Below are positions 1 through 58,133 of a DNA stretch of 58,133 nucleotides, one piece after another. Source of the stretch: Phycisphaerae bacterium. GTDB taxonomy: Bacteria; Planctomycetota; Phycisphaerae; SM23-33. Numbering within the stretch: position 1 is the first letter of the stretch; each line of letters starts with the position of its first letter. A program made the position numbers and the translations under genes. The DNA lies in assembly GCA_049510055.1 (NCBI GenBank), contig JBEKZI010000004.1, forward strand, positions 1 to 58,133, written 5' to 3'. Below the pieces are notes generated by a model. The model ran no database searches and was not told where the DNA came from. It saw only the letters and a list, made by a program, of their open reading frames with translations.

Positions 1-1240
1 ACGCGAAGGCCGACGCCGCCAAAATGCATCCGGTCCCGCCGACCATCACCGCCACCGGCGCGCCGAACGCCCCAGCCAATCCGCCGGCCAAAAGGTTGCC
101 GAACGGCCCCATGCCCCCGAAACAAAGGGTATAGAAACTCATGACCCTCCCGCGCTTATCGTCATCCACCAGGGTCTGGATCAGCGAGTTGGTCCCCACC
201 ATCTGAACCATGGTGCCGAACCCGGCCGCCACAAGTAGCGCCATTGACAGTAGTTGAAGACGCGACATCCCGAAAGCAATCAACGCCCCGCCGAACAGGC
301 AGCAGGCCATGACTAGGATCTTGCCCAAGCCTCGAACGGAGTGGCGGCTGGCCATGTAGAACACACCCACGATGGCCCCGGCGCCGATGGAGGCCATCAG
401 CATTCCCTGCGTCCTGGACGTGCCGTGCAGGATGTTCTTGGCGAACACCGGCAACAGGACGGTGTAGGGCATGCCCAGCAAACTGATAGCCGCCACCAGC
501 ATCAGCAGCGAGCGGATGGGGGTAAAGCCGATGGCATACCGGGCGCCCTCCTTGAGGTTGGCCAAAATGCTTTTCTCGGCCGCGGGGCGGCGGTGGTGGT
601 GGACGGTCATGGCCAGCAGTGCCCCGATCACGGCCAGGTAGCTGGCGGCGTTCAGAACGAAGCACATGCCCTCGCCCAGGCGGTAGATAAGCTCGCCCGC
701 AATGACCGGGCCCAGCAACCGCGGGGCGTTCACGGTCAGGGAGTTCAGCGCCAGGGCGTTGGGCAGGTCCTTGGGCGATTCCAGCATCTCCACGACGAAC
801 GACTGCCGGATCGGGATGTCAAAGGCGTTTACGAGGCCCAGCACCAGGCTCAGGACGATGATGTGCCACACCGCGATGACCCCTGTGAGGGTCAGGATGC
901 CCAATAGGGTCGCCTGGAGCATGGCCGTCGTCTGCGTGGCCACAAGCAACCGGCGGCGGTCGGTGCGGTCGGCCAGAACCCCTGCCAGCGGCGCCAGGCA
1001 AAAGACGGGGATCTGCGCGCAGAAGGCTACCACGCCCAGCAGCACCGTGCTGCCTGTCAGGCGGTACACCAGCCAGCCCAGCGCGGTCTGCTGCATCCAG
1101 GTGCCGATCATCGACGTGCCCTGGCCGAAGAAAAACAGCCGGTAGTTTCGGTGCCGCAAGGCGCGCGCCAGCGAGGCCAGACCCATAGGAGACTTGGCGG
1201 GGTGCGAGGCGTGTTTAGGATGGTCCGTGGCGACGGTCAT
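1..1240 (-). CDS. MFS transporter (MFS_3 / enterobactin-exporter-like), partial: C-terminus lies beyond the window start
   Basis: Absent from the ORF track because it is open at the window edge. Hand translation of the minus strand from ATG 1240 reads MTVATDHPKHASHPAKSPMGLASLARALRHRNYRLFFFGQGTSMIGTWMQQTALGWLVYRLTGSTVLLGVVAF...LAGVLADRTDRRRLLV..., a typical MFS N-half with the D-R-x-x-R-R loop. ATGA start/stop overlap with tetR (1237-1240). Confidence 0.85.
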   Translation of the reverse strand, partial: MTVATDHPKHASHPAKSPMGLASLARALRHRNYRLFFFGQGTSMIGTWMQQTALGWLVYRLTGSTVLLGVVAFCAQIPVFCLAPLAGVLADRTDRRRLLVATQTTAMLQATLLGILTLTGVIAVWHIIVLSLVLGLVNAFDIPIRQSFVVEMLESPKDLPNALALNSLTVNAPRLLGPVIAGELIYRLGEGMCFVLNAASYLAVIGALLAMTVHHHRRPAAEKSILANLKEGARYAIGFTPIRSLLMLVAAISLLGMPYTVLLPVFAKNILHGTSRTQGMLMASIGAGAIVGVFYMASRHSVRGLGKILVMACCLFGGALIAFGMSRLQLLSMALLVAAGFGTMVQMVGTNSLIQTLVDDDKRGRVMSFYTLCFGGMGPFGNLLAGGLAGAFGAPVAVMVGGTGCILAASAFA

Positions 1241-1893
1241 GAGGATTCTACGGTCTGGGGAGTTTCTGAGGCGGTCGAAAGGGTTGAAAGATTCGTCGGC
1301 AGCAGCGCGCCTCCATTGGCTGAGGCGCCTCGCAGGAACAGTTCCACCACCAATTCGTAGCGGCGTGATTCCTGCGGCGCCTGCCGCAAATCAATTTCGC
1401 GCGTCCGCAGCGCCCCCAGCAGGAAGCTGGCCAGGACTTCGGGGGGGACGTCGGTTCGGATGTGTCCCTGGCACGCCCCGCGGCTGAGGATTTCGGCGAC
1501 GGCCTGGATGAGCGTTTGCCGCTTTTGGAGCCATTTTTCGCGGAGGCGCCCTTTCAACCCCGCCATGCGGTTGTCCTGCGCCTGCATCATGCCGAACAGC
1601 TTGCGGCGTTTTTGGAAGAATCCGCTGATGGCCACGCAGGTGCTCAGGACCTGCTGGGCAAAGGGGGCGGTGGGGGGCACGCGGCGGCGGATCAGGTCGC
1701 ACAGCTCGTCGAATCCGTTGTGGGCCGTCTCGAAGAACAGCTCGTCCTTGGTCTTGAAATGGCGGTAAATCGTGCCCTTGCCGACGTGAGCCTCGCGGGC
1801 GACCTCGTCGGTGGTAACCTCGTGGAATCGTTTGCCGAGAAACAGCCGTTCGGCCGCCTGCATGATTTGTTGACGCTTGTCGCTATTAGTCAT
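1237..1893 (-). CDS. TetR/AcrR family transcriptional repressor
   Basis: 218-aa ORF. The N-terminal HTH QIMQAAERLFLGKRFHEVTTDEVAREAHVGKGTIYRHFKTKDELF is the TetR_N signature. Translationally coupled to the downstream MFS gene. Confidence 0.93.
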   Translation of the reverse strand: MTNSDKRQQIMQAAERLFLGKRFHEVTTDEVAREAHVGKGTIYRHFKTKDELFFETAHNGFDELCDLIRRRVPPTAPFAQQVLSTCVAISGFFQKRRKLFGMMQAQDNRMAGLKGRLREKWLQKRQTLIQAVAEILSRGACQGHIRTDVPPEVLASFLLGALRTREIDLRQAPQESRRYELVVELFLRGASANGGALLPTNLSTLSTASETPQTVESS

Positions 1894-1921
1894 TGCTGTG
1901 ACTTACGTTGCGGGAACCTTG

Positions 1922-1939
1922 ATACTGACCAGTCAGTAT
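1922..1939. promoter_or_regulatory. Probable TetR operator (perfect 8-2-8 palindrome)
   Basis: ATACTGAC-CA-GTCAGTAT read directly in the sequence. It abuts or overlaps the -10 box and predicted transcription start of the tetR-MFS promoter. Confidence 0.6.
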
Positions 1940-1966
1940 TATACTACATCCGTTTTTTGTTCTCAA
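1938..1966 (-). promoter_or_regulatory. sigma70-type promoter of the tetR-MFS unit
   Basis: Minus strand TTGAGA (1966-1961), 17-nt spacer, TATAAT (1943-1938). It sits about 45 nt upstream of the tetR ATG at 1893. Confidence 0.6.
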
Positions 1967-1983
1967 TGTCACAGGGAGGTTGT

Positions 1984-3612
1984 CTATGGCAGCGGTCCTG
2001 GAACCAAGGCGGGCATTTGTTGGCCCTTGCCGGCGAGCTCGGCTGATAAGTACAGCAGAGCCAGGGGGGTTTCGTCGTCCGGCCGCGCCGCCGGGCCCCG
2101 CCAGCCCGAGACGAAGTAACCGTCTTTGAATCGCTGGGCGAGGACATTGTCGGCCACGCGGCAGGCGAGGTCCAAGTACTTCTTTTGCGACGTGGTCCGG
2201 TGAAGCTCGATCAGGCCGAGGATGGTGTAAGGATCGACGCAGGCGGTCTTCAGGTCCACGCCGGTGGGCTCCTGGCCGGGCTGGCCTAAATCCCCAAGGC
2301 CGATGCCGCGGCCGATGTCGCGGACCATCTGCCACAGGAACGCGTCGCTCGACAGCCGGTAGCCCTTCGCGTAGGCCAGGAAGAACTGGCCGTCGGCGGG
2401 GAACGAGCGGAAGGCGTCCCCGGCCGGGCCGTAGTAGCCATCCTTCTCGAAGACGATGCCGGTGAGGATCGTGCCGTCGGTGTGGATGGTGTGGAAGATG
2501 TTCTCGTCGGGGCGGTAGGCCCAGCGGCCGTAGGTGATCAGGTCCTCGATGGCCGAGCGGACGAACTCCTCGCCTGCCTTCCCCAGCATTTCGTACATCG
2601 CCATGCGGGTCATGGCGGCGTAGAAGCAGATGATCCGGATGTGCCTCGGCCGGGAGATCGTCCCTTCGCGGACCACGTGGCCGCAGAGCGTGCCGCTGAA
2701 CTGATGGATCGCCCGGTCGGTCCAGTGGTCGGAGCTGGGCAGGTAGCGGATGCTGTACTGGTAGCCGGCCATGCCGGTGACGGGGTCGCACGTCTCGCGG
2801 TAGCGGTGGTGCAGCCGCTTGGCCCAATCCAGCGGTTTGGACTGGCCGGTGAAGTGGTGAAGCATGGCGGCGGCGTAGTACAGGTCGCTGCCGGTGTTGG
2901 TGAACGTCAGGCCACGGGTGGTGAGCCACACGCCCCGGCCGATGTAGGGATGGTCCCACAGATCCCCGATGGGCTTGTCGTAGCCGCCGTGGCGGTTGAA
3001 GTCCAGCACGGTCCAGTCCAGCACGTGGGCGTTCCAGAAGGCCTGGAGGAACCGCTCGGTGGCCTGGGCGTCCACCTGGTGCATCAGCATGTAGTGGGGG
3101 TAAACGGACTTCAGCTCGTGCGTGGCGGGCACGTAGCCGACCCAATCCTTCGACAAGGCGTCGTAGGAGCAATGGCCGCCCCAATACAGCAGGCCGACGG
3201 AGTCGGTCAGGTTCGCGAAGGCAAATCGCAACGTCTCGGCGGCGGCGTCGCGGTAGGCGGTGCTGCCGGTGACGACGGTCAAGCCATCCAGCACGCGGAG
3301 CAGCGGATGATGCCGCGCGAGATTGCACAGGATCACGTCATTTTGCGTGCGACGGTTGAATCGCCACGGCGCCGGCTTGGCGACGGCGTCAGGCAATGCC
3401 AGTTCGTTCACGAACAGAGGCGTGTGTTTGGGACCATAGACATCTCGGCCATGCTGGATGAGGTTGTCGGCGTGTGTGCGAACGGCAGCCAGATAGGGGC
3501 CAGTGGCCGAGGACTTTTTGTTTTTGTCCTTGTCTTTGGCGCCGCCTCGGGTGGCTCGGGGCATCGGGTCGGTCTCCTTGGCTTCCAGAGTCGTCTTCGT
3601 GGAACGCGGCAA
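1984..3612 (-). CDS. Uncharacterised 542-aa protein, possibly an alpha/alpha-toroid polysaccharide lyase/glycosidase-like enzyme
   Basis: Long ORF with coding-like composition and aromatic-rich motifs (LLYWGGHCSYD, WNAHVLDWTVLDFNRHGGYDKP). Lys-rich N-terminus without an obvious signal peptide. I cannot assign the family with certainty from memory. An internal start (M17) is possible. Confidence 0.7.
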   Translation of the reverse strand: MPRSTKTTLEAKETDPMPRATRGGAKDKDKNKKSSATGPYLAAVRTHADNLIQHGRDVYGPKHTPLFVNELALPDAVAKPAPWRFNRRTQNDVILCNLARHHPLLRVLDGLTVVTGSTAYRDAAAETLRFAFANLTDSVGLLYWGGHCSYDALSKDWVGYVPATHELKSVYPHYMLMHQVDAQATERFLQAFWNAHVLDWTVLDFNRHGGYDKPIGDLWDHPYIGRGVWLTTRGLTFTNTGSDLYYAAAMLHHFTGQSKPLDWAKRLHHRYRETCDPVTGMAGYQYSIRYLPSSDHWTDRAIHQFSGTLCGHVVREGTISRPRHIRIICFYAAMTRMAMYEMLGKAGEEFVRSAIEDLITYGRWAYRPDENIFHTIHTDGTILTGIVFEKDGYYGPAGDAFRSFPADGQFFLAYAKGYRLSSDAFLWQMVRDIGRGIGLGDLGQPGQEPTGVDLKTACVDPYTILGLIELHRTTSQKKYLDLACRVADNVLAQRFKDGYFVSGWRGPAARPDDETPLALLYLSAELAGKGQQMPALVPGPLP

Positions 3613-3647
3613 CGGGGATAATTGTAGCTATGATAACGTTCCTTGCC

Positions 3648-3677
3648 TTGACAGTCTCGCGCAAATCCGATATTTGC
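3648..3677 (+). promoter_or_regulatory. Candidate promoter with embedded palindrome upstream of the dapA-like operon
   Basis: TTGACA (3648-3653), 17 nt, TATTTG (3671-3676). The palindrome GCAAAT-N5-ATTTGC (3661-3677) spans the spacer and -10. The -10 box is weak. Confidence 0.3.
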
Positions 3678-3768
3678 GGCAGAAAAGCTCAATAAACCGA
3701 TCCGCCGAACTGCGCCGAGACCGCCGTTCTTTAGAGTTCTTTAGAAAAAAGGCACGTGGAGGATTTTG

Positions 3769-4701
3769 GTGAGCGCGAAAACAGCAAAGCCGCGGGGCGG
3801 AGTGATCGTGCCGATGATCACGCCGCTCACCGACGCGGGCAAACTGGATGAGAAATCCCTCTCGCGAGTGGTGGACCACTTGCTGGCCGGCGGGGTGGAC
3901 GTGATTTTTGTCCTGGGGACCACCGGCGAGGCGGCTTCCCTTTCGGCGGACATGCGGTCGCGCCTCGTGGCGGGGACTGTCGAGCACGTCGGCGGCAGAA
4001 TCCCCGTCTACGCGGGAATTTCCGGCAATTGCCTGGCGGAGTCGCTGGCCGCGGCCAAGGAATACCTGGCGCGGGGCGCCGAGGCCCTCGTGGCCCATCT
4101 GCCGACGTACTTTCCCCTCAACGACGAAGAACAATACCGCTACTTCAAGGCGCTGCTGGACGGCGCCTCCGGTCCGCTGATTCTCTACAACATCCCGCAG
4201 ACCACGAACATGACCATCCCGCTGGACGTGGTGGAGCGGCTGTCGGAGCATCCCAATGCCGCGGGCTTGAAGGACTCCTCTCCCGACGTCGCCCGGACGG
4301 CGGAGCTGCTCATGCGCATGGGCAAGCGGGAGAAGTTCCCGATTTTCATGGGCCACACGGCCTTCGCGGCCCAGGGGCTGGCGCAGGGGGCCGCCGGCTA
4401 TGTGCCCAGCACGGGCAACCTCGCCCCGACCCTCTGCCGTCACCTCTATGAGGCGGCCCGGGCGGGAGAAGTGGACCGCGCCGCCAAGCATCAGGCCGCT
4501 CTCAACACCGTCGGCCGGCTCTATCAGGGCAACCGAAGCGTGGGCCAGTCCATCGCGGCACTGAAGGCGTTGATGAGCGAGGCGAAGCTGTGCGGGCCGG
4601 CGGTCCTGCCGCCCTTGCGGACGCTGGATCCGGCGCAACGCAAGCAACTGCTGGAAGGCCTCAAGGCCGAGAATCTGACGCTGACCGCCCTGGCCAGGTA
4701 A
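3769..4701 (+). CDS. Dihydrodipicolinate synthase / N-acetylneuraminate lyase family (class I aldolase) protein
   Basis: Motifs VPMITPL, VLGTTGE, ILYNIP and the Schiff-base lysine context AAGLKDSS. GGAGGA lies 5 nt before GTG 3769 (the ORF track starts at TTG 3766). Confidence 0.88.
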   Translation: MSAKTAKPRGGVIVPMITPLTDAGKLDEKSLSRVVDHLLAGGVDVIFVLGTTGEAASLSADMRSRLVAGTVEHVGGRIPVYAGISGNCLAESLAAAKEYLARGAEALVAHLPTYFPLNDEEQYRYFKALLDGASGPLILYNIPQTTNMTIPLDVVERLSEHPNAAGLKDSSPDVARTAELLMRMGKREKFPIFMGHTAFAAQGLAQGAAGYVPSTGNLAPTLCRHLYEAARAGEVDRAAKHQAALNTVGRLYQGNRSVGQSIAALKALMSEAKLCGPAVLPPLRTLDPAQRKQLLEGLKAENLTLTALAR

Positions 4702-4718
4702 CGGGAAGCAGGCACGGC

Positions 4719-5783
4719 ATGGGCAGCACACCGGACAAACCATCGGCAGGCGGCAAACCGGCGGTGGCGATCACGATGGGCGATCCGGCCGGCGTGGGGC
4801 CGGAGCTCAGCCTGCGGGTGCTGGTCTCACCGGCCGTGCGGGCCGAGTGCGTGCCGATTGTCTTCGGCGATGCCGACGTCCTGCGGCGCGTGGCCCGGCG
4901 ATGCCGGCTGCCCGCGCCCCGGAACGTAATGGCCTTGGCGCAGTGGCGGAAGTCGCCGCAAACGCACCGGCCGGTGGTCGTGGACTGCCGCGCCCTGGCC
5001 TGCCGGGAGGTCCAACCCGGCCGGGTCAGCGCCGCCTGCGGGCGGGCGGCCTACGCGTACATCCGAGCCTCCATCGCCGCCGCCCTGGCCGGGCACGTCG
5101 CGGCCGTCGTCACCAACCCCATCCACAAGGAATCCCTCAACCGCGCAGGCGTGAACTTTCCCGGGCACACGGAAATCTTCAAGTCCCTCACCGGTGCGAA
5201 AAAAGTCTGCATGATGCTGGTTGGCGGCAAGCTGGCCGTCGGCTTCGTCACGACCCACGTGGGATTCACCGACGTTCCCAACCGCCTGTCGCGCCGGCGG
5301 ATTCTGGACGTCATCGAGCTGACCGCCGGCGCCGTTCGCGCCATCCGCAAGCGGCGGGTGCGGCTGTTGGTCTGCGGGCTGAACCCTCACGCCGGCGAGC
5401 ACGGCCTGTTCGGCCGCCGCGAGGAGCAGCGGCTAATCGAGCCCGCCATCCGGGCCGCCCGGGCCAAAGGCATCGACGTCATCGGCCCGCTGCCGCCGGA
5501 TACCGTCTTCCTGCCGGATCGCCTGAAAAATTGCGACGCCGTCGTGTGCATGTATCATGACCAGGGGCACATTCCGTTCAAGATGCTCGCCTTCCAGTCC
5601 GGCGTGAACGTCACGCTGGGTCTGCCGATCGTCCGAACGTCGGTGGACCACGGGACGGCCTTCGACATCGCCTGGCGGGGGCGGGCCAAGGCCACGAGCC
5701 TGATCGCCGCCGTGCACTGGGCCGTCGCGCTGGCCAAGCGAAGCAGGCGGGGCAGACGGGGCGGGCCGGGTGGGAAAAAATGA
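4719..5783 (+). CDS. PdxA-family NAD-dependent 4-hydroxy/phospho-acid dehydrogenase (PdxA2-like)
   Basis: AITMGDPAGVGPEL, PGHTE, GLNPHAGEHGLFG and VRTSVDHGTAFD are PdxA hallmarks. I chose ATG 4719 (M44 of the tracked ORF) because the upstream extension overlaps the dapA-like gene and is Arg/Gly-rich. Confidence 0.88.
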   Translation: MGSTPDKPSAGGKPAVAITMGDPAGVGPELSLRVLVSPAVRAECVPIVFGDADVLRRVARRCRLPAPRNVMALAQWRKSPQTHRPVVVDCRALACREVQPGRVSAACGRAAYAYIRASIAAALAGHVAAVVTNPIHKESLNRAGVNFPGHTEIFKSLTGAKKVCMMLVGGKLAVGFVTTHVGFTDVPNRLSRRRILDVIELTAGAVRAIRKRRVRLLVCGLNPHAGEHGLFGRREEQRLIEPAIRAARAKGIDVIGPLPPDTVFLPDRLKNCDAVVCMYHDQGHIPFKMLAFQSGVNVTLGLPIVRTSVDHGTAFDIAWRGRAKATSLIAAVHWAVALAKRSRRGRRGGPGGKK

Positions 5784-6958
5784 TCACGATCCTGGCCGAC
5801 GATTTCACCGGCGCGGCGGAGGTGGGGGCCGTGGCGCTGCGGTACGGCCTTTCGGCCCAGGTGCAGGACCGGTTCGAAGGCGACGTGGCCACCGATCTCG
5901 GCGAGCGCAGTAAAGTCGGCGTCTTGGTCCTCAACACACACAGCCGCTCGCTGCCGCCGCGAGAAGCCGCCGCCGTCGTGACCGAAACAGCCTGGCCGCT
6001 GCGTCGGCAGGCCAAGTGGGTCTATAAGAAAATCGATTCGGTCCTTCGCGGGCCGGTGGTGGCCGAGGCTCAGGCGGCACTTTCTGCCCTTGGGTTGGCC
6101 CGGGCGCTGCTGGTGCCGGCCAATCCGTTGCTCGGCCGAACTATCCGCGACGGGCAATACTTCATCGGCGGCGTGCCGCTGCATCAGACCGGCTTTGCCG
6201 CAGATCCCGAATTCCCCGCCAGGACCAGCGACGTGCTGGCCCTCCTGGACTGCGGCAAGAAAGGTCCGGTCACGCTGCTGGGGCCCGGCCAGGCGCTGCC
6301 GGCGCGGGGCATTTTTGTCGGCCGGGCCGCCAGCACCGCCGACCTGGCCGCCTGGGCCGCAAAAGTCGATGCGACGACGCTGCCGGTGGGCGGGGCGGAG
6401 TTCTTGGCCGCCGTTCTGGAAGCCAAGGGGCACACGCGCGTGCCTCGGCCCGCCCAGCCGCCGCTTGAAAACCGCCGTCCGATGCTGCTGGTCTGCGGAA
6501 GCTCCCCGCCTCACGCGGCCGAGACAGTGCGGCAGGCCCGTGCTCACGGCGTGGCCGTCCTGCCCATGCCGGCGGAACTCTTGGCTGAGAAGGCTGCCGA
6601 GGCCGACGGGACGACGATCAGGCAGCGGTGGGCTGACGAGGTTGTCGAGGTGCTGACGCGGCGCGGCTCGGCGGTCGTGTCGATAGGGGAGGGCGCCGAC
6701 CGCGGCGGCTGCCCGCAGACGATGCTGGACCGTCTGGCTGACGTGGTCGCGGCCGTGCTGGGACGGATGCGCGTCGGCCACGTGTGCATGGAAGGCGGCG
6801 CGACGGCTTGGACGTTGGTGCGGCGGCTGGGATGGCGGCGGTTCAACGTGCGGCGCGAATTGGCGCCCGGCGTGGCGTCGCTGCAAGTGATCGGCGGCGG
6901 CCCGGCGGTTACAATAAAACCGGGCAGCTACGCCTGGCCGGAGGAAATCTGGTCCTGA
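5780..6958 (+). CDS. Four-carbon acid-sugar kinase family protein (DUF1537)
   Basis: N-terminus MITILADDFTGAAEVG is the family signature. Length is about 390 aa. ATGA overlap with the PdxA-family gene. Confidence 0.8.
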   Translation: MITILADDFTGAAEVGAVALRYGLSAQVQDRFEGDVATDLGERSKVGVLVLNTHSRSLPPREAAAVVTETAWPLRRQAKWVYKKIDSVLRGPVVAEAQAALSALGLARALLVPANPLLGRTIRDGQYFIGGVPLHQTGFAADPEFPARTSDVLALLDCGKKGPVTLLGPGQALPARGIFVGRAASTADLAAWAAKVDATTLPVGGAEFLAAVLEAKGHTRVPRPAQPPLENRRPMLLVCGSSPPHAAETVRQARAHGVAVLPMPAELLAEKAAEADGTTIRQRWADEVVEVLTRRGSAVVSIGEGADRGGCPQTMLDRLADVVAAVLGRMRVGHVCMEGGATAWTLVRRLGWRRFNVRRELAPGVASLQVIGGGPAVTIKPGSYAWPEEIWS

Positions 6959-7035
6959 TTCCTGGTGCGGGCGGCAGGTCGTGGTCGATGAACTCCAAGG
7001 CAGTCTGAGAAAATAGAAAGCCGCTCGGAAATCAA

Positions 7036-7189
7036 AAATCCGAAACACCAAGCACGAAATTCGAAACAATCTTAAAAAGACAAAGCTGCAATGACCCAAA
7101 CATCTCAGCAGAAAGGTTGACGGCTTGGCTTTTTGTTGTATTTGAAAATTGCTGTTTGTTTCGTGCTTCGGATTTGTCGTTTCGTGCTT
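7036..7189. repeat. Imperfect inverted repeat (plus one extra half-site) in an AT-rich spacer upstream of tRNA-Leu
   Basis: AAATCCGAA-ACACCA-AGCACGAAA (7036-7059) is mirrored by TTTCGTGCTTCGGATTT (7159-7175). TTTCGTGCTT recurs at 7180-7189. The arms flank a TTGACG hexamer at 7117-7122. Confidence 0.6.
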
Positions 7190-7227
7190 TTGATTGTAGC
7201 TTGAACCTTCGGTTTTGCTGCAATTAT

Positions 7228-7313
7228 GGCCCGGTGGCGGAACTGGCAGACGCAAGGGATTTAAAATCCCTTGTCCGGAAACGGACGTGTGGGTTCAAAT
7301 CCCGCCCGGGCCA
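7228..7313 (+). tRNA. tRNA-Leu, anticodon UAA (class II, long variable arm), no encoded CCA
   Basis: 7-bp acceptor stem GGCCCGG/CCGGGCC. Anticodon stem AGGGA/TCCCT with loop TTTAAAA. T-arm GTGGG-TTCAAAT-CCCGC. Overall near-colinear with E. coli tRNA-Leu. Confidence 0.93.
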
Positions 7314-7315
7314 TG

Positions 7316-7345
7316 AAAAATGCTCCCCCTACGGGAGCATTTTTC
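7316..7345 (+). terminator. Rho-independent (probably bidirectional) terminator
   Basis: AAAAATGCTCCC-CCTAC-GGGAGCATTTTT, a perfect stem flanked by an A-run and a T-run. It lies between the tRNA 3' end and the convergent hydrolase gene. Confidence 0.8.
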
Positions 7346-7411
7346 ATAGAGCAGGTGAGCAGGAGAAACGGCAATTGGCCAAACAGTCAAATAGTCGAAC
7401 AGTCGAATAGT

Positions 7412-8209
7412 CTATCCACTCGGTTGCTTAAGAATTTCTGCGAAGAAATCCTTCATGGCCTGCCAGGACCGCCGGTCGGCCTCGGCGTTGTAGGCGACGT
7501 TCTTGGAGGGGTCGTTGCCATTGGCGGAGTTGGTGAAGCCGTGGACGGCGCCGCCGTACAGAACGATCTGGTAGTCCACCTTGCCGGCGCGCATCTCATC
7601 CTCGAAGGCGGCGATCTGCGACAGCGGCACGCTGCGGTCGTCGGCGCCGCTGAGCACCAGCACCTTGCATTTGATGTTCTTGCCGTCGGCCGGGGTGGGG
7701 GTATCCAGCCCGCCGTGGAAGCTGATCACACCGGCGATATCGGCCCCGCTGCGGGCCAGTTCCAGCACCACCGTGCCGCCGAAGCAGTAGCCGATGGCCG
7801 TGATGCGCTTGGCGTCCACGCGCGGATTGGCCTTGGCCGCCTCCAGGGCCGCCGTGATTCGCTGGCGCATAAGTTTACGATCCGACCTCAACTTGCCGGC
7901 CAGTTCGCCCGCCTGCTTGGCGTCGGTGGCCAGGACGCCCTTGCCGTACATGTCGACGGCGAAGGCCACGTACCCCATCTCCGCCAATTGGCGGGCGCGG
8001 CCTTTGGCGTAATCGTTCAATCCCCACCACTCGTGCACGACCAGCACCAGCGGCTGCGGGGCCTTGGCTGAATCGTCGTAGGCCAAGTAGCCTTCCAGGG
8101 CCGTGTCGCCATCCTTGTATTCCACCGCCTCGGTCTTGATCGCCGCCGAGGCCGACGCAGCCGCCATCGCCGCGGCCGCAATCATTGAGGTCATCACTAT
8201 TCCGCTCAT
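7412..8209 (-). CDS. Dienelactone hydrolase family protein, secreted
   Basis: Signal-peptide-like N-terminus (MTSMIAAAAMAAASASA). LVVHEWWGLNDY, nucleophile motif GYCFGG and C-terminal HGF. AAGGAG lies 6 nt before the ATG. Confidence 0.9.
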   Translation of the reverse strand: MSGIVMTSMIAAAAMAAASASAAIKTEAVEYKDGDTALEGYLAYDDSAKAPQPLVLVVHEWWGLNDYAKGRARQLAEMGYVAFAVDMYGKGVLATDAKQAGELAGKLRSDRKLMRQRITAALEAAKANPRVDAKRITAIGYCFGGTVVLELARSGADIAGVISFHGGLDTPTPADGKNIKCKVLVLSGADDRSVPLSQIAAFEDEMRAGKVDYQIVLYGGAVHGFTNSANGNDPSKNVAYNAEADRRSWQAMKDFFAEILKQPSG

Positions 8210-8350
8210 GGTTGTCTCCTTGGTTGAAACTAACCCTTACAAAGAATTGTATGCCCCGCATTACGTGCTTTACCCCCCGGCTGGGGTGGAAAACAGCGGA
8301 TCCGACAGTCCCGCAATCGCAGTTTTTGAGGGTATTTGTCGATTTTGTAA

Positions 8351-8378
8351 TTGACATAATCCAATATGAACATATAAT
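8351..8378 (+). promoter_or_regulatory. Consensus sigma70 promoter
   Basis: TTGACA (8351-8356), 16-nt spacer, TATAAT (8373-8378). It sits about 180 nt upstream of the PEP-CTERM gene. Confidence 0.65.
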
Positions 8379-8559
8379 TTATGCCGTTTCGGAGGAAAAT
8401 CTCGTGTCGTTAGGAGGAGAAGTGGGTGTTTGTCTTGCTTGCCGGAGAAGGACTGAATAGCGCTTACTCAGACCTTCCCGAGGACCGGTAGGCCGGCTTT
8501 CTTCACCAACTTCTACTCGTGGTACCGCAGTATCTCTATCTCTAATAAGGAGGAGTAAA

Positions 8560-9309
8560 ATGCGTGCTTCCAGAAAATTTGTATTCACGTTGTTCCTCGT
8601 GATGGTCGCAGTGGTATGTTTCGCGCGTCCGGCGGCAGCGGCTGTGTTTACGGATCCCCTTTCTTCGGGCCTCGACTCGAACTACTGGGTGGCCGAAAGC
8701 AATCAGCCTCTGTACACGATCGGTACGGGTGACGCGGCTGTTCGATTGAGCAAACCGCAGGGCGGAAACTATGGTTTCCAGTACCTCATGATCGACTTCA
8801 CGCAGGAACTTCACGGCAACTTCGATGTCTCCATTCAATTCAAAAATGCCCTCATAGACCGGGTGGACGGGCGCCCGGGGAACCAGGTACAGCTCGGCGC
8901 CTGGTTCGGGGGCTCCTACATGTACGTCGTTCGCAGCGACGAATGGTTATGGAGCGGAGCGAACATAGGAGACAACTATCACGCCTACGAGGGCCAGACG
9001 GAGCATGCGGGGACGCTGCGAGGAATAACCAGTACCACGGATAACTTTGGAACCATGAGAATCACTCGCGTCGGCTCCGTCGTTACCGGTTATTACGACG
9101 GAATCCAACTGTATTCCGCGTCCTACAACGCAGAATCGGCAACCGTCGCGTTTATGCTCCAGAACAACGGAACGACGGATGCCACGTCGGTTGATTTCTA
9201 TAATTTCAGTGTAACGGCTGATCAAATCGTTCCCGAGCCTGCCACGCTGTCGCTTCTGCTTCTCGGCGGATTGACGATGCTGCGGCGACGGCGCGATAGA
9301 CGGCGCTAA
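8560..9309 (+). CDS. PEP-CTERM sorting-domain secreted protein with a jelly-roll/LamG-like body
   Basis: Signal peptide (FTLFLVMVAVVCFARPAAA). C-terminal [26 protein letters not shown] is a PEP motif plus TM plus Arg cluster. Strong RBS AAGGAGG. Visibly lower GC than its neighbours. Confidence 0.9.
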   Translation: MRASRKFVFTLFLVMVAVVCFARPAAAAVFTDPLSSGLDSNYWVAESNQPLYTIGTGDAAVRLSKPQGGNYGFQYLMIDFTQELHGNFDVSIQFKNALIDRVDGRPGNQVQLGAWFGGSYMYVVRSDEWLWSGANIGDNYHAYEGQTEHAGTLRGITSTTDNFGTMRITRVGSVVTGYYDGIQLYSASYNAESATVAFMLQNNGTTDATSVDFYNFSVTADQIVPEPATLSLLLLGGLTMLRRRRDRRR

Positions 9310-9535
9310 ACAAGAAGCCTTGCATCGGTCACGTTCCCCTGGAGGTGTCCAGGCGTTAGGCCGGCCTTTCTTGGGGCGTGATGCTGCGGTTTAGAGAGGT
9401 TGTGCCGGATGCAATCCGCCGGTGTCCATGGCCGGCGGCCGTGCCTGTGCGGTGGCATTTTTGCGGACCGCCGTTATCATGGGCCGGGTCGCCAGGTCCG
9501 TGCGCGGATCTTGTTCCTACAGGCGGCACCCGGCA

Positions 9536-10591
9536 ATGCAAGGTTCCCTCCAGCGCGTTCGTGACGTGATGGCCGGCCGGCGCCCAGACCGGCCGCCGTT
9601 GTTCGACATTCTCCGCAATGACGCCGTCATCAACCATTTTTCCGGCCAGGCGCTGACGGTGGAAAACGCCGCCGAAGTGGTCTTTGCCGCCTACGCCCCG
9701 GCCCTGGACGCCACGCGGGCCACGGTCCGCCTGCCCAAGCAAGAGGACACGGGCCGGCTCCCCGACGGCCGCCAGCAGCGGGACTATCGCTGGACGACCT
9801 GGACCGCGCCCCTGCGATACGCCGACACCAAGGACTACGTCACGGCCAAGCGAAAAGTGCTGGACGCCTTCGACCCGGCCTGGACGCCCCGGAAACAAAA
9901 GTCGGTGGACGACTGGCTCGCGGCCGTGGCCGATTGCCGCCGGTGCCTGGGCGAGGTGTTCTATTTTCCTTCCAGCCGATCGGTGAACCTGACCGCCGCG
10001 TACAGCGAGGTGGGGCTGGAGCAGTTCAGCTACTTCCTGGCCGATTGCCCGGACGTCATCGACGAACTGCTGGAGACCCACACGCTGGCCGCCGAGGCCT
10101 GGATCGGCCATCTGCCGGAAGCTAGCGGCATCGAGGCGGTCTTCCTGGCGGACGACATTGCCTTCAAGACCGGCACGCTCATGAGCCCCGCCTGGCTCGG
10201 GGAGCACTACTTTTCGCGGCTGGCCCGCGTCGTCGCCGCCTGGCACGGCCGGGGCGCCAAGGTCCTGTTCCATTCTGATGGCAATCTGATGGCCGTGATG
10301 GACTGGCTGGTGGCCTGCGGCATCGACGGGCTGAACCCCATCGAGGTGGGCGCCGGCATGGACGCAGGAGCCATCCACCGCCGGTTCCCGACGCTGTGGA
10401 TGGCGGGGGGGATCGACCTGTCGCAGCTCCTCAGCCACGGCACGCCGCAGCAGGTGGCCGAGGCCGTCCGCCGCACCATCGAGGTCGCCGAGGGACGGAT
10501 CATGATCGGCTCGACCTCCGAGGTGCAAAACTCCGTCCCGCTGGCCAATTTCCTCGCCATGCGCGAGGCCGTGCTGAATTACCGCTGCTAG
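9536..10591 (+). CDS. Uroporphyrinogen decarboxylase (URO-D)-like / MtaA-CmuA-like family protein
   Basis: The C-terminal half (VLFHSDGNLMAVMDWLVACGIDGLNPIE...GGIDLSQLLSHGTPQQVAEAVRRTIE) matches the URO-D fold family. The start is uncertain (tracked ORF begins at 9422; ATG 9536 chosen). Confidence 0.7.
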   Translation: MQGSLQRVRDVMAGRRPDRPPLFDILRNDAVINHFSGQALTVENAAEVVFAAYAPALDATRATVRLPKQEDTGRLPDGRQQRDYRWTTWTAPLRYADTKDYVTAKRKVLDAFDPAWTPRKQKSVDDWLAAVADCRRCLGEVFYFPSSRSVNLTAAYSEVGLEQFSYFLADCPDVIDELLETHTLAAEAWIGHLPEASGIEAVFLADDIAFKTGTLMSPAWLGEHYFSRLARVVAAWHGRGAKVLFHSDGNLMAVMDWLVACGIDGLNPIEVGAGMDAGAIHRRFPTLWMAGGIDLSQLLSHGTPQQVAEAVRRTIEVAEGRIMIGSTSEVQNSVPLANFLAMREAVLNYRC

Positions 10592-10607
10592 GGGTCAGCT
10601 TGCCGCA

Positions 10608-12008
10608 TTATTTCTTGCCCGCCTTGCGCAGGACCGGCGTGGGGTGACCCTTCAAGTCCGCCAGACCCTTGGCCAGCTCGTCGTCCGACAGGGGATAATC
10701 GCGCAACTTGCCCTGGAGGTAGGCGTCGTAGCCGGCCAGGTCCATCAATCCGTGGCCTGACCAGTTGAATAGGATGACCTTTTCCTTGCCTTCGTCTTTG
10801 GCCTGGCGGGCCTGGTCGATGACGGCGGCGATGGCGTGCGAGGTTTCCGGGGCGGGGATGAAGCCTTCGGTCCTGGCCCAGGTGATGGCGGCCTCGAAGC
10901 ACTTAGATTGCGGATAGGATTCGGCGAGGATGAGCCCCTCGACCATCGCCTGGCTGACCAGCGGCGCCATGCCGTGATACCGCAGCCCGCCGGCGTGGGT
11001 CGCCGGAGGCACGAAACCGTGCCCCAGCGAGTGCATGGCCAGCAGGGGGGTCATCTTGGCGACGTCGCCGTGATCGTAGGCGAACGGGCCGCGGGTGAGC
11101 GTTGGGCAAGATTCCGGCTCGACGCCGACGATGTCGATCGTTTCCCCGTGGATCTTGTCGCAGACGAACGGGAAGCTCAGCCCCGCGAAGTTCGACCCGC
11201 CGCCGCAGCAGCCGATGATCACGTCCACGTGCTTCTCGCCCGCCTTGGCCAGTTGCTTCTTGGCCTCCAGGCCGATGACGGTCTGGTGCAGCAGGACGTG
11301 GTTGAGCACGCTGCCCAGGCTGTAGCGCGTCTTGCCGGTTGAGTCGGCGACGGCGGCCTCGATGGCCTCGCTGATGGCGATGCCCAGGGAGCCTGGCGTG
11401 TCGGGCATCTTGGCCAGGATGTCGCGCCCGGCTTGGGTTTCATTTGAAGGGCTGGCCACGCACTGGGCGCCCCAGACCTGCATCATCATCTTACGGAAAG
11501 GCTTCTGGTCGAAGCTGACCCGCACCATGAACACCTTGCACTCCAGGCCGATCAGGGAGCACGCGAAGGCCAGCGCGCTGCCCCATTGGCCGGCGCCGGT
11601 CTCGGTCGTCAGCCGCTGAATGCCGAACTGTTTGTTGTACCAGGCCTGGGCGACGGCGGTGTTGGGCTTGTGGCTGCCGGGAGGGGAGACGCCTTCGTCC
11701 TTGTAGTAGATTTTCGCCGGCGTGCCCAAGGCCTCCTCCAGCCGCAGGGCGCGGCGCAGCGGCGACGGCCGCCATATCCGCAGCAGCCCCAGGACCTCGG
11801 TGGGGATGTCGATCCACCGCTGGGTGGAAACCTCCTGCTCGATGATGTTCATGGGAAAGACCGGCGCCAACATCTGGGGCGTGATGGGCTTGCCGTCCGG
11901 TCCTAAAGGCGGCAGGGGAGGGTGGGGCAGGTCCGCGGCCAGGTTGTACCAACGCCGCGGCATGTCCTTTTCGTCCAGTAAGAACTTTTGTGAGGCAAAG
12001 GCACTCAT
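10608..12008 (-). CDS. trpB2: TrpB-like PLP-dependent enzyme (tryptophan synthase beta, TrpB2 type)
   Basis: 466 aa. GSHKPNTAV (PLP lysine), [20 protein letters not shown], and the TrpB2-specific long N-terminus ([13 protein letters not shown]). Confidence 0.88.
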
Positions 12009-12153
12009 TCGGTTTCACTCCTGGCAAAAATTATTTTGCCGCTCGATTCCCACCAAGCATACCGCAAAAGGCCTCCTGCGGCCATCTCTCGACGTGAGGC
12101 AATGAGCCAGGGGAGTGGGTGAAAAATTTTTAATCAATTTTAAATTTTCTTGC

Positions 12154-12182
12154 TTGACGGTCCATGCCAGTATTTATACATT
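12154..12182 (+). promoter_or_regulatory. Candidate promoter of the merR-like/flagellar operon
   Basis: TTGACG (12154-12159), 17 nt, TACATT (12177-12182), preceded by an A/T tract (AAAATTTTTAATCAATTTTAAATTTT) that could act as an UP element. Confidence 0.35.
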
Positions 12183-12254
12183 TTGTAAAACGTAAAACAT
12201 GAATAGAACGTTCGACAAGCACAACTCCTTAGAACAAGCGTAATTCCTGAGAAT

Positions 12255-12701
12255 ATGACGAGCGAATCACATCTAAGCCAATATCCAGCAGATCAGACCG
12301 GCCCGGTGAGCGGCGCCGCTGAAGAACGCGAACGCGAAAAAAGATTTTCTCCTGTGACCGCCAATCGCCTGGGAGCCGCCGGCGGCCTGGCAGCCGGTCC
12401 GCAGCGGCGCCAGAGGCCCCCCAAGCTGTACCGCATCGGCGAGGTCGTGGACTACTCCGGCGTCAGCCGGCAGACCATCCACAATTACGCCACGATGGGG
12501 CTGATCCACGAGAGCCGCTGGACGAACGGCGGCCACCGGTTGTTCGACGAGTCGGTGTTCGAGCGGCTGGACCGCATCGCGGAGATGAAGGCCGCCAACA
12601 AGTCGCTCCAGCAAATTCGCGATCACTTCGCCAAGATGGACGCCTCCCCGGCCGGCGACGGCCCGGCGGGGCAGGAGCCGCAAGACATGACGTCAGCGTG
12701 A
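12255..12701 (+). CDS. MerR-family HTH transcriptional regulator (short, no recognisable effector domain)
   Basis: LYRIGEVVDYSGVSRQTIHNYATMGLI...GGHRLFDESVFERLDRIAEMK is a MerR-type winged HTH plus the start of the dimerisation helix. It has a roughly 57-aa low-complexity N-terminus. Confidence 0.8.
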   Translation: MTSESHLSQYPADQTGPVSGAAEEREREKRFSPVTANRLGAAGGLAAGPQRRQRPPKLYRIGEVVDYSGVSRQTIHNYATMGLIHESRWTNGGHRLFDESVFERLDRIAEMKAANKSLQQIRDHFAKMDASPAGDGPAGQEPQDMTSA

Positions 12702-12783
12702 CCGACGCCAGGGCCGCCAGCCGCCGAACGTGAGGCGGTGCCTCAAGGGCGGCGAACCAAGCCCCGGTCATGGAGGACCGGAC

Positions 12784-14682
12784 GTGATAGGCAAGGACAG
12801 CGTCAAAGAAGTCGTCGGCCTGGTGCGAACCCGCCTCGCCGGCCTCAGTCGCCGGGCCCGCTGGATCGCGGCGATAGCGGCGGGGGCGGTGCTGTTCGCC
12901 GCGTTGTGGGCGACCGTAGCCGGGTTTGGAAACCAGAGGGTTCCGCTGGACACCACCGGTCTGAACGCCGCGGACCTTGCCACGGCCCGGCGGATGCTGG
13001 CGGACAGCGGCATTTCGTCTCGGCTCACGGATGGCCGGTTGATGGTCCGCGCCAAGCAGTTGGCCGCCGCCACGGAGATCATCGCCCCCCTTGCTCAGCG
13101 GCCCGAAGACGCCGCCGAGTCGCTGGCGGCGCTGGCGAAAGAGGACGACATCTGGCGGACGACCGCCCAGAGCGATAAGCGATGGCAGGCCGCCAAGATG
13201 GCCGCCCTCAGCCGGCTGGTGGAGAAGTTCCCCGCCGTGGCCTCCGCTACCGTGCTGTACGAGCCGGGCAGCCCGCGCGGCTTGGGCGGGGCTGGCCATG
13301 AGCCCACCGCGGCCGTGCGGGTCACGATGAAGCCGGGGGCGACGCTGAACCGCTCGATGGCCCTGGCCATCGCGGACCTGGTCGCCGGCAGCATCGCGGA
13401 CATGAGCGACCGCAACGTGCGGGTCATCGACGGCAGCGGGCGCAGCTACCGCTTCGACGCCGAGAGCGGCGACGAGAAGGAACTCCAACGCCGCTGCAGT
13501 ATCGAGACGTATTACCACGAAAAAGTCCACGCGGCCCTGAGCTACATCGACAAGGTGGTGATCGGCGTCACCGCCACGGGCAAGGACGATCCAGCCGCGG
13601 CGCTGGCCGTTTCGGTGGCCGTGCCGCGAAGTTATCTGGTCGCCGTCGCCCGCTCCAACGCCGCGGACCCCTCCGCCGCCGATAAGGTGCTGGACAAGAT
13701 TCGCCAGGCGGCCCAAGCCGCCGTGGCCGATCGGCCCTGCCAGGTGAAGGCGGATTGGTATTACGACGCCGAGGCCGATGCTCTAGCCGCGGCTGCGTTA
13801 TCACCGAGCGGAGCGTTCGGTTGGGGCAGCCTTCTGATGGCCGTCCTCGTCTCCTCCGTCGCCGGCGGCGGGGCGGTGCTGCTGGCGAAGCGCGTGACGC
13901 TTCGACGAGCCTCTAGGGGCGCGAAAGAACAAGATATCTCCGCCAATCCCCAGGCCGCGGAAAGCGGTAGCCCCGTCAGTCCGCAGGAGGGGCCCTGGGA
14001 TTTCCTGGCGCACCTTTCCTCTGAAGAAATCGCCTCGCTGGTCGCCTACGAGCATCCCCAGACCGTCGCGATCGTCCTGGGGCAGTTGGCGCCCGCCGCC
14101 GCCGCCGCGGTCCTTGCGGCTCTGAGCGAGGAGACCCAAGCCGCCGTCGCCCGGCGCGTGGCCGTTCTGCACCAGGTGGATCCGGTGGTGATCGCCGAGG
14201 TCGCCCGGACCCTGGCGCAGCGCGCCGCCCGTCAGGCCGCCGGCGGGCCTTCGGCGGCCGGGCCGGAAGGCCACCTGGCCGAAATCCTCCGCCACGCCGG
14301 CTATGCCACCGAGAAGGCCGTGCTGGAGGCCCTGGCCGAGCGGGCGCCTTCGCTGGTGGAGGCGATCCACCGGCGGATGTTCAGCTTCGAGGACATTGCC
14401 CAGTTGCCTTTGGACCGTTTGCAGCAGGCCCTGGCGCCGGTGGATGCCGCGGAGCTTGCGGTGGCCCTGCGGACGGCCGGCGAGGACGTCAAGGCGAAGG
14501 TCTTTGGCGCCCTGTCGTCCGAGACCCGCCGGAAGGTGCGGGAAGAGATGGAACGGATGGGGCCGGTCCGGCTCAGCGAGGTCGAGGCCGCCCAGCAGCG
14601 CGTGGCTGAGGCGGTGCGGCGAGCCGGCAGCGGCGAGTACCTCTCCGAGTCGGCCCGGCAGGAAAAACAATTGCTGGCCTGA
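12784..14682 (+). CDS. fliF/fliG: Fused flagellar MS-ring / rotor protein: FliF-like N-terminal part with FliG middle and C-terminal domains
   Basis: Two TM segments bracket about 300 aa with FliF/SctJ-like stretches. The same frame then carries EHPQTVAIVLGQL and MFSFEDIAQL...MGPVRLSEVEAAQQRVAEAVRR (FliG_M/FliG_C). GGAGG lies 7 nt before GTG 12784 (tracked ORF starts at 12730). Confidence 0.85.
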   Translation: MIGKDSVKEVVGLVRTRLAGLSRRARWIAAIAAGAVLFAALWATVAGFGNQRVPLDTTGLNAADLATARRMLADSGISSRLTDGRLMVRAKQLAAATEIIAPLAQRPEDAAESLAALAKEDDIWRTTAQSDKRWQAAKMAALSRLVEKFPAVASATVLYEPGSPRGLGGAGHEPTAAVRVTMKPGATLNRSMALAIADLVAGSIADMSDRNVRVIDGSGRSYRFDAESGDEKELQRRCSIETYYHEKVHAALSYIDKVVIGVTATGKDDPAAALAVSVAVPRSYLVAVARSNAADPSAADKVLDKIRQAAQAAVADRPCQVKADWYYDAEADALAAAALSPSGAFGWGSLLMAVLVSSVAGGGAVLLAKRVTLRRASRGAKEQDISANPQAAESGSPVSPQEGPWDFLAHLSSEEIASLVAYEHPQTVAIVLGQLAPAAAAAVLAALSEETQAAVARRVAVLHQVDPVVIAEVARTLAQRAARQAAGGPSAAGPEGHLAEILRHAGYATEKAVLEALAERAPSLVEAIHRRMFSFEDIAQLPLDRLQQALAPVDAAELAVALRTAGEDVKAKVFGALSSETRRKVREEMERMGPVRLSEVEAAQQRVAEAVRRAGSGEYLSESARQEKQLLA

Positions 14683-14694
14683 ACGAGATAAGAC

Positions 14695-15495
14695 ATGGCA
14701 CGGGTCATTAAGGCTGAAAATCAGGCGAACGCTCCCACCGACGGGGCGGTGCTGCGGCTGACGGATTTCGTCGCCGAGGCCCGGGTCGTCGTGCTGGAAG
14801 CCCGCAAGGAGGCCGCCCGCATCGTCGCCGAGGCCCGCGCCAAGGCGGAGCAGGCCGAGCAAGCCGCCGCCCGTCGCGGCTACGAGGAAGGTTTCGCCCG
14901 CGGCCGCAACGACGGCTATACCGATGGCTGCCAGGCCGGCTCGCGCCAGGGGATGGAGGCCTCAGCCGGGGCGGCCGGCGGGGCACTGTCCTGCGCTCAG
15001 CGGATTGCCGAGGAACTGGCCGCCGCCCGCGACGGACTTGTGGAGCAGGCCCGACGGGAGTTGCTGGACCTGGCCGTGGCGATGGCGGAGCGGGTCGTGG
15101 GCGTCGTGGCGGCCAGAGACGTCGCCGCCGCCCAGGCCAATCTGGTCAAGGTGCTGGAGATGGCCGGCTACGCCAAGGCCATCACGATCAAGGTCAATCC
15201 CCGCCAGCTCCAAGCCATGCGTGAACACTGCCACCAGGCCGTCGAGGCCTTGGCGATCAAGGGCCGCGTCGAGTTGGTCGGCGATCCGAGCATCAGCCCC
15301 GGCGGCGTGAAGCTGCTGGCCGGCGGCGGGCAGATCGACGCGACCATCGAAGGACAACTGGCCTACATCATTGAGGCCCTGGTCGGTCCGGCGACGACGG
15401 ACATGGGACGCTACGAGTCGCACAGCCGCGAGGAAGCAGCCGATCCGCACGGCCAAGCGGCGACGGGCGAGACGAAAGAACATGGGTGTTTTTGA
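14695..15495 (+). CDS. fliH: Flagellar assembly protein FliH (export ATPase stator/regulator)
   Basis: Position between fliF/G and fliI. Ala/Glu-rich coiled N-half and a FliH-like C-half (LLDLAVAMAERVVG...ITIKVNPRQL...GGVKLLAGGGQIDATIEGQL). Confidence 0.8.
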   Translation: MARVIKAENQANAPTDGAVLRLTDFVAEARVVVLEARKEAARIVAEARAKAEQAEQAAARRGYEEGFARGRNDGYTDGCQAGSRQGMEASAGAAGGALSCAQRIAEELAAARDGLVEQARRELLDLAVAMAERVVGVVAARDVAAAQANLVKVLEMAGYAKAITIKVNPRQLQAMREHCHQAVEALAIKGRVELVGDPSISPGGVKLLAGGGQIDATIEGQLAYIIEALVGPATTDMGRYESHSREEAADPHGQAATGETKEHGCF

Positions 15496-16873
15496 GACAC
15501 ATGCACGAGCGATGCGGCACGTTCAGCCGCTGGGCGTCAGCGGCCGCGTGAGCGCCGTCCGCGGACTGACGGTCAGCGTCTCGGACTTCCCCGCCCCCAT
15601 CGGCGCCGCCTGCCGCGTGGAAGGCATGGGCGGGGCGGTGGAGGCCCGCGTGGTGGGCTTCGCCGACGAGCGGACGCTGGTCATGCCGATGGGCGCCATG
15701 ACGGGCATCTGCCGCGGCGCCCGCGTGATCCTGACCTCCTGCCGCCAGACGGTGGCCATGGGCGAGGCCGTGCTGGGGCGGGTGCTGGACGGCGCCGGCC
15801 GGCCCATCGACGGGCGCGGGCCGGTCGCGGCCAAGGAGCACATGCCCATTTGGCCCGAGCCGCTGGCGGCCTTGCAGCGGCGGCCGATCGATCAGCCGCT
15901 GGGCACCGGCGTCCGCGCGATCGACGGCCTGCTCACCGTCGGCCGCGGCCAGCGGATGGGCATCTTCTCCGGCTCGGGCGTGGGCAAGAGCATCCTGCTG
16001 GGCATGATCAGCCGCTTCACCGCCGCCGACGTGACCGTCATCGGCCTGATCGGCGAGCGCGGCCGCGAAGTCCGCGACTTCATCGAGAAGAACCTCGGCC
16101 CCGAAGGCCTGAAGAAATCGGTGGTGGTCGTCTCCACGGGCGACGAGCCGCCGCTGCTCCGCGTGCAGGCCGGGGCGGTCGCGGCCACGGCGGCGGAATA
16201 CTTCCGCGACCGCGGCGCCGACGTCGTGCTGCTGGTGGACTCCTTGACGCGCCTGGCCACGGCCCAGCGGCAAATCGGCCTCGTGGCTGGCGAGCCGCCC
16301 ACGACCAAGGGCTACACCCCCAGCGTGTTCAACATCCTGCCGCAACTGCTGGAGCGCAGCGGCCGGACGGAACGCGGCTCGGTCACCGGCTTCTACGCCG
16401 TGCTGGCCGAGGGCGACGATCTCAACGAGCCCGTCAGCGACGCCGTCCGGGCCGTGACCGACGGGCACATCCATCTGTCGCGCGAGCTGGCCAACCGCGG
16501 CCAGTATCCCGCCATCGACTGCCTCCGCAGCGTCAGCCGCGTGATGATCGACCTGGTGGACGCCCCGCACCGCCTGGCCGCCAAGGAACTCAACCGGCTG
16601 ATGACCCTCTACGCCCAGGTGGAGGACATGGTCAGCATCGGCGCCTATCGGCCGGGCACCAGCGCGGACTTCGACCTGGCCATCAAGGCCATGCCGTGGA
16701 TCCGGTCCTTCCTGGCCCAGGGCATCGATGAGCCGGAGGCCTTCGCGGACACTCGCGGTCGGCTGCTGGAGCTTCACAAGCAGATCATGGACGTCAAGAC
16801 GTCGATGGGCGGCGCCGCCGGTTCCGGTGAGCCGGCACGGCCCGTCGGTTACGGAGAACGGAGAACGTCATGA
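15482..16873 (+). CDS. fliI: Flagellum-specific ATP synthase FliI
   Basis: Walker A GSGVGKS and Walker B VVLLVDSLTR. T3SS-ATPase motifs GERGREV, PPTTKGYTPSVF and GQYPAIDCLRSVSR. ATG 15482 overlaps the fliH end by 14 nt. Confidence 0.95.
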   Translation: MGVFETHARAMRHVQPLGVSGRVSAVRGLTVSVSDFPAPIGAACRVEGMGGAVEARVVGFADERTLVMPMGAMTGICRGARVILTSCRQTVAMGEAVLGRVLDGAGRPIDGRGPVAAKEHMPIWPEPLAALQRRPIDQPLGTGVRAIDGLLTVGRGQRMGIFSGSGVGKSILLGMISRFTAADVTVIGLIGERGREVRDFIEKNLGPEGLKKSVVVVSTGDEPPLLRVQAGAVAATAAEYFRDRGADVVLLVDSLTRLATAQRQIGLVAGEPPTTKGYTPSVFNILPQLLERSGRTERGSVTGFYAVLAEGDDLNEPVSDAVRAVTDGHIHLSRELANRGQYPAIDCLRSVSRVMIDLVDAPHRLAAKELNRLMTLYAQVEDMVSIGAYRPGTSADFDLAIKAMPWIRSFLAQGIDEPEAFADTRGRLLELHKQIMDVKTSMGGAAGSGEPARPVGYGERRTS

Positions 16874-17325
16874 GGTCGGACAAGCAGGATCGCCGTCTTT
16901 CGGCACTTTGGAGGATACGTCGCCAGGATGAGGACACATGCCGGTTGGCTTTCGAATCGGCCCGGTCGCGGGTGCATGCGGCCGAGACGCACGTGCGACG
17001 GCTGCGGGACCTGCTGGAGGTCCACACAGCCGCCGCTCGCACGGCCCTGCCGAACGATCCCGCCGCGATGGCGAGGTACCGCCAGTCGGCGGCCGAGCTG
17101 AACGCCGCCCTGGCCGATGCCAACCGTTTTCTGGCTGAGGCGAGAGTAGAACTGGAGCACCGGCGCGTGGAGCTTGAGGAAGCCATGCGCCAGCGCAAGG
17201 CAGCCGAGACATTGCAGCATCGCGAAGCGACGGCTGCGGCTTCCAACGAAAACCGCCAGGAAACCCGCGCCGCCGACGACCTGCACGCCACCCGCCAGGC
17301 CGCCAAGACTGCCTCGCAACCGTAA
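16870..17325 (+). CDS. fliJ: Flagellar export chaperone/stalk protein FliJ
   Basis: 151-aa predicted coiled coil directly after fliI, with an ATGA overlap. Size and position are typical of FliJ/SctO. Confidence 0.7.
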   Translation: MRSDKQDRRLSALWRIRRQDEDTCRLAFESARSRVHAAETHVRRLRDLLEVHTAAARTALPNDPAAMARYRQSAAELNAALADANRFLAEARVELEHRRVELEEAMRQRKAAETLQHREATAAASNENRQETRAADDLHATRQAAKTASQP

Positions 17326-17333
17326 GATCATCC

Positions 17334-17567
17334 ATGAATAAGCAAGTCAACGTGCGACTGGAGCTGGGCCGGCGGCTGATACCGGCCGCCGAGGCGTGGC
17401 GGCTGGACATCGGCGGCGTAGTGGAGCTGGACCGCCAGGCCGATGACCGCGTGGACGTGTACGCCGACGGCCGGCTCGTCGCGCGCGGACAGCCCGTCGT
17501 GGTGAGCGGCAAGTTGGCTGTTCGCATCGAGGAAATCGTCTCGCCGTATGCAGGGTCGATCAGATGA
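17334..17567 (+). CDS. fliN: FliN-like SpoA-domain protein (77 aa, bare C-ring/sorting-platform domain)
   Basis: VRLELGRRLIPAAEAWRLDIGGVVELDRQADDRVDVYADGRLVARGQPVVVSGKLAVRIEEI matches the FliN/SctQ C-terminal SpoA pattern. Confidence 0.85.
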   Translation: MNKQVNVRLELGRRLIPAAEAWRLDIGGVVELDRQADDRVDVYADGRLVARGQPVVVSGKLAVRIEEIVSPYAGSIR

Positions 17568-18157
17568 AGGCAAACGAGCCCCCAATAACTCGTTGGATGG
17601 CTGCCGCGATGATAATCGCAATCTTTGGCGCCGCCACGATGTCGGCGGCCCAGGAACTTTCTGCCCAGACAGCCCCGCCGGCCTCGGCCACCGCGTCACA
17701 GCCTGCGGCGAGCAACCCACTGGAGAGCAAACCGCTGGCCCGCGGCGATCACGGCATCGCCGCCGGCGACCTGTGGAGTTGGGTGCGGCCCCTGGCGGCC
17801 TTGGCCGTCGTGGTCGCCGTGATCCTCCTGCTGCGGGCGGTGTTGAAGCGGCTCGGACGCAGTGGCCGGATTGCCATCGGCGGGCAGGTCGTACAGGTGC
17901 TGGTTCGCTCGCGGCTGACCTCCCGCTGCGAGCTTTGCCTGGTCCGGTGGGGCAAGCGGTTGCTGCTGATAGGTCTGGGTCCTGCCGGCCCGGTGGCCCT
18001 GGGCGAAATGAGCGATCCACAGGAGGCCGCCGCCGTGCTGGCTGAGTTGGAGTCGAAGTTGAAAAAACCCGCCGGCGCCGCAAGCGGCGAGGCGATCCGC
18101 GACGCGGCGGAAAGAATCCGTGCCCGCCTGTCAAACGACGAAAGGCTGCGCGGTTGA
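17564..18157 (+). CDS. fliO: Flagellar biosynthesis protein FliO (long form)
   Basis: TM helix (VRPLAALAVVVAVILLL) followed by VQVLVRSRLTSRCELCLVRWGKRLLLIGLGPAGPVAL, the FliO core. Sits between fliN and fliP. ATGA overlap with fliN. Confidence 0.75.
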   Translation: MKANEPPITRWMAAAMIIAIFGAATMSAAQELSAQTAPPASATASQPAASNPLESKPLARGDHGIAAGDLWSWVRPLAALAVVVAVILLLRAVLKRLGRSGRIAIGGQVVQVLVRSRLTSRCELCLVRWGKRLLLIGLGPAGPVALGEMSDPQEAAAVLAELESKLKKPAGAASGEAIRDAAERIRARLSNDERLRG

Positions 18158-18984
18158 TGCGAAGGAACGCACGTCATCCTGATTCGGCACGACGGCCCGG
18201 CGCGGCCTGGCTGCTGGCTGTCGGCGTTGCTGTCGCGATGCTGTCGGCCGGGGCCGCCTGGGCCGCAAGCGGCGGGGCGGCGGCGCCCCAATCCGCGCCG
18301 GCGGGCCTGCCCAAGGTCCTGCCGGACATGCAGAACCCCTCCACGATGAGCGGCCTGGTGCAGTGGCTGCTGCTGATTACGGTCCTGGCCGTCGCGCCGG
18401 CAGTGGCGGTGATGGTCACGTGCTTCACGCGGATCATCGTCGTGCTGGGGCTGCTGCGGCAGGCGCTGGCGACCCAGCAGCTCCCGCCCAATCAGATTCT
18501 CTTCGGCCTGGCGCTGCTGATGACGCTGGTGGTGATGGCCCCGACCTACATGGCCGTGCATCAGGACGCCGTGGCGCCCTACCTGGCGGGCAAGATGGGC
18601 TGGCAGGACGCCTGGGGGGCCGCCCAGAAAGACGTGCGGGCCTTCATGATCCGCCAGATCTCCTCCGCCGGCAACGAGCAGGACGTGTACCTGTTCCTGG
18701 GCAAGGACCAAGCCGGCCAAAGCAACCTGACCTGGAGTGACGTGCCGACGCTGTCACTGATCCCGGCCTTTGCGGTCAGCGAGTTGAAGGTGGCGTTCCT
18801 GATCGGCTTTCGAATCTATCTGCCGTTCCTGGTGATCGACATGCTCGTGGCCTCGATGCTGGTTTCGATGGGCATGCTGATGCTACCGCCGGTGCTGATC
18901 TCCATGCCGTTCAAGCTGCTGATGTTCGTGCTGGCCGACGGCTGGCACCTGGTGGTCGGCACGCTGATGAAAAGTTTCCAGTGA
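18157..18984 (+). CDS. fliP: Flagellar export gate protein FliP
   Basis: Signal peptide, then TCFTRIIVVLGLLRQALATQQLPPNQILFGLALLMTLVVMAP and VSELKVAFLIGFRIYLPFLVIDMLVASMLVSMGM. TGATG overlap with fliO. Confidence 0.95.
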   Translation: MRRNARHPDSARRPGAAWLLAVGVAVAMLSAGAAWAASGGAAAPQSAPAGLPKVLPDMQNPSTMSGLVQWLLLITVLAVAPAVAVMVTCFTRIIVVLGLLRQALATQQLPPNQILFGLALLMTLVVMAPTYMAVHQDAVAPYLAGKMGWQDAWGAAQKDVRAFMIRQISSAGNEQDVYLFLGKDQAGQSNLTWSDVPTLSLIPAFAVSELKVAFLIGFRIYLPFLVIDMLVASMLVSMGMLMLPPVLISMPFKLLMFVLADGWHLVVGTLMKSFQ

Positions 18985-19007
18985 ACAACGTGAGCAAGGA
19001 GTCGACC

Positions 19008-19265
19008 GTGGACGCAAGTCAAGCCATCGACCTCGCACGCCAGGCGGCCATGCTGACGCTGGTGATCGCCGCGCCGGTGCTGGTGGTGGGGCTGATCGTG
19101 GCGCTGCTGGTGGGCGTGCTCCAGGCGGCCACGCAGGTGCAGGAGCAGACGCTCAGCTTCGTGCCCAAGATGGCGGCCATGATGCTGGCGGCGTTGGTGG
19201 TCGGCCCGTGGATGCTGTCGCGCGTCGTGGAATTCGCCAAGGAGATGTTCGGCAAGCTGCCGTAA
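19008..19265 (+). CDS. fliQ: Flagellar export gate protein FliQ
   Basis: LQAATQVQEQTLSFVPKMAAMMLAALVVGPWM is the FliQ signature. AAGGAG lies 6 nt before GTG 19008. The tracked ORF starts at GTG 18981, overlapping the fliP stop. Confidence 0.9.
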   Translation: MDASQAIDLARQAAMLTLVIAAPVLVVGLIVALLVGVLQAATQVQEQTLSFVPKMAAMMLAALVVGPWMLSRVVEFAKEMFGKLP

Positions 19266-19271
19266 ATCGAC

Positions 19272-20054
19272 ATGGATATCGGTTCGCTCAATTCGGTGTG
19301 GGTGTACACGACGGTGCTGGTGATGGCCCGCTGCGGCGGGATCTTTTTGGTGGCGCCGGTGTTCGCCCACCCGGCCGTGCCGGTTCGCCTGCGCGTGGCC
19401 ATGAGCCTGGTGGTGGGCCTGGCCGCCGCGGGACGGTTGGCGGGCGCGGCGACCCTGCCGGCCCATTGGTTGGTCGCAGGCGGGGCGCTGGCGACCGAGT
19501 TTGCCATCGGGGCAGCCATCGGCTACCTGGCGCGGCTGATATTCGTCGGCGTGGAGTTGGCGGCCATGCACGTCGGCCAGCAGATGGGCCTGGCGCTGGC
19601 CGAGGTGTTCGACCCGCTGAAGGAAGAAAGCTCCGAGGCCGTCAGCCGCCTGCTTCAGCTCACGGCGCTGGTGGTCTTCCTGGCCATCGGCGGGCATCGG
19701 ACGCTGATCGCCGCCCTGCTGGGCACGTTTGACGTGCTGCCGGCGGGCCTGGCCGCGTCGGTGTCGTGCTCGGCGGCGATGAAGGCGGCGGTGACAATGC
19801 TCGCCATGAGCTTTGTCCTGGCGCTCAAGATCGCCGCCCCGGTGCTGATCGCCATCCTGGTGGTGACCGTGGCGGACGGCCTGCTCCAGAAGACCATGCC
19901 GCAGGTGAACATCCTGACGGTCGGCTTGCCGGTGCGGGCGATGCTGGGCCTGGCGGTATTGGCCGTGAGCCTGGCGGCGATGGCCCCGCTGCTGGAAGCG
20001 GCCGTGGGAGTCCTCACGCGGCAATGGGCCGTGGCATTCCCGGCGGTGCAGTAA
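19272..20054 (+). CDS. fliR: Flagellar export gate protein FliR
   Basis: 260-aa polytopic protein with FliR-like motifs (LVMARCGGIFLVAPVF, GYLARLIFVGVELAAMHVGQQMGL) in the canonical position. Confidence 0.9.
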   Translation: MDIGSLNSVWVYTTVLVMARCGGIFLVAPVFAHPAVPVRLRVAMSLVVGLAAAGRLAGAATLPAHWLVAGGALATEFAIGAAIGYLARLIFVGVELAAMHVGQQMGLALAEVFDPLKEESSEAVSRLLQLTALVVFLAIGGHRTLIAALLGTFDVLPAGLAASVSCSAAMKAAVTMLAMSFVLALKIAAPVLIAILVVTVADGLLQKTMPQVNILTVGLPVRAMLGLAVLAVSLAAMAPLLEAAVGVLTRQWAVAFPAVQ

Positions 20055-20066
20055 ACGAAAGAACAC

Positions 20067-20855
20067 ATGGCGGACCTGCGAGAACAGATTGGCGAGCGGA
20101 CCGAGATGCCGACCCCTCTGCGTCTGGCTGAGGCCAGGCGGCAAGGGCGCGTGCCGCGGAGCGGTGAGCTGGTCGCGGCGATTGTGTGCCTGGCAGCGGT
20201 AGTGGCGGCCATCGCGATGGGCGGCGGGCTGCTCCAGGCCGCCAAGCGTCTGGTGGCCGCGATGCTGGCCGAAGCGGGCGACGTCTCCGGCGGCGGTTCG
20301 ACTTCGCTCACCGAAATCTGGAGCGGCGACGTGGCCTCGGCCGCCTGGGCCCTGGCCGGCCGGGCTGGGCTGATGCTGCTGGTTGTCGTCGCCGCAGCCG
20401 TGGCGGCCAATATCGCACAGTTCGGCCTGCTGTTTGCCGGCGAGGTGGCGGAGCCGGACTTCGCTCGCCTGTCGCCGGTGGCCGGGGTGGGCAGGGTGCT
20501 GTCGCTTCGCTCCCTCGTGCGGGCGGCCCTGGGCATCGTCAAGGTGATCGCGGTCGCCGGCATCGCCTGGTCGGCAGTGCGGGCGGCCATGCCGCGATTG
20601 ATCTCCGCCGGAAACCTGTCCGCCGCCGACTGGGCCGCCTGGACCGCCCGAGAGGTCCTGACCACGGCCCTGTGGATCACCGCGGCGCTGCTGGCCGTAG
20701 CGTTGGTGGACCTGCTCTACCAGCGATGGCAGTACCTCCAGGACCTCAAGATGACCCGCCGAGAGTTCCTGGAAGACCTGCGAAAGATGGAAAGCACTGA
20801 GCGATTGCGCCGGCCCAGGCGACGGCAATCCCAAGGCACGAACGCATGGCGATGA
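20067..20855 (+). CDS. flhB: FlhB, transmembrane domain plus linker only (C-terminal NPTH autocleavage domain absent)
   Basis: N-terminus GERTEMPTPLRLAEARRQGRVPRSGEL, 4 TM segments and the linker KMTRREFLEDLRKMESTERLRRPRRRQ are FlhB-like. The ORF stops at 262 aa and flhA starts 10 nt before the stop. Confidence 0.85.
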   Translation: MADLREQIGERTEMPTPLRLAEARRQGRVPRSGELVAAIVCLAAVVAAIAMGGGLLQAAKRLVAAMLAEAGDVSGGGSTSLTEIWSGDVASAAWALAGRAGLMLLVVVAAAVAANIAQFGLLFAGEVAEPDFARLSPVAGVGRVLSLRSLVRAALGIVKVIAVAGIAWSAVRAAMPRLISAGNLSAADWAAWTAREVLTTALWITAALLAVALVDLLYQRWQYLQDLKMTRREFLEDLRKMESTERLRRPRRRQSQGTNAWR

Positions 20856-22954
20856 ATAGTCCAACACTCAAGACCGGCACAGTGGCCCGATACCAGGGGC
20901 TGATCCTGCCCGTCGCGGTGGCCGCGATGGTGCTGGTGATCCTGGTGCCGCTGCCGCCGGAGCTGATGAACGTCCTGCTGCTGGGCAATATTGCCTTGGC
21001 GGCGGTCATGCTGCTGATGACGATCTTCGTAGCCAGCCCGCTGGAGTTCAACGTGTTCCCCTCCCTGCTGCTGGGGGCCACGCTGCTGCGGCTGGTGCTG
21101 AACCTGGCGGCCACGCGGCTGATCCTGACCTGCGGGGCCGACGGGCAGACGCTCGAAGAAGCCCAGGGGGCCGCCGGCGGCGTGCTGTGGTCCTTCGGAC
21201 AGTTCGTGACGTCCGGCTCGTTGGCGGTGGGGGCGGTCCTGTTCATGATCTTGGTGATCGTGCAGTTCGTGGTGGTGACCAAGGGCGCCGCCCGCATCAG
21301 CGAAGTGGCTGCCCGCTTCGTGCTGGACGCGATGCCGGGCAAGCAGATGGCCATCGACGCCGACCTGGCCGCCTCGCTGATTACCCCGGCCCAAGCCCAG
21401 CAGCGGCGGCAGACCGTCGCGCGCGAGGCCGACTTCTACGGGGCCATGGACGGGGCGTCCAAATTCCTCCGCGGCGACGCTGTCGCGGGTGTCCTGGTCC
21501 TGCTGGTCAACGTCCTGGGCGGCCTGTACGTCGGCATGGTGCAATACCATTGGAACCTGGCCGCCACGGCGGACCTGTTCGTCCGCCTGACCATCGGCCA
21601 GGGGTTGGTGACGCAGGTTCCGGCGTTCCTCGTGGCTATCGCCGCGGCGCTGATCGTCTCGCGGAGCAACGTCGAGGCCGATCTGAGCAAGCAAGTCATT
21701 TCACAACTCACCGCCCGCCCGCTGGCGTTGGCGATTACGGCGGCCCTGCTGGGAGCGATGGCGCTGACGTCGCTGCCGAAATTGCCCCTGCTGCTGCTGA
21801 GCGGCGGATGCCTGGGCTTGGCGCTGCTCCTGCGTCGGCGACGCGAAGCAATACCGGACCACAAAGAAGCCGCCGAACCGGCGCCGCAGCCTGCGGCCCC
21901 GGCGGCGCAAAACCTCCGCGACCTGCTGGCCGTGGAGGCTATGCGGATTGATCTGGGCTTTGCACTGATCGGCCTGGTGGATTCGCCCCAGCCGGGCGGC
22001 CTGCTGAACCGTATCGCCGCCCTGCGTCGCCAGCTCGCCACGGAGTTGGGTATCATCCTGCCGCCCATCCGCATCCGCGATAACATGGACATAGACTCTC
22101 GCGGGTATGTCCTCTGCATCCGCGGGGCCAAGGTGGCCGGCGGCAAGCTGTATCCGCGGCAGGTCCTGGCCATCCCCGGCGCGCCGGGGGACGTTGGCGC
22201 GGCGCCCGACGCCTTGATGGGCCGGCCGGCGACGGATCCGACATTCGGCGGCGAGGCGATATGGATCAGCCCCTCCCATCGCCCGCAGGCGGAGGCGATG
22301 GGCTACGTGGTGGCCGACAGTACCGACGTGCTGATGACCCACCTGGCCGAGACCGTCCGCCGCCACGCGGCCGAGCTGCTGGGCCGCCAGCAGGTGGCGG
22401 ACCTGCTGGACAACCTCAAGGCGACCGCCGCCAGCCTGGTGGCCGAGGTCGCCGCCAAGCTGACGGCCGCGCAGATTCACAAGGTGCTCCAGAACCTCCT
22501 GCGGGAGCGAGTGTCCATCCGCAACCTGGAGGGCATCCTGGAGGCGCTGTGCGACGCCGCCAGCCAGACCAACCAGGTCGAGGCGCTCACCGAGCAGGTC
22601 CGATCCGCCCTGGGCCGGTCGCTGTGCCAGCAGTTCTGTGACCGCGACGGCAAGCTGCCGTGCGTCCATTTGTCGCCGGCCCTGGAGCAGGAATTGGGCG
22701 CCTACGCGGCCGAAGGGCCGGCCTACAGCGCCGCGGGCGTGCCCCCGGCCGTGGGCAAGGCCGTCTCCAAGGCGCTGAGCGACGGGCTGGCGTCGTTTCG
22801 CCGGCAAGGGCGGCGGCCGGTCATCGTCTGTGCGCCGCAGATTCGCCCGGTGGTCCGCAAGCTGCTCGCCGGCGCCGCGCCCGAGGCGGTCGTGCTGGGT
22901 TACAACGAAATTGACTCCGTGGAAGTGGAATCGCTTGCCAGTTTAGGAATCTAA
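20846..22954 (+). CDS. flhA: Flagellar export gate protein FlhA
   Basis: 702 aa. FHIPEP motifs VTKGAARISEVAARFVLDAMPGKQMAIDADL, FYGAMDGASKFLRGDAVAG and LVTQVPAFLVAIAAALIVSR, plus a large cytoplasmic C-domain. Confidence 0.96.
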   Translation: MAMNSPTLKTGTVARYQGLILPVAVAAMVLVILVPLPPELMNVLLLGNIALAAVMLLMTIFVASPLEFNVFPSLLLGATLLRLVLNLAATRLILTCGADGQTLEEAQGAAGGVLWSFGQFVTSGSLAVGAVLFMILVIVQFVVVTKGAARISEVAARFVLDAMPGKQMAIDADLAASLITPAQAQQRRQTVAREADFYGAMDGASKFLRGDAVAGVLVLLVNVLGGLYVGMVQYHWNLAATADLFVRLTIGQGLVTQVPAFLVAIAAALIVSRSNVEADLSKQVISQLTARPLALAITAALLGAMALTSLPKLPLLLLSGGCLGLALLLRRRREAIPDHKEAAEPAPQPAAPAAQNLRDLLAVEAMRIDLGFALIGLVDSPQPGGLLNRIAALRRQLATELGIILPPIRIRDNMDIDSRGYVLCIRGAKVAGGKLYPRQVLAIPGAPGDVGAAPDALMGRPATDPTFGGEAIWISPSHRPQAEAMGYVVADSTDVLMTHLAETVRRHAAELLGRQQVADLLDNLKATAASLVAEVAAKLTAAQIHKVLQNLLRERVSIRNLEGILEALCDAASQTNQVEALTEQVRSALGRSLCQQFCDRDGKLPCVHLSPALEQELGAYAAEGPAYSAAGVPPAVGKAVSKALSDGLASFRRQGRRPVIVCAPQIRPVVRKLLAGAAPEAVVLGYNEIDSVEVESLASLGI

Positions 22955-22957
22955 GTT

Positions 22958-24134
22958 ATGGAAACGAAAATCTACTGTGCTCCCTCGATGGCCCTGGCTC
23001 TGGCGGAGGTGAAGAAGGATCTCGGCCGGGACGCCGTGATTCTGCACACCCGGCAGTTCCGCAAGGGCGGACTGTTCGGCCTCGGCGGCCGAGCGATGTG
23101 GGAGGTCACCGCCTCGGCCCACGTAAACGTGCCGCAGCGCGTGCCGGCAGGACGATATGTCCCCGTGCCGTCGACGCCGGCCGGCGACGCGGCCGTCGCT
23201 CTTGACGCCACCAGCACGGTCGAACCGCTGGGTGACGTGCTGAGCCAGAGGATGGGCGAGATCCACAACATGGTGGCCCGGCTGCTGCGAGCCTCCAGCG
23301 GCTTGGCCGCCGGCCGATTGAGCTTGCCCCTGCCGGTGGCCATGCCTGAGGAGTTGGCCAGCTGGCGGGCGCACCTCCTGCGGCAGGAACTCGCGGAAGA
23401 GACAGTCTCCGAATTGTTAAGCCAACTCCAACAGGACCTCACGCCCGCCGAGATGTCGCAGGATTCGGCCGTGCGGGAGCGGCTGGTGGACCTGATCGCG
23501 TCGCGCATCCCCGCTTCGGACGTGAGCATTCCGGCGGCGACGGGCCGGCCCCGCGTGGTCGTCCTGGTCGGTCCGACGGGCGTGGGCAAGACGACGACCA
23601 TCGCCAAGCTGGCCGCCCGGCACAAACTGTCCGCCGGCCGGCGAGTGGGCCTGGTGACCATCGACACGTACCGCATCGCGGCCGTCGACCAGCTCAAGAC
23701 CTACGCCCAGATCATCGAGGTGCCGTTGCGGACGGTCCTGAGGCCGGCGGAGCTGGCCGAGGCGATTACGTCCATGGCGGGACTGGACGTGGTGCTCATC
23801 GACACCGCCGGCCGAAGCCCCACCGACGCTCCGCGGCTACGACAGATGCAGGAGTTTCTCCAGGCGGCCCAGCCGGATGAGGTGCACCTGGTCGTCTCGG
23901 TGACGGTGGGGCCGAGCTGCGCGGCACGCGTCCTTGAGAATTTTATGCCGCTCGGCGCCAACCGGTTGATCGTATCAAAGCTGGACGAAGCCAGCACCTT
24001 CGGCATGGTGCTGAACGTCGCCTCGGCGGCCAAGGCGGCGTTGAGCTTCGTGACCACAGGCCAAGAGGTTCCGGACGACATTGCTCCGGCCAACCCGCGA
24101 CGGTTGGCCGAATTAATTGTGGGAGAAGGGACGT

Positions 24135-24145
<11 letters not shown>
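22958..24145 (+). CDS. flhF: Flagellar biosynthesis SRP-type GTPase FlhF
   Basis: GPTGVGKTTTIAKLAA, DTYRIAAVDQL, IDTAGRS and SKLDE are G1-G4 of the SRP/FlhF family. Confidence 0.93.
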
Positions 24146-24986
<841 letters not shown>

Positions 24987-25078
24987 CAACTTCTAAAATA
25001 TGGAGTTATAGGCAAGGATGCCTCAAAAAACGTCCATATCCTCCCCAGAGAACCTCGAAAAAATCTTAAGAATTCCAG

Positions 25079-25106
25079 TTGACATGGACGTTGATATACA
25101 TAGAAT
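25079..25106 (+). promoter_or_regulatory. sigma70-type promoter of fliA
   Basis: TTGACA (25079-25084), 16 nt, TAGAAT (25101-25106), in a 235-bp AT-rich gap. Confidence 0.6.
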
Positions 25107-25129
25107 GGATAATATACATAATATGGATA
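25094..25129. repeat. Tandem 18-nt direct repeat overlapping the fliA -10 box
   Basis: ATATACATAGAATGGATA (25094-25111) is immediately followed by ATATACATAATATGGATA (25112-25129), 16/18 identical. Confidence 0.8.
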
Positions 25130-25220
25130 GTTTGGGAAATATCACTGAGTGGACTGGCTTCTGAGGACTCGAGGCTGGTTAGAGATAACCAAGGCGACCA
25201 TCCAAGGAGTGACAGCAACC

Positions 25221-26015
25221 ATGAGGATGAGCACTGTAAATACCGGCACAACGGATCAGGTCCAGCAATGGTGGAAGGCGTTCCGAAAGAACGGCGATCA
25301 GGAGTCGCGGAACCATCTCATGGAACACTACCTTCCGATCGTCAAATACACCGCCGAGCGGTTGTACTCCAAGCTGCCGGAGGAGGTAGACATTGACGAT
25401 TTGATTTCCACCGGCATCTTCGGGTTGATGGACGCCATCGCGGCCTTCGACGAGAAGCGCGGCGTGAAGTTCGAGACCTATTGCGCGCCGCGAATCCGCG
25501 GGGCCATGCTGGACGAGCTGCGCTCGATGGACTGGGTTCCGCGGCTGGTGCGCAGCCGGGCCCACAAGCTCAACGAGGCCAAGCACGAGCTGGAGGCGCA
25601 GCTCGGCCGCCGTCCCGACGAAGGGGAATTGGCCAAGAAGATGCGGATGCCCATGTACGAGTTCCGCAAGCTTCAGCGCGACGCCCGGGCGGTGGGGCTG
25701 GTCAGCCTCAGCCGCAAGTGGTTCGAGACCGACTCGAACAAGGATGTCCGCGAGATCGACGTGCTGGAGGACAAAAAGAGCGACGATCCGCTGCGGACGG
25801 CGACGCGAAAGGACATCAAGGACCTCATCACCCGCGGCCTCAGCCGGGCCGAGCGGCTCATCATCATCCTGTACTATTTCGAAGAGATGACCATGAAGGA
25901 AATCGGCGAGACGCTGGACCTGTCCGAAAGCCGCGTCAGCCAGATGCACTCGGCCATCCTGGAGCGGCTGCGCCGCCAGTTGGAGAAGCGGAAGAAAGAA
26001 CTGTCGGCGGTGTGA
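25221..26015 (+). CDS. fliA: RNA polymerase sigma-28 factor FliA/WhiG
   Basis: YLPIVKYTAERLYSKLP, DDLISTGIFGLMDAIAAFD (region 2), and ERLIIILYYFEEMTMKEIGETLDLSESRVSQMH (region 4). AAGGAG lies 11 nt before ATG 25221. Confidence 0.93.
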   Translation: MRMSTVNTGTTDQVQQWWKAFRKNGDQESRNHLMEHYLPIVKYTAERLYSKLPEEVDIDDLISTGIFGLMDAIAAFDEKRGVKFETYCAPRIRGAMLDELRSMDWVPRLVRSRAHKLNEAKHELEAQLGRRPDEGELAKKMRMPMYEFRKLQRDARAVGLVSLSRKWFETDSNKDVREIDVLEDKKSDDPLRTATRKDIKDLITRGLSRAERLIIILYYFEEMTMKEIGETLDLSESRVSQMHSAILERLRRQLEKRKKELSAV

Positions 26016-26038
26016 ATCGCCTGACTGTCTAAATCTAT

Positions 26039-26072
26039 GGCGCGGCGAGGCGAAGACCTCGCCGCGCTTTTA
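26039..26072 (+). terminator. Rho-independent terminator after fliA
   Basis: GGCGCGGCGAGG-CGAAGA-CCTCGCCGCGC followed by TTTTA. Confidence 0.8.
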
Positions 26073-26121
26073 TCATGACGGGGAAACCCTGTATAATGAC
26101 CGGTCTTGCAAGGAACCTGGT

Positions 26122-26958
<837 letters not shown>

Positions 26959-27026
26959 CCTCTCGCCTTGAGCCTGACCGCGGGGCGAATTAGAATCACT
27001 CACCTCAACGAGAAGGTGCAGCAGCT

Positions 27027-27479
27027 ATGATTATCGCCGATCTCAACACGATCGCAGGGCGGACCTACCCGGCCGGTAGGCGGACGCAGAACCTGGTGGG
27101 GGGGGCCTCGCCCATCCAGGCCCGCAACTTCTGCATGGGCTACGTGACGCTGGAACCCCGCGGTGGCCAGGTGCCCTGGCACAATCAGGACCAGGAAGAG
27201 GTGTACTTCATCGTCTCGGGGACCGGCGAGGTCTGCATCGGGCCGGAGCGGCAGGAGCTCCACGCCGGCCAGGCCGCGTACATCCCGCCGGGGCAATACC
27301 ATCAGTTGACCAACGTCGGCAGCCAGCCGCTGATCCTGATCTACTGCTACGGGCCGGCGGGCGACGTGGCCCACTGGCGTCAGGAACTGGACGGCACGCT
27401 GCCCCGGGCCGGCGTCCAGGCCCCGCCGCTGCCGGCGGGCGCCGCGCCGCAATACACCAAACCGCCCAAAAAGAAATGA
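27027..27479 (+). CDS. Cupin-domain protein
   Basis: Cupin motifs PWHNQDQEEVYFIVSGTGEV and AAYIPPGQYHQLTNVG. Pro-rich tail. Confidence 0.8.
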   Translation: MIIADLNTIAGRTYPAGRRTQNLVGGASPIQARNFCMGYVTLEPRGGQVPWHNQDQEEVYFIVSGTGEVCIGPERQELHAGQAAYIPPGQYHQLTNVGSQPLILIYCYGPAGDVAHWRQELDGTLPRAGVQAPPLPAGAAPQYTKPPKKK

Positions 27480-27507
27480 TCGGCCGGCTGTGGCCTAGGG
27501 AATCCCA

Positions 27508-28668
27508 ATGACGAAGGCTAACGTCCACAAGATCGGCATCATCATGAACGGTGTCACCGGCCGCATGGGCACCCATCAGCATCTCATGCGGTCGATTGTC
27601 GCCATTATTCGCCAGGGCGGCGTCAAGACCGCAGATGGCCGGAGCATCATGCCCGATCCGGTCCTGGTGGGGCGGAACATCGACAAGCTAAAGGACCTGT
27701 CGGCCACCTCCGGCGTGCAGAAGTTCACGACCCACCTGGATGGGGCCCTGGCCGACCCGCGCAACGTGATTTATTTCGACGCCCAGACCACCCCGCTCCG
27801 CGCGGCCGCCGTCTCCAAGGCCATCGCCGCCGGTAAGCACATCTATTGCGAGAAGCCCACCGGCGTGTCCACCGCCGAGGCTTACGACCTGTACCTCCGC
27901 GCCCGCCAGGCCGGCGTCAAGCATGGCGTGGTGCAGGACAAGTTGTGGCTGCCGGGGCTGCGAAAGCTGGCGCGGCTGCGGGAGGAGGGGTTCTTCGGGC
28001 GGATTCTGTCGGTCCGCGGGGAGTTCGGCTACTGGGTGTTCGAGGGCGACCGCGTGCCGCCTCAGCGTCCGAGTTGGAATTATCGCAAAGCCGACGGCGG
28101 CGGCATCATCATCGACATGTTCTGCCACTGGCGCTACGTGCTGGACCGGCTTTTCGGGCAGGTCCGGGCCGTCTCGTGCCTGGGCGCCACGCACATTCCC
28201 CGGCGGTGGGACGAGGCGGGCAAGCCCTACGAGTGCACCGCCGACGACGCCGCCTACGCCACCTTTGAGCTGGAAGGCGGCGTCGTGGCGCAGTTCAACT
28301 CCTCCTGGACCGTCCGCGTGCGGCGCGACGATCTGCTGACGATCCAGGTGGACGGCACCGAAGGCTCCGCCGTGGCCGGGCTGCGGAAATGCTGGGCTCA
28401 GCCCTACGGCGCCACGCCGCGGCCGACGTGGAACCCCGACGTGGATTCGCCCATCGACTTCTTCGCCGGCTGGACGCCCGTGCCCGACCAGGAAGTCTAC
28501 GACAATGCCTTCAAGGCCCAATGGGAGCTTTTCCTTCGTCACGTGGCCGGGGGCGAGCCGTTCCCCTGGACGCTGCTGGAAGGCGCCAAGGGCGTGCAGT
28601 TGGCTGAGAAGGGCCTGGAATCCTGGGCCAAGCACGCCCGGGTGGCCGTGCCGCCCCTGGCGAGCTGA
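27508..28668 (+). CDS. Gfo/Idh/MocA family oxidoreductase
   Basis: N-terminal Rossmann segment IGIIMNGVTGRMG, then HIYCEKP, with a family-typical C-terminal alpha/beta domain. Confidence 0.85.
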   Translation: MTKANVHKIGIIMNGVTGRMGTHQHLMRSIVAIIRQGGVKTADGRSIMPDPVLVGRNIDKLKDLSATSGVQKFTTHLDGALADPRNVIYFDAQTTPLRAAAVSKAIAAGKHIYCEKPTGVSTAEAYDLYLRARQAGVKHGVVQDKLWLPGLRKLARLREEGFFGRILSVRGEFGYWVFEGDRVPPQRPSWNYRKADGGGIIIDMFCHWRYVLDRLFGQVRAVSCLGATHIPRRWDEAGKPYECTADDAAYATFELEGGVVAQFNSSWTVRVRRDDLLTIQVDGTEGSAVAGLRKCWAQPYGATPRPTWNPDVDSPIDFFAGWTPVPDQEVYDNAFKAQWELFLRHVAGGEPFPWTLLEGAKGVQLAEKGLESWAKHARVAVPPLAS

Positions 28669-28719
28669 AATTCTTTACCGCCGCACCCTGTTCTCCCCCG
28701 TATCCGTCTGCAATTTCCA

Positions 28720-29955
28720 TCACGGCGCGGCGGCGGGCTGAGTCGCCGACGTTAACTTGTGAAGGGCGGTCGCCGCTTCTGAATTGTGGGAAAGGTCTAT
28801 TTCTTTGACGGGGGCGGCCCCCAGCAGTTGCTGGATTACCACTTTTTTGCCGTAGCGGGAAAGTTGGATCTCGACGATGGATCTCGACGGGCAGCTGAGC
28901 AGGGCATTCTGAAACGCCTCCGGCGTGGGCGTGGCTTGGCCGGCAAGGGACAGGATAACGTCATCCACACAGATCTTGCCTTCGCGCCCAGCCGGGGACC
29001 ATCGGGAGAAGCCGGTGACCTGCACGCCGTTAGCCGCCGGTTTCACTCCGGCGCCGAGGTACGCCACGACGCCGATCATCGGCTTGGATATTTGCAGGTC
29101 GGTCATCCATTGTTGCCAGTCGGTCTCGATGTCCTTGAGGTCCTTGCCTAAGACCGTCGTCAAGGCCAGCTCGCCGGTGCGGTCCTTGCCGTAATTGGCC
29201 TTGTAGGTGTCGTAGAAGGTGGAAAGTTTGCCCAGGCTGTACAGGTAGTACAGCAAGGCCCCGGCTTGCGGATAGCAGATTTCCGCCTGCTGCATGAATT
29301 GGGCGTGGTCTTTGCGGAGCAACTCGGCCAGGGGAAGGGCGCAGCCTTCCTGCACAATCATCTTAGCCAAGGCCACCCTGTATCCAGCCTCGATCTGGAG
29401 GGTACTGTGAAGCGCCGGGCGCGACTGCTGGAACAGCACCGCCAGGCCCTCGACGAGCCATGTGGGATGTTCCTGGTTGGCCAGCGCCTGGTCGTTGTCA
29501 TGGAGGGCGTGCGTAAATTCGTGAATCAACGAGGAGCTGACGCTGCTGGTGAGCAAAACTTTTGCCGCGGGGAAATAAATGCCGGCCGTCGTGTCGGCCT
29601 GAGGGGCGATCCGGCGGAAGTCTTCCAATTTCGGGATGAGGATGGCCACGTTCCATTGCAGCGGAGAGTGAAACAACATCGCCTGTTCCGCGTCGGCGTA
29701 CGTTTCCAGCGTCTTGGCTATCACGAGTTGTACCGTGGATTTGTCTTGCACGTAGACGTAGACCAGATGGCGCGGAAAATCGATGCGGTAGGTATAACCC
29801 GCCCCCAAGTATCGGATAAGCGCCTTGGCGATGAGGTCGGCTCGGCGATAGAGCTCGGCCTTGCCAACCTGCGGTGCGGCCGGCGGGGACGCCCCCAGCA
29901 AGGCCGCCATGCTCAAACACGCAGCCGCGATGGACCCACACATAAACTTACGCAT
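28720..29955 (-). CDS. Secreted HExxH metallopeptidase-like protein with C-terminal PDZ domain (DUF1570/peptidase-MA-like)
   Basis: Signal peptide. HEFTHALH zinc motif followed by WLVEGLAVLF. C-terminal GAGVKPAANGVQVTGFSRWSPAGREGKICVDDVILSLAG is PDZ-like. Confidence 0.75.
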   Translation of the reverse strand: MRKFMCGSIAAACLSMAALLGASPPAAPQVGKAELYRRADLIAKALIRYLGAGYTYRIDFPRHLVYVYVQDKSTVQLVIAKTLETYADAEQAMLFHSPLQWNVAILIPKLEDFRRIAPQADTTAGIYFPAAKVLLTSSVSSSLIHEFTHALHDNDQALANQEHPTWLVEGLAVLFQQSRPALHSTLQIEAGYRVALAKMIVQEGCALPLAELLRKDHAQFMQQAEICYPQAGALLYYLYSLGKLSTFYDTYKANYGKDRTGELALTTVLGKDLKDIETDWQQWMTDLQISKPMIGVVAYLGAGVKPAANGVQVTGFSRWSPAGREGKICVDDVILSLAGQATPTPEAFQNALLSCPSRSIVEIQLSRYGKKVVIQQLLGAAPVKEIDLSHNSEAATALHKLTSATQPAAAP

Positions 29956-30124
29956 GCACCCCAGCCTCCGCGAGACTTAAGTCAGCCCTGCCAACAACGG
30001 TACCGCCCGACGTGCCGGTCCCCATGCTACAGGACCGCCGTCCGCCCCACAAGGACGGCGCGGGCACGGCCGTGGAGAGTTTTGGTCTTGTCAACGGTTG
30101 GAGGAGGGGGTACAAGACAGTGGC

Positions 30125-30529
30125 ATGAGGACCATGAGGGTGCTCATTCTGGCGGGCCTGTGCCTTGCGGCCGGCGGCTGTCTGGAACGCCAGATGACCA
30201 TCACGTCCCAACCCGCTGGAGCGCTGGTTTACGTCTCCGACGTCGAGGTCGGCCGGACGCCCGTCACCCTCCCGTTCACCTGGTACGGCGATTACGACAT
30301 CATCCTTCGCCTGGACGGTTACGAGACGCTCAAGACGCACGCCAAGATCTACCCACCCATCTACGAAGTGCCTCCCTTCGACCTGCTGAGCGAGCTGGCG
30401 CCGTGGACCTACCGGGACCGTCGCTATCTGGACTACACGCTTCACTCCCTCAGCCTCCCCGCGGACGAAAAGCTCATTCAGCAGGCCGAGAACATGCGTC
30501 AAGAGAACCTCCGCCCCGTGAAGCCTTAG
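30125..30529 (+). CDS. PEGA-domain lipoprotein
   Basis: Lipobox LAAGGC. ITSQPAGALVYVSDVEVGRTPVTLP is the PEGA motif. Confidence 0.8.
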   Translation: MRTMRVLILAGLCLAAGGCLERQMTITSQPAGALVYVSDVEVGRTPVTLPFTWYGDYDIILRLDGYETLKTHAKIYPPIYEVPPFDLLSELAPWTYRDRRYLDYTLHSLSLPADEKLIQQAENMRQENLRPVKP

Positions 30530-30558
30530 CGTTAGGGCGGCGGGGGAGATTGCCCCTA

Positions 30559-31431
30559 TCATGCCGGCGCGGGTTTTTCGGTGCCGGTGGTATCCTGCGG
30601 CTCAGGAGTTCCCCCTTCCAAGTCCCGTTGAATTTCCGTCACTTCAGGGAACCACTTGGCCAGGCTGCTCAGATCGGTCTGGCGCGTGCTGGAGTGGCTG
30701 ATGTTGTCGTCGATCCGATAGACCTCTCCCTTGGCATCGAAATAACAGGTCTCGTCTATTTCCCCTTGAATGAAGTGGCTCTCCAGACGGACCTGGTCCG
30801 GACCGTGAGGGGTCATGGTGATGGAGGTGAAGTGGACGCGGTTTTCCAGGAGGGACTCGGGATTGAGCGTAAAGCAGAACCTCGCCGTGGTTCCGCTCTT
30901 GGCCACCTCAGCCGCCACCAGGTCTCTGAGTCCTTCGGGGATATAGTTCGCTGGCGCCGCCGTAGTGGCCTGTGCCTGGCTTCCCGCCCTTTGCCGCGTG
31001 ACAGTCACCAGACCGTTACTGAGGACAATCTGAGTGTCAGGCAGGCCCCGGCCGCCGAGCGTGGCTGCGTAGGAGCCTTTGGTGGCCGCGGCGTTCAAGG
31101 CCCAGCTTTCTCCCTGCTGCTCGCCGCCCAGGCGCCTCAGCGTGGCGCCGGAATACCCTTGGCCGATCGGTTTCCGCACGATCACCATGTAGCCCACGGG
31201 GCGGTTGGACGCGTCTTGTATGAGGTACCACCGAATGGATTCCTTGGAGCCCCAATAGGACGGCAGCGTCTTGGCGCGGATCCGGCGGAGGATGTCCTCG
31301 CCACGATCGGCAGGGATGTGCCTTTGCCACACCAGCGACCAGGCCGCCAGCACGCTGGCGCCCAGAATGGCCAGCAGGACCGCCGTCAGAATGAGCGGGC
31401 GATGTCGTTCCCACGGGGACATGCGACACAT
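30559..31431 (-). CDS. Hypothetical membrane-anchored protein
   Basis: One N-terminal TM (PLILTAVLLAILGASVLAAW). No family recognised. Start set at ATG 31431/31422 because the longer tracked ORF would overlap lnt and is Arg/Pro-rich. Confidence 0.6.
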   Translation of the reverse strand: MCRMSPWERHRPLILTAVLLAILGASVLAAWSLVWQRHIPADRGEDILRRIRAKTLPSYWGSKESIRWYLIQDASNRPVGYMVIVRKPIGQGYSGATLRRLGGEQQGESWALNAAATKGSYAATLGGRGLPDTQIVLSNGLVTVTRQRAGSQAQATTAAPANYIPEGLRDLVAAEVAKSGTTARFCFTLNPESLLENRVHFTSITMTPHGPDQVRLESHFIQGEIDETCYFDAKGEVYRIDDNISHSSTRQTDLSSLAKWFPEVTEIQRDLEGGTPEPQDTTGTEKPAPA

Positions 31432-31534
31432 CCTACGCCGGAAAACCGCGAAGTAAAGAATAACCCTTTCCGGCCCAGACTCATCCGGCGCCCTTGACGT
31501 TCCTGCCGGCGGCCGTAACAATGGCCCGGCAACG

Positions 31535-33358
31535 ATGGGCCGACCGACAGAGACCCGAGGTGTCATCCTGGGGATCCAGGACAATCCGCCGCCGTCGATC
31601 TTCCAAGGGCGTCTGGAGTTGCGCCGCCCCTGGAGCGTGGCGCTGTTTTGCCTTCTGACCACCGTCTTGCTGACGGTGTCTTTTGCGCCTTTCAACTGTT
31701 GGCCGCTGGCGTATGTCGCTTTAGTTCCCTGGGCCATGGCGGTGGGCGGGAGCCGGGACGCCGGCGGGGTGTTGTGGGCGACGGTGGCGGGGGCGATATT
31801 CTGGGCGGGCAATCTTTACTGGCTGTGGTGGATCACCCTGTGGGGATACACCGGCATGGTGATCTATCTGACGGCCTACTGGTGGGTGGCGGCGCTGCTG
31901 CTGAAAGGAGCCTTCCGCCAGCGTTTGCCGATGTGGCTAGTGCTGCCGGTGGTCTGGACGTCCCTGGAATACGCCCGCGCGCACGTCATCAGCGGTTTTC
32001 CCTGGTTCTTTCTGGCCCACAGCCAGTACAGCCGCACCGCGCTGATTCAGATATCCGACGTGCTCGGCCAATACGGGGTGTCGTTCTTTGTGGCGATGGT
32101 CAACGGCGCGATCGTCGACCTGGTCACGTTTCCGCTGTTCATCCGGCCCGAAGGCGGCGGCCCGCCCCGCCTGTCGCGACACGTGTTGGGGGGGTTGGGG
32201 CTTTCGGCGGCCGCGGCCGTGGCGATGCTCGCCTACGGCTCTTGGCGGCTGGGCCAGCAGACCACCCGGCCGGGGCCGGTCATCGGCATCGTCCAGCAGG
32301 CCTTCCCGATCACGCTGGAAGGACGGGACAACTCCTCCCAGGAGATTCTCGACGCCCATCTGACCGCGAGCCTGGCCTTCCTGGGCAGCGGGTGCGACCT
32401 GGTCATCTGGCCGGAAACCATGCTCCCGGAGGGCATGAATGAGGAATTTTTGAACCTCGACGAGCAGCAGCTCACCCCTCAGGGCCAACAGATATTCGAG
32501 GATCTTCGCCAGCAGACCCAAAACGTGGTGAGGCTGGTGAAGCAATTGGGCTGTCCTCTCCTGGCGGGGGGGGTCTGCGTTCGGCGCAATCCCAATCCGC
32601 TGCCCGGCGAAGGGGCCTGGTTGATGTACAACGGCGCCCTGTGGTTTGACGGCTCGCAGCCTTGGGCCGGCCAATATTACGCCAAGATGCACCTGGTGCC
32701 GTTCGGCGAATATGTGCCGTTCCGGCAAACCTGGCCGGCGTTGTACAAGCTCCTGCGGGGATTCGTGCCGTCGGTGATGTCTCAACTGGACCCCGGCACG
32801 AACCCCACGGGGTTTGAATTAGTACGAAACGATGAACGATGGACGGTGGTCACCCCGATCTGCTACGAAGGGGTGTTCGCCCGCGTGTGCCGCAAGCTGG
32901 TCATGCGAGGCCGCGTCAAGACGGCGGATATCGTGGCGAATCTCTCCAATGACGGCTGGTTCGTTTGGAGGTGGGGCGATGGCCCGTACCACGGCAGCAT
33001 GGAGCAGGCCCAGCACCTGGTGCAGTCCTGTTTCCGGGCCGTGGAGCTTCGCACGCCGGTGGTCCGGGTCGTCAACACGGGCATCAGCGGCTCGATCGAC
33101 TCCTGCGGCCGGATCGTCGCCCTGGCCGGCGGGGGGATGCGGACCATGATCTGCACGACGCTTCTGCTGGATGGGGCCATCGGGCCGGACGGCCGCCCTT
33201 TGCCCGGTCACGGCCCAAAGGTTCTTGTGGACGACCGCGTCAGTTTGTATAGTCTTGCGGGCGATGTGTTTGTCGATGCTGTGGCGCTGGCTGGCTTGGC
33301 GTTGGTCGCAGGACTCGTGCTCAGCAGATCCAGGACGCGCTCAAAGGATAAACCGTGA
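31535..33358 (+). CDS. lnt: Apolipoprotein N-acyltransferase
   Basis: Polytopic N-half and a CN-hydrolase C-half containing ICYEGVF with the catalytic Cys. 607 aa. Confidence 0.9.
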   Translation: MGRPTETRGVILGIQDNPPPSIFQGRLELRRPWSVALFCLLTTVLLTVSFAPFNCWPLAYVALVPWAMAVGGSRDAGGVLWATVAGAIFWAGNLYWLWWITLWGYTGMVIYLTAYWWVAALLLKGAFRQRLPMWLVLPVVWTSLEYARAHVISGFPWFFLAHSQYSRTALIQISDVLGQYGVSFFVAMVNGAIVDLVTFPLFIRPEGGGPPRLSRHVLGGLGLSAAAAVAMLAYGSWRLGQQTTRPGPVIGIVQQAFPITLEGRDNSSQEILDAHLTASLAFLGSGCDLVIWPETMLPEGMNEEFLNLDEQQLTPQGQQIFEDLRQQTQNVVRLVKQLGCPLLAGGVCVRRNPNPLPGEGAWLMYNGALWFDGSQPWAGQYYAKMHLVPFGEYVPFRQTWPALYKLLRGFVPSVMSQLDPGTNPTGFELVRNDERWTVVTPICYEGVFARVCRKLVMRGRVKTADIVANLSNDGWFVWRWGDGPYHGSMEQAQHLVQSCFRAVELRTPVVRVVNTGISGSIDSCGRIVALAGGGMRTMICTTLLLDGAIGPDGRPLPGHGPKVLVDDRVSLYSLAGDVFVDAVALAGLALVAGLVLSRSRTRSKDKP

Positions 33359-34698
33359 TTACGAAGTTGCGGTTGCTCAGTATGGCGACAGGGGGGGTTT
33401 TCGCGGTGGTGATCGGCTTGGCGGGCTGCGAGCCGCAGAAAATTTCCACAGCAGACCTCGGCAAGGCCTACGCCGACGCCAGGGCGACTCTGAACCGCTG
33501 CCTGGTCGATCCGGACCCTTTCACGCGATCTCGGGCCATCGAAGCGCTGGCGGACACCATAGGGCTGCACGCGGGTCCTGAGTATGAGAAGGCCTTGTCC
33601 GATCCTGCTCCGCCGGTTCGCTTTGCCGCCGCCTTGGCCGTTGGAGATACCCGCTATGCCCCCGCCAAGAATTATCTGCTGAGGATGGCCGAGGATAAGA
33701 CTTTGGAGCCCGACCGCCGCGTCATGCCCGCGGTGATTTATGCCCTCTATCGCCTGGGAGACGCCACCTACGCCTCGGATTTGTTCACGCTGCTGTTCGA
33801 CCCGGAGAAGGAAGTCCGCGCCAACGCGGCCCTGGCCATGGGCAAGATGCAGGAGCCTTCGGCCGTCGGCCCGCTCAAGACGCGGCTGGGCGACGAGCAG
33901 GACCCCCTCGTGCGGTTGCAGATTATCGAGTCGCTGGCCATGCTGGGCGACGCGGCCAGTTCGTTGAGCCTGGAGGCCTACACCAAGAAAACCCCCTTCA
34001 TCGATGAGCGGCTGGTGGCTATTCCCGCCATGGCCCGCGTCCACTCGTCAAATGCCCTCCAGGTGCTGAACGAACTGTTGGCGGCGACTCGCCAGCCTCC
34101 GCGCGTTCGCGTCTCGGCAGCCGGCGCGCTGGGCATGTTGGGGCAATCCAGCCCGGTGGGCTTGGCCCTGTGCCGGGAGGCGGCCGCCGATCCCCAAAAG
34201 GTGCTGGACAAATCCTATGGCGGACGGAGGACGGGCAGCGAATTGGAGGCCGGCTCCCTTCAGAGGCTGGCGGCCCTGGCGCTGGGTTGGCTGGGCAACG
34301 ATTATACCGTCGCGGATCTCTATCCCCTGCTGCACAACAGCGATGGATCAGTTCGCGTCGCCGCGGCGATGAGCATTTTGCGCCTCCTGCCGGCGTATCA
34401 GCAACCTCTTCCGCCTTCAGCCTTAGGGCCGTCGCAGCCAGCGGCGCCGTCGCCGGAACAGCCCGCCGGGCAGCCGGCAGCGCCGTCCACGGTGCCGGCG
34501 GTAGCACCGCCGGTGGAAACGCCGCCAGCGCCGCCGGTAGCGGCGCCGATAGAGCAACCGCCACAGCAGCCGGTGGTCCAGCCGATCCCGGCTCAGCCTT
34601 CCTCCCAGCCGGCCGTCGCACCGTCCAGCCCGCCCCCCCCGACGACCAGGCAGCCGGCGGGGACGTGGAAGCTTCGTACCGCGGGCGGCAAAGATTGA
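33355..34698 (+). CDS. HEAT-repeat lipoprotein with Pro-rich C-terminal tail
   Basis: Lipobox GLAGC. Repeated HEAT-like units (DPFTRSRAIEALA, PAPPVRFAAALAVG, EKEVRANAALAMG, DPLVRLQIIESLA, DGSVRVAAAMSIL). GTGA overlap with lnt. Confidence 0.8.
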   Translation: MITKLRLLSMATGGVFAVVIGLAGCEPQKISTADLGKAYADARATLNRCLVDPDPFTRSRAIEALADTIGLHAGPEYEKALSDPAPPVRFAAALAVGDTRYAPAKNYLLRMAEDKTLEPDRRVMPAVIYALYRLGDATYASDLFTLLFDPEKEVRANAALAMGKMQEPSAVGPLKTRLGDEQDPLVRLQIIESLAMLGDAASSLSLEAYTKKTPFIDERLVAIPAMARVHSSNALQVLNELLAATRQPPRVRVSAAGALGMLGQSSPVGLALCREAAADPQKVLDKSYGGRRTGSELEAGSLQRLAALALGWLGNDYTVADLYPLLHNSDGSVRVAAAMSILRLLPAYQQPLPPSALGPSQPAAPSPEQPAGQPAAPSTVPAVAPPVETPPAPPVAAPIEQPPQQPVVQPIPAQPSSQPAVAPSSPPPPTTRQPAGTWKLRTAGGKD

Positions 34699-34742
34699 GA
34701 ATTAAAAGAAGCCTCTGGAGCGATGCGGACGATGAAATTTGC

Positions 34743-34770
34743 TTGACTTGGCAAGGGTGAAAAATAGAAT
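34743..34770 (+). promoter_or_regulatory. sigma70-type promoter
   Basis: TTGACT (34743-34748), 16 nt, TAGAAT (34765-34770). Same architecture as the fliA promoter. A 93-nt leader ends in AAGGAG, 7 nt before TTG 34864. Confidence 0.55.
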
Positions 34771-34863
34771 CGCCCTATAGCCTCTTGCTCTGCGGGGGTT
34801 TGACCCCGGGGCGACGTGCGGCCTGGCAGGGCGAGCGGTGCGTGCGTACAAAGGAGATAGCGC

Positions 34864-35715
34864 TTGGGTATCCTCACGAAGGTCGCCATCGTCGTTCTCG
34901 TGGCGCTTATCCTGTTGGCCTGTCCGGTGTTTATCACCCAGGCCACGGTGGCGCCCGAGTACCTCATGTACTGGAAGGCCAGCAAGACGGAAAACGATAT
35001 CAACGCCCAGGCCGTCCGCGCCAGGGAGCTTGCGCTTCAGCAGATGACGGCGGAGCGCGATCGTCTGGCTGCCTCGCTGACCAAGGACACCGGATCCATG
35101 CAGGCGGAGATTGACCGCCTCAAGGCCGACCTGTCCAGCGAGCATCAGCGGTCGGCCAAGCAGGACAACGACCTGGCCTTGATCAACAGCGAGCTGGCCA
35201 AGCTCCGCACCGACTACCAGTCCAACAGCGAGCGGACCAAAGCCCTGACCGAGCAGCGGGACGACGCGTTCAAGAAAATCCAGATGCTGAACGACGAGAC
35301 CCGCCGCCTCAGCGACCAGCTCAAGCAGACGCAGCTCGACATGGACCGCCAGACCGGGATTATCAAGACGCTGCGCGAGCAGCTGGTGGAACGAGACGAC
35401 CGCATCCGGCAGATGGAGGCGCAGTTCGGCGTCAAGGCGCCGCCCGCCACGCCCGGGGCAGGTGCCGAGGCCGTCGCCCGTCCGGTTGTGCCCATCGCCG
35501 GTACGGTGACCAGCGTCCGTGGCGACCTGGCGAGCATCAACATCGGCTCGGCCAAGGGCGTCAAGAGCGGCATGCAATTGATCATTTATCGCGGTGCTGA
35601 ATACGTCGCCAAGCTCCGCGTGGATCAGGTGGACGTGAACCAATCAGCGGGGGTCATCACCGATAAGCGACTGGACCCGCTTCTGGGCGACAAAGTCACC
35701 GACAGGTTGGAATAG
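34864..35715 (+). CDS. Membrane-anchored coiled-coil protein with small C-terminal beta domain
   Basis: N-terminal TM (VAIVVLVALILLACPVFI). About 170 aa of heptad-like Gln/Leu/Asp/Arg-rich sequence. C-terminal GTVTSVRGDLASINIGSAKGVKSGMQLIIYRG...VDQVDVNQSAGVI. TTG start supported by the RBS. Confidence 0.7.
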   Translation: MGILTKVAIVVLVALILLACPVFITQATVAPEYLMYWKASKTENDINAQAVRARELALQQMTAERDRLAASLTKDTGSMQAEIDRLKADLSSEHQRSAKQDNDLALINSELAKLRTDYQSNSERTKALTEQRDDAFKKIQMLNDETRRLSDQLKQTQLDMDRQTGIIKTLREQLVERDDRIRQMEAQFGVKAPPATPGAGAEAVARPVVPIAGTVTSVRGDLASINIGSAKGVKSGMQLIIYRGAEYVAKLRVDQVDVNQSAGVITDKRLDPLLGDKVTDRLE

Positions 35716-35726
35716 CAGGAATACGC

Positions 35727-35930
35727 ATGACGCAACTTCCCGCTCAGCCTCCCATTCAGGTCAAGCCCCAGCCCGATATCTACACCGTGCTGATCTTGGT
35801 GGCGATCCTGGGCCTGGTGCTGACCATTGGCGTGTCGCTATACTACCTCCTGGCCTCGCCGCCCATCGGCTGCGGTTTGTCGTTGAGCGACCTGTTCGGC
35901 AAGGTGGCTCCGCTGAGTACCGGAAGGTAG
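35727..35930 (+). CDS. Small (67 aa) single-pass membrane protein
   Basis: Hydrophobic core IYTVLILVAILGLVLTIGVSLYYLLA. Coding-like GC3. Lies 11 nt after the coiled-coil gene. Confidence 0.5.
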   Translation: MTQLPAQPPIQVKPQPDIYTVLILVAILGLVLTIGVSLYYLLASPPIGCGLSLSDLFGKVAPLSTGR

Positions 35931-36013
35931 CGCACTTTAAGCCGTCGCCCGTCCCGCCGGGACGGGGTGCTTTGGGTGACGGACGCAGGTCTGGCTAAGA
36001 AAATGGATTTGCC

Positions 36014-37063
36014 ATGATCTTCGACTCCATATTAGGTCTGTTCTCGATGGACATGGGCATCGACCTGGGCACGTGCAACACCCTGGTCTGCGTCCGGGGT
36101 CAGGGGATCGTCCTGAACGAGCCGTCGGTGGTGGCCGTCAAACGCGGCACCAACCGCGTGCTCCAGAACGGCAACGCCGTCGGCATGGTGGCCAAGGAAA
36201 TGCTGGGCAAGACCCCCGGCTCCATCACGGCCATCCGCCCGATGAAAGACGGCGTCATCGCGGACTTCGACATCACCGAGGCGATGCTCAGCTACTTCAT
36301 CCGCAAGGTGCACCGCCGCCGCACGCTGATCAAGCCGCGCGTGGTCATCGCCGTGCCGTCGGGCATCACGGCCGTGGAGAAGCGGGCCGTGCTGAACTCG
36401 GCCGAGCGGGCGGGGGCGCGCAAGGTGTACCTGGTGGAAGAGCCCATGGCCTGCGGCATCGGCGCCGGGCTGCCCATCACCGAGCCGATGGCCTCGATGA
36501 TCGTAGACATCGGCGGCGGCACCACCGAAGTGGCCATCATGAGCCTGGCCGACATCTCCGTCTGCGAGTCGATCCGCGTGGCCGGCGACGACATGGACGA
36601 AGCCATCGCCGCCCACATGAAGCGGACCTACAACCTGATGATCGGCGAGCAGACCTCCGAGCGGGTCAAGATCGAGATCGGCTCAGCCGCTCCGCTGGAG
36701 AAGGAACTGACGATGGAAGTCCGCGGCCGCGACATGATCTCCGGCCTGCCGCGGAAGACCGTCATCTCCTCCGAAGAGGTTCGCGAGGCCCTCAAGGAGC
36801 CCGTGGGCGAGATCATCGACGCCGTCACGCGGGCCCTGGAACGCGCCGAACCGGAACTGGCCGCCGACCTGGTGGACAACGGTATCACGCTGGCCGGCGG
36901 CGGGGCGCTGCTGCGCGGCATGGACGTCGTCCTGGCCAACGCCACCGGCCTGGGCGTCCGCCTGGCCGACGATCCGCTGACCTGCGTCGCCCGCGGCACG
37001 GCGGTGTACCTGGAAAACATCGAGCTGTGGAAGGACATCCTGGAGAGCGACGAGGAAATGTAA
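36014..37063 (+). CDS. mreB: Rod-shape determining actin homologue MreB
   Basis: [34 protein letters not shown] and [15 protein letters not shown]. Confidence 0.96.
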
Positions 37064-37097
37064 CTGCCGGGGACCGGGGGCGAAAAATATTCGAGCG

Positions 37098-37120
37098 AAG
37101 CCCTGTGAGGGCTTTTTTTA
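37098..37120 (+). terminator. Rho-independent terminator (shared by convergent mreB and cinA)
   Basis: AAGCCCT-GTG-AGGGCTT followed by TTTTTA. Confidence 0.7.
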
Positions 37121-38347
37121 TTGGTCCAACAGAGCGAGCCGGAGGCAGTTGATCGCCGTCAGGGCGGCGCGGAGGCGGATGAACTCTCGCGTTCCCGCAA
37201 ACAGGTGCTTGTAAGCAACCGTCCCTTTCGGCCCCGCCAAGCCGACGTAAATCAGGCCCACCGGCTTGTCCTTGCTGCCTCCGCCCGGCCCGGCGATTCC
37301 CGTGACGGCAAGGGCCCAATCGGCGGCCAGTCGCTTGCGGCATCCTTCCGCCATGGCCGAGGCCGCCTGCTCGCTAACGGCGCCGAAACGGTCCAGCGTC
37401 TTTGGCGGCACGTCGAGCAGCTCGCCCTTGAGGCGGTTGGCATAGGCGACGACGCCGCCCAGATAATAATCGCTGGAACCGGGCACTGACGTGACCAGTT
37501 GCCCGACCAGTCCGCCCGTGCAGCTCTCGGCCGTGGCCAGCGTGGCCCGGGCCTGACGCAGCAAGCTTCCTGCGGCGGCGGGCAGGGTCTGCTCGTCGGT
37601 GCCGACCACCAGCTTGCCCAGCCGCCGGATGATCTCCGCGACGGTCTGCTCGGCCAGTTCCGCGGCCTGCGTGTGGGTCTTGCCGCTTGCGACCACCCGG
37701 AGCGTGACCATCCCGGCCACGACGGTCGTGCCGACGGCAGGGTTCCGCCCGCGATGCATCAGGTCCTCGACGCGGGCGGCGATGTCCGACTCGCCCTCCC
37801 CGAAGCAGTGCACGAGGCGATGGACCAGGCCGCCGCCTCCGCGCAGACGCGGCGCGACGGAGCGGTCGAACATCTCCCGCATCTCGTGCGGTACGCCGGG
37901 CAGGACGTACACGCCGGCCTTGCCTACCTTCGCCGCGATACCCGGGGCGGTGCCCATCGTGTTGGGGATGGCTTCCGCACCGGCGGGGATCATCGCCTGG
38001 ATGCGATTGGCCGGCGGCATGGTCCGGCCGCGGCGGCGGAAAAATTCCTCGATCTCGGCCGCCCGGTCGGCGTCCAGCACCAGCTCGACGCCCAAAGCCG
38101 CCGCCAGCGCTTGGCGCGTCAGGTCGTCGGCCGTCGGCCCCAGGCCGCCCGTGACCACCACCAGTTCCGCCGCAGCCGCCGCCGATGCGATGGCCTCGGC
38201 GATGGCCTGCTGATCGTCGGCCACGGTCCGGTGCTCGGCGACGGCGATGCCCAGCTCGCCCAGTCGCCGCGACAGGTAGGCGCTGTTGGTGTCCACGGCC
38301 TGGCCGCTGACCAGCTCATCGCCGACGGATAGAACGATTGCCTTCAT
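37118..38347 (-). CDS. cinA: CinA family protein (MoCF-binding domain plus PncC-type nicotinamide-nucleotide amidohydrolase domain)
   Basis: MKAIVLSVGDELVSGQAVDTNSAYLS and VVTGGLGPTADDLT (N-domain). ATAESCTGGL (C-domain). Start set at ATG 38347. The longer tracked ORF prefix is Arg/Gly-rich shadow sequence. Confidence 0.9.
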   Translation of the reverse strand: MKAIVLSVGDELVSGQAVDTNSAYLSRRLGELGIAVAEHRTVADDQQAIAEAIASAAAAAELVVVTGGLGPTADDLTRQALAAALGVELVLDADRAAEIEEFFRRRGRTMPPANRIQAMIPAGAEAIPNTMGTAPGIAAKVGKAGVYVLPGVPHEMREMFDRSVAPRLRGGGGLVHRLVHCFGEGESDIAARVEDLMHRGRNPAVGTTVVAGMVTLRVVASGKTHTQAAELAEQTVAEIIRRLGKLVVGTDEQTLPAAAGSLLRQARATLATAESCTGGLVGQLVTSVPGSSDYYLGGVVAYANRLKGELLDVPPKTLDRFGAVSEQAASAMAEGCRKRLAADWALAVTGIAGPGGGSKDKPVGLIYVGLAGPKGTVAYKHLFAGTREFIRLRAALTAINCLRLALLDQ

Positions 38348-38679
38348 GCCAAGTGGACCTCGTCCATTGCCAGGCCGCACCGCGGGCACACCCCGGCCGG
38401 TGCGGCGGCCAACTCCTCCGGCGTGATGCGGTGCAGGCAGTGCGGGCACAGTCGCATTCCGCCCGCCGCCACGCCATGCGCCGCGCCGCCGGATCGTTTG
38501 GCCTGCCGCGCCAGGATAACCCACGCCGGCGCCGCCGTCACTACGAGGGAAATGAAGAACCACTTCAGGCCGCCGCGGCCGGCCTTGTGCATCCGAATGG
38601 CGGCCACGGTGCACGTGCCCGCGTGCACGCCGAGGGCACAGCCGGCAAGCAAACCCACCGTTACGAACGCGGCGTTCAT
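38344..38679 (-). CDS. Small membrane protein with C-terminal zinc-ribbon (CPHC...CPRC)
   Basis: Two hydrophobic helices, then CPHCLHRITPEELAAAPAGVCPRCG. Strong GC3 bias. ATGA overlap with the cinA start. Confidence 0.6.
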   Translation of the reverse strand: MNAAFVTVGLLAGCALGVHAGTCTVAAIRMHKAGRGGLKWFFISLVVTAAPAWVILARQAKRSGGAAHGVAAGGMRLCPHCLHRITPEELAAAPAGVCPRCGLAMDEVHLA

Positions 38680-38859
38680 GCCGATATCTTAACTGTTTGG
38701 CAGCCACAAAGAAGCCCCCAGGCCCTGCGCCTTGGTTCCCAGGCGGCGGGCGATATAATATGCGGACTGCACCGCCAGTCGGCCAGAGGAGATCCTAACG
38801 TGTGGTTAGTGCGAGGCAGGCCGGTGGGAGCGTTGAACCTTAGAGGAGTTTATTCGCCA

Positions 38860-39336
38860 ATGGCGTGGCGCTTGTTTCTGAGTCTAGCCCTGGGTGCCGC
38901 CTGTGCGGCGGGCGTTGGCTGTGCGGGGGAGTACGGGGACGGCCACTCGGAGGCCGCCGTGATTTCCTCGCGCAGCACGTGGCGGATCACCGGCGATCTG
39001 CAATCCGTCGTCTCCGCCATCGACCAGAATCCCGGCACCGCCGCCGTCAGCGCCGCCCCGGACGGCCGGGGCACGATCACCATCGACCTGGGCAAGCCCT
39101 GCCTGTTCAACATGGTGGTGATCGAGCACGGCAGCAACGAGATGGGCTTCGCCCGTCGTGTGGCCGTTTTGACCAGCTTGGACGGCGAGATATTCACCCA
39201 GCGCTACGTCGGCGTGGGGACGCGGCGGGTTACCATTCTGTACATGGGGACGCCGGTGCTGGCGCGGTACGTCCGCCTGCGGGCGATAGTGGCCGGCGAG
39301 CAGCCCTGGTCCGTGGCTGAGGTGTACTTGCAATAA
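38860..39336 (+). CDS. Discoidin (F5/8 type C)-like domain lipoprotein
   Basis: Lipobox GVGC, with an AGAGGAG RBS upstream. ITIDLGKPCLFNMVVIEHG...ARYVRLRAIV...WSVAEVYLQ resembles the F5/8-C pattern. Start set at ATG 38860 inside the longer tracked ORF. Confidence 0.7.
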   Translation: MAWRLFLSLALGAACAAGVGCAGEYGDGHSEAAVISSRSTWRITGDLQSVVSAIDQNPGTAAVSAAPDGRGTITIDLGKPCLFNMVVIEHGSNEMGFARRVAVLTSLDGEIFTQRYVGVGTRRVTILYMGTPVLARYVRLRAIVAGEQPWSVAEVYLQ

Positions 39337-39396
39337 CCGCCGCGCTCGGCCGCCAGCTCCCGACGTGCTCGGCGGGCCTGGGGCGATTGAGGCCCT

Positions 39397-40854
39397 ATGA
39401 CGTCTCCTGCCAACGCTGATGCCTGCACCTTGCGGCCGGTGAGCCGCCGCAAGCTCCGCCTGATCAACCCCCGCAGCGCCCTGTCCACCATCACCATGCC
39501 GGAAATCATCCGCCGGATGACCTTTTCCCGCCGCGCACTGTTCATGCCGCTGAACCTGGCCATCTGCGCCGCCGTGGTGCCGGAAGGCTGGGACGTGGAG
39601 ATCATCGACGAGAACGTCTCCGACCAGCCGCACCGCCCCGACGCCGCCGGCATCGACGCTGTGGGGATCGGCGCCATGACGACCCAGGCCCGCCGGGCCT
39701 ACGCCCTGGCCGACGCCTACCGCGCGGCGGCCGTGCCGGTCATCCTGGGCGGCATCCACCCCTCGACCATGACGGAAGAAGCCCTGACCCACGCCGACGT
39801 CGTCTGCAAGGGCGACGCGGAAAGCACGTTACCGCGTGCCCTGGCCAGCTTGGCCGCCGGAACGGCAGGAGCCAAAAAGGTTTACGATTGGAAGGACCAT
39901 CCCGATACTCCCATCGCCACGCCGCGCAAGGACCTGCTGAACCCCAAAGATTATCTGGTGTTCAACCCCATCCAGACCACCCGCGGCTGTCCCCACGATT
40001 GCACGTTCTGCACCTCCCCGGCCGTCTTCGGGCGGAAGTTTCGCCAGCGGGACATCGGCGACATCGTGGAGGAGATTCGCCAGGCCCGCGAAGCGTTCGG
40101 CACCCGGACGTTCATCTTTTCCGACGACAACGTGGCCGGCAACCACGTCTGGGCGATGGAGCTGTTCGAGGCCATCAAGCCCCTGAAAATCGTCTGGGCC
40201 TCGCAGTGTGACATCCTCGTGTCGCGCAATCCCAAGCTGCTGGCGGCCATGAAAGGCAGCGGCTGCATCGGCGTGATTTTGGGACTGGAAAGCCCCAAGG
40301 CCGCCACGCTGCGGCAGGCGGGCAAGCGGTACACCCAGCCGGGCGAGTATCTGTCGGCCATTGCCGCGTTGCAGTCCCGCGGCATCAGCGTCTGGGGCAG
40401 CTTCATCTTCGGCTTCGACGGGGAGGACTGGCGCGACTGCCGCGACGCCGTGCGGTTCGCCCGGCGGGCGCGGCTGTGCATGAGCTGCTATCCCATCCTG
40501 ACGCCGTTCCCCGGGACGGCCGTGTTCGAGCAGTATCATCGGGAAGGCCGGCTGATGACGACCGACTGGGACAAGTACAACGGCTCGACGGTGGTGTATC
40601 GGCCCGACCGAATGACGCCGGAGGAGCTGAATCACGCGCAGATGGCGGCCTTCAACGAGTTCTACGCACCGGCTTCGGCGATGGGGCGGTTGGGCCTCTG
40701 GCCCCTCCGGATGCGAAGCTGGCTGGCCAACGTGGCGATTCACCGCGGCCTGACGTACTACTACGGCCGCCGGGGCCGGCCGCTGCCTCGGTTCGGCGAT
40801 TTCCTCGCCCCCGACCGCCGGGAGCGCATCGCCCGCAGCCTGGGCAAAAGATGA
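39397..40854 (+). CDS. B12-binding-domain radical SAM protein
   Basis: N-terminal cobalamin-binding-like domain (AVGIGAMTTQ...VILGGIHPS). Radical SAM cluster motif GCPHDCTFC. Confidence 0.85.
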   Translation: MTSPANADACTLRPVSRRKLRLINPRSALSTITMPEIIRRMTFSRRALFMPLNLAICAAVVPEGWDVEIIDENVSDQPHRPDAAGIDAVGIGAMTTQARRAYALADAYRAAAVPVILGGIHPSTMTEEALTHADVVCKGDAESTLPRALASLAAGTAGAKKVYDWKDHPDTPIATPRKDLLNPKDYLVFNPIQTTRGCPHDCTFCTSPAVFGRKFRQRDIGDIVEEIRQAREAFGTRTFIFSDDNVAGNHVWAMELFEAIKPLKIVWASQCDILVSRNPKLLAAMKGSGCIGVILGLESPKAATLRQAGKRYTQPGEYLSAIAALQSRGISVWGSFIFGFDGEDWRDCRDAVRFARRARLCMSCYPILTPFPGTAVFEQYHREGRLMTTDWDKYNGSTVVYRPDRMTPEELNHAQMAAFNEFYAPASAMGRLGLWPLRMRSWLANVAIHRGLTYYYGRRGRPLPRFGDFLAPDRRERIARSLGKR

Positions 40855-40885
40855 TGAAACCGCGCCGGGGCGATATACTACCGTC

Positions 40886-41875
40886 ATGAGTCTCCTGGGC
40901 AGGATCACCAAGCGGCGCACGCTGGCGGCGCTGATTGCTTTGTCGGTCGTGACCACCGTGCTTGGGCATCCGGCCGCCTCCCGGCTGCAAAACCTTCTCT
41001 CCCCGCTGCTGGCCCCCTTCCGCGACGTAGGCATGTACCTCACCGTGACCATGCGGCAGAACATGGAGGCGGCGGGGGCCAAGGGGCTGACGCTCCAGGA
41101 GCAGGAAAAGCTTCACAACGAGCTGGACACACTCCGCGGCTATACGGCCTACTGGAAGCACGAGGCCGAAAAGACCCAGGAGCAGCTCGACGCCCTCCAG
41201 AAATTTCAGAAGAGTTACAGTCCCGTCAAGGACCTGCCCTGCGAGCTGATTCCGGCCCGCGTCGTCGGGGAGGCGTCGCTGCCCTACACGCAGGAACGGT
41301 CGCTCAACGTCGGGCAAGACGGCGGCGCCCAGCCGGGCGAGTGGGTGCTGGTGACGGACCGCTCCAAGGCCCTGCCTTCCGGCCTGGCGGTGGTCTCAGC
41401 CTCGGCGCTGGTGGGGCGCGTCACGGGCGCGGGGGCGTTCTCAGCCCAGGTGCAGTTGGTGACGGACCACCATTTCAAGACGGCCGCGAGAATACGCCGC
41501 ATCCCCGATCCCGGTCACCCGCGCGAAATTCGCCTGACCGCCGAGGGCAACGCGCGGATCGAGATCCTCAACGAGAAGAACAACCGCCCGATCGACGTCC
41601 AAGCCGCCGGCGATGGAGCCGGCGGGCTGACTATTGCCGACGTGTGGCGCTACGACAACGTTCAGCCGGGGGACCTGGTGGTGACGGCGGAAGACAAGTT
41701 CCTCCCCCTGGAGGTTCGCATCGGCCGCGTTCAGGAGGTTCGCCCGGACCCCATGCACCCGGATCGCGTGATCATCGCGGTGCGTCCCGAGGCGGACCTG
41801 AGCACCCTTCGCAACGTGTTCGTCGTGAACAATCTGCCGGAGCACATCAGCCGGTCCGCAGGCGGTAAAAAATAA
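40886..41875 (+). CDS. mreC: Rod-shape determining protein MreC
   Basis: N-terminal TM, a coiled-coil segment (QEQEKLHNELDTLRGY...QEQLDALQKF), then beta-barrel repeats (VVSASALVGRVTGAGAFSAQVQLVTD). Position is before mreD. Confidence 0.8.
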   Translation: MSLLGRITKRRTLAALIALSVVTTVLGHPAASRLQNLLSPLLAPFRDVGMYLTVTMRQNMEAAGAKGLTLQEQEKLHNELDTLRGYTAYWKHEAEKTQEQLDALQKFQKSYSPVKDLPCELIPARVVGEASLPYTQERSLNVGQDGGAQPGEWVLVTDRSKALPSGLAVVSASALVGRVTGAGAFSAQVQLVTDHHFKTAARIRRIPDPGHPREIRLTAEGNARIEILNEKNNRPIDVQAAGDGAGGLTIADVWRYDNVQPGDLVVTAEDKFLPLEVRIGRVQEVRPDPMHPDRVIIAVRPEADLSTLRNVFVVNNLPEHISRSAGGKK

Positions 41876-41876
41876 C

Positions 41877-42434
41877 ATGCGATGGGTTCCCTTCATCATC
41901 CTGGTGTACGTGGTCCTGCTGGTGCAGACGACGGTGGGCAAGATGCTGACGTTCCCGCGGACCGCCCTAGGGACCGTCGGCCCGGACCTGGCGGCGATTC
42001 TGGCCGTGTTCCTGGCCCTGCGTCTGCGCGACGGGGCGGACCTGGCCATCGCCGCCTGGGTGCTGGGGCTGGCCATCGACCTGACCACCGGCGGCCAAGC
42101 CGTCGGGCCGATGGCCTTGGCCTACGTCGTGGCCGCTGCGGCCGTGCTGCGGGTTCGGGAGGCATTCTTCCGCGAGCGGATCGCGGCACAGGTGTTCCTG
42201 GCCATGATCTTTTGCCTGCTGGCCCACGGGATGTGGGTCACGATCCAGTCGGTGCTGACGCCGTCGGCCGGCCGGTCCTGGGGGCTTTACTGGCAAATGT
42301 TGAAGCAGGCCTTTGCCCTGGCCATCTACACCGCGGCGCTGATGCCGGTGGGGCACTGGGCCTTGCGCAAGTGTGAGCGGTTCCTCATCGCTCCGCAAGC
42401 AGGGCGAAGCCGCGGCGCCCGGGGGATGAGGTAA
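41877..42434 (+). CDS. mreD: Rod-shape determining protein MreD
   Basis: 185-aa polytopic protein immediately after mreC and before mrdA. Called mainly on position and hydrophobicity. Confidence 0.7.
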   Translation: MRWVPFIILVYVVLLVQTTVGKMLTFPRTALGTVGPDLAAILAVFLALRLRDGADLAIAAWVLGLAIDLTTGGQAVGPMALAYVVAAAAVLRVREAFFRERIAAQVFLAMIFCLLAHGMWVTIQSVLTPSAGRSWGLYWQMLKQAFALAIYTAALMPVGHWALRKCERFLIAPQAGRSRGARGMR

Positions 42435-42485
42435 GATAAACAGGCCGTCCCCTCGTAGCCGCCAAGGACGGGAAATCGGCGAGGC

Positions 42486-44465
42486 ATGTACGAGCGTCGC
42501 GTCAAGATGCTCCTGGCCCTGATGGGCCTGGTCTTCCTGGGAATCCTGACCAGGTTGTTTCAATTGCAGGTGTGGTCCGGCGCTCAGTATCGCCAGGAGA
42601 TCACGCGGCAGACCTGGCGGGACGACGTCCTGCCCGCCAGCCGCGGGCACATTCTCGACCGCCAGGGCGCCATCCTGGCGGTGGATGAGCCGTGCTTCGA
42701 CCTGTGCGTGGACTACCGCCTGCTGTTCAGCTGGTTCCAGACCGCCCCCGACGACGCCGCCCGCCGGGCCTTCCGCAAAAAGGTCGCCTGGTGGGAAGGC
42801 CAGCAGCGCAAGGCACTCTTGGCCGCCGCGGGCCCGCGCGAGGACCGCCGCAGTCCGGAGCAGTGGCGAGACCTCGGTGCGGAGATGCTGCACCAGCACG
42901 TCGCCAACACCTGGCGGGTCGCCAGCGACCTGGCCGGGTCGGACGCGGCACTGGAGGAGACGTGCCGGGCCATCGTCGCGCGGGTGGAACGCCTGCGCGA
43001 TGCCAGCCGCCACAAGAATCCCCGCGAGCAGTTCATGGCGCACCCGGTCGTCCAAGAGCTGGACGAGGCCCAGGCCGTCGCCGTCAAGGCGCAGTTGGAC
43101 GACCTGGCGGGCGTGACCGTCCAACCCAGCTTCAAGCGGCGCTATCCCTACGGCCAACTGGCCTGCCACGTCATCGGATACACGGGCCAGGTCAGCGCCG
43201 CCGACCAGGAGCATAAAAATTCATCCGATGACAACGGCGATCCGTATCTGGACGGCGAGGTCATCGGCAAAAGCGGCGTGGAGCGGATGTGCGAAGACCT
43301 GCTCCGCGGCCGGCGGGGCAACCGGCGGATGAATCGCATCACCGGCGCCCTCGTCAGCCAGATACCGACTGAGAACGGCCAGGACGTTCACCTGACGCTG
43401 GACATTGCCCTCCAGGAGGAGCTGGCCAAGCTGTTTCCCGCCGGCGCCAGCGGCTGCATCGTGGTGCTGTCGGTACCGCGGGGAGAGGTGCTGGCGATGG
43501 TCTCGCTGCCGGGCTTCGACTTGAACACCTTCCGGGCCGATTACGCCAAGCTGGTCAAGGACGATTTGTATCTGCCCCTGCGGAACCGGGCCGTTTCCCA
43601 GTTGTATGCCCCCGGCTCCACCGCCAAGCCGATCGTCGCGCTGGCCGGGCTGGCCACGGGCGCCATCGACCTGAATACGACATTCGTCTGCACGGGCTAC
43701 CTCGATCCGGCCGAGCCCAACGCCTATCGTTGCTGGACGGTCAAGCGAGGCCTGCCGGGCCACGGGCCGATGAATGTCGTCGAGGGGCTGAAGCATAGCT
43801 GCAACGTCTTTTTCTATCACGTCGGCCAGGCGGTCGGCGGTCCGCGGTTGGCGGCCTGGTTCGCCCAGTTCGGCTTTACGGAAAGTCCGCACGTCGGGCT
43901 GCCGGAGGAGCGGGCCGGCCTCGTCGCCCCCGGCGCCGGCTTGGCCGACAGCCGGCAGATGGGCATCGGGCAGGGGCCGATCGCCGTGACGCCGCTGCAC
44001 GTGGCCAACGCCATGGCCACCATCGCCCGGGACGGGGTGTTCTGCGATCCCATATTGGTCATGGAGGGCGCTCCGTCGAACCTGCCGCGAGAGCAGCGCC
44101 GGCTGCCGCTGGACCCCGCCTACCTGGCCGCGGTCAAGCTGGGCATGTATAAGGTGGTGAATGACTCCGACGGCACGGCCTACAAACCGTTCCACGAGGG
44201 GGAATTTGAGCCGCTGGGCATCGACGTCTGCGGCAAGACCGGCACGGCGACGGTCGCGCCCGAGACGACCGCCTCAGGCCGGCGGCGTGAGGGCGACATG
44301 GCCTGGTTCGCCGGCTTTGCCCCGTATAAGAATCCGCAGATCGCCTTCGCGGTGGTGGTGGAGTACGTCCAGCAGGGCGGCGGGGCGGTCAACGCCGGCC
44401 CCATCGCCCGCGAGACCATCCGCGCCTGCATGAAGCGCGGCTACATTCATGCGGAGGGCCCATGA
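42486..44465 (+). CDS. mrdA: Penicillin-binding protein 2 (elongasome transpeptidase)
   Basis: PBP dimerisation domain plus transpeptidase motifs STAKP, SCN and KTGTA. Confidence 0.93.
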   Translation: MYERRVKMLLALMGLVFLGILTRLFQLQVWSGAQYRQEITRQTWRDDVLPASRGHILDRQGAILAVDEPCFDLCVDYRLLFSWFQTAPDDAARRAFRKKVAWWEGQQRKALLAAAGPREDRRSPEQWRDLGAEMLHQHVANTWRVASDLAGSDAALEETCRAIVARVERLRDASRHKNPREQFMAHPVVQELDEAQAVAVKAQLDDLAGVTVQPSFKRRYPYGQLACHVIGYTGQVSAADQEHKNSSDDNGDPYLDGEVIGKSGVERMCEDLLRGRRGNRRMNRITGALVSQIPTENGQDVHLTLDIALQEELAKLFPAGASGCIVVLSVPRGEVLAMVSLPGFDLNTFRADYAKLVKDDLYLPLRNRAVSQLYAPGSTAKPIVALAGLATGAIDLNTTFVCTGYLDPAEPNAYRCWTVKRGLPGHGPMNVVEGLKHSCNVFFYHVGQAVGGPRLAAWFAQFGFTESPHVGLPEERAGLVAPGAGLADSRQMGIGQGPIAVTPLHVANAMATIARDGVFCDPILVMEGAPSNLPREQRRLPLDPAYLAAVKLGMYKVVNDSDGTAYKPFHEGEFEPLGIDVCGKTGTATVAPETTASGRRREGDMAWFAGFAPYKNPQIAFAVVVEYVQQGGGAVNAGPIARETIRACMKRGYIHAEGP

Positions 44466-45691
44466 TGTCCGGCACATTCGCCCGATACCTCCGCTACACG
44501 AGCTGGCCGATCATCGCGGCCATGGTCACGCTGATGGCCTGGGGCGTGACGGCCATCCACGTCTCGGAGCAGAACGACCCGTCCATCGCGGGCTTCGCCA
44601 ACAAGCAGATGATCTTCGCGTGCGTGGCCCTGGTGGCGTTCGTCGCGGCCACGCTCGTGTCGTACCCTCGCCTGGGGCAGGCGGCCTACGCCCTGTTCGC
44701 CCTGACGCTGTTGTTGCTGGTGGTGGTGCTCTTTCTGCCGGCCCGCGGCGGGGCGCGGCGGTGGATCTTTTTGGGGCCCATCCAGGCGCAGCCCTCCGAG
44801 GTGGCCAAGCTGACGTACATCCTCATGTTGGCCTGGTACCTGCGGTATCGCGACAATTACCGTCGCCTGATGGGGCTGATCGTCCCGTTCGTGCTCACCT
44901 TCGTGCCGCTGGGATTGATCCTGATCGAGCCGGACCTGGGCACCAGCCTGCTGTTCCTGCCCACGCTGTACCTGATGCTTTTTGCGGCCGGGGCGAAGCT
45001 GCGGCACCTGCTGGGCATCGTCGCGGTGGCCACGGCCGTCGTGCTGCTGCCCGTGCCGGTGAAGCTGGCGGCCTCGGCGCCGCGGCCGAGCCTGGCGTAC
45101 GCCGTGGTGTCGGTGGGGGGGCAGCGGTATGCCATCTCGGCGGCGTCGCTGGCGGTGATGGAGCCGCACCAGTTGTCGCGGATCGAAGGGTGGCTGCACC
45201 AGAGCAACCTGAGGGACACCGAAAAAGGCTATCAGCTCGCCCAGTCCAAGATGATCTTAGGGGCCGGGCGATGGATCGGCGGCCGCGATTGGAGCGAAGG
45301 GGAAATCTTCTTCCAGATGCTGCCGGAGGACCACACAGACTTCATCTTCGCCGTCCTGGGCGGGCAGTGGGGGTTCCTGGGCTGCCTGGGCGTGCTGCTG
45401 CTATACGGCGTGATCTTTTTGTTTGGTGCGGAGATTGCGGTGATCACGTCCGATCCCTTCGGGCGGCTGCTGGCGGTGGGGGTGCTGGCGCTGCTGTTTT
45501 CGCAAATCGTGATCAACGTCGGCATGACAATGGGCCTGATGCCCGTGACGGGCATGACGCTGCCGATGATGAGCTACGGCGGGTCTTCGCTGGTCGTCAA
45601 CGGCGCGGCGTTGGGGCTGCTGGTGAACGTCGGCCAGCGCCGGCCCATCAATCTCGGCCCCAAGCCGTTTGAGTACGACGACACGGAGTAG
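44462..45691 (+). CDS. rodA: SEDS glycosyltransferase RodA
   Basis: FtsW/RodA/SpoVE motifs QPSEVAKL, PEDHTDFIFAVLG and GMTLPMMSYGGSS. ATGA overlap with mrdA. Confidence 0.93.
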   Translation: MMSGTFARYLRYTSWPIIAAMVTLMAWGVTAIHVSEQNDPSIAGFANKQMIFACVALVAFVAATLVSYPRLGQAAYALFALTLLLLVVVLFLPARGGARRWIFLGPIQAQPSEVAKLTYILMLAWYLRYRDNYRRLMGLIVPFVLTFVPLGLILIEPDLGTSLLFLPTLYLMLFAAGAKLRHLLGIVAVATAVVLLPVPVKLAASAPRPSLAYAVVSVGGQRYAISAASLAVMEPHQLSRIEGWLHQSNLRDTEKGYQLAQSKMILGAGRWIGGRDWSEGEIFFQMLPEDHTDFIFAVLGGQWGFLGCLGVLLLYGVIFLFGAEIAVITSDPFGRLLAVGVLALLFSQIVINVGMTMGLMPVTGMTLPMMSYGGSSLVVNGAALGLLVNVGQRRPINLGPKPFEYDDTE

Positions 45692-45727
45692 GCCCCCGTC
45701 CCGCGCAGAAAAATAACGAAAACAACC

Positions 45728-46633
45728 ATGGGCGACGAAACGCAGGAAACCGGCCTGGCCTTTTCGCGGGCGCTGGCGCTAGAAACATCCGCCCGGCCGC
45801 GGCGGGAGGTGCTGCGCCTGCCGGACGGCTACCCGACCAGCGTGTACGTCTATGGGCCGTCGCAGCGGTCGGAGCACCTGCCCGTGCTGTACGTTCACGG
45901 CATCCAGTCGCATCCGGGCTGGTTTGCCGGTTCGTGCGATTACCTGGCCGGGGCGGGCCATCCGGTCTTTGCGGTCTGCCGGCGGGGCAGCGGAAATAAC
46001 GTGCTTCGTCGCGGCCACGCCGCCACGGCCGGCCAATTGCTGGACGACGTGGAGGCGGCCTGCCGATACGTGCTGGACGCCGCGGGCCAAAATCGCCTCG
46101 CGCTGGTGGGGGTCAGTTGGGGCGGCAAGCTGCTGGCCTGCTACGCCGCCCATCCGGCGCGAAAAGTGGAGGTCGCTTCGCTGACGCTAATCGCCCCAGG
46201 GATTGTGCCGCAAGTGGACGTGGGCCTGGCCACGAAGCTGGCCGTCGGCGTGGCGCTGTTGGTGGCCCCGCAGCGACGGTTTGACATCCCTCTCAGCGAC
46301 GTGGAGCTGTTCACCGACAATCCCGCCATGCAAGCGTACCTTCGGGCCGACCGCCACCGGCTGCTGCGGGCCACGGCGCGGCTGCTATACGCCAGTAAGC
46401 GGCTCGACAGCATGCTTGCGTCGGCCCGGCCGGGGGCCGTGACCGTCCCGACGACCCTCATCCTGTCCGACAACGACCGGATCATCGATAACGCCGGCAC
46501 GCGCCGGGTGGTGGATCGCCTGACCGGCGGTCGGGCGGTGGTGCAGGTCCTGCGCGGCGCGCACACGCTGGAGTTCGAGGAAGACCCCACGCCGCTGTAC
46601 CAGGCCTTGGCCGAGGCGGTCCGTCGCGGCTAG
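45728..46633 (+). CDS. Alpha/beta hydrolase (lysophospholipase/monoacylglycerol-lipase-like)
   Basis: HG oxyanion motif (YVHGIQSHPGWF), nucleophile elbow GVSWGG, C-terminal GAHTLEFE. Confidence 0.8.
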   Translation: MGDETQETGLAFSRALALETSARPRREVLRLPDGYPTSVYVYGPSQRSEHLPVLYVHGIQSHPGWFAGSCDYLAGAGHPVFAVCRRGSGNNVLRRGHAATAGQLLDDVEAACRYVLDAAGQNRLALVGVSWGGKLLACYAAHPARKVEVASLTLIAPGIVPQVDVGLATKLAVGVALLVAPQRRFDIPLSDVELFTDNPAMQAYLRADRHRLLRATARLLYASKRLDSMLASARPGAVTVPTTLILSDNDRIIDNAGTRRVVDRLTGGRAVVQVLRGAHTLEFEEDPTPLYQALAEAVRRG

Positions 46634-47820
46634 GGATTGGCGGGCTGCTTGGTATATCGGGTACGCCGCCACACGACGGCGGCTCCGCGGCGATGCTTGG
46701 TCATGGCCATCAGCAGCGCCGCCACGACGATGCCGCCGCCGAGGGGGTAGCTCCACGCCAGCAGCGGCGGGGCGCCGGCGATTCCATAGAAGCGGTAGAT
46801 GACGCTGAGTTGCATCAGCGCCGCCCCAAGCCCTACCAGACCCGCCGCCGTCCACCAGGCGCCCGCGCCCGCCGCGGCGGCGGACAATCCCGCAAGGGCC
46901 GTGGCATACGGCAGCAGCCCCATCAACAGCATCACGATCAGGGATATGACCAGACGCGGCAACGAGCCGAAGGTGCCGAAGAAGATCCGGCTCCAGCCGC
47001 GGAGGATTTGGCCCAGCGAAGTGTACATGCGCACGCTGTACAGTCCGTTGCTGCGGATGACTTGCAGCTTCAACCCCGCCTGCTTGATGCGAGCGGCCAG
47101 GTACATGTCTTCCATCAGCTTGTCCCGAACGGCCGCGTGGGTGCCGATGGCCTGGTAGGCCGACCGTTTCATCAGGATGAACGCGCCGTTGGCGTACGCG
47201 GTGGGCTTGGCGGGATCGTTCACCTTGTCGGGCGGGAACCAGATCATCATCGCGCCGCCGCAGACGGGCTGCACGACGTTCTCCCAGAAGCCGCGCATTT
47301 CCAGCACGGGCAACACGCTGAGCATGTCGGCGCCGGTGTCGGCGGCGTAGCGCATCGCGATGGACAGCGTTCGCGGGGAAAGCTGGCGGCAGTCGGCGTC
47401 GGTCAGGACGATCCAGGGGCTGGCGGTGGTGGCCAGGCCCTTCCACATGGCGTGGCACTTGCCGCACCAGCCTTCAGGCAACTGGTCCACGTGGAGCAGA
47501 TGCAGGCGGCTATAGCGGCCGGCAAGTTCCTGGACGATTTTCGCGGTACCGTCGGTGCTGCGGTCGTCGATGACGGTTACGTCGAAGGGGCCGTAGTCCT
47601 GCGCCAGCAGCGACATTACGCAGGTGGCGATGTTCTGTTCCTCGTCCTTGGCCGCCACGAAGACGCTGAGGCGAGGCCGAGAGCCTTGGGGGGGCGGCGA
47701 ATCGGGCGTCAGGATCATGTTGCGGCGATGCTCGCGCCAGATGAGGTAATGGCGCGTGGACCACACCGCCGTTACCAGGCCGCATAAAACGGTGAGTATG
47801 GCCGGCAAGATTATTGTCAA
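46630..47820 (-). CDS. Membrane-bound family 2 glycosyltransferase
   Basis: LSVFVAAKDEEQNI...VTVIDDRSTDGT, TDADC and further TM helices, a GT2 fold with integral membrane C-part. Confidence 0.85.
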   Translation of the reverse strand: MTIILPAILTVLCGLVTAVWSTRHYLIWREHRRNMILTPDSPPPQGSRPRLSVFVAAKDEEQNIATCVMSLLAQDYGPFDVTVIDDRSTDGTAKIVQELAGRYSRLHLLHVDQLPEGWCGKCHAMWKGLATTASPWIVLTDADCRQLSPRTLSIAMRYAADTGADMLSVLPVLEMRGFWENVVQPVCGGAMMIWFPPDKVNDPAKPTAYANGAFILMKRSAYQAIGTHAAVRDKLMEDMYLAARIKQAGLKLQVIRSNGLYSVRMYTSLGQILRGWSRIFFGTFGSLPRLVISLIVMLLMGLLPYATALAGLSAAAAGAGAWWTAAGLVGLGAALMQLSVIYRFYGIAGAPPLLAWSYPLGGGIVVAALLMAMTKHRRGAAVVWRRTRYTKQPANP

Positions 47821-47865
47821 GAAGCCATCCTTATTAATTGGATTGCGGCCGCCGCCGTGCGGCCG

Positions 47866-48327
47866 TCAGAGCCTCGAGGATACGCTGCTGCGGTGCAGGT
47901 TGATCATCAGTTCTACTTCGCCCACGTCCATCTTGAGGCGCCGGGCGATCTCCACGCTGTCCAGGCCTTGCGAGGCCAAGGCCAGCACCTGTCCGCTGGC
48001 GCCGCCGGAAGCGCCGGCCAGCTTGCCGCCGGGTTGTCCCGCGGCCTCCGTCAGCCGCCGCAACTCCTGCTGTTTCTTGTCCGCCTCGGCCAACAGGGCC
48101 TGGAGGCGGTCGAGCCGGTCGTCCACGCGGCCGTCGATCCGGCGGGCGAAGTCTTCCAGTTGGCCGGCCAGGTCGGCCACGTCGTTGCGAAGGGCGGTCA
48201 GGTTGGTCCTCTTTCGGCCTCGGCGGGCCAGGCGGGTGCCCGCGACGGCCAACAACACCCCCGCGACCAGGCCGGCCGCCGCCGGTAGGATCCAGGCGGG
48301 CATGTCCGGCCACGCCGGCCAATTCAT
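47866..48327 (-). CDS. Membrane-anchored coiled-coil protein with C-terminal HTH-like module (DUF2802-like)
   Basis: TM (ILPAAAGLVAGVLLAVAG), a coiled coil, and the C-terminus ALASQGLDSVEIARRLKMDVGEVELMINL. ATGA overlap with the larC stop. Start set at ATG 48327 inside a longer shadow ORF. Confidence 0.6.
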   Translation of the reverse strand: MNWPAWPDMPAWILPAAAGLVAGVLLAVAGTRLARRGRKRTNLTALRNDVADLAGQLEDFARRIDGRVDDRLDRLQALLAEADKKQQELRRLTEAAGQPGGKLAGASGGASGQVLALASQGLDSVEIARRLKMDVGEVELMINLHRSSVSSRL

Positions 48328-49499
48328 GGCGTGCTCCTTCGACGATAGGCCTCCACGGCCGCCGCCATCACGTCCCGCACCGCCGCGCCGTGTGCCTTGG
48401 CCGCCGCCAGGCAGTCGTCGAACTCCGCCGAGACGGTGACGTCCTTTTGGCCGCGACGGCCGACTTTCACGCGAACGGCGCCGTAGGGCGTCTGGACCGT
48501 CTCGTGGCGGCGGAGAAGCTTGTTCCGTAGCCACGTGCTGCGCCGCACGCCGAAGGTCGTCGTCTGGGTGAATAGGATGTCCTCCATCGTGCCGATGTCG
48601 GCCGGTCCGCACAGGACCGACAGCACCCACGCCGGCCGCGATTTTTTCATAACAGCCGGCGTCGCCCAGGCGTCCAGGGCCCCGGCCGCCAGCAGCGACT
48701 CGATCGCGGCACCCAGGACCTCGCCGGTGCAATCGTCGAGATTGGCGGCCAGTTCCATCACCGCGTCGGCATCGCCGTTCTCGGCGGCCTGGCCCAGGAA
48801 CACGCGAAGGAGGTTGGGCAGCGGTCCCTCGTCGCGCGTGCCGGCACCGCAGCCGACGGCGACGATTTGCATCGGCGGCAGCGGTCCGTAGGACTCCGCC
48901 AGGGTCGTCAGCACGGCCGCGGCGGTGGGGGTGGTGGCCTCGCCGGCAATCTGGGCTGAGCCCAGCGGCACGCCTCGCAGAAGCTCGGCCGTGGCCGGGG
49001 CGGGCACGGGCATGACGCCGTGGGAACAGGTAATCGTGCCGCTGCCGGCGGGGATGGCCGAGCATTGCACGGCGTCGACGCCCAGCAGCTCCATCGCCAC
49101 GGCGGCGCCGACGATGTCCATGATGCTGTCTACCGCGCCGACCTCGTGAAAGTGCACTTGGGCGACCTCGACGCGATGGGCTTTGGCCTCGGCCTCGGCC
49201 AGGCGGGTGAAGACGGCCTTGGCGCGGTCCGCAGCGCGGCGGGGCAGGTCGGCGCGGTCGATGCAGGCCAGGATGTCCGGCAGATTCCGCTGCGGCTGCT
49301 TGGCGGGGGCGTCCACGCAGAACCGCAGGCCGGCCAGCCCGCCGCGATGAACGCGCTCCACGCGAAGGTCGCATAGGCCGACCTCCAACCGGGCCAGGTG
49401 CGCCTTGAGGGCGTCCAGGTCGGCCCCGGCGTCCAGCAGGGCGGCCACGATCATGTCCCCGCCCGCACCGGCGAAACAGTCGAAATAGGCTAGCTTCAT
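48324..49499 (-). CDS. larC: LarC family (DUF111) nickel-insertion protein of the nickel-pincer cofactor pathway
   Basis: MKLAYFDCFAGAGGDM, VHFHEVGAVDSIMDIVG and the rest are colinear with LarC/DUF111. Confidence 0.88.
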   Translation of the reverse strand: MKLAYFDCFAGAGGDMIVAALLDAGADLDALKAHLARLEVGLCDLRVERVHRGGLAGLRFCVDAPAKQPQRNLPDILACIDRADLPRRAADRAKAVFTRLAEAEAKAHRVEVAQVHFHEVGAVDSIMDIVGAAVAMELLGVDAVQCSAIPAGSGTITCSHGVMPVPAPATAELLRGVPLGSAQIAGEATTPTAAAVLTTLAESYGPLPPMQIVAVGCGAGTRDEGPLPNLLRVFLGQAAENGDADAVMELAANLDDCTGEVLGAAIESLLAAGALDAWATPAVMKKSRPAWVLSVLCGPADIGTMEDILFTQTTTFGVRRSTWLRNKLLRRHETVQTPYGAVRVKVGRRGQKDVTVSAEFDDCLAAAKAHGAAVRDVMAAAVEAYRRRSTP

Positions 49500-49685
49500 C
49501 GCTTTCCTCTGCCGCGCCACTGGCCTGCCTATCGGCAGGCAGGCCGCAGTGTAGGCCCGGCCCGTAACGATTGCAAGATACTGCCGCCGCGGCGCTGCCG
49601 ACGCCCCGTTGGGTGCCCCCGAGCTAATTCCCCTTGCATTCGCTGGCGTCGGAAGTTATCGTTATAAAGCTATACAGCACAACCG

Positions 49686-49711
49686 CGAAGGAGGCTTTTG
49701 GGCCTCCTTCG
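49686..49711 (+). promoter_or_regulatory. Perfect 10-bp hairpin in the accA leader
   Basis: CGAAGGAGGC-TTTTGG-GCCTCCTTCG, 27 nt upstream of the accA ATG. The 5' arm is Shine-Dalgarno-like. Confidence 0.35.
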
Positions 49712-49737
49712 TTGGCAATTGGCTCGGGAAGCTCCGC

Positions 49738-50769
49738 ATGGCAAAACAAAACGGTAATGGACCTGAGGGCGGCTATCAGTTGCCGTTCGAAAAGCCCATC
49801 GCCCGCCTTCAGCGAGAAATCGCCAACCTCGAAGCCGAGCAGACGACCTCCGGCAGGGACTTTTCCGCCGAAATCAGCCAGTTGCGGCTCCAGTACGTCT
49901 CGCTGCTGCGGAAGACCTATCAGAACCTCTCTCCCTGGGAGACGGTGCAGGTGGCCCGCCATCCCGCCCGGCCGCAGACCAGGGATTACCTCGACCGGAT
50001 TCTCAAGAACTTCGTCGAGCTGCACGGCGACCGCCGCTTCGGGGACGACCGGGCCATCTGCTGCGGGCTGGGGCGGATCGGCGGGGAAAAGGTCGCCTTC
50101 ATCGGCCAGCACAAGGGCCGGGACACCAAGGAAAAAATCGCCTGCAACTTCGGCTGCGCGCACCCGGAGGGCTACCGCAAGGCCATGCGCGTGATGAAGC
50201 TGGCCGAGAAGTTCCGCATGCCCATCGTCTCGCTGATCGACACGCCTGGAGCATACCCCGGCGTCGGCAGCGAAGAGCGAGGCGTGGCGGAGGCCATCGC
50301 CTTCAACCTGCGGGAAATGGCCCGGATTAAGACGCCGATCCTGTGCGTGGTGATCGGGGAAGGCGGCAGCGGCGGGGCGCTGGGCATCGGCGTGGGCGAC
50401 CGCGTAGCCATGATGGAATACGCCTACTACTCCGTCATCAGTCCCGAGGGCTGCGCCGCCATCCTGTGGCGCACGGGCGAGAAGGCCTCCGAGGCCGCCG
50501 AGGCGATGAAGATCACCGCCCGCGACCTGAAGGCCCTGGACGTCATCGACGACATCATCCCCGAGCCGCTGGGCGGGGCCCATCGCAACGTGGCCGAGGC
50601 CGCCGCCAACCTCGAGCGGCACATCGTCCGCACCTTCCGCGAACTCAAACGCGCCCCCTTGGACCACCTGCTCCAGCACCGCTACGAACGTTGGCGCCGC
50701 ATGGGCAAGGTGCTGAAGCTGGAATTCCAATCCACTCCCGCGAATAACCAGCAACCAGTCAACGGTTGA
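49738..50769 (+). CDS. accA: Acetyl-CoA carboxylase carboxyltransferase alpha subunit
   Basis: LPFEKPIARLQREI, RPQTRDY, DTPGAYPG and GEGGSGGALG. Start set at ATG 49738. Confidence 0.94.
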   Translation: MAKQNGNGPEGGYQLPFEKPIARLQREIANLEAEQTTSGRDFSAEISQLRLQYVSLLRKTYQNLSPWETVQVARHPARPQTRDYLDRILKNFVELHGDRRFGDDRAICCGLGRIGGEKVAFIGQHKGRDTKEKIACNFGCAHPEGYRKAMRVMKLAEKFRMPIVSLIDTPGAYPGVGSEERGVAEAIAFNLREMARIKTPILCVVIGEGGSGGALGIGVGDRVAMMEYAYYSVISPEGCAAILWRTGEKASEAAEAMKITARDLKALDVIDDIIPEPLGGAHRNVAEAAANLERHIVRTFRELKRAPLDHLLQHRYERWRRMGKVLKLEFQSTPANNQQPVNG

Positions 50770-50774
50770 TGGGT

Positions 50775-51599
50775 TCAACTCTTGGCGAGGGGCGCCAGCA
50801 ATTGCGAGACGAACTCCCCTGTTTCTTTGACGAGCTTCTTGCGCGGTGCGGACTTTCCGGCGGCAAGCTTGGCGACGATGGCCGAGCCGACGATCGCTCC
50901 GTCGGCCGCCCGGCAGACCTCGGCGACCATCTCCGGCCGGCTGATGCCGAAGCCTACGCACACGGGCGTGTCGGTGTGCTTTCGCAGCTCGGTCACGGCG
51001 GCGGTGGTCGCCGGCGGCAGCCGGTCTCGCTGGCCGGTGATGCCGGCGATGGAGATGTAATAGATGAATCCTCGGCTGTGGCAGGCGATCTCCAACCGCC
51101 GCGACGGGTCGGTGGTGGGGGCGATGAGCATGACGTTGCACAGGTCGGCTTTGCAGGCCGCCAGCTCCACGGCGGCCGCTTCTTCCAGGGGCAGGTCGGG
51201 GATGATGACGGCGTCGAAGCCCGCCTTGGCCAGAGCGGCGAGATACTCGCCGACCTTGTGGTGGAAGACGATGGAGTAGCTCACCATGGCCGCCAGCGCC
51301 AGCGTGCCGCCGCCTTTGCGGTAGCGGCGCACCAGGTCCATGATCTTGTCGGAGGTGATTCCGGCCGCCAGGGCTTCGGTGTAGGAGTTCTGGATCACCG
51401 GGCCGTCGGCGATGGGGTCGGAAAACGGGACGCCCAATTCGCAAATCCGCACGCCGTGGGTCTCGAAGTCCTTCAGCAGTGCGATGGTGGTCTCCGCATC
51501 GGGGTACCCGGCCGTGATGAAGGGAAGCAGGGCCTTCTTCCCGGCCGAACGAAAGTTCGCGAATGCTTGGACCAGCCGATTATCATCCAGTTCGCCCAT
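50775..51599 (-). CDS. trpA: Tryptophan synthase alpha chain
   Basis: LPFITAGYPD, ELGVPFSDPIADGPVIQ and GFGIS. Start set at ATG 51599. Confidence 0.93.
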   Translation of the reverse strand: MGELDDNRLVQAFANFRSAGKKALLPFITAGYPDAETTIALLKDFETHGVRICELGVPFSDPIADGPVIQNSYTEALAAGITSDKIMDLVRRYRKGGGTLALAAMVSYSIVFHHKVGEYLAALAKAGFDAVIIPDLPLEEAAAVELAACKADLCNVMLIAPTTDPSRRLEIACHSRGFIYYISIAGITGQRDRLPPATTAAVTELRKHTDTPVCVGFGISRPEMVAEVCRAADGAIVGSAIVAKLAAGKSAPRKKLVKETGEFVSQLLAPLAKS

Positions 51600-51621
51600 G
51601 ATTGGCCTCTGTAGGGAGCAG

Positions 51622-52833
51622 TCAGCGTTTTTTTCGTTTTTCGAGGATGGCCGCGATTTCGTTGCAGTCCTTGTCGCCCCGGCCGGAGAGGCACACCAGG
51701 ATGCTCTTGTCCTTGCCCAGCGTGGGGGCAAACTTGATCGTCTCGGCCAGCGCGTGGGCCGATTCCAGGGCCGGGATGATGCCCTCCAGGCGGCTGAGCA
51801 TGACGGTGGCGTCCAGGGCCTCGTCGTCGGTGGCGCTGGTGTAGCGGACGCGGCCGATGTCTCTCCAGTAGCTGTGCTCCGGGCCGACGCCGGGGTAGTC
51901 CAGCCCGGCCGCGACGCTGTGGACGGGCGCGGTCTGGCCGTCGGCGTCCTGAAGGACGTAGCTCAGCGCCCCGTGCAGCACGCCGGGGGCGCCCTGGCAC
52001 AGCGTGGCCGCGTGGTCGCCCAGCTTGGAGCCGCGCCCGCCGGCCTCGACGCCGACCATGGCCACCTGCGTGTCGTCGATCATCGGGGCGAAGATGCCCG
52101 CCGAGTTCGACCCGCCGCCCACGCAGGCGATGACGACGTCCGGCAGGCGGCCGGCGACGTCGAGCATCTGCTGCCGCGCCTCCCGCCCGATGCAGCTTTG
52201 GAACTCGCGGACCATCGTGGGGAACGGGTGCGGCCCGGCCACCGAGCCGATGATGTAGTGCGTGCCCTCGACGCTGCCCATCCAGTCGCGCATGGCCTCG
52301 TTGAGGGCGTCTTTCAGCGTGCGTTGGCCGGAGTCGACGGGAATCACGCGGGCGCCCAGAAGCTGCATGCGGAAGACGTTGAGGCTCTGGCGGCGGATGT
52401 CCTCGGTGCCCATGTACACGTCGCAGTCCAGTCCGAACACCGCCGCGGCCGTGGCCGCCGCGACGCCGTGCTGGCCGGCGCCGGTTTCGGCGATGACGCG
52501 CTTCTTGCCCATGCGCAGCGTCAGCAGCCCCTGGCCGACCGTGTTGTTGATCTTGTGGGCGCCGGTGTGGTTCATGTCCTCGCGCTTCAGGTACACCTTG
52601 GCGCCGCCGAGCTTCTCGGTGAGCCTGCGGGCGAAATACAGCTCGCTGGGCCGGCCGGCGATCTCGCGATAGCAGCGGTCCAGCTCGGCCCGAAAGGCCG
52701 GGTCGGCCATTGCGGCCAGGTATTCCTGTTCCAATTGCTTCAGCGCGCCCATGAGCGTCTCGGGCACGAACTGCCCGCCGTAGGGGCCGAAGTATCCAGG
52801 CCGCGTGGAGGTGCTTTTTGTCGACGTTGTCAT
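51622..52833 (-). CDS. trpB: Tryptophan synthase beta chain (TrpB1 type)
   Basis: [33 protein letters not shown] and GGGSNSAG. Start set at ATG 52833. Lies 22 nt upstream of trpA. Confidence 0.95.
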
Positions 52834-52904
52834 AATGAATATCCTCGTGGGAAAAACAAATTCTAACCGAATCCGCCCCCTGCGCTCTATAACCGTGCTT
52901 GCAG

Positions 52905-52934
52905 AGAAAAGAATCCCCGCCGCAGTGGGGGGAT
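52905..52934 (-). terminator. Weak terminator-like hairpin after the lemA-DUF2207 unit
   Basis: The minus-strand RNA AUCCCC-N10-GGGGAU is followed by UUCUUUUCUCU. Short stem and large loop. Confidence 0.3.
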
Positions 52935-52999
52935 AAGCTCGTGTCAGCCGTGCCTGAAACTCAGATATACTTTCGTGCGGAAACCTTTCCTCGCCATTC

Positions 53000-54922
53000 T
53001 CACCATCCTCCTCCTCCTCCGCCACCCCCGCCGCCTCCCGAACTGCCGCCTCCGCCGCTGGAGGATCCCGGGGCCGTGGAGGCCGCCGAAAGCGCCCCAG
53101 CCATGGTCCCAGACAGTGTGGAGGCCAGGCCCGTCAGCCCTGAACCGGCCCAATTGCCCCCGTGGTACCACACCGGGACGTAGGCCGCACCCACGGCTGC
53201 CGCTCCGGCGGCCGCCGCGGCGAGAAGGGGGGTGAACTTCATGGCCCAGGCATTTTCGCATCCCAGCGCCAGGGCGTAAGGCAAATACTTTTCGAAAAGC
53301 TCCACGGACTTCGTCGGAGTTGGCGCGGCCGTCTTGAGGGATTCCTCTTCGGCAGTCTTGAGATACATGTGGAAGCCCTCGATGCGATCCATGACGGCTC
53401 GGCCTTGCGGCGTCGGCCTCTTTAGCAAACCGAAGAACAAAAAGTTCAATAAGAAGATCCCCACCAGCACGGGCAGTAACAGCAGGCTGGTCATACTGAC
53501 CAGGATCCCTATGACAACGGCTTCCGCCACGACAAAAGGAATCGCAAAAAGCGTCAGACCCACGGCAGAACCCGCCAACCCTTTCTGCCCGTGGGAAAAG
53601 CCGCGCCAGGACCGCACCACCGTCCAAACCATAAGGACTGTGCCTACCGTCCAAATTGCCAGCCACACCATCAGGAAGGGCGCGACAAAGCTGCCCTGGA
53701 GTCGCCACGCCGCTAAAGCCATACCCCCCAACACAAGGATAGAGAGAGCAATACCGCCGGCAAACCAGCCGGTGTTTGAAGTAAACAACGCGCCTTGATA
53801 GTGGTGGGTCAGGGCCTTTTTCATGGCGTCTCGGGCACTTTGAAAGTCCTGCCAATATCGCTTATCCAATGGCAAGGGGCTGCCGCCGCGGAACAGCAAC
53901 TCTCCAGCCTTTTGCTCGGGTTGCGACAGCCGCGACAAATCGCCGCCTTCGTGGCGGACGAAGCGGTAGTCGCCGTCGTCGTCCTCGATGTCCATGAACC
54001 GTTTGACGGCCATGTCCACGCATCCGGCCACAAAGCAGACCGCGTCGAATCCCATCCGCCGGACGTACCGCACGGCTGCCGGGCACAGGTCCGGTGGGGG
54101 GTCAAACAGCGGGATGATGACTCCCTTGGGCGGGTCCCGCCCGACGATCGCCCAGGTCAGCAGGTAGTAGGCCAGGATAACCGCCAATCCGACCGTTCCC
54201 GTGACCAGCATGGGATTGTCCACCACGAACTCCCGCAGCGCGGTCGCCTGCACCGCGGGCGTGACAAACCCCTTGGGCCAAGACACCACGATGGTCAGGC
54301 CTTCCTTGGGGTTCAACGGTTGTGATGTGCGAAAGACGGATGCGCCGCTGTCGTCCACGGTGGCGGAATAATCCCGGCCGCGGGCGCCCTTGGGGCCGGT
54401 GTAGGCGGTTACGGTAATCTTGTCGTGAGGGACATTCGGCGGAAGCTCCACGGTGGCTGAGGCCTGGTCGATCGGAAAGATCCAATCGTTGCCCGTGACG
54501 TTCCAGTAGAGTTCATCGTGATCGGCAAAGAAACCCAACTGCCGGGAAGTGCGATACGTCAAGGTATAGGTGTAGACCTTCTGGTTGAGGGTTACCCCTT
54601 CCTGTCCCAGATAAATGCGCTTGCAACTTCCCTGATCCACGATGCGGTAGCGCTCGAGACGGCCATCGCGCTGGGCGCTGATGACGCTGAACGGCACGGT
54701 GCGCTGCGTGAACCATCCGCCGGCGTAGCGCACGGGGAAGTCCCGATAGATGCCATGAATAATCTGGCGATTCTCGCAGCGGACTTTGACGGTTTCCTGG
54801 ACCGTCAGCTCCCCGCTGGCGGCCACGGTGATGTTGCTATGAAACGAGAGGATTCGCTCGTCCGCCCGGCTCGTTCCCACCAGCGCCGCCAAGACCGCTA
54901 TGGCCATCCACCATCGCATCAT
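53000..54922 (-). CDS. DUF2207-domain membrane protein with Gly/Ser-rich C-terminal tail
   Basis: Signal peptide. N-terminal DUF2207-like beta domain ([24 protein letters not shown]...IHGIYRDFP). Several TM helices. Tail [25 protein letters not shown] overlap with lemA. Confidence 0.85.
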
Positions 54923-55470
54923 GATCCTATCTCCACGTGGGGATTCTCACGCTCGGAAGTCGTGGCGACCTCGAAAAACTCGCCGCGCCCGAAGCCCAGC
55001 ACCCCGGCCACCAGATTATTCGGAAACGTCTCGACGAGGATGTTGAACTCCCGCACGGTCCCGTTGTAGTAGCGGCGGGCCATCTGGAGCTGGTCCTCAA
55101 TCTCGACCAACGATTGATGCAACCGCGAAAACTCTTCATTGGCCTTGAGGTTCGGATAGGCCTCCGCCAAAGCCAATAAGCGTTTCAGGGCATCGGTGAG
55201 GGCATTCTCCGTTTCACGCCGGTCGCGCAGCGACGGGGCTTGTTGGCTTTGGGCGCGGAGGGCAGTCACTTCCTCCAGCACCCCCCGCTCGTGGACGGTG
55301 TAACCCCGCACGACCTCGACGAGGTTGGGAATGAGATTGCCACGGCGCTGAAGCTGAACCTCCATGCCGCTCCAGCCTTCGCGCATGAGGTTGCGGTATC
55401 GCACCAGCCGATTGTAGACCCAGATAACCCACAGGCCCCCAACCCCCAACACCACGAGGATCCACACCAT
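54919..55470 (-). CDS. lemA: LemA family protein
   Basis: TM, then YNRLVRYRNLMREGWSGMEVQLQRRGNLIPNLV...AEAYPNLKANEEF...ARRYYNGTVREFN. ATG 55470 has AAGGAG upstream. The tracked ORF extends to 55599. Confidence 0.88.
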   Translation of the reverse strand: MVWILVVLGVGGLWVIWVYNRLVRYRNLMREGWSGMEVQLQRRGNLIPNLVEVVRGYTVHERGVLEEVTALRAQSQQAPSLRDRRETENALTDALKRLLALAEAYPNLKANEEFSRLHQSLVEIEDQLQMARRYYNGTVREFNILVETFPNNLVAGVLGFGRGEFFEVATTSERENPHVEIGS

Positions 55471-55621
55471 CCACGCCGGGGCTCCTTGCAGGCCTGGGAG
55501 TAAAGCAGGATAGAAACCGACCGTATCCGGAACACGTGTGCCCAGGAGAATCGGCATAAGACCACCAAGACCCAGTACTTGGTCAGAGGCTAGGATCACA
55601 GGTTCCCTCGTCGAGGGTGGC

Positions 55622-56482
55622 CTACCAGTTGCCCGAGGCGATGTATTGCCGGAAGGCGTGGAACAGCTTCAAGCTCACCGGCCCGGGCTTGCCCGTGCCG
55701 ATCAGCCGGCCGTCGATCTTCGTGACCGGGATCACCTCGGCGGCCGTGCCGGTCAGGAAGCACTCGTCCGCCGCGTACAGGTCGGCGGGCCGGATCGTCT
55801 GCTCGCGCAGCGGCACGTGGCTGTGGTGGGCCAGCTTGATGACCACGCCGCGAGTGATGCCGATGAGAAAGCCCGCCTCGGGCGGAGGCGTGAAGACGGT
55901 TCCATCCTTGACGATGAAGAGGTTATCGCCCGTACACTCGGCCACCTCGCCCTTGTCGTTGAGCATGACGGCCTCGGCCACGCCGGCATCGATGGCCTCG
56001 ATCTTGGCCATGAGGTTGTTGAGGTAATTGAGGCTCTTGACGGCCGGGCTGAACATGCTGGGGGCCGTGCGGCGCGTCTTGGCGACGATGACGGCCATGC
56101 CTTCCCGGTACATGTCTTCCGGATAAAGTTCGATCTTGTCCACGATGATGAACGTGCCGGGGACGGGGCACTGGAAGGGGTTCAGTCCCAGATTGCCCTC
56201 GCCGCGCGTGACGACCAGGCGGATGTAGGCGTCCTTCCGGCCGTTGGCATGGAGCGTCTCGACGATGGCGTCGGTCAGCTCCTGTTTGGTGTAAGGGATC
56301 GCCAGGCGGATCACCTTGGCCGAGTCGAACAGGCGGTCGATGTGGGCCTGCGCATGGAACACCTTGCCGTTGTAGGCGCGGATGCCCTCGAACACGCCGT
56401 CGCCGTAGAGCAAGCCGTGATCCCACAGGCTCACCTTCGCCGCACGCTTATCGACCAGTTTTCCGTTTAGCCAGACTTTCAT
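55622..56482 (-). CDS. ilvE: Branched-chain amino acid aminotransferase (fold type IV)
   Basis: HGLLYGDGVFEGIRAY, YIRLVVTRG and GITRGVVI. 286 aa. Confidence 0.92.
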   Translation of the reverse strand: MKVWLNGKLVDKRAAKVSLWDHGLLYGDGVFEGIRAYNGKVFHAQAHIDRLFDSAKVIRLAIPYTKQELTDAIVETLHANGRKDAYIRLVVTRGEGNLGLNPFQCPVPGTFIIVDKIELYPEDMYREGMAVIVAKTRRTAPSMFSPAVKSLNYLNNLMAKIEAIDAGVAEAVMLNDKGEVAECTGDNLFIVKDGTVFTPPPEAGFLIGITRGVVIKLAHHSHVPLREQTIRPADLYAADECFLTGTAAEVIPVTKIDGRLIGTGKPGPVSLKLFHAFRQYIASGNW

Positions 56483-56701
56483 GGCTGCCGACTCCTACCG
56501 TGCCGAACTTTTTGTCATTTATCATAAATATCATAAAGCGCACCGGCCGGTTAGACAACAGGATGAAAATCGTCGCGCGGCAAGGGGGCGGGACGCTTGT
56601 TTCGCCGTCGAGGGGCTTTATCTATAATTCAATCTTCCAGCCATGGCCGAGGACGAACCAGGCGGGCCGTGCGGCTGGGCGAAACGAAAAAGGCATTCGG
56701 C

Positions 56702-57382
56702 TTGAAAATAGCGATCACTAGATATGGACGGCGGGAGATTATCCTGGCCACGATTGCATTCGCGGTAGCGGTGGGGGTGTTGGCATGGGTGTATGCGCCG
56801 GCCATCGTGCTGCCGGTGGCGGCGTGGATTTGGGTGCTGTGGTTTTTCCGCGATCCGGAACGGCACGTGCCAAGCGAGCAGGATATTTTAGTCTCGCCCG
56901 CCGACGGGCGGGTGGCCGACATCACGCCCGTGGGCATGGCGAGCGAGTTGGGCCAGCCGGGCGTGAAGATTGGGATATTCATGAACATTTTCGACGTGCA
57001 CGTCAATCGCAGCCCGGCCAAAGCACGCGTGGAATCCGTGGTGTACCAGCCGGGAAGATTTTTGGACGCCCGCGACCCGGCCGCGGGGGCACAAAACGAG
57101 TCGGCCACGATCCATCTGACGTGTAAGCGGGGGGAGGCGAGTTATCCTCTCATCGTTCGCCAGGTGGGCGGCCTGATTGCCCGCCGGATCGTGACGGACG
57201 TGACCATCGGCCGGGAGCTTCAGGCCGGGCAGCGGATCGGGATGATCAAATTCGGCTCGCGCGTCGAGCTGATCGCCCCGACGGAACTGGCCGAGCAGGT
57301 TCGCATTGTCCAGGGCCAGAAGGTTCGCGCAGGCGAGACGATTCTCCTGGCCGCGTCAGGGAGGACAGATCATGGCCTCTAG
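56702..57382 (+). CDS. psd: Phosphatidylserine decarboxylase proenzyme (short, Asd-like type)
   Basis: FFRDPER, SPADGRV, FMNIFDVHVNRSP and the self-cleavage site KFGSRVE. The start is uncertain: TTG 56702 gives the typical length of about 226 aa, while the tracked ORF begins at TTG 56597. Confidence 0.88.
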   Translation: MKIAITRYGRREIILATIAFAVAVGVLAWVYAPAIVLPVAAWIWVLWFFRDPERHVPSEQDILVSPADGRVADITPVGMASELGQPGVKIGIFMNIFDVHVNRSPAKARVESVVYQPGRFLDARDPAAGAQNESATIHLTCKRGEASYPLIVRQVGGLIARRIVTDVTIGRELQAGQRIGMIKFGSRVELIAPTELAEQVRIVQGQKVRAGETILLAASGRTDHGL

Positions 57383-57899
57383 GACCCCGTTGATGGACCC
57401 GCTGCTGTCCCCGCAGGACCGCCGTCCCCGCCGCGTTCGCAAGCGGCGGATCCTGCTGTCCACGTCGCTGCTGCCGGGACTGCTGACCGTTTCCAATGGC
57501 CTGTCGGGCTTCGCGGCCATTCATTTCGCCACCAAGGACGCCCTGGGCGAAGCCACGCTACACCATCTGATGATCGCGGCGTGGTTCATTTTTTTGGCGA
57601 TGTTCTTCGACATGCTCGACGGCCGCGTGGCCCGGATGACGCGGCGGACGACCGATTTCGGCGGCCAGCTCGACAGCCTCTGCGACGTCGTCAGCTTCGG
57701 CGTCGCCCCGGCCGTCCTGATGCTGCGGACGGTGATCATGGCCCTGCGCGGCCACGAGATGGAACCGTTCGTCGTGCTGTCCAAGACGGTGGGCGTGGAA
57801 CGCGTGGTGTGGTGCATTGCGGGGCTGTACCTGGCGTGCGCGGCGCTGCGGTTCCCAGGCCCAACCAGATCAGCGCCGGGGGCGGACCTAAGCCGCTGA
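57372..57899 (+). CDS. pssA: CDP-alcohol phosphatidyltransferase (phosphatidylserine synthase-like), apparently truncated or replaced C-terminus
   Basis: DGRVARMTRRTTDFGGQLDSLCDVVSFG is the D-G-x2-A-R-x8-G-x3-D-x3-D motif. After CAALR (about 57851) the sequence becomes FPGPTRSAPGADLSR-stop instead of the expected LARFN plus 2-3 further TM helices. Confidence 0.7.
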   Translation: MASRTPLMDPLLSPQDRRPRRVRKRRILLSTSLLPGLLTVSNGLSGFAAIHFATKDALGEATLHHLMIAAWFIFLAMFFDMLDGRVARMTRRTTDFGGQLDSLCDVVSFGVAPAVLMLRTVIMALRGHEMEPFVVLSKTVGVERVVWCIAGLYLACAALRFPGPTRSAPGADLSR

Positions 57900-58133
57900 G
57901 CAGCCATGAAACCGATACCTGCAACAGCGCGATCACCGCAACCGCGACGCAGGAGGCCGTGTCCAGTCGTCCGATCGAGGGCAACAAGCGGCGCAGCGGC
58001 ACGATGATCGGATTGGTCAGGTGAATGATCGAGCGCGCCAGCGGATTGCGGAAGCCGATGGGAACGGGCGCCGCGACGGGAGGCGGCAGGGGCGGCGCGG
58101 CAGGCGGCTCTTCCACGAACAGCGGTTCGTCGC
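57853..58133 (-). pseudogene. yggT: YggT-family membrane protein fragment (5' end off-window or at GTG 58116; 3' part missing)
   Basis: FRNPLARSIIHLTNPIIVPLRRLLPSIGRLDTASCVAVAVIALL...ALIWLGLG aligns with E. coli YggT (FYNPFSQFVVKVTQPIIGPLRRVIPAMGPIDSAS...PIIWIAG). Below about 57853 the frame turns into Pro/Arg/Thr-rich non-membrane sequence. Confidence 0.55.

Follow-up and report, generated by a model that had tools for sequence, protein, structure and literature searches.

Does one gene of a Phycisphaerae bacterium stand in for fliF as well as fliG, and if so, what kind of apparatus does its product serve? The C-terminal peptide of FliF and the N-terminal domain of FliG (FliG_N) normally co-fold, joining FliF to FliG. 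Both this co-folded joint and the β-collar of FliF are regarded as belonging to the core of the flagellar rotor. In the 58,133-nucleotide stretch of contig JBEKZI010000004.1 analyzed here, which we call the window, the original prediction recognized a natural in-frame fusion of FliF and FliG from which both partners of the joint were missing.

The uninterrupted open reading frame extends from 12,730 to 14,682 and encodes 650 amino acids as a maximal frame; all features described here lie on the forward strand. Gene callers, the family alignment and a Shine-Dalgarno sequence (GGAGGA, 12,771–12,776, read from the sequence 7 nt upstream of the start) agree in favoring a GTG start at 12,784. The fused fliF-fliG gene thus occupies 12,784–14,682 and encodes 632 amino acids plus the stop, an assignment based on the reading frame, Pfam and TIGR profiles and matching public contigs. 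The GC3 of the gene is 0.85, which is normal for coding sequence in the window. A MerR-family HTH gene (12,255–12,701; Pfam MerR_1, E 1.5e-13) immediately precedes it, and a weak sigma-70-like promoter match upstream of that gene (12,154–12,182; 9/12 in a consensus scan, consensus match only) may mark the start of the operon.

The domain order of the protein is TM1, RBM1, RBM2, a collar-less RBM3, TM2, a disordered linker of ca. 33 residues, FliG_M with an EHPQ motif, and FliG_C. Pfam searches with the 650-residue frame matched YscJ_FliF (PF01514) to residues 76–238 (E 5.8e-20), FliG_M (PF14841) to residues 432–502 (E 8.7e-19) and FliG_C (PF01706) to residues 533–632 (E 1.3e-30), whereas YscJ_FliF_C was not found. 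The sole FliG_N match (PF14842; residues 442–504 in the same numbering) was superimposed on FliG_M, which identifies it as a cross-hit between related ARM-like domains. A FliG_N domain hidden in the linker was ruled out because the Pfam match coincides with the FliG_M site and the linker consists of some 33 disordered residues. The fliG profile TIGR00207 aligned over its positions 112–320 of 338 only; owing to the absent N domain, its score of 163.3 bits stays below the equivalog cut-off (226.7). The last 230 residues aligned end to end with the FliG_MC crystal construct of T. maritima, 1LKV (E 7e-41). Together the Pfam, TIGR00207 and 1LKV alignments bear out the predicted single polypeptide in which FliF topology, in the N-terminal two-thirds, is followed by FliG_M and FliG_C. 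On the FliF side, the equivalog cut-off of TIGR00206 was missed (31.9 versus 129.75 bits), and the injectisome SctJ profile TIGR02544 gave 23.3 bits, its cut-off being 161.95. An identity as injectisome SctJ was rejected on the latter score and on the neighboring fliO, flhF, flhG and sigma-factor gene in the fliA position.

Residue numbers from here on refer to the 632-residue protein. Hydropathy and the AlphaFold (AF2) model place two transmembrane helices on either side of the periplasmic domain, TM1 at residues 27–49 (12,862–12,930; Kyte-Doolittle window above 1.6, AF2 helix 23–50) and TM2 at residues 348–370 (13,825–13,893). RBM1 (residues ~50–105; 12,931–13,098) was delimited by AF2 secondary structure and the start of the PF01514 match. 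RBM2 (residues 127–216; 13,162–13,431) is supported by PF01514, phmmer, Foldseek and family identity: phmmer aligned it to residues 127–255 of Salmonella FliF, and Foldseek gave target-normalized TM-scores of 0.8–0.9 against RBM2 chains of FliF, with EscJ also matched. The RBM3-like domain (residues 230–327; 13,471–13,764) keeps the conserved VPRSY and DWY.D motifs in the alignment to canonical Planctomycetota FliF, and in the AF2 domain model its core has an alpha-beta-beta-alpha-beta topology with a pLDDT of 86. Foldseek found no significant match for this domain in isolation (lowest E 0.017, with EscJ and PrgK at no better than ~0.2), so that the RBM3 assignment rests on sequence alignment and topology. 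Alignments and the domain model put a 9-residue turn (residues 265–273; 13,576–13,602) where canonical proteins carry the β-collar of about 80 residues.

Beyond TM2 follows an Arg/Ala/Ser/Gly/Pro-rich linker (residues 371–402; 13,894–13,989), which coincides with a gap block in the alignment and is predicted to be disordered, with pLDDT below 50 over residues 373–401. FliG_M covers residues 403–486 (13,990–14,241; PF14841, 1LKV alignment, motif conservation) and includes the EHPQ motif at 14,050–14,061. The 1LKV alignment and residue conservation further define helix MC and the Gly-Gly hinge region (residues 487–505; 14,242–14,298). FliG_C, with the MFSF hinge motif, comprises residues 506–616 (14,299–14,631; PF01706 match and residue conservation); its torque helix, at about 14,515–14,559, carries E587/E588 and R596.

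To define what is missing, the protein was aligned to seven canonical Planctomycetota FliF and FliG pairs (loci L005, L007, L012, L017, L019, L060 and L078), which occupy the same slot before fliH-fliI. These are encoded by two genes, of 546–606 and 342–348 amino acids, and possess the PF08345 collar, the FliF C-tail and FliG_N, whereas TM1, RBM1–3, TM2, FliG_M and FliG_C can be aligned with the fused protein. Two blocks are cleanly absent from the latter. The first is the β-collar insert of RBM3, a loss of about 80 alignment columns, which explains the shortened periplasmic part that had been noticed in the translation. PF08345 (YscJ_FliF_C) had no match in any of the 54 sampled family members, while a canonical relative contains both PF08345 and a genuine FliG_N (E 5e-37). 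The second block comprises the C-tail of FliF and FliG_N; the cytoplasmic tail that binds FliG_N falls in a gap block directly after TM2. The predicted absence of both partners of the joint thus holds by profile matches as well as by alignment. More divergent family members lack the same blocks, P0148 retaining about 15 residues at the collar site.

The fusion is real and conserved in a group of uncultured Phycisphaerae. An identical 632-residue protein occurs on at least seven contigs, for which four separate samples are shown; distinct full-length fused homologues of the same architecture, with identities down to about 30%, number at least 136. Of 184 collected proteins 153 have both a FliF and a FliG half, 136 of these being 560–730 amino acids long. 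PF01514, PF14841 and PF01706 were all found in 54 of 54 sampled members. The notion that the gene is a recent pseudogene, or an artefact of sequencing, assembly or a frameshift, has a negligible chance of being right. It finds no support except that the fliH, fliI and flhF frames of a related long contig (L001) are split in a manner resembling indel errors. Against it stand, besides the recurrence of the identical product and the number and divergence of the homologues, deletion boundaries common to the family, the coding-like GC3 and an architecture that requires two in-frame deletions, not one indel. The artefact reading was therefore ruled out, in line with the earlier view that no frameshift had produced this gene.

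Mean pairwise identity across the family is highest for RBM2 (47%), followed by FliG_C (43%), FliG_M (37%) and the linker (20%), which varies from 19 to 66 residues with a median of 33. Among the 54 members the EHPQ, MFxF and GPVRL motifs are conserved; for EHPQ the counts are 53 (E), 38 (H), 46 (P) and 45 (Q). In the torque helix R596 is present in all 54, whereas the acidic pair is only partly conserved. Tyr422 (14,047–14,049) occupies the position of Salmonella FliG D124, where Asp occurs in only 7 of 54 members. Two homology searches plus a cluster look-up named only homologues from uncultured Phycisphaerae or Phycisphaerales MAGs, which fits a Planctomycetota origin. In a neighbor-joining tree the FliG_MC part of the fused family forms a long-branch group of its own. 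FliI of the fused operon is, among non-fused loci, nearest to canonical Planctomycetota, with 52–57% identity. No description of this family was found in the literature on FliF/FliG fusion in Planctomycetes, Planctomycetota or Phycisphaerae. For a motile Tepidisphaeraceae isolate described in 2026, fliF and fliG are among the genes listed, and the description does not address a fusion.

The fused gene fills the slot normally held by fliF-fliG, just upstream of fliH-I-J-N-O-P-Q-R-flhB-A-F-G-fliA. It is followed by fliH (14,695–15,495; PF02108, E 2.7e-18), the ATPase gene fliI (15,512–16,873; Pfam ATP-synt_ab plus T3SS_ATPase_C, 453 amino acids in public assemblies), fliJ (16,870–17,325; PF02050) and a fliN of 77 codons that encodes a SpoA domain only (17,334–17,567; PF01052, E 4e-19). 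Profile matches assign fliO, fliP, fliQ and fliR to 17,564–20,054, and flhA, flhF, flhG and, in the fliA position, a sigma-factor gene of the sigma-70 family to 20,846–26,015. Between these groups lies a truncated flhB (20,067–20,855; 262 amino acids), whose product matches positions 1–237 of 335 of PF01312 and by its translation lacks the cytoplasmic C-terminal domain and the NPTH site. A search of all frames of the window for an FlhB C-domain encoded elsewhere turned up no NPTH or NPEH motif. Fused loci share the order merR-fliFG-fliH-I-J-N-O-P-Q-R-flhB-A-F, whereas canonical loci read fliF-fliG-fliH-fliI; the MerR-family neighbor is also present in the fused loci L001–L004, L085 and L086. 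Genes for FliM, MotAB, FliE, rod, hook and filament were found neither in the window nor in 10 kb past either end.

The position of the gene bears on whether it is an extra paralogue that exists beside ordinary fliF and fliG genes, for example in a second or specialized flagellar system. Other bacteria are known to have dual flagellar systems, and our view of the genome comprises 58 kb plus 20 kb of flanks, which gives this explanation some room. On the other hand, the fused gene heads the sole copy of the export-gate operon seen, in the exact fliF-fliG position before fliH. A weak argument in the same direction is that the four species-representative genomes with the fusion showed no second FliG locus among the best 80 matches listed, within which canonical Planctomycetota FliGs did score. 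We consider an extra paralogue quite improbable, and conclude that the gene probably encodes a single-chain flagellar rotor subunit that replaces both FliF and FliG.

Comparison with known fusions indicates how such a subunit might operate. A close parallel is, as the original prediction held, the deletion-fusion of fliF and fliG in Salmonella (Francis et al. 1992, as cited in PMC11481574). Its characterization by Sakai et al. 2019 (PMC6445934) showed that 56 residues of FliF and 94 residues of FliG are missing. This mutant builds flagella and swims, but its motility is impaired, its rotation strongly CW-biased and its ring smaller (C31) (PMC6445934). In both proteins the FliG-binding region of FliF is gone and FliG_M and FliG_C follow covalently after TM2. 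The Salmonella deletion removes FliG_N plus part of helix NM, and the FliG part of the window protein starts at the same boundary, corresponding to residue 3 of the 1LKV construct and to about residue 112 of Salmonella FliG. At the D124 position the window protein has Tyr, the residue that the D124Y suppressor introduces into the mutant. Unlike the natural family, with its missing collar, its variable linker of 19–66 residues and its long evolution as a fusion, the Salmonella protein retains the full periplasmic domain of FliF including the β-collar. Engineered full-length fusions, i.e. Vibrio FliFG (PMC11481574) and the full-frame Salmonella/E. coli fusion (PMC6079021), likewise have FliF and FliG in one covalent chain and still form MS rings, but they keep the FliF tail and FliG_N (~104 kDa in Vibrio), both of which the natural protein has deleted.

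A natural fusion is not unprecedented either, since one has been published for Chlamydiaceae, also of the PVC superphylum (Bergeron 2016, PeerJ, PMC4768692). According to that description, by which we made the comparison, the chlamydial protein also has a shortened FliF periplasm without the SpoIIIAG-like/collar domain, and a FliG_M-like domain straight after TM2 without FliF tail or FliG_N. It differs in being only about 330 residues long, with RBM2, one further RBM and FliG_M but no FliG_C, and it is found in genomes with few flagellar genes and an injectisome. The Phycisphaerae protein, with 632 residues, RBM1–3 and a complete FliG_MC, heads a full flagellar export operon. The Phycisphaerae fusion is a natural counterpart of the Salmonella deletion-fusion and a variation on known fusions, not a new kind of machine.

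The family may have arisen from an adjacent fliF-fliG pair when an in-frame deletion spanned the gene junction, the collar being lost in a separate deletion. In the rotor that we propose, the RBM domains would form an MS-like ring encircling the FliPQR/FlhAB gate, and the covalent tether would place one FliG_MC beneath the membrane for every FliF. FliG_M could dock on FliM via its EHPQ surface while FliG_C meets the stator. The motor would work as it does in the Salmonella deletion-fusion, which is motile, and the C ring of the natural motor would probably be smaller or re-tuned.

We weighed whether the carriers possess a rotating motor at all. The fused protein might instead serve in a reduced, non-rotating secretion or relic apparatus derived from the flagellum, as proposed for the chlamydial FliF-FliG_M protein of the same superphylum (PMC4768692). 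The collar-less FliF is in keeping with this: the β-collar surface contacts the proximal rod in Salmonella (PMC11481574), so with the collar a rod-contact surface of the Salmonella type is gone, which counts against a working motor. FlhB lacks the substrate-switch domain both in this window and in the majority of fused loci, and the loss of its entire C-terminal domain makes a non-canonical or non-rotating apparatus possible. The absence of axial and stator genes from the 58-kb window and its 10-kb flanks and the relaxed conservation of the acidic residues in the torque helix point in the same direction; the partly conserved acidic pair also counts against a working motor. However, FliG_C, which was lost in Chlamydiaceae, is kept in 54 of 54 members and is among the two most conserved modules, and the MFxF and Gly-Gly switching hinges as well as the FliM-binding EHPQ motif are conserved. 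The operon moreover has genes typical of true flagella, namely fliO, flhF, flhG and, at the place of fliA, a sigma-factor gene of the sigma-70 family. A non-rotating apparatus therefore appears unlikely, and we infer that the carriers have a working rotary motor, whose other components are presumed. All carriers named so far are uncultured MAGs, so that motor function is proposed from gene content.

The fusion had also been thought to bear on the symmetry mismatch between MS ring and C ring. It does enforce a 1:1 ratio of FliF to FliG, but structures of MS rings with 33- to 34-fold symmetry have largely resolved this problem (summarized in PMC7355467). With 34:34 matching of MS and C rings established, the stoichiometry argument mostly loses force, and its importance is limited since 1:1 is already the accepted state in canonical motors.

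What the family offers is a diverse, long-lived lineage that has dropped both the FliF_C/FliG_N joint and the β-collar, repeating the laboratory experiment in Salmonella. This lineage had time to offset the shortcomings of the laboratory mutant (CW bias, a smaller C ring, unstable torque), and its long evolution as a fusion suggests a set of evolved suppressor solutions, such as the residue equivalent to Salmonella FliG D124. The one-chain protein is a simpler construct for structures of the MS-ring/FliG junction, and a collar-less rotor allows a test of how torque is transferred to the rod without a collar. More speculatively, with odds that we put on the low side, the protein could be part of a natural minimal rotor in which a collar-less MS ring, linker-tethered to FliG_MC and combined with an FlhB devoid of its switch domain, still drives a flagellum in free-living Phycisphaerae, and which may share its fusion event with the chlamydial FliF-FliG_M relic. 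If true, such a rotor could reveal another MS/C-ring symmetry and another way in which rod and rotor are coupled. The fused family may form an evolutionary bridge to the enigmatic flagellar relic genes of Chlamydiaceae; if the fusion event was indeed shared with Chlamydiaceae, it would represent a functional flagellated missing link and would explain the origin of the chlamydial relic.

The fusion occupies a single reading frame that runs without interruption from 12730 to 14682 (+) and encodes 650 aa, with a GC3 of 0.85, as in real genes of this 65% GC sequence. Translation probably begins at the GTG at 12784, because a GGAGGA lies 7 nt upstream and both the public gene calls (P0001, 632 aa) and the N-termini of homologues agree with this start. 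Residue numbers refer to the 632-aa protein unless the 650-aa frame is stated. Pfam placed YscJ_FliF at residues 76-238 (E 5.8e-20), FliG_M at 432-502 (E 8.7e-19) and FliG_C at 533-632 (E 1.3e-30), all in 650-aa numbering. The sole FliG_N match (442-504, same numbering) coincided with FliG_M and was dismissed as cross-matching, the two domains being related and ARM-like. The fliG equivalog of NCBIfam aligned over profile positions 112-320 of 338 with a score below its cut-off; the fliF equivalog likewise scored below cut-off. The crystallised T. maritima FliG_MC construct 1LKV (E 7e-41) and residues 112-322 of Salmonella FliG both aligned co-linearly with the C-terminal 230 residues, and the N-terminal part matched Salmonella FliF residues 127-255, corresponding to ring-building motif (RBM) 2 and the start of RBM3. 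The Pfam domains and the 1LKV alignment bear out the original prediction of one ORF in which FliF is followed by FliG_M and FliG_C with no FliG_N: FliG_MC is covalently attached to a ring-forming, FliF-like membrane protein.

The layout of the protein was derived from an AlphaFold2 model (17-sequence alignment, mean pLDDT 71) and hydropathy. A short cytoplasmic helix (residues 1-26) leads into TM1 (27-49), RBM1 (about 50-105), RBM2 (127-216), a third domain of alpha-beta-beta-alpha-beta order (230-327) and TM2 (348-370). A low-confidence segment (373-401, pLDDT < 50) connects TM2 to all-helical FliG_M and FliG_C, which begin at residue 403. Foldseek matched the whole model to FliF, FliG_MC and EscJ structures. 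Modelled separately, the third domain reached a pLDDT of 86 and kept the ring-building-motif topology. Since a Foldseek search with this separate model gave no significant match, its designation as RBM3 rests on sequence alignment, including conserved VPRSY and DWY.D motifs.

Two blocks were missing when eight fused proteins were aligned with seven concatenated canonical Planctomycetota FliF+FliG pairs. The first comprises about 80 columns within RBM3, the beta-collar insert, in place of which there is a 9-residue turn (265-273); this accounts for the shortened periplasmic part noticed earlier. The second extends from just past TM2 to the start of FliG_M and covers the FliF C-terminal tail and FliG_N, both of which had been predicted to be absent; a short variable linker takes their place. 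The non-covalent FliF_C/FliG_N joint has thus been deleted. The edges of both blocks were sharp and common to all eight proteins, and both were also gone from more divergent members, of which P0148 still has some 15 residues where the collar would be. YscJ_FliF (PF01514), FliG_M (PF14841) and FliG_C (PF01706) occurred in 54/54 sampled members and YscJ_FliF_C (PF08345) was found by Pfam in 0/54, whereas a canonical relative had PF08345 and a strong FliG_N match where expected.

When 1.84 billion representatives were searched exhaustively with HMMER, 248 matches fell below 1e-30, the top 150 being mostly single-stretch, full-length matches of 570-680 aa. Both halves were present in 153 of the 184 proteins collected, 136 of them 560-730 aa long. 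All named members come from uncultured Phycisphaerae or Phycisphaerales MAGs, under database names such as "FliG", "FliG C-terminal domain-containing protein", "EscJ" or "hypothetical". Mean pairwise identity was 47% in RBM2, 43% in FliG_C, 37% in FliG_M and lowest, at 20%, in the linker, which is rich in Arg, Ala, Ser, Gly and Pro and measures 19-66 aa (median 33). Such a pattern is expected if the protein is under selection and its tether is passive. An artefact or pseudogene is excluded by the identical 632-aa protein on at least seven contigs (the four listed are from separate samples), the many full-length homologues and the selection-like conservation. The observation is confirmed and its interpretation supported; that this architecture is real and conserved is practically certain.

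Downstream of the fused gene lie fliH, fliI, fliJ, fliN, fliO, fliP, fliQ, fliR, flhB, flhA, flhF and flhG, and the series closes with a sigma-70-family sigma-factor gene in the fliA position. The fliN gene (17334-17567, +) encodes 77 aa, a bare SpoA domain; fliM was absent from the operon and the rest of the window. The remaining genes are housekeeping, including mreB/C, PBP2, rodA, trpA/B and accA, and no flagellar genes were found in the 10 kb past each window end. Genes from these flanks have counterparts with identical products on a metagenome contig of 1.07 Mb (Ga0427938_0000002, JGI 3300039307). A 249-aa secreted protein (8560-9309, +) with no Pfam match carries a C-terminal PEP-CTERM-like sorting signal (VPEPATLSLLLLGGLTMLRRRR). 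Directly upstream of the fused gene is a MerR-family HTH gene (12255-12701, +), itself preceded by a sigma-70-like promoter match at 12154-12182. Operon and MerR gene recur in four species-representative genomes (L001-L004; HTH identity 65-88%) and on two metagenome contigs (L085, L086); at the divergent L087 locus the operon is shorter and the MerR gene is not conserved. The latter may be a lineage-specific flagellar regulator. In L001, the closest of the species-representative genomes, fliH, fliI and flhF each fall into two frames (11906-14066 and 20225-21420), probably through assembly indel errors; its fused ORF is intact.

In other Planctomycetota MAGs, several labelled Phycisphaerae, fliF (546-606 aa) and fliG (342-348 aa) are separate genes at the identical position before fliH-fliI, and among non-fused loci the closest relatives of the fused operon's FliI are canonical Planctomycetota FliI proteins (52-57% identity). 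The fused gene fills the genomic place of both. That it is instead an extra paralogue is quite improbable; none of the four fused genomes had a second locus among the best 80 genome matches listed.

The flhB gene (20067-20855, +) encodes 262 aa and stops just past the fourth TM helix and linker (…KMTRREFLEDLRKMESTE…). It lacks the whole cytoplasmic C-terminal domain, including the NPTH autocleavage and substrate-switch site, and neither NPTH nor NPEH was found in any reading frame of the window. Short FlhB proteins (254-280 aa) are found in most fused-family operons (L001 17285-18070; L003 17077-17919; L085 17657-18460; L086 17815-18579); L004 has a full FlhB of 362 aa. FlhB_C may be separately encoded elsewhere. 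The truncation in most fused loci, the only partly conserved acidic pair of the torque helix and the missing beta-collar, which in structures from Salmonella and Vibrio touches the proximal rod (PMC11481574), would suit a non-canonical or non-rotating apparatus. We consider such an apparatus unlikely, and the fused protein probably serves a working flagellum as its only rotor protein.

From established knowledge of the flagellar motor, the RBM domains of such a rotor protein would form an MS-type ring around the FliPQR/FlhAB gate, with one FliG_MC hung under the membrane per subunit. FliG_M would dock FliM by its EHPQ surface (E in 53/54, H in 38/54, P in 46/54 and Q in 45/54 members), switching would proceed via the MFxF and Gly-Gly hinges, and the torque helix of FliG_C (residues 578-592, 14515-14559) would face MotA. 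The mechanism is feasible since a Salmonella deletion-fusion, from which 56 residues of FliF and 94 of FliG are missing, assembles flagella and swims (PMC6445934). That mutant is strongly biased to CW, its C31 ring is smaller, its speed lower and its torque unstable (PMC6445934; PMC7355467); the FliG suppressor D124Y corrects it. By co-linear alignment the D124 site corresponds to Tyr422 (14047-14049), directly before EHPQ, so that the window protein carries the same residue as the suppressor. Asp occupies this site in 7/7 canonical Planctomycetota FliGs vs 7/54 fused proteins, a correlation that fits a re-tuned FliG_M-FliM interface after fusion. At the equivalents of E. coli FliG R281 and D288/D289 the family shows little conservation (e.g. 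E in 12/54 and 26/54), R596 (the R297 equivalent) is invariant, and basic residues are common at 583 and 586; judged from these alignments, the rotor-stator charge pattern may be shifted.

The proposed link between the fusion and the MS/C-ring symmetry mismatch carries less weight, since this mismatch has been resolved to matching 33-34-fold rings with 1:1 FliF:FliG (PMC7355467). Engineered full-length and deletion FliF-FliG fusions are standard tools (PMC7355467; PMC11481574; PMC6445934). Metagenomes also contain other natural rotor-protein fusions: P0147 (996 aa) combines FliM, DUF4116 repeats, FliG_M and FliG_C, and P0157 (665 aa) joins FliN (FliMN_C) to a complete FliG (N, M and C domains). 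Our literature search found no publication describing the Phycisphaerae family, and the FliG_MC tree did not resolve the position of the fused clade's origin. A natural FliF-FliG fusion has one published precedent, from Chlamydiaceae (~330 aa); it contains RBM2, one further RBM, TM2 and FliG_M only, in hosts with few flagellar genes (PMC4768692). In contrast, the Phycisphaerae family is diverse, keeps RBM1-3 and the whole of FliG_MC, and its gene heads a complete flagellar export operon. In architecture it is intermediate between the canonical pair and the chlamydial relic.

Follow-up and report, generated by a model that had tools for sequence, protein, structure and literature searches.

A naturally C-domain-less FlhB in the flagellar export operon of an uncultured Phycisphaerae clade

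The NPTH autocleavage of FlhB/SctU is treated as universal and essential in type III secretion, where FlhB/SctU is also the target of the FliK/SctP ruler and its C-domain the place at which rod and hook subunits dock. A non-cleavable Salmonella FlhB is locked in the early mode (PMC13344023), and non-cleaving laboratory mutants (FlhB N269A and P270A, and their equivalents in SpaS, YscU and EscU) show a late-export defect or polyhooks (PMC7911332). Salmonella flhB alleles that stop at codon 258 or lack residues 270-383 (flhBΔCCD), when combined with a flk deletion, lock export in the late mode (Chevance et al., mBio 2026, PMC13344023). With flhBΔCCD no hook protein is exported, since the early-substrate pocket lies in the CCD, and FlhBΔCCD assembles poorly (PMC13344023). 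The same study concluded that the C-domain, once cleaved, acts as an inhibitory lock and has to be physically ejected before filament export can start.

Natural variation of FlhB is also on record. H. pylori FlhX (HP1575), P. putida PP_4329 and B. subtilis YlqH, the ‘FlhB-like’ proteins of TIGR00789, carry FlhB-C as a separate polypeptide and partly replace FlhB function. In known organisms such FlhX-type proteins coexist with full-length FlhB, and we know of no genome that combines a C-domain-less main FlhB with an FlhX as the only copy. The FliR-FlhB fusions (NF009411, Clostridium type) are a natural FlhB rearrangement in the export-gate operon as well, but they keep a complete C-domain. We found no report in the literature of an FlhB that naturally lacks this domain. 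The locus described here encodes one, in a compact flagellar operon on a 58,133-nt stretch from a peat-dwelling Phycisphaerae bacterium (the window), with the following genes:

12255..12701, + strand: MerR-family regulator at the operon head, conserved in the clade (Pfam MerR_1; synteny)
12730..14682, + strand: fused fliF-fliG, called as 632 aa from 12784 (Pfam YscJ_FliF, FliG_M and FliG_C)
14695..17325, + strand: export ATPase complex, fliH (14695-15495), fliI (15512-16873) and fliJ (16870-17325) (Pfam FliH, ATP-synt_ab with T3SS_ATPase_C, and FliJ)
17334..20054, + strand: fliN (17334-17567, 77 aa), fliO (17564-18157), fliP (18154-18984), fliQ (18981-19265) and fliR (19272-20054) (Pfam FliMN_C, FliO, FliP, Bac_export_3 and Bac_export_1)
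20067..20855, + strand: flhB, with an ATG start and a 262-aa product
20846..22954, + strand: flhA, full length at 702 aa (FHIPEP E 3.6e-223 over residues 28-691; aligns to Salmonella FlhA 18-678)
22958..26015, + strand: flhF (22958-24145), flhG (24135-24986) and a fliA/whiG-type sigma factor gene (25221-26015) (NCBIfam and Pfam)

The order MerR, FliF-FliG fusion, FliHIJ, FliNOPQR, FlhB, FlhA, FlhF, FlhG, FliA is compact and syntenic in relatives. FliO, FlhG, the FliG torque domain, FlhF (TIGR03499, 211 bits; cut-off 174) and the FliA/WhiG sigma factor (TIGR02479, 257 bits; cut-off 189.6) mark the system as a flagellar rather than an injectisome type III apparatus. In the FliF-FliG fusion the ring-building part of FliF is joined straight to the middle and C-terminal domains of FliG, with NCBIfam matches confined to positions 138-270 of 555 in fliF and 112-320 of 338 in fliG.

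The product of flhB, which lies between fliR and flhA, matches its family in a Pfam profile search (PF01312 Bac_export_2; E 4.5e-51 and 174.5 bits, where the gathering threshold is 24.4). Its residues 9-256 correspond to profile positions 1-237 of 335, and the last ~98 positions (238-335), which represent the C-domain, find no match, so that the ~100-aa FlhB-CC fold is missing. TIGR00328 is likewise matched over positions 2-242 of 348 only, with 143.4 bits against a curated equivalog cut-off of 349.25, and the fusion model NF009411 over positions 264-501 of 610. Against proteins of solved structure, residues 6-255 align with Salmonella FlhB 4-247 and with Vibrio FlhB 7-241. The structure-based alignment places the C-terminus at about Salmonella-equivalent residue 254, from which it follows that the protein ends ~15 residues short of Asn269-Pro270; a scan for NP[TEAS]H found no autocleavage motif in the 262 aa. 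The AlphaFold model contains four long helices (33-74, 87-119, 147-183 and 186-248) and a disordered tail (249-262), and its sole significant fold match in the PDB is FlhB of the FliPQR-FlhB gate (6s3l_K, Foldseek, E 1.7e-4). The parts of the protein are as follows:

20067..20162, + strand: N-terminal cytoplasmic segment, aa 1-32, conserved, ERTEMPTPLRLAEARRQGRVPRS
20163..20423, + strand: TM hairpin 1, helices aa 33-74 and 87-119 (AlphaFold secondary structure; FliPQR-FlhB fold match)
20424..20504, + strand: FlhB loop (FlhB-L), aa 120-146, PDFARLSPVAGVGRVLS, which aligns to Salmonella PKFSKLNPLPGIKRMFS
20505..20720, + strand: TM hairpin 2, helices aa 147-183 and from 186, including D215 (AlphaFold; alignment to 36hu_K1)
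20721..20810, + strand: post-TM linker helix, aa 219-248, QRWQYLQDLKMTRREFLEDLRKMESTERLR, the start of FlhB-CN
20811..20855, + strand: disordered basic tail, aa 249-262, RPRRRQSQGTNAWR, with the TGA stop (pLDDT ~48-55)

The retained portion is canonical. With FlhB/SctU proteins such as YscU, EscU, SpaS and Spa40 (PF01312, TIGR00328) the product shares the N-terminal segment, the four TM helices, the loop, the TM4 Asp, the linker motif LKMT(R/K)xE and the position between fliR and flhA; it differs from them in lacking the ~100-aa C-domain with its NPTH site, early-substrate pocket and FliK/SctP target. Across 20 short homologues, R11, T12, R19, R24, G27, V29 and S32 of the N-terminal segment are invariant, as are Y218, Q219, D226, L227, T230 and R231 of the linker region, where conservation stops at E242. 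P30 is aligned to Salmonella P28, and R134, G140 and R148 of the loop region are conserved among homologues. In the gate structures that have been solved, the loop lies wrapped round FliPQR on the cytoplasmic side (PMC7911332). The buried TM4 residue D215 is nearly invariant in homologues and aligns with Salmonella D208, whose replacement by alanine disrupts motility in Salmonella (PMC7911332). The invariance or near-invariance of the N-terminal motif, loop, D215 and linker indicates that the gate part of FlhB is under selection. The tails of the short homologues are unconserved and rich in R, G and A, and the tail of the window FlhB has no counterpart of VVVTN, the beta1 strand found ahead of NPTH in canonical FlhB.

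These results bear out the descriptive part of the original prediction, which read the product from the DNA alone as an FlhB N-terminus, four TM helices and linker followed directly by a stop, with an flhA ATG (20846) 10 nt before the flhB stop and no NPTH C-domain: the PF01312 match, the AlphaFold model and the Salmonella alignment agree on the architecture, the profile alignment ends at position 237, and the flhA ATG and the flhB TGA (20853-20855) overlap by 10 nt. The significance that it attached to a missing switch domain was also correct. The overlap itself suggests translational coupling of flhB and flhA.

A short reading frame in a metagenomic assembly could be produced by a sequencing or assembly frameshift or indel that cut a normal flhB short. 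Frameshifted FlhBs do exist in error-prone assemblies, as in L131, where FlhB and FliR are each broken into pieces that still match their own Pfam family; nothing specific points to such an error in the window flhB. An identical 262-aa FlhB was read on 11 contigs from assemblies of JGI, ENA and Logan, with at least six different samples among them, and the Logan contigs of four peat runs carry no indel over 19900-21300 at depths of up to 66x. No C-domain remnant exists in any frame of the window, and as flhA begins within the end of flhB there is no room for a longer flhB coding sequence. The same short architecture recurs in dozens of divergent homologues. The check for a frameshift around the flhB end that accompanied the original prediction thus came back negative; the artefact explanation is refuted, and we leave it next to no chance. 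The deletion of the FlhB C-terminal domain, comprising the end of FlhB-CN and the whole of FlhB-CC, is real and inherited.

Comparison of flhB lengths in relatives, also proposed at the outset, showed that the short form is common to the clade. At least 20 homologues, some as distant as 37% identity, measure 250-277 aa; short FlhBs are also encoded by 12 GTDB species-level MAGs and account for 86 of the 150 best cluster representatives (clusters at 50% identity). The C-domain-less FlhB is a trait of a large uncultured Phycisphaerae clade and not of a single genome. Full-length relatives exist as well, but none of those examined (three with operon context and ~30 by similarity) keeps NPTH. Where the operon is the same, TWPG (P0018/L009) or NPHG (L014) stands in its place. 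CADG is found at this position in P0023, from a contig not long enough to reveal the operon, and SPDG, APGG, HPSG and similar sequences in the ~30 further representatives, which were assigned to the clade by similarity and not by operon context. The full-length relatives in the clade thus resemble the non-cleaving mutants in lacking an Asn-Pro site, but what is a laboratory mutation in those mutants is fixed here over many lineages.

In the degenerate forms, C-domain identity (0.35) falls below N-domain identity (0.42), whereas in canonical Phycisphaerales forms the C-domain is the better conserved (0.64 versus 0.39). Judged by these identities, the C-domain of the full-length clade FlhBs is under relaxed constraint and evolves faster than the membrane domain. 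In a neighbour-joining tree of a single protein, FlhA, all 200 bootstraps recover the compact-operon clade as monophyletic and just 1 of 200 does so for the short forms by themselves, which implies repeated loss of the C-domain; it was apparently deleted more than once, and in most of the clade members sampled. The degenerate full-length relatives lean towards a clade in which the canonical autocleavage switch is not used. That non-cleavable and C-domain-less forms interchange among close relatives suggests, set against the Salmonella alleles locked early or late, that FlhB-C no longer decides the substrate class there.

An FlhB-C made from another locus in the genome, either as a small protein of the FlhX/YlqH/TIGR00789 type or as a full FlhB-C that includes a beta1 strand, would account equally well for a cis domain that first decayed and was then lost. 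Such a partner would dock non-covalently on the gate and supply the early-substrate pocket and the FliK target, leaving the cis domain redundant and free to decay and be deleted. If switching works by ‘ejection’, a C-domain synthesised on its own would be equivalent to the cleaved product, and autocleavage would become unnecessary. Stand-alone FlhB-C homologues do exist, with NCBIfam model TIGR00789 to cover them, and early-substrate export in Salmonella requires FlhB-CCD. FlhX-type proteins are the complementary half of what the window FlhB misses, and none was found near the operon. NP[TEAS]H occurs in no real ORF of the window by six-frame scan; its single match lies in a 39-codon non-gene and was rejected as spurious. 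A local FlhB-C HMM gave no match in the six frames of the window. Extending the window by ~9 kb beyond either end along the 1.07-Mb JGI contig Ga0427938_0000002 (~77 kb in all) revealed no frame that codes for FlhB-C and, in the extensions, no flagellar genes. Nor was FlhB-C found in the 12 related MAGs, where the operon flanks covered reach up to 10 kb on either side.

When degenerate C-domains of the clade served as seeds for a protein search, no orphan attributable to the clade was returned. The search did recover a genuine family of 92-115-aa FlhX-type orphans in flagellar clusters, and a metagenome scan with these found 293 relatives, abundant in soil and peat metagenomes; the existence and abundance of such orphans count for a partner in trans. 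As the clade's own partner these orphans were rejected, because their gene context is that of another lineage: FliF is a separate 507-aa protein, and the neighbouring sigma factor is 30-34% identical to that of the window, as against 73-89% within the clade. None of the 80 relatives retained of the 293 lies on a contig that bears this organism's operon. Our guess, cued by an mBio paper on actinobacterial FlhX, is that the orphan-carrying lineage is one of the high-GC soil phyla, for instance basal Actinomycetota. An apparent stand-alone, NPTH-containing FlhB-C on a 256-kb contig (P0176) was rejected as a frameshifted FlhB in an error-prone assembly in which FliR is split too. A protein search with a mixed FlhB-C profile was flooded by fragments from contig ends that belong to a single abundant Planctomycetota lineage, and was uninformative on orphans. 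Each compact-clade MAG showed a single FlhB locus in a GTDB scan whose patterns do recognise canonical Phycisphaerales FlhBs, but one FlhB per genome is weak evidence here because the scan used two peptide patterns only and all 36 loci come from MAGs.

The short FlhBs themselves also argue against a partner in trans, as they lack both the beta1 strand and the NPTH loop (no VVVTN-like strand was found). The H. pylori FlhB truncation that Wand et al. rescued with FlhX in 2006 reportedly still had these two elements. The tails of the short FlhBs are not conserved, so no conserved docking element is visible. Taken together, these points leave a C-domain supplied in trans as a serious rival, though the less likely reading. 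The original prediction had offered two explanations, supply in trans or an apparatus that works without the canonical switch. The absence of FlhB-C from ~77 kb and the degenerate relatives narrow this choice and do not settle it.

The switch would also be dispensable if the apparatus were reduced or repurposed, building no canonical hook-and-filament flagellum but acting as a single-class protein exporter or forming a simplified structure; with a single substrate class, a substrate-class switch, and hence FlhB-C, would be unneeded. The operon is indeed streamlined, with a FliF-FliG fusion that lacks FliF-C and FliG-N, a 77-aa FliN and no FliM, and in the relative L016 it is without fliHIJ and fliN. 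Rod, hook, filament and fliK genes are absent from the ~77 kb. The original prediction had stressed that no fliK-like gene is seen in the operon; none was found in the window, but this says little, since the rod, hook and filament genes are missing from the window too. Flagellar genes are commonly scattered across several loci, which weakens the argument from absence. FliG-C, the torque-generating domain, is kept, and the flagellum-specific regulators FlhF, FlhG and the FliA/WhiG sigma factor remain conserved, with 48-89% identity among clade members. Cultured Phycisphaerae, which may have another type of FlhB, are motile by a single flagellum (PMC13514998). A reduced or repurposed apparatus is therefore unlikely in our view.

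The reading that we prefer, with a probability of about 0.5, is an inherited deletion of the FlhB C-domain that leaves FlhB as a gate subunit only, with a switch that works without FlhB-C. The clade ancestor had already lost the Asn-Pro autocleavage site; the C-domain then came under relaxed constraint, and most descendants lost it by deletion, probably on several occasions. The part retained is the structural and gating subunit, consisting of the N-terminal segment, two TM hairpins round FliPQR, the loop, the TM4 Asp and the first linker helix, with a short disordered basic tail after it. In this clade a cleaved and ejected FlhB-C would not be what separates early (rod/hook) from late (filament) substrates, and substrate order may be set elsewhere, by the FlhA C-ring with its chaperones, by a FliA-dependent transcription hierarchy or by a further factor.

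The nearest parallels to this arrangement are the Salmonella stop258 and ΔCCD alleles, whose architecture is almost that of the window FlhB, with FlhB-TM and part of the linker but no cleavable C-domain. Those alleles are engineered or selected mutants, whereas the window FlhB is natural, conserved in its clade and part of an operon that is otherwise intact. In Salmonella terms the apparatus would be a natural FlhBΔCCD, and early substrates would have to dock by another route. This also counts against the preferred reading, as Salmonella FlhBΔCCD cannot export hook protein and a flagellum without any FlhB-C needs such a route. Stand-alone FlhB-C proteins of the TIGR00789 type, common in other phyla, weigh on the same side. 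That the whole clade, known here from genes alone, builds working flagella with no FlhB-C anywhere in the genome is a bolder claim, which we advance tentatively and at less than an even chance.

By Salmonella standards the full-length forms of this clade would be ‘locked early’ and the C-less majority ‘locked late’, which makes the clade natural material for the ejection model. If a sole stand-alone FlhB-C exists in these genomes, a separately made lock can replace autocleavage, which would support that model. If no FlhB-C is present in the genome, early-substrate recognition and switching must be possible by an FlhB-independent route. Should the whole clade indeed build working flagella in this way, early docking and the hook-to-filament switch would be feasible without FlhB-C, autocleavage or ejection, presumably via FlhA, FliK or a new factor.

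The flhB gene encodes a protein that ends before the C-terminal domain (FlhB-C) carrying the NPTH autocleavage site:

20067–20855, plus strand: flhB, 262-aa ORF

Pfam Bac_export_2 aligns to residues 9–256 over profile positions 1–237 of 335 (E 4.5e-51), with the final third of the profile, the NPTH part, unmatched, and NCBIfam TIGR00328 (flhB) aligns over positions 2–242 of 348 with 143 bits against a cut-off of 349 bits. Residues 6–255 correspond to Salmonella FlhB 4–247 and Vibrio FlhB 7–241 in alignments to PDB sequences. Because the alignment ends at Salmonella residue 247, the protein stops ~15 residues short of the Asn269-Pro270 cleavage site. In the AlphaFold model (pLDDT 74.9), four long helices form two hairpins, and helix 4 runs on as a linker helix that ends at residue 248, beyond which the tail is basic and disordered; the sole significant structural neighbor is 6s3l_K, FlhB of the Vibrio FliPQR-FlhB gate. 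The start of flhA (20846) overlaps the flhB stop codon, and FlhA itself is canonical and full length. The truncation is described correctly, in all its details, in the original prediction.

A sequencing or assembly frameshift, which that prediction listed for checking, was ruled out. Eleven contigs drawn from assemblies of JGI, ENA, and Logan carry the identical 262-aa FlhB, including one contig of 1.07 Mb, and the matches listed for the exact protein come from six places and six different samples. Logan contigs from four runs cover 19900–21300 at depths of up to 66× with zero insertions or deletions, and a six-frame scan of the 58-kb window with an HMM of the FlhB C-domain, built from full-length homologues, gave no match. 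In a genuine frameshift (comparison locus L131), FlhB and FliR each lie in adjacent pieces that all still match their own Pfam families, whereas the window lacks a C-domain match in any frame. In another locus (L040, CAVOUO010000009.1, 9881–11104), the C-domain HMM match is divided between two reading frames, probably a frameshift of that long-read MAG and not biology. The source organism was detected in peat and wetland metagenomes. A low-depth contig of a co-occurring relative (X2 record 6) matches the linker region at 20720–20779 and then diverges, its end reading ...KRMEGDSSIR..., evidence that these peat samples also harbor sister strains or species whose short-FlhB linker is similar.

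Short FlhB is common across relatives. Homologues of 250–277 aa, ending 20–40 residues past the DLKMTRRE linker, were found down to 37% identity. A scan of GTDB species representatives, resting on two peptide patterns and with all relatives being MAGs, gave 36 loci, including 12 Phycisphaerae or Planctomycetota MAGs with short FlhB; their operon flanks (up to 10 kb each side) contained no C-domain match. The same scan found a full-length FlhB with NPHG replacing NPTH (locus L014) and canonical NPTH FlhB in more distant Phycisphaerales, Hydrogenedentota, and others. When a short-FlhB profile was searched against 1.84 billion cluster representatives, the C-domain was absent in 86 of the best 150 (lengths cluster at 249–277 aa), and ~30 of the closest full-length FlhBs among these 150 carry degenerate motifs (SPDG, APGG, APDG, HPSG, DPHG, AKAG, and others), the degenerate proteins giving weak C-domain HMM scores of 29–102 bits. 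Canonical NPTH/NPTE/NPVH FlhBs rank lower on this profile yet reach 102–149 bits on the C-domain HMM. Many otherwise canonical, lower-ranking FlhBs, some from Planctomycetota, have NPTE, NPVH, or NPEH for NPTH (P0283, P0308, P0311, P0319, P0325, P0103, P0112, P0024 of locus L010, and others); the motif therefore keeps its Asn-Pro, but not universally its His.

The window holds one compact operon encoding a MerR-family regulator, a FliF-FliG fusion, FliH, FliI, FliJ, FliN, FliO, FliP, FliQ, FliR, FlhB, FlhA, FlhF, FlhG, and a FliA/WhiG sigma factor. Features of this operon are:

12255–12701, plus strand: MerR-family regulator, heading the flagellar operon
12730–14682, plus strand: FliF-FliG fusion, a single protein (~612–650 aa in the clade)
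17334–17567, plus strand: FliN, 77 aa, a bare SpoA/FliMN_C domain
~25018–25164, plus strand: small ORF of 48 aa between flhG and fliA, called in two JGI assemblies

The same arrangement occurs in relatives with short FlhB (L007, L008, L011, and others) and with full-length degenerate FlhB (L009, L014), and is absent from Phycisphaerales with canonical FlhB. The operon is flagellar in identity because FliO, FliG-C, FlhF, FlhG, and FliA are present, with FlhF and FliA above curated cut-offs. The window and ~9 kb past either end (~77 kb in all) lack genes for the rod, hook, and filament as well as fliM and fliK, in agreement with the original remark that the operon shows no fliK-like gene. A reduced or repurposed apparatus is nonetheless improbable in our estimation; at the level of the class, cultured Phycisphaerae bear one flagellum and are motile (PMC13514998).

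Normally the C-terminus of FliF and the N-domain of FliG bind to one another. The fusion replaces both with a covalent link, retaining only the ring-building region of FliF (fliF model positions 138–270 of 555) and the middle and C-terminal domains of FliG (fliG model positions 112–320 of 338). It is conserved throughout the compact-operon clade (also L007–L009, L011, L013–L018, L025, L028, and L029) and missing from canonical Phycisphaerales loci; our literature search found only engineered FliF-FliG fusions. The MerR-family regulator comes first in the operon in every clade member, with 60–89% identity across the aligned region; for a flagellar export operon, such a conserved companion is unusual. 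Small ORFs at the same flhG–fliA position in L009 and L010 (63 and 90 aa) share with the 48-aa ORF the lack of any Pfam match; the 48-aa ORF may encode a small flagellar protein, e.g., an anti-sigma factor. In clade member L016 (JAXIHJ010000079.1), the fusion is followed directly by fliO-P-Q-R-flhB, without fliH, fliI, fliJ, or fliN between. An FtsH homologue adjoining the P0024 flagellar operon (L010, 1–3257, minus strand) has an intein, seen as a weak Pfam Intein_splicing match within the AAA domain.

A single-gene neighbor-joining tree of FlhA recovers the compact-operon clade as monophyletic in 200/200 bootstraps, with canonical Phycisphaerales as its sister group. Taken alone, the short forms are monophyletic in only 1/200 replicates, two full-length degenerate members falling among them, which argues for repeated deletion of the C-domain. 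In FlhBs of the canonical Phycisphaerales type, conservation is higher in the C-domain (mean identity 64%) than in the N-domain (39%), whereas in degenerate full-length FlhBs it is lower in the C-domain (35% vs 42%). Degenerate C-domains retain the fold signature …VVvaap.GlAVAlRY…aPRV.AkG…GVPVVED..LA..L…VAE.LAyA, and none keeps Asn-Pro-Thr-His. Together, these data give the sequence of events: the cleavage site was lost in the clade ancestor, constraint on the C-domain then relaxed, and the domain was deleted recurrently in descendants. The N-domain is still constrained, with little or no variation in the N-terminal ERTEMPTPLRL…G.V.RS motif, the FlhB loop, D215 (Salmonella D208), or the linker; conservation ends at E242, and the tails beyond it vary freely.

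FlhB-TM wraps the FliPQR cytoplasmic face and may help gate opening, while FlhB-C provides a hydrophobic pocket docking rod and hook subunits and is the FliK ruler target (PMC7911332). In Salmonella, an flhB stop at codon 258 or Δ270–383, combined with Flk loss, locks export in a constitutive, FliK-independent late mode; Δ270–383 abolishes hook protein export, and non-cleavable N269A is stuck in early mode. From these results Chevance et al. (mBio 2026, PMC13344023) concluded that the C-domain, once cleaved, acts as a lock and that FliK ejects it. The window FlhB is a natural counterpart of the stop258 allele. Types that in Salmonella would be "locked early" (non-cleavable) and "locked late" (C-domain-less) interchange in this clade among close relatives whose operons are otherwise identical, and the simplest inference is that FlhB-C would no longer decide substrate class in this clade.

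A separately encoded C-domain could have taken over that task, the first of two explanations originally proposed. Other phyla commonly have stand-alone FlhB-C proteins, early-substrate export in Salmonella depends on the C-domain, and a separately made one would suit the ejection model well. However, in 13 genomes the surroundings of the operon contain no orphan (stand-alone FlhB-C), C-domains of the clade itself used as search seeds led to no orphan assignable to it, and short FlhBs have neither the beta1 strand nor a conserved docking element. We consider supply in trans a serious though less likely alternative, with a probability of about a third; the second explanation, work without the canonical switch, is strengthened by the absence of orphans near the operon and by NPTH loss in full-length relatives. 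The original interpretation thus holds in part. For the same reasons of orphan absence and missing docking elements, we favor the reading that the substrate-class task has moved elsewhere in this clade, with a probability of roughly 0.5.

A tight family of stand-alone FlhB-C proteins (L047, 10001–10303, and L049–L128; 92–115 aa, TIGR00789-like) begins directly after the NPTH position. Its relatives in metagenomes of soil and peat number 293, and its lineage differs from that of the window. In L047 and L048, its gene lies in a flagellar cluster, where it immediately follows, with an overlap, a 205-aa ORF that carries no annotation and may be FliK-like, by analogy with the P. putida fliK2-flhX pair.

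No report of a natural C-domain-less FlhB was found in the searchable literature. Such an FlhB is a new form of a known export system, and it gains interest from the 2026 ejection model (PMC13344023), for which this clade is a natural test case already at hand.
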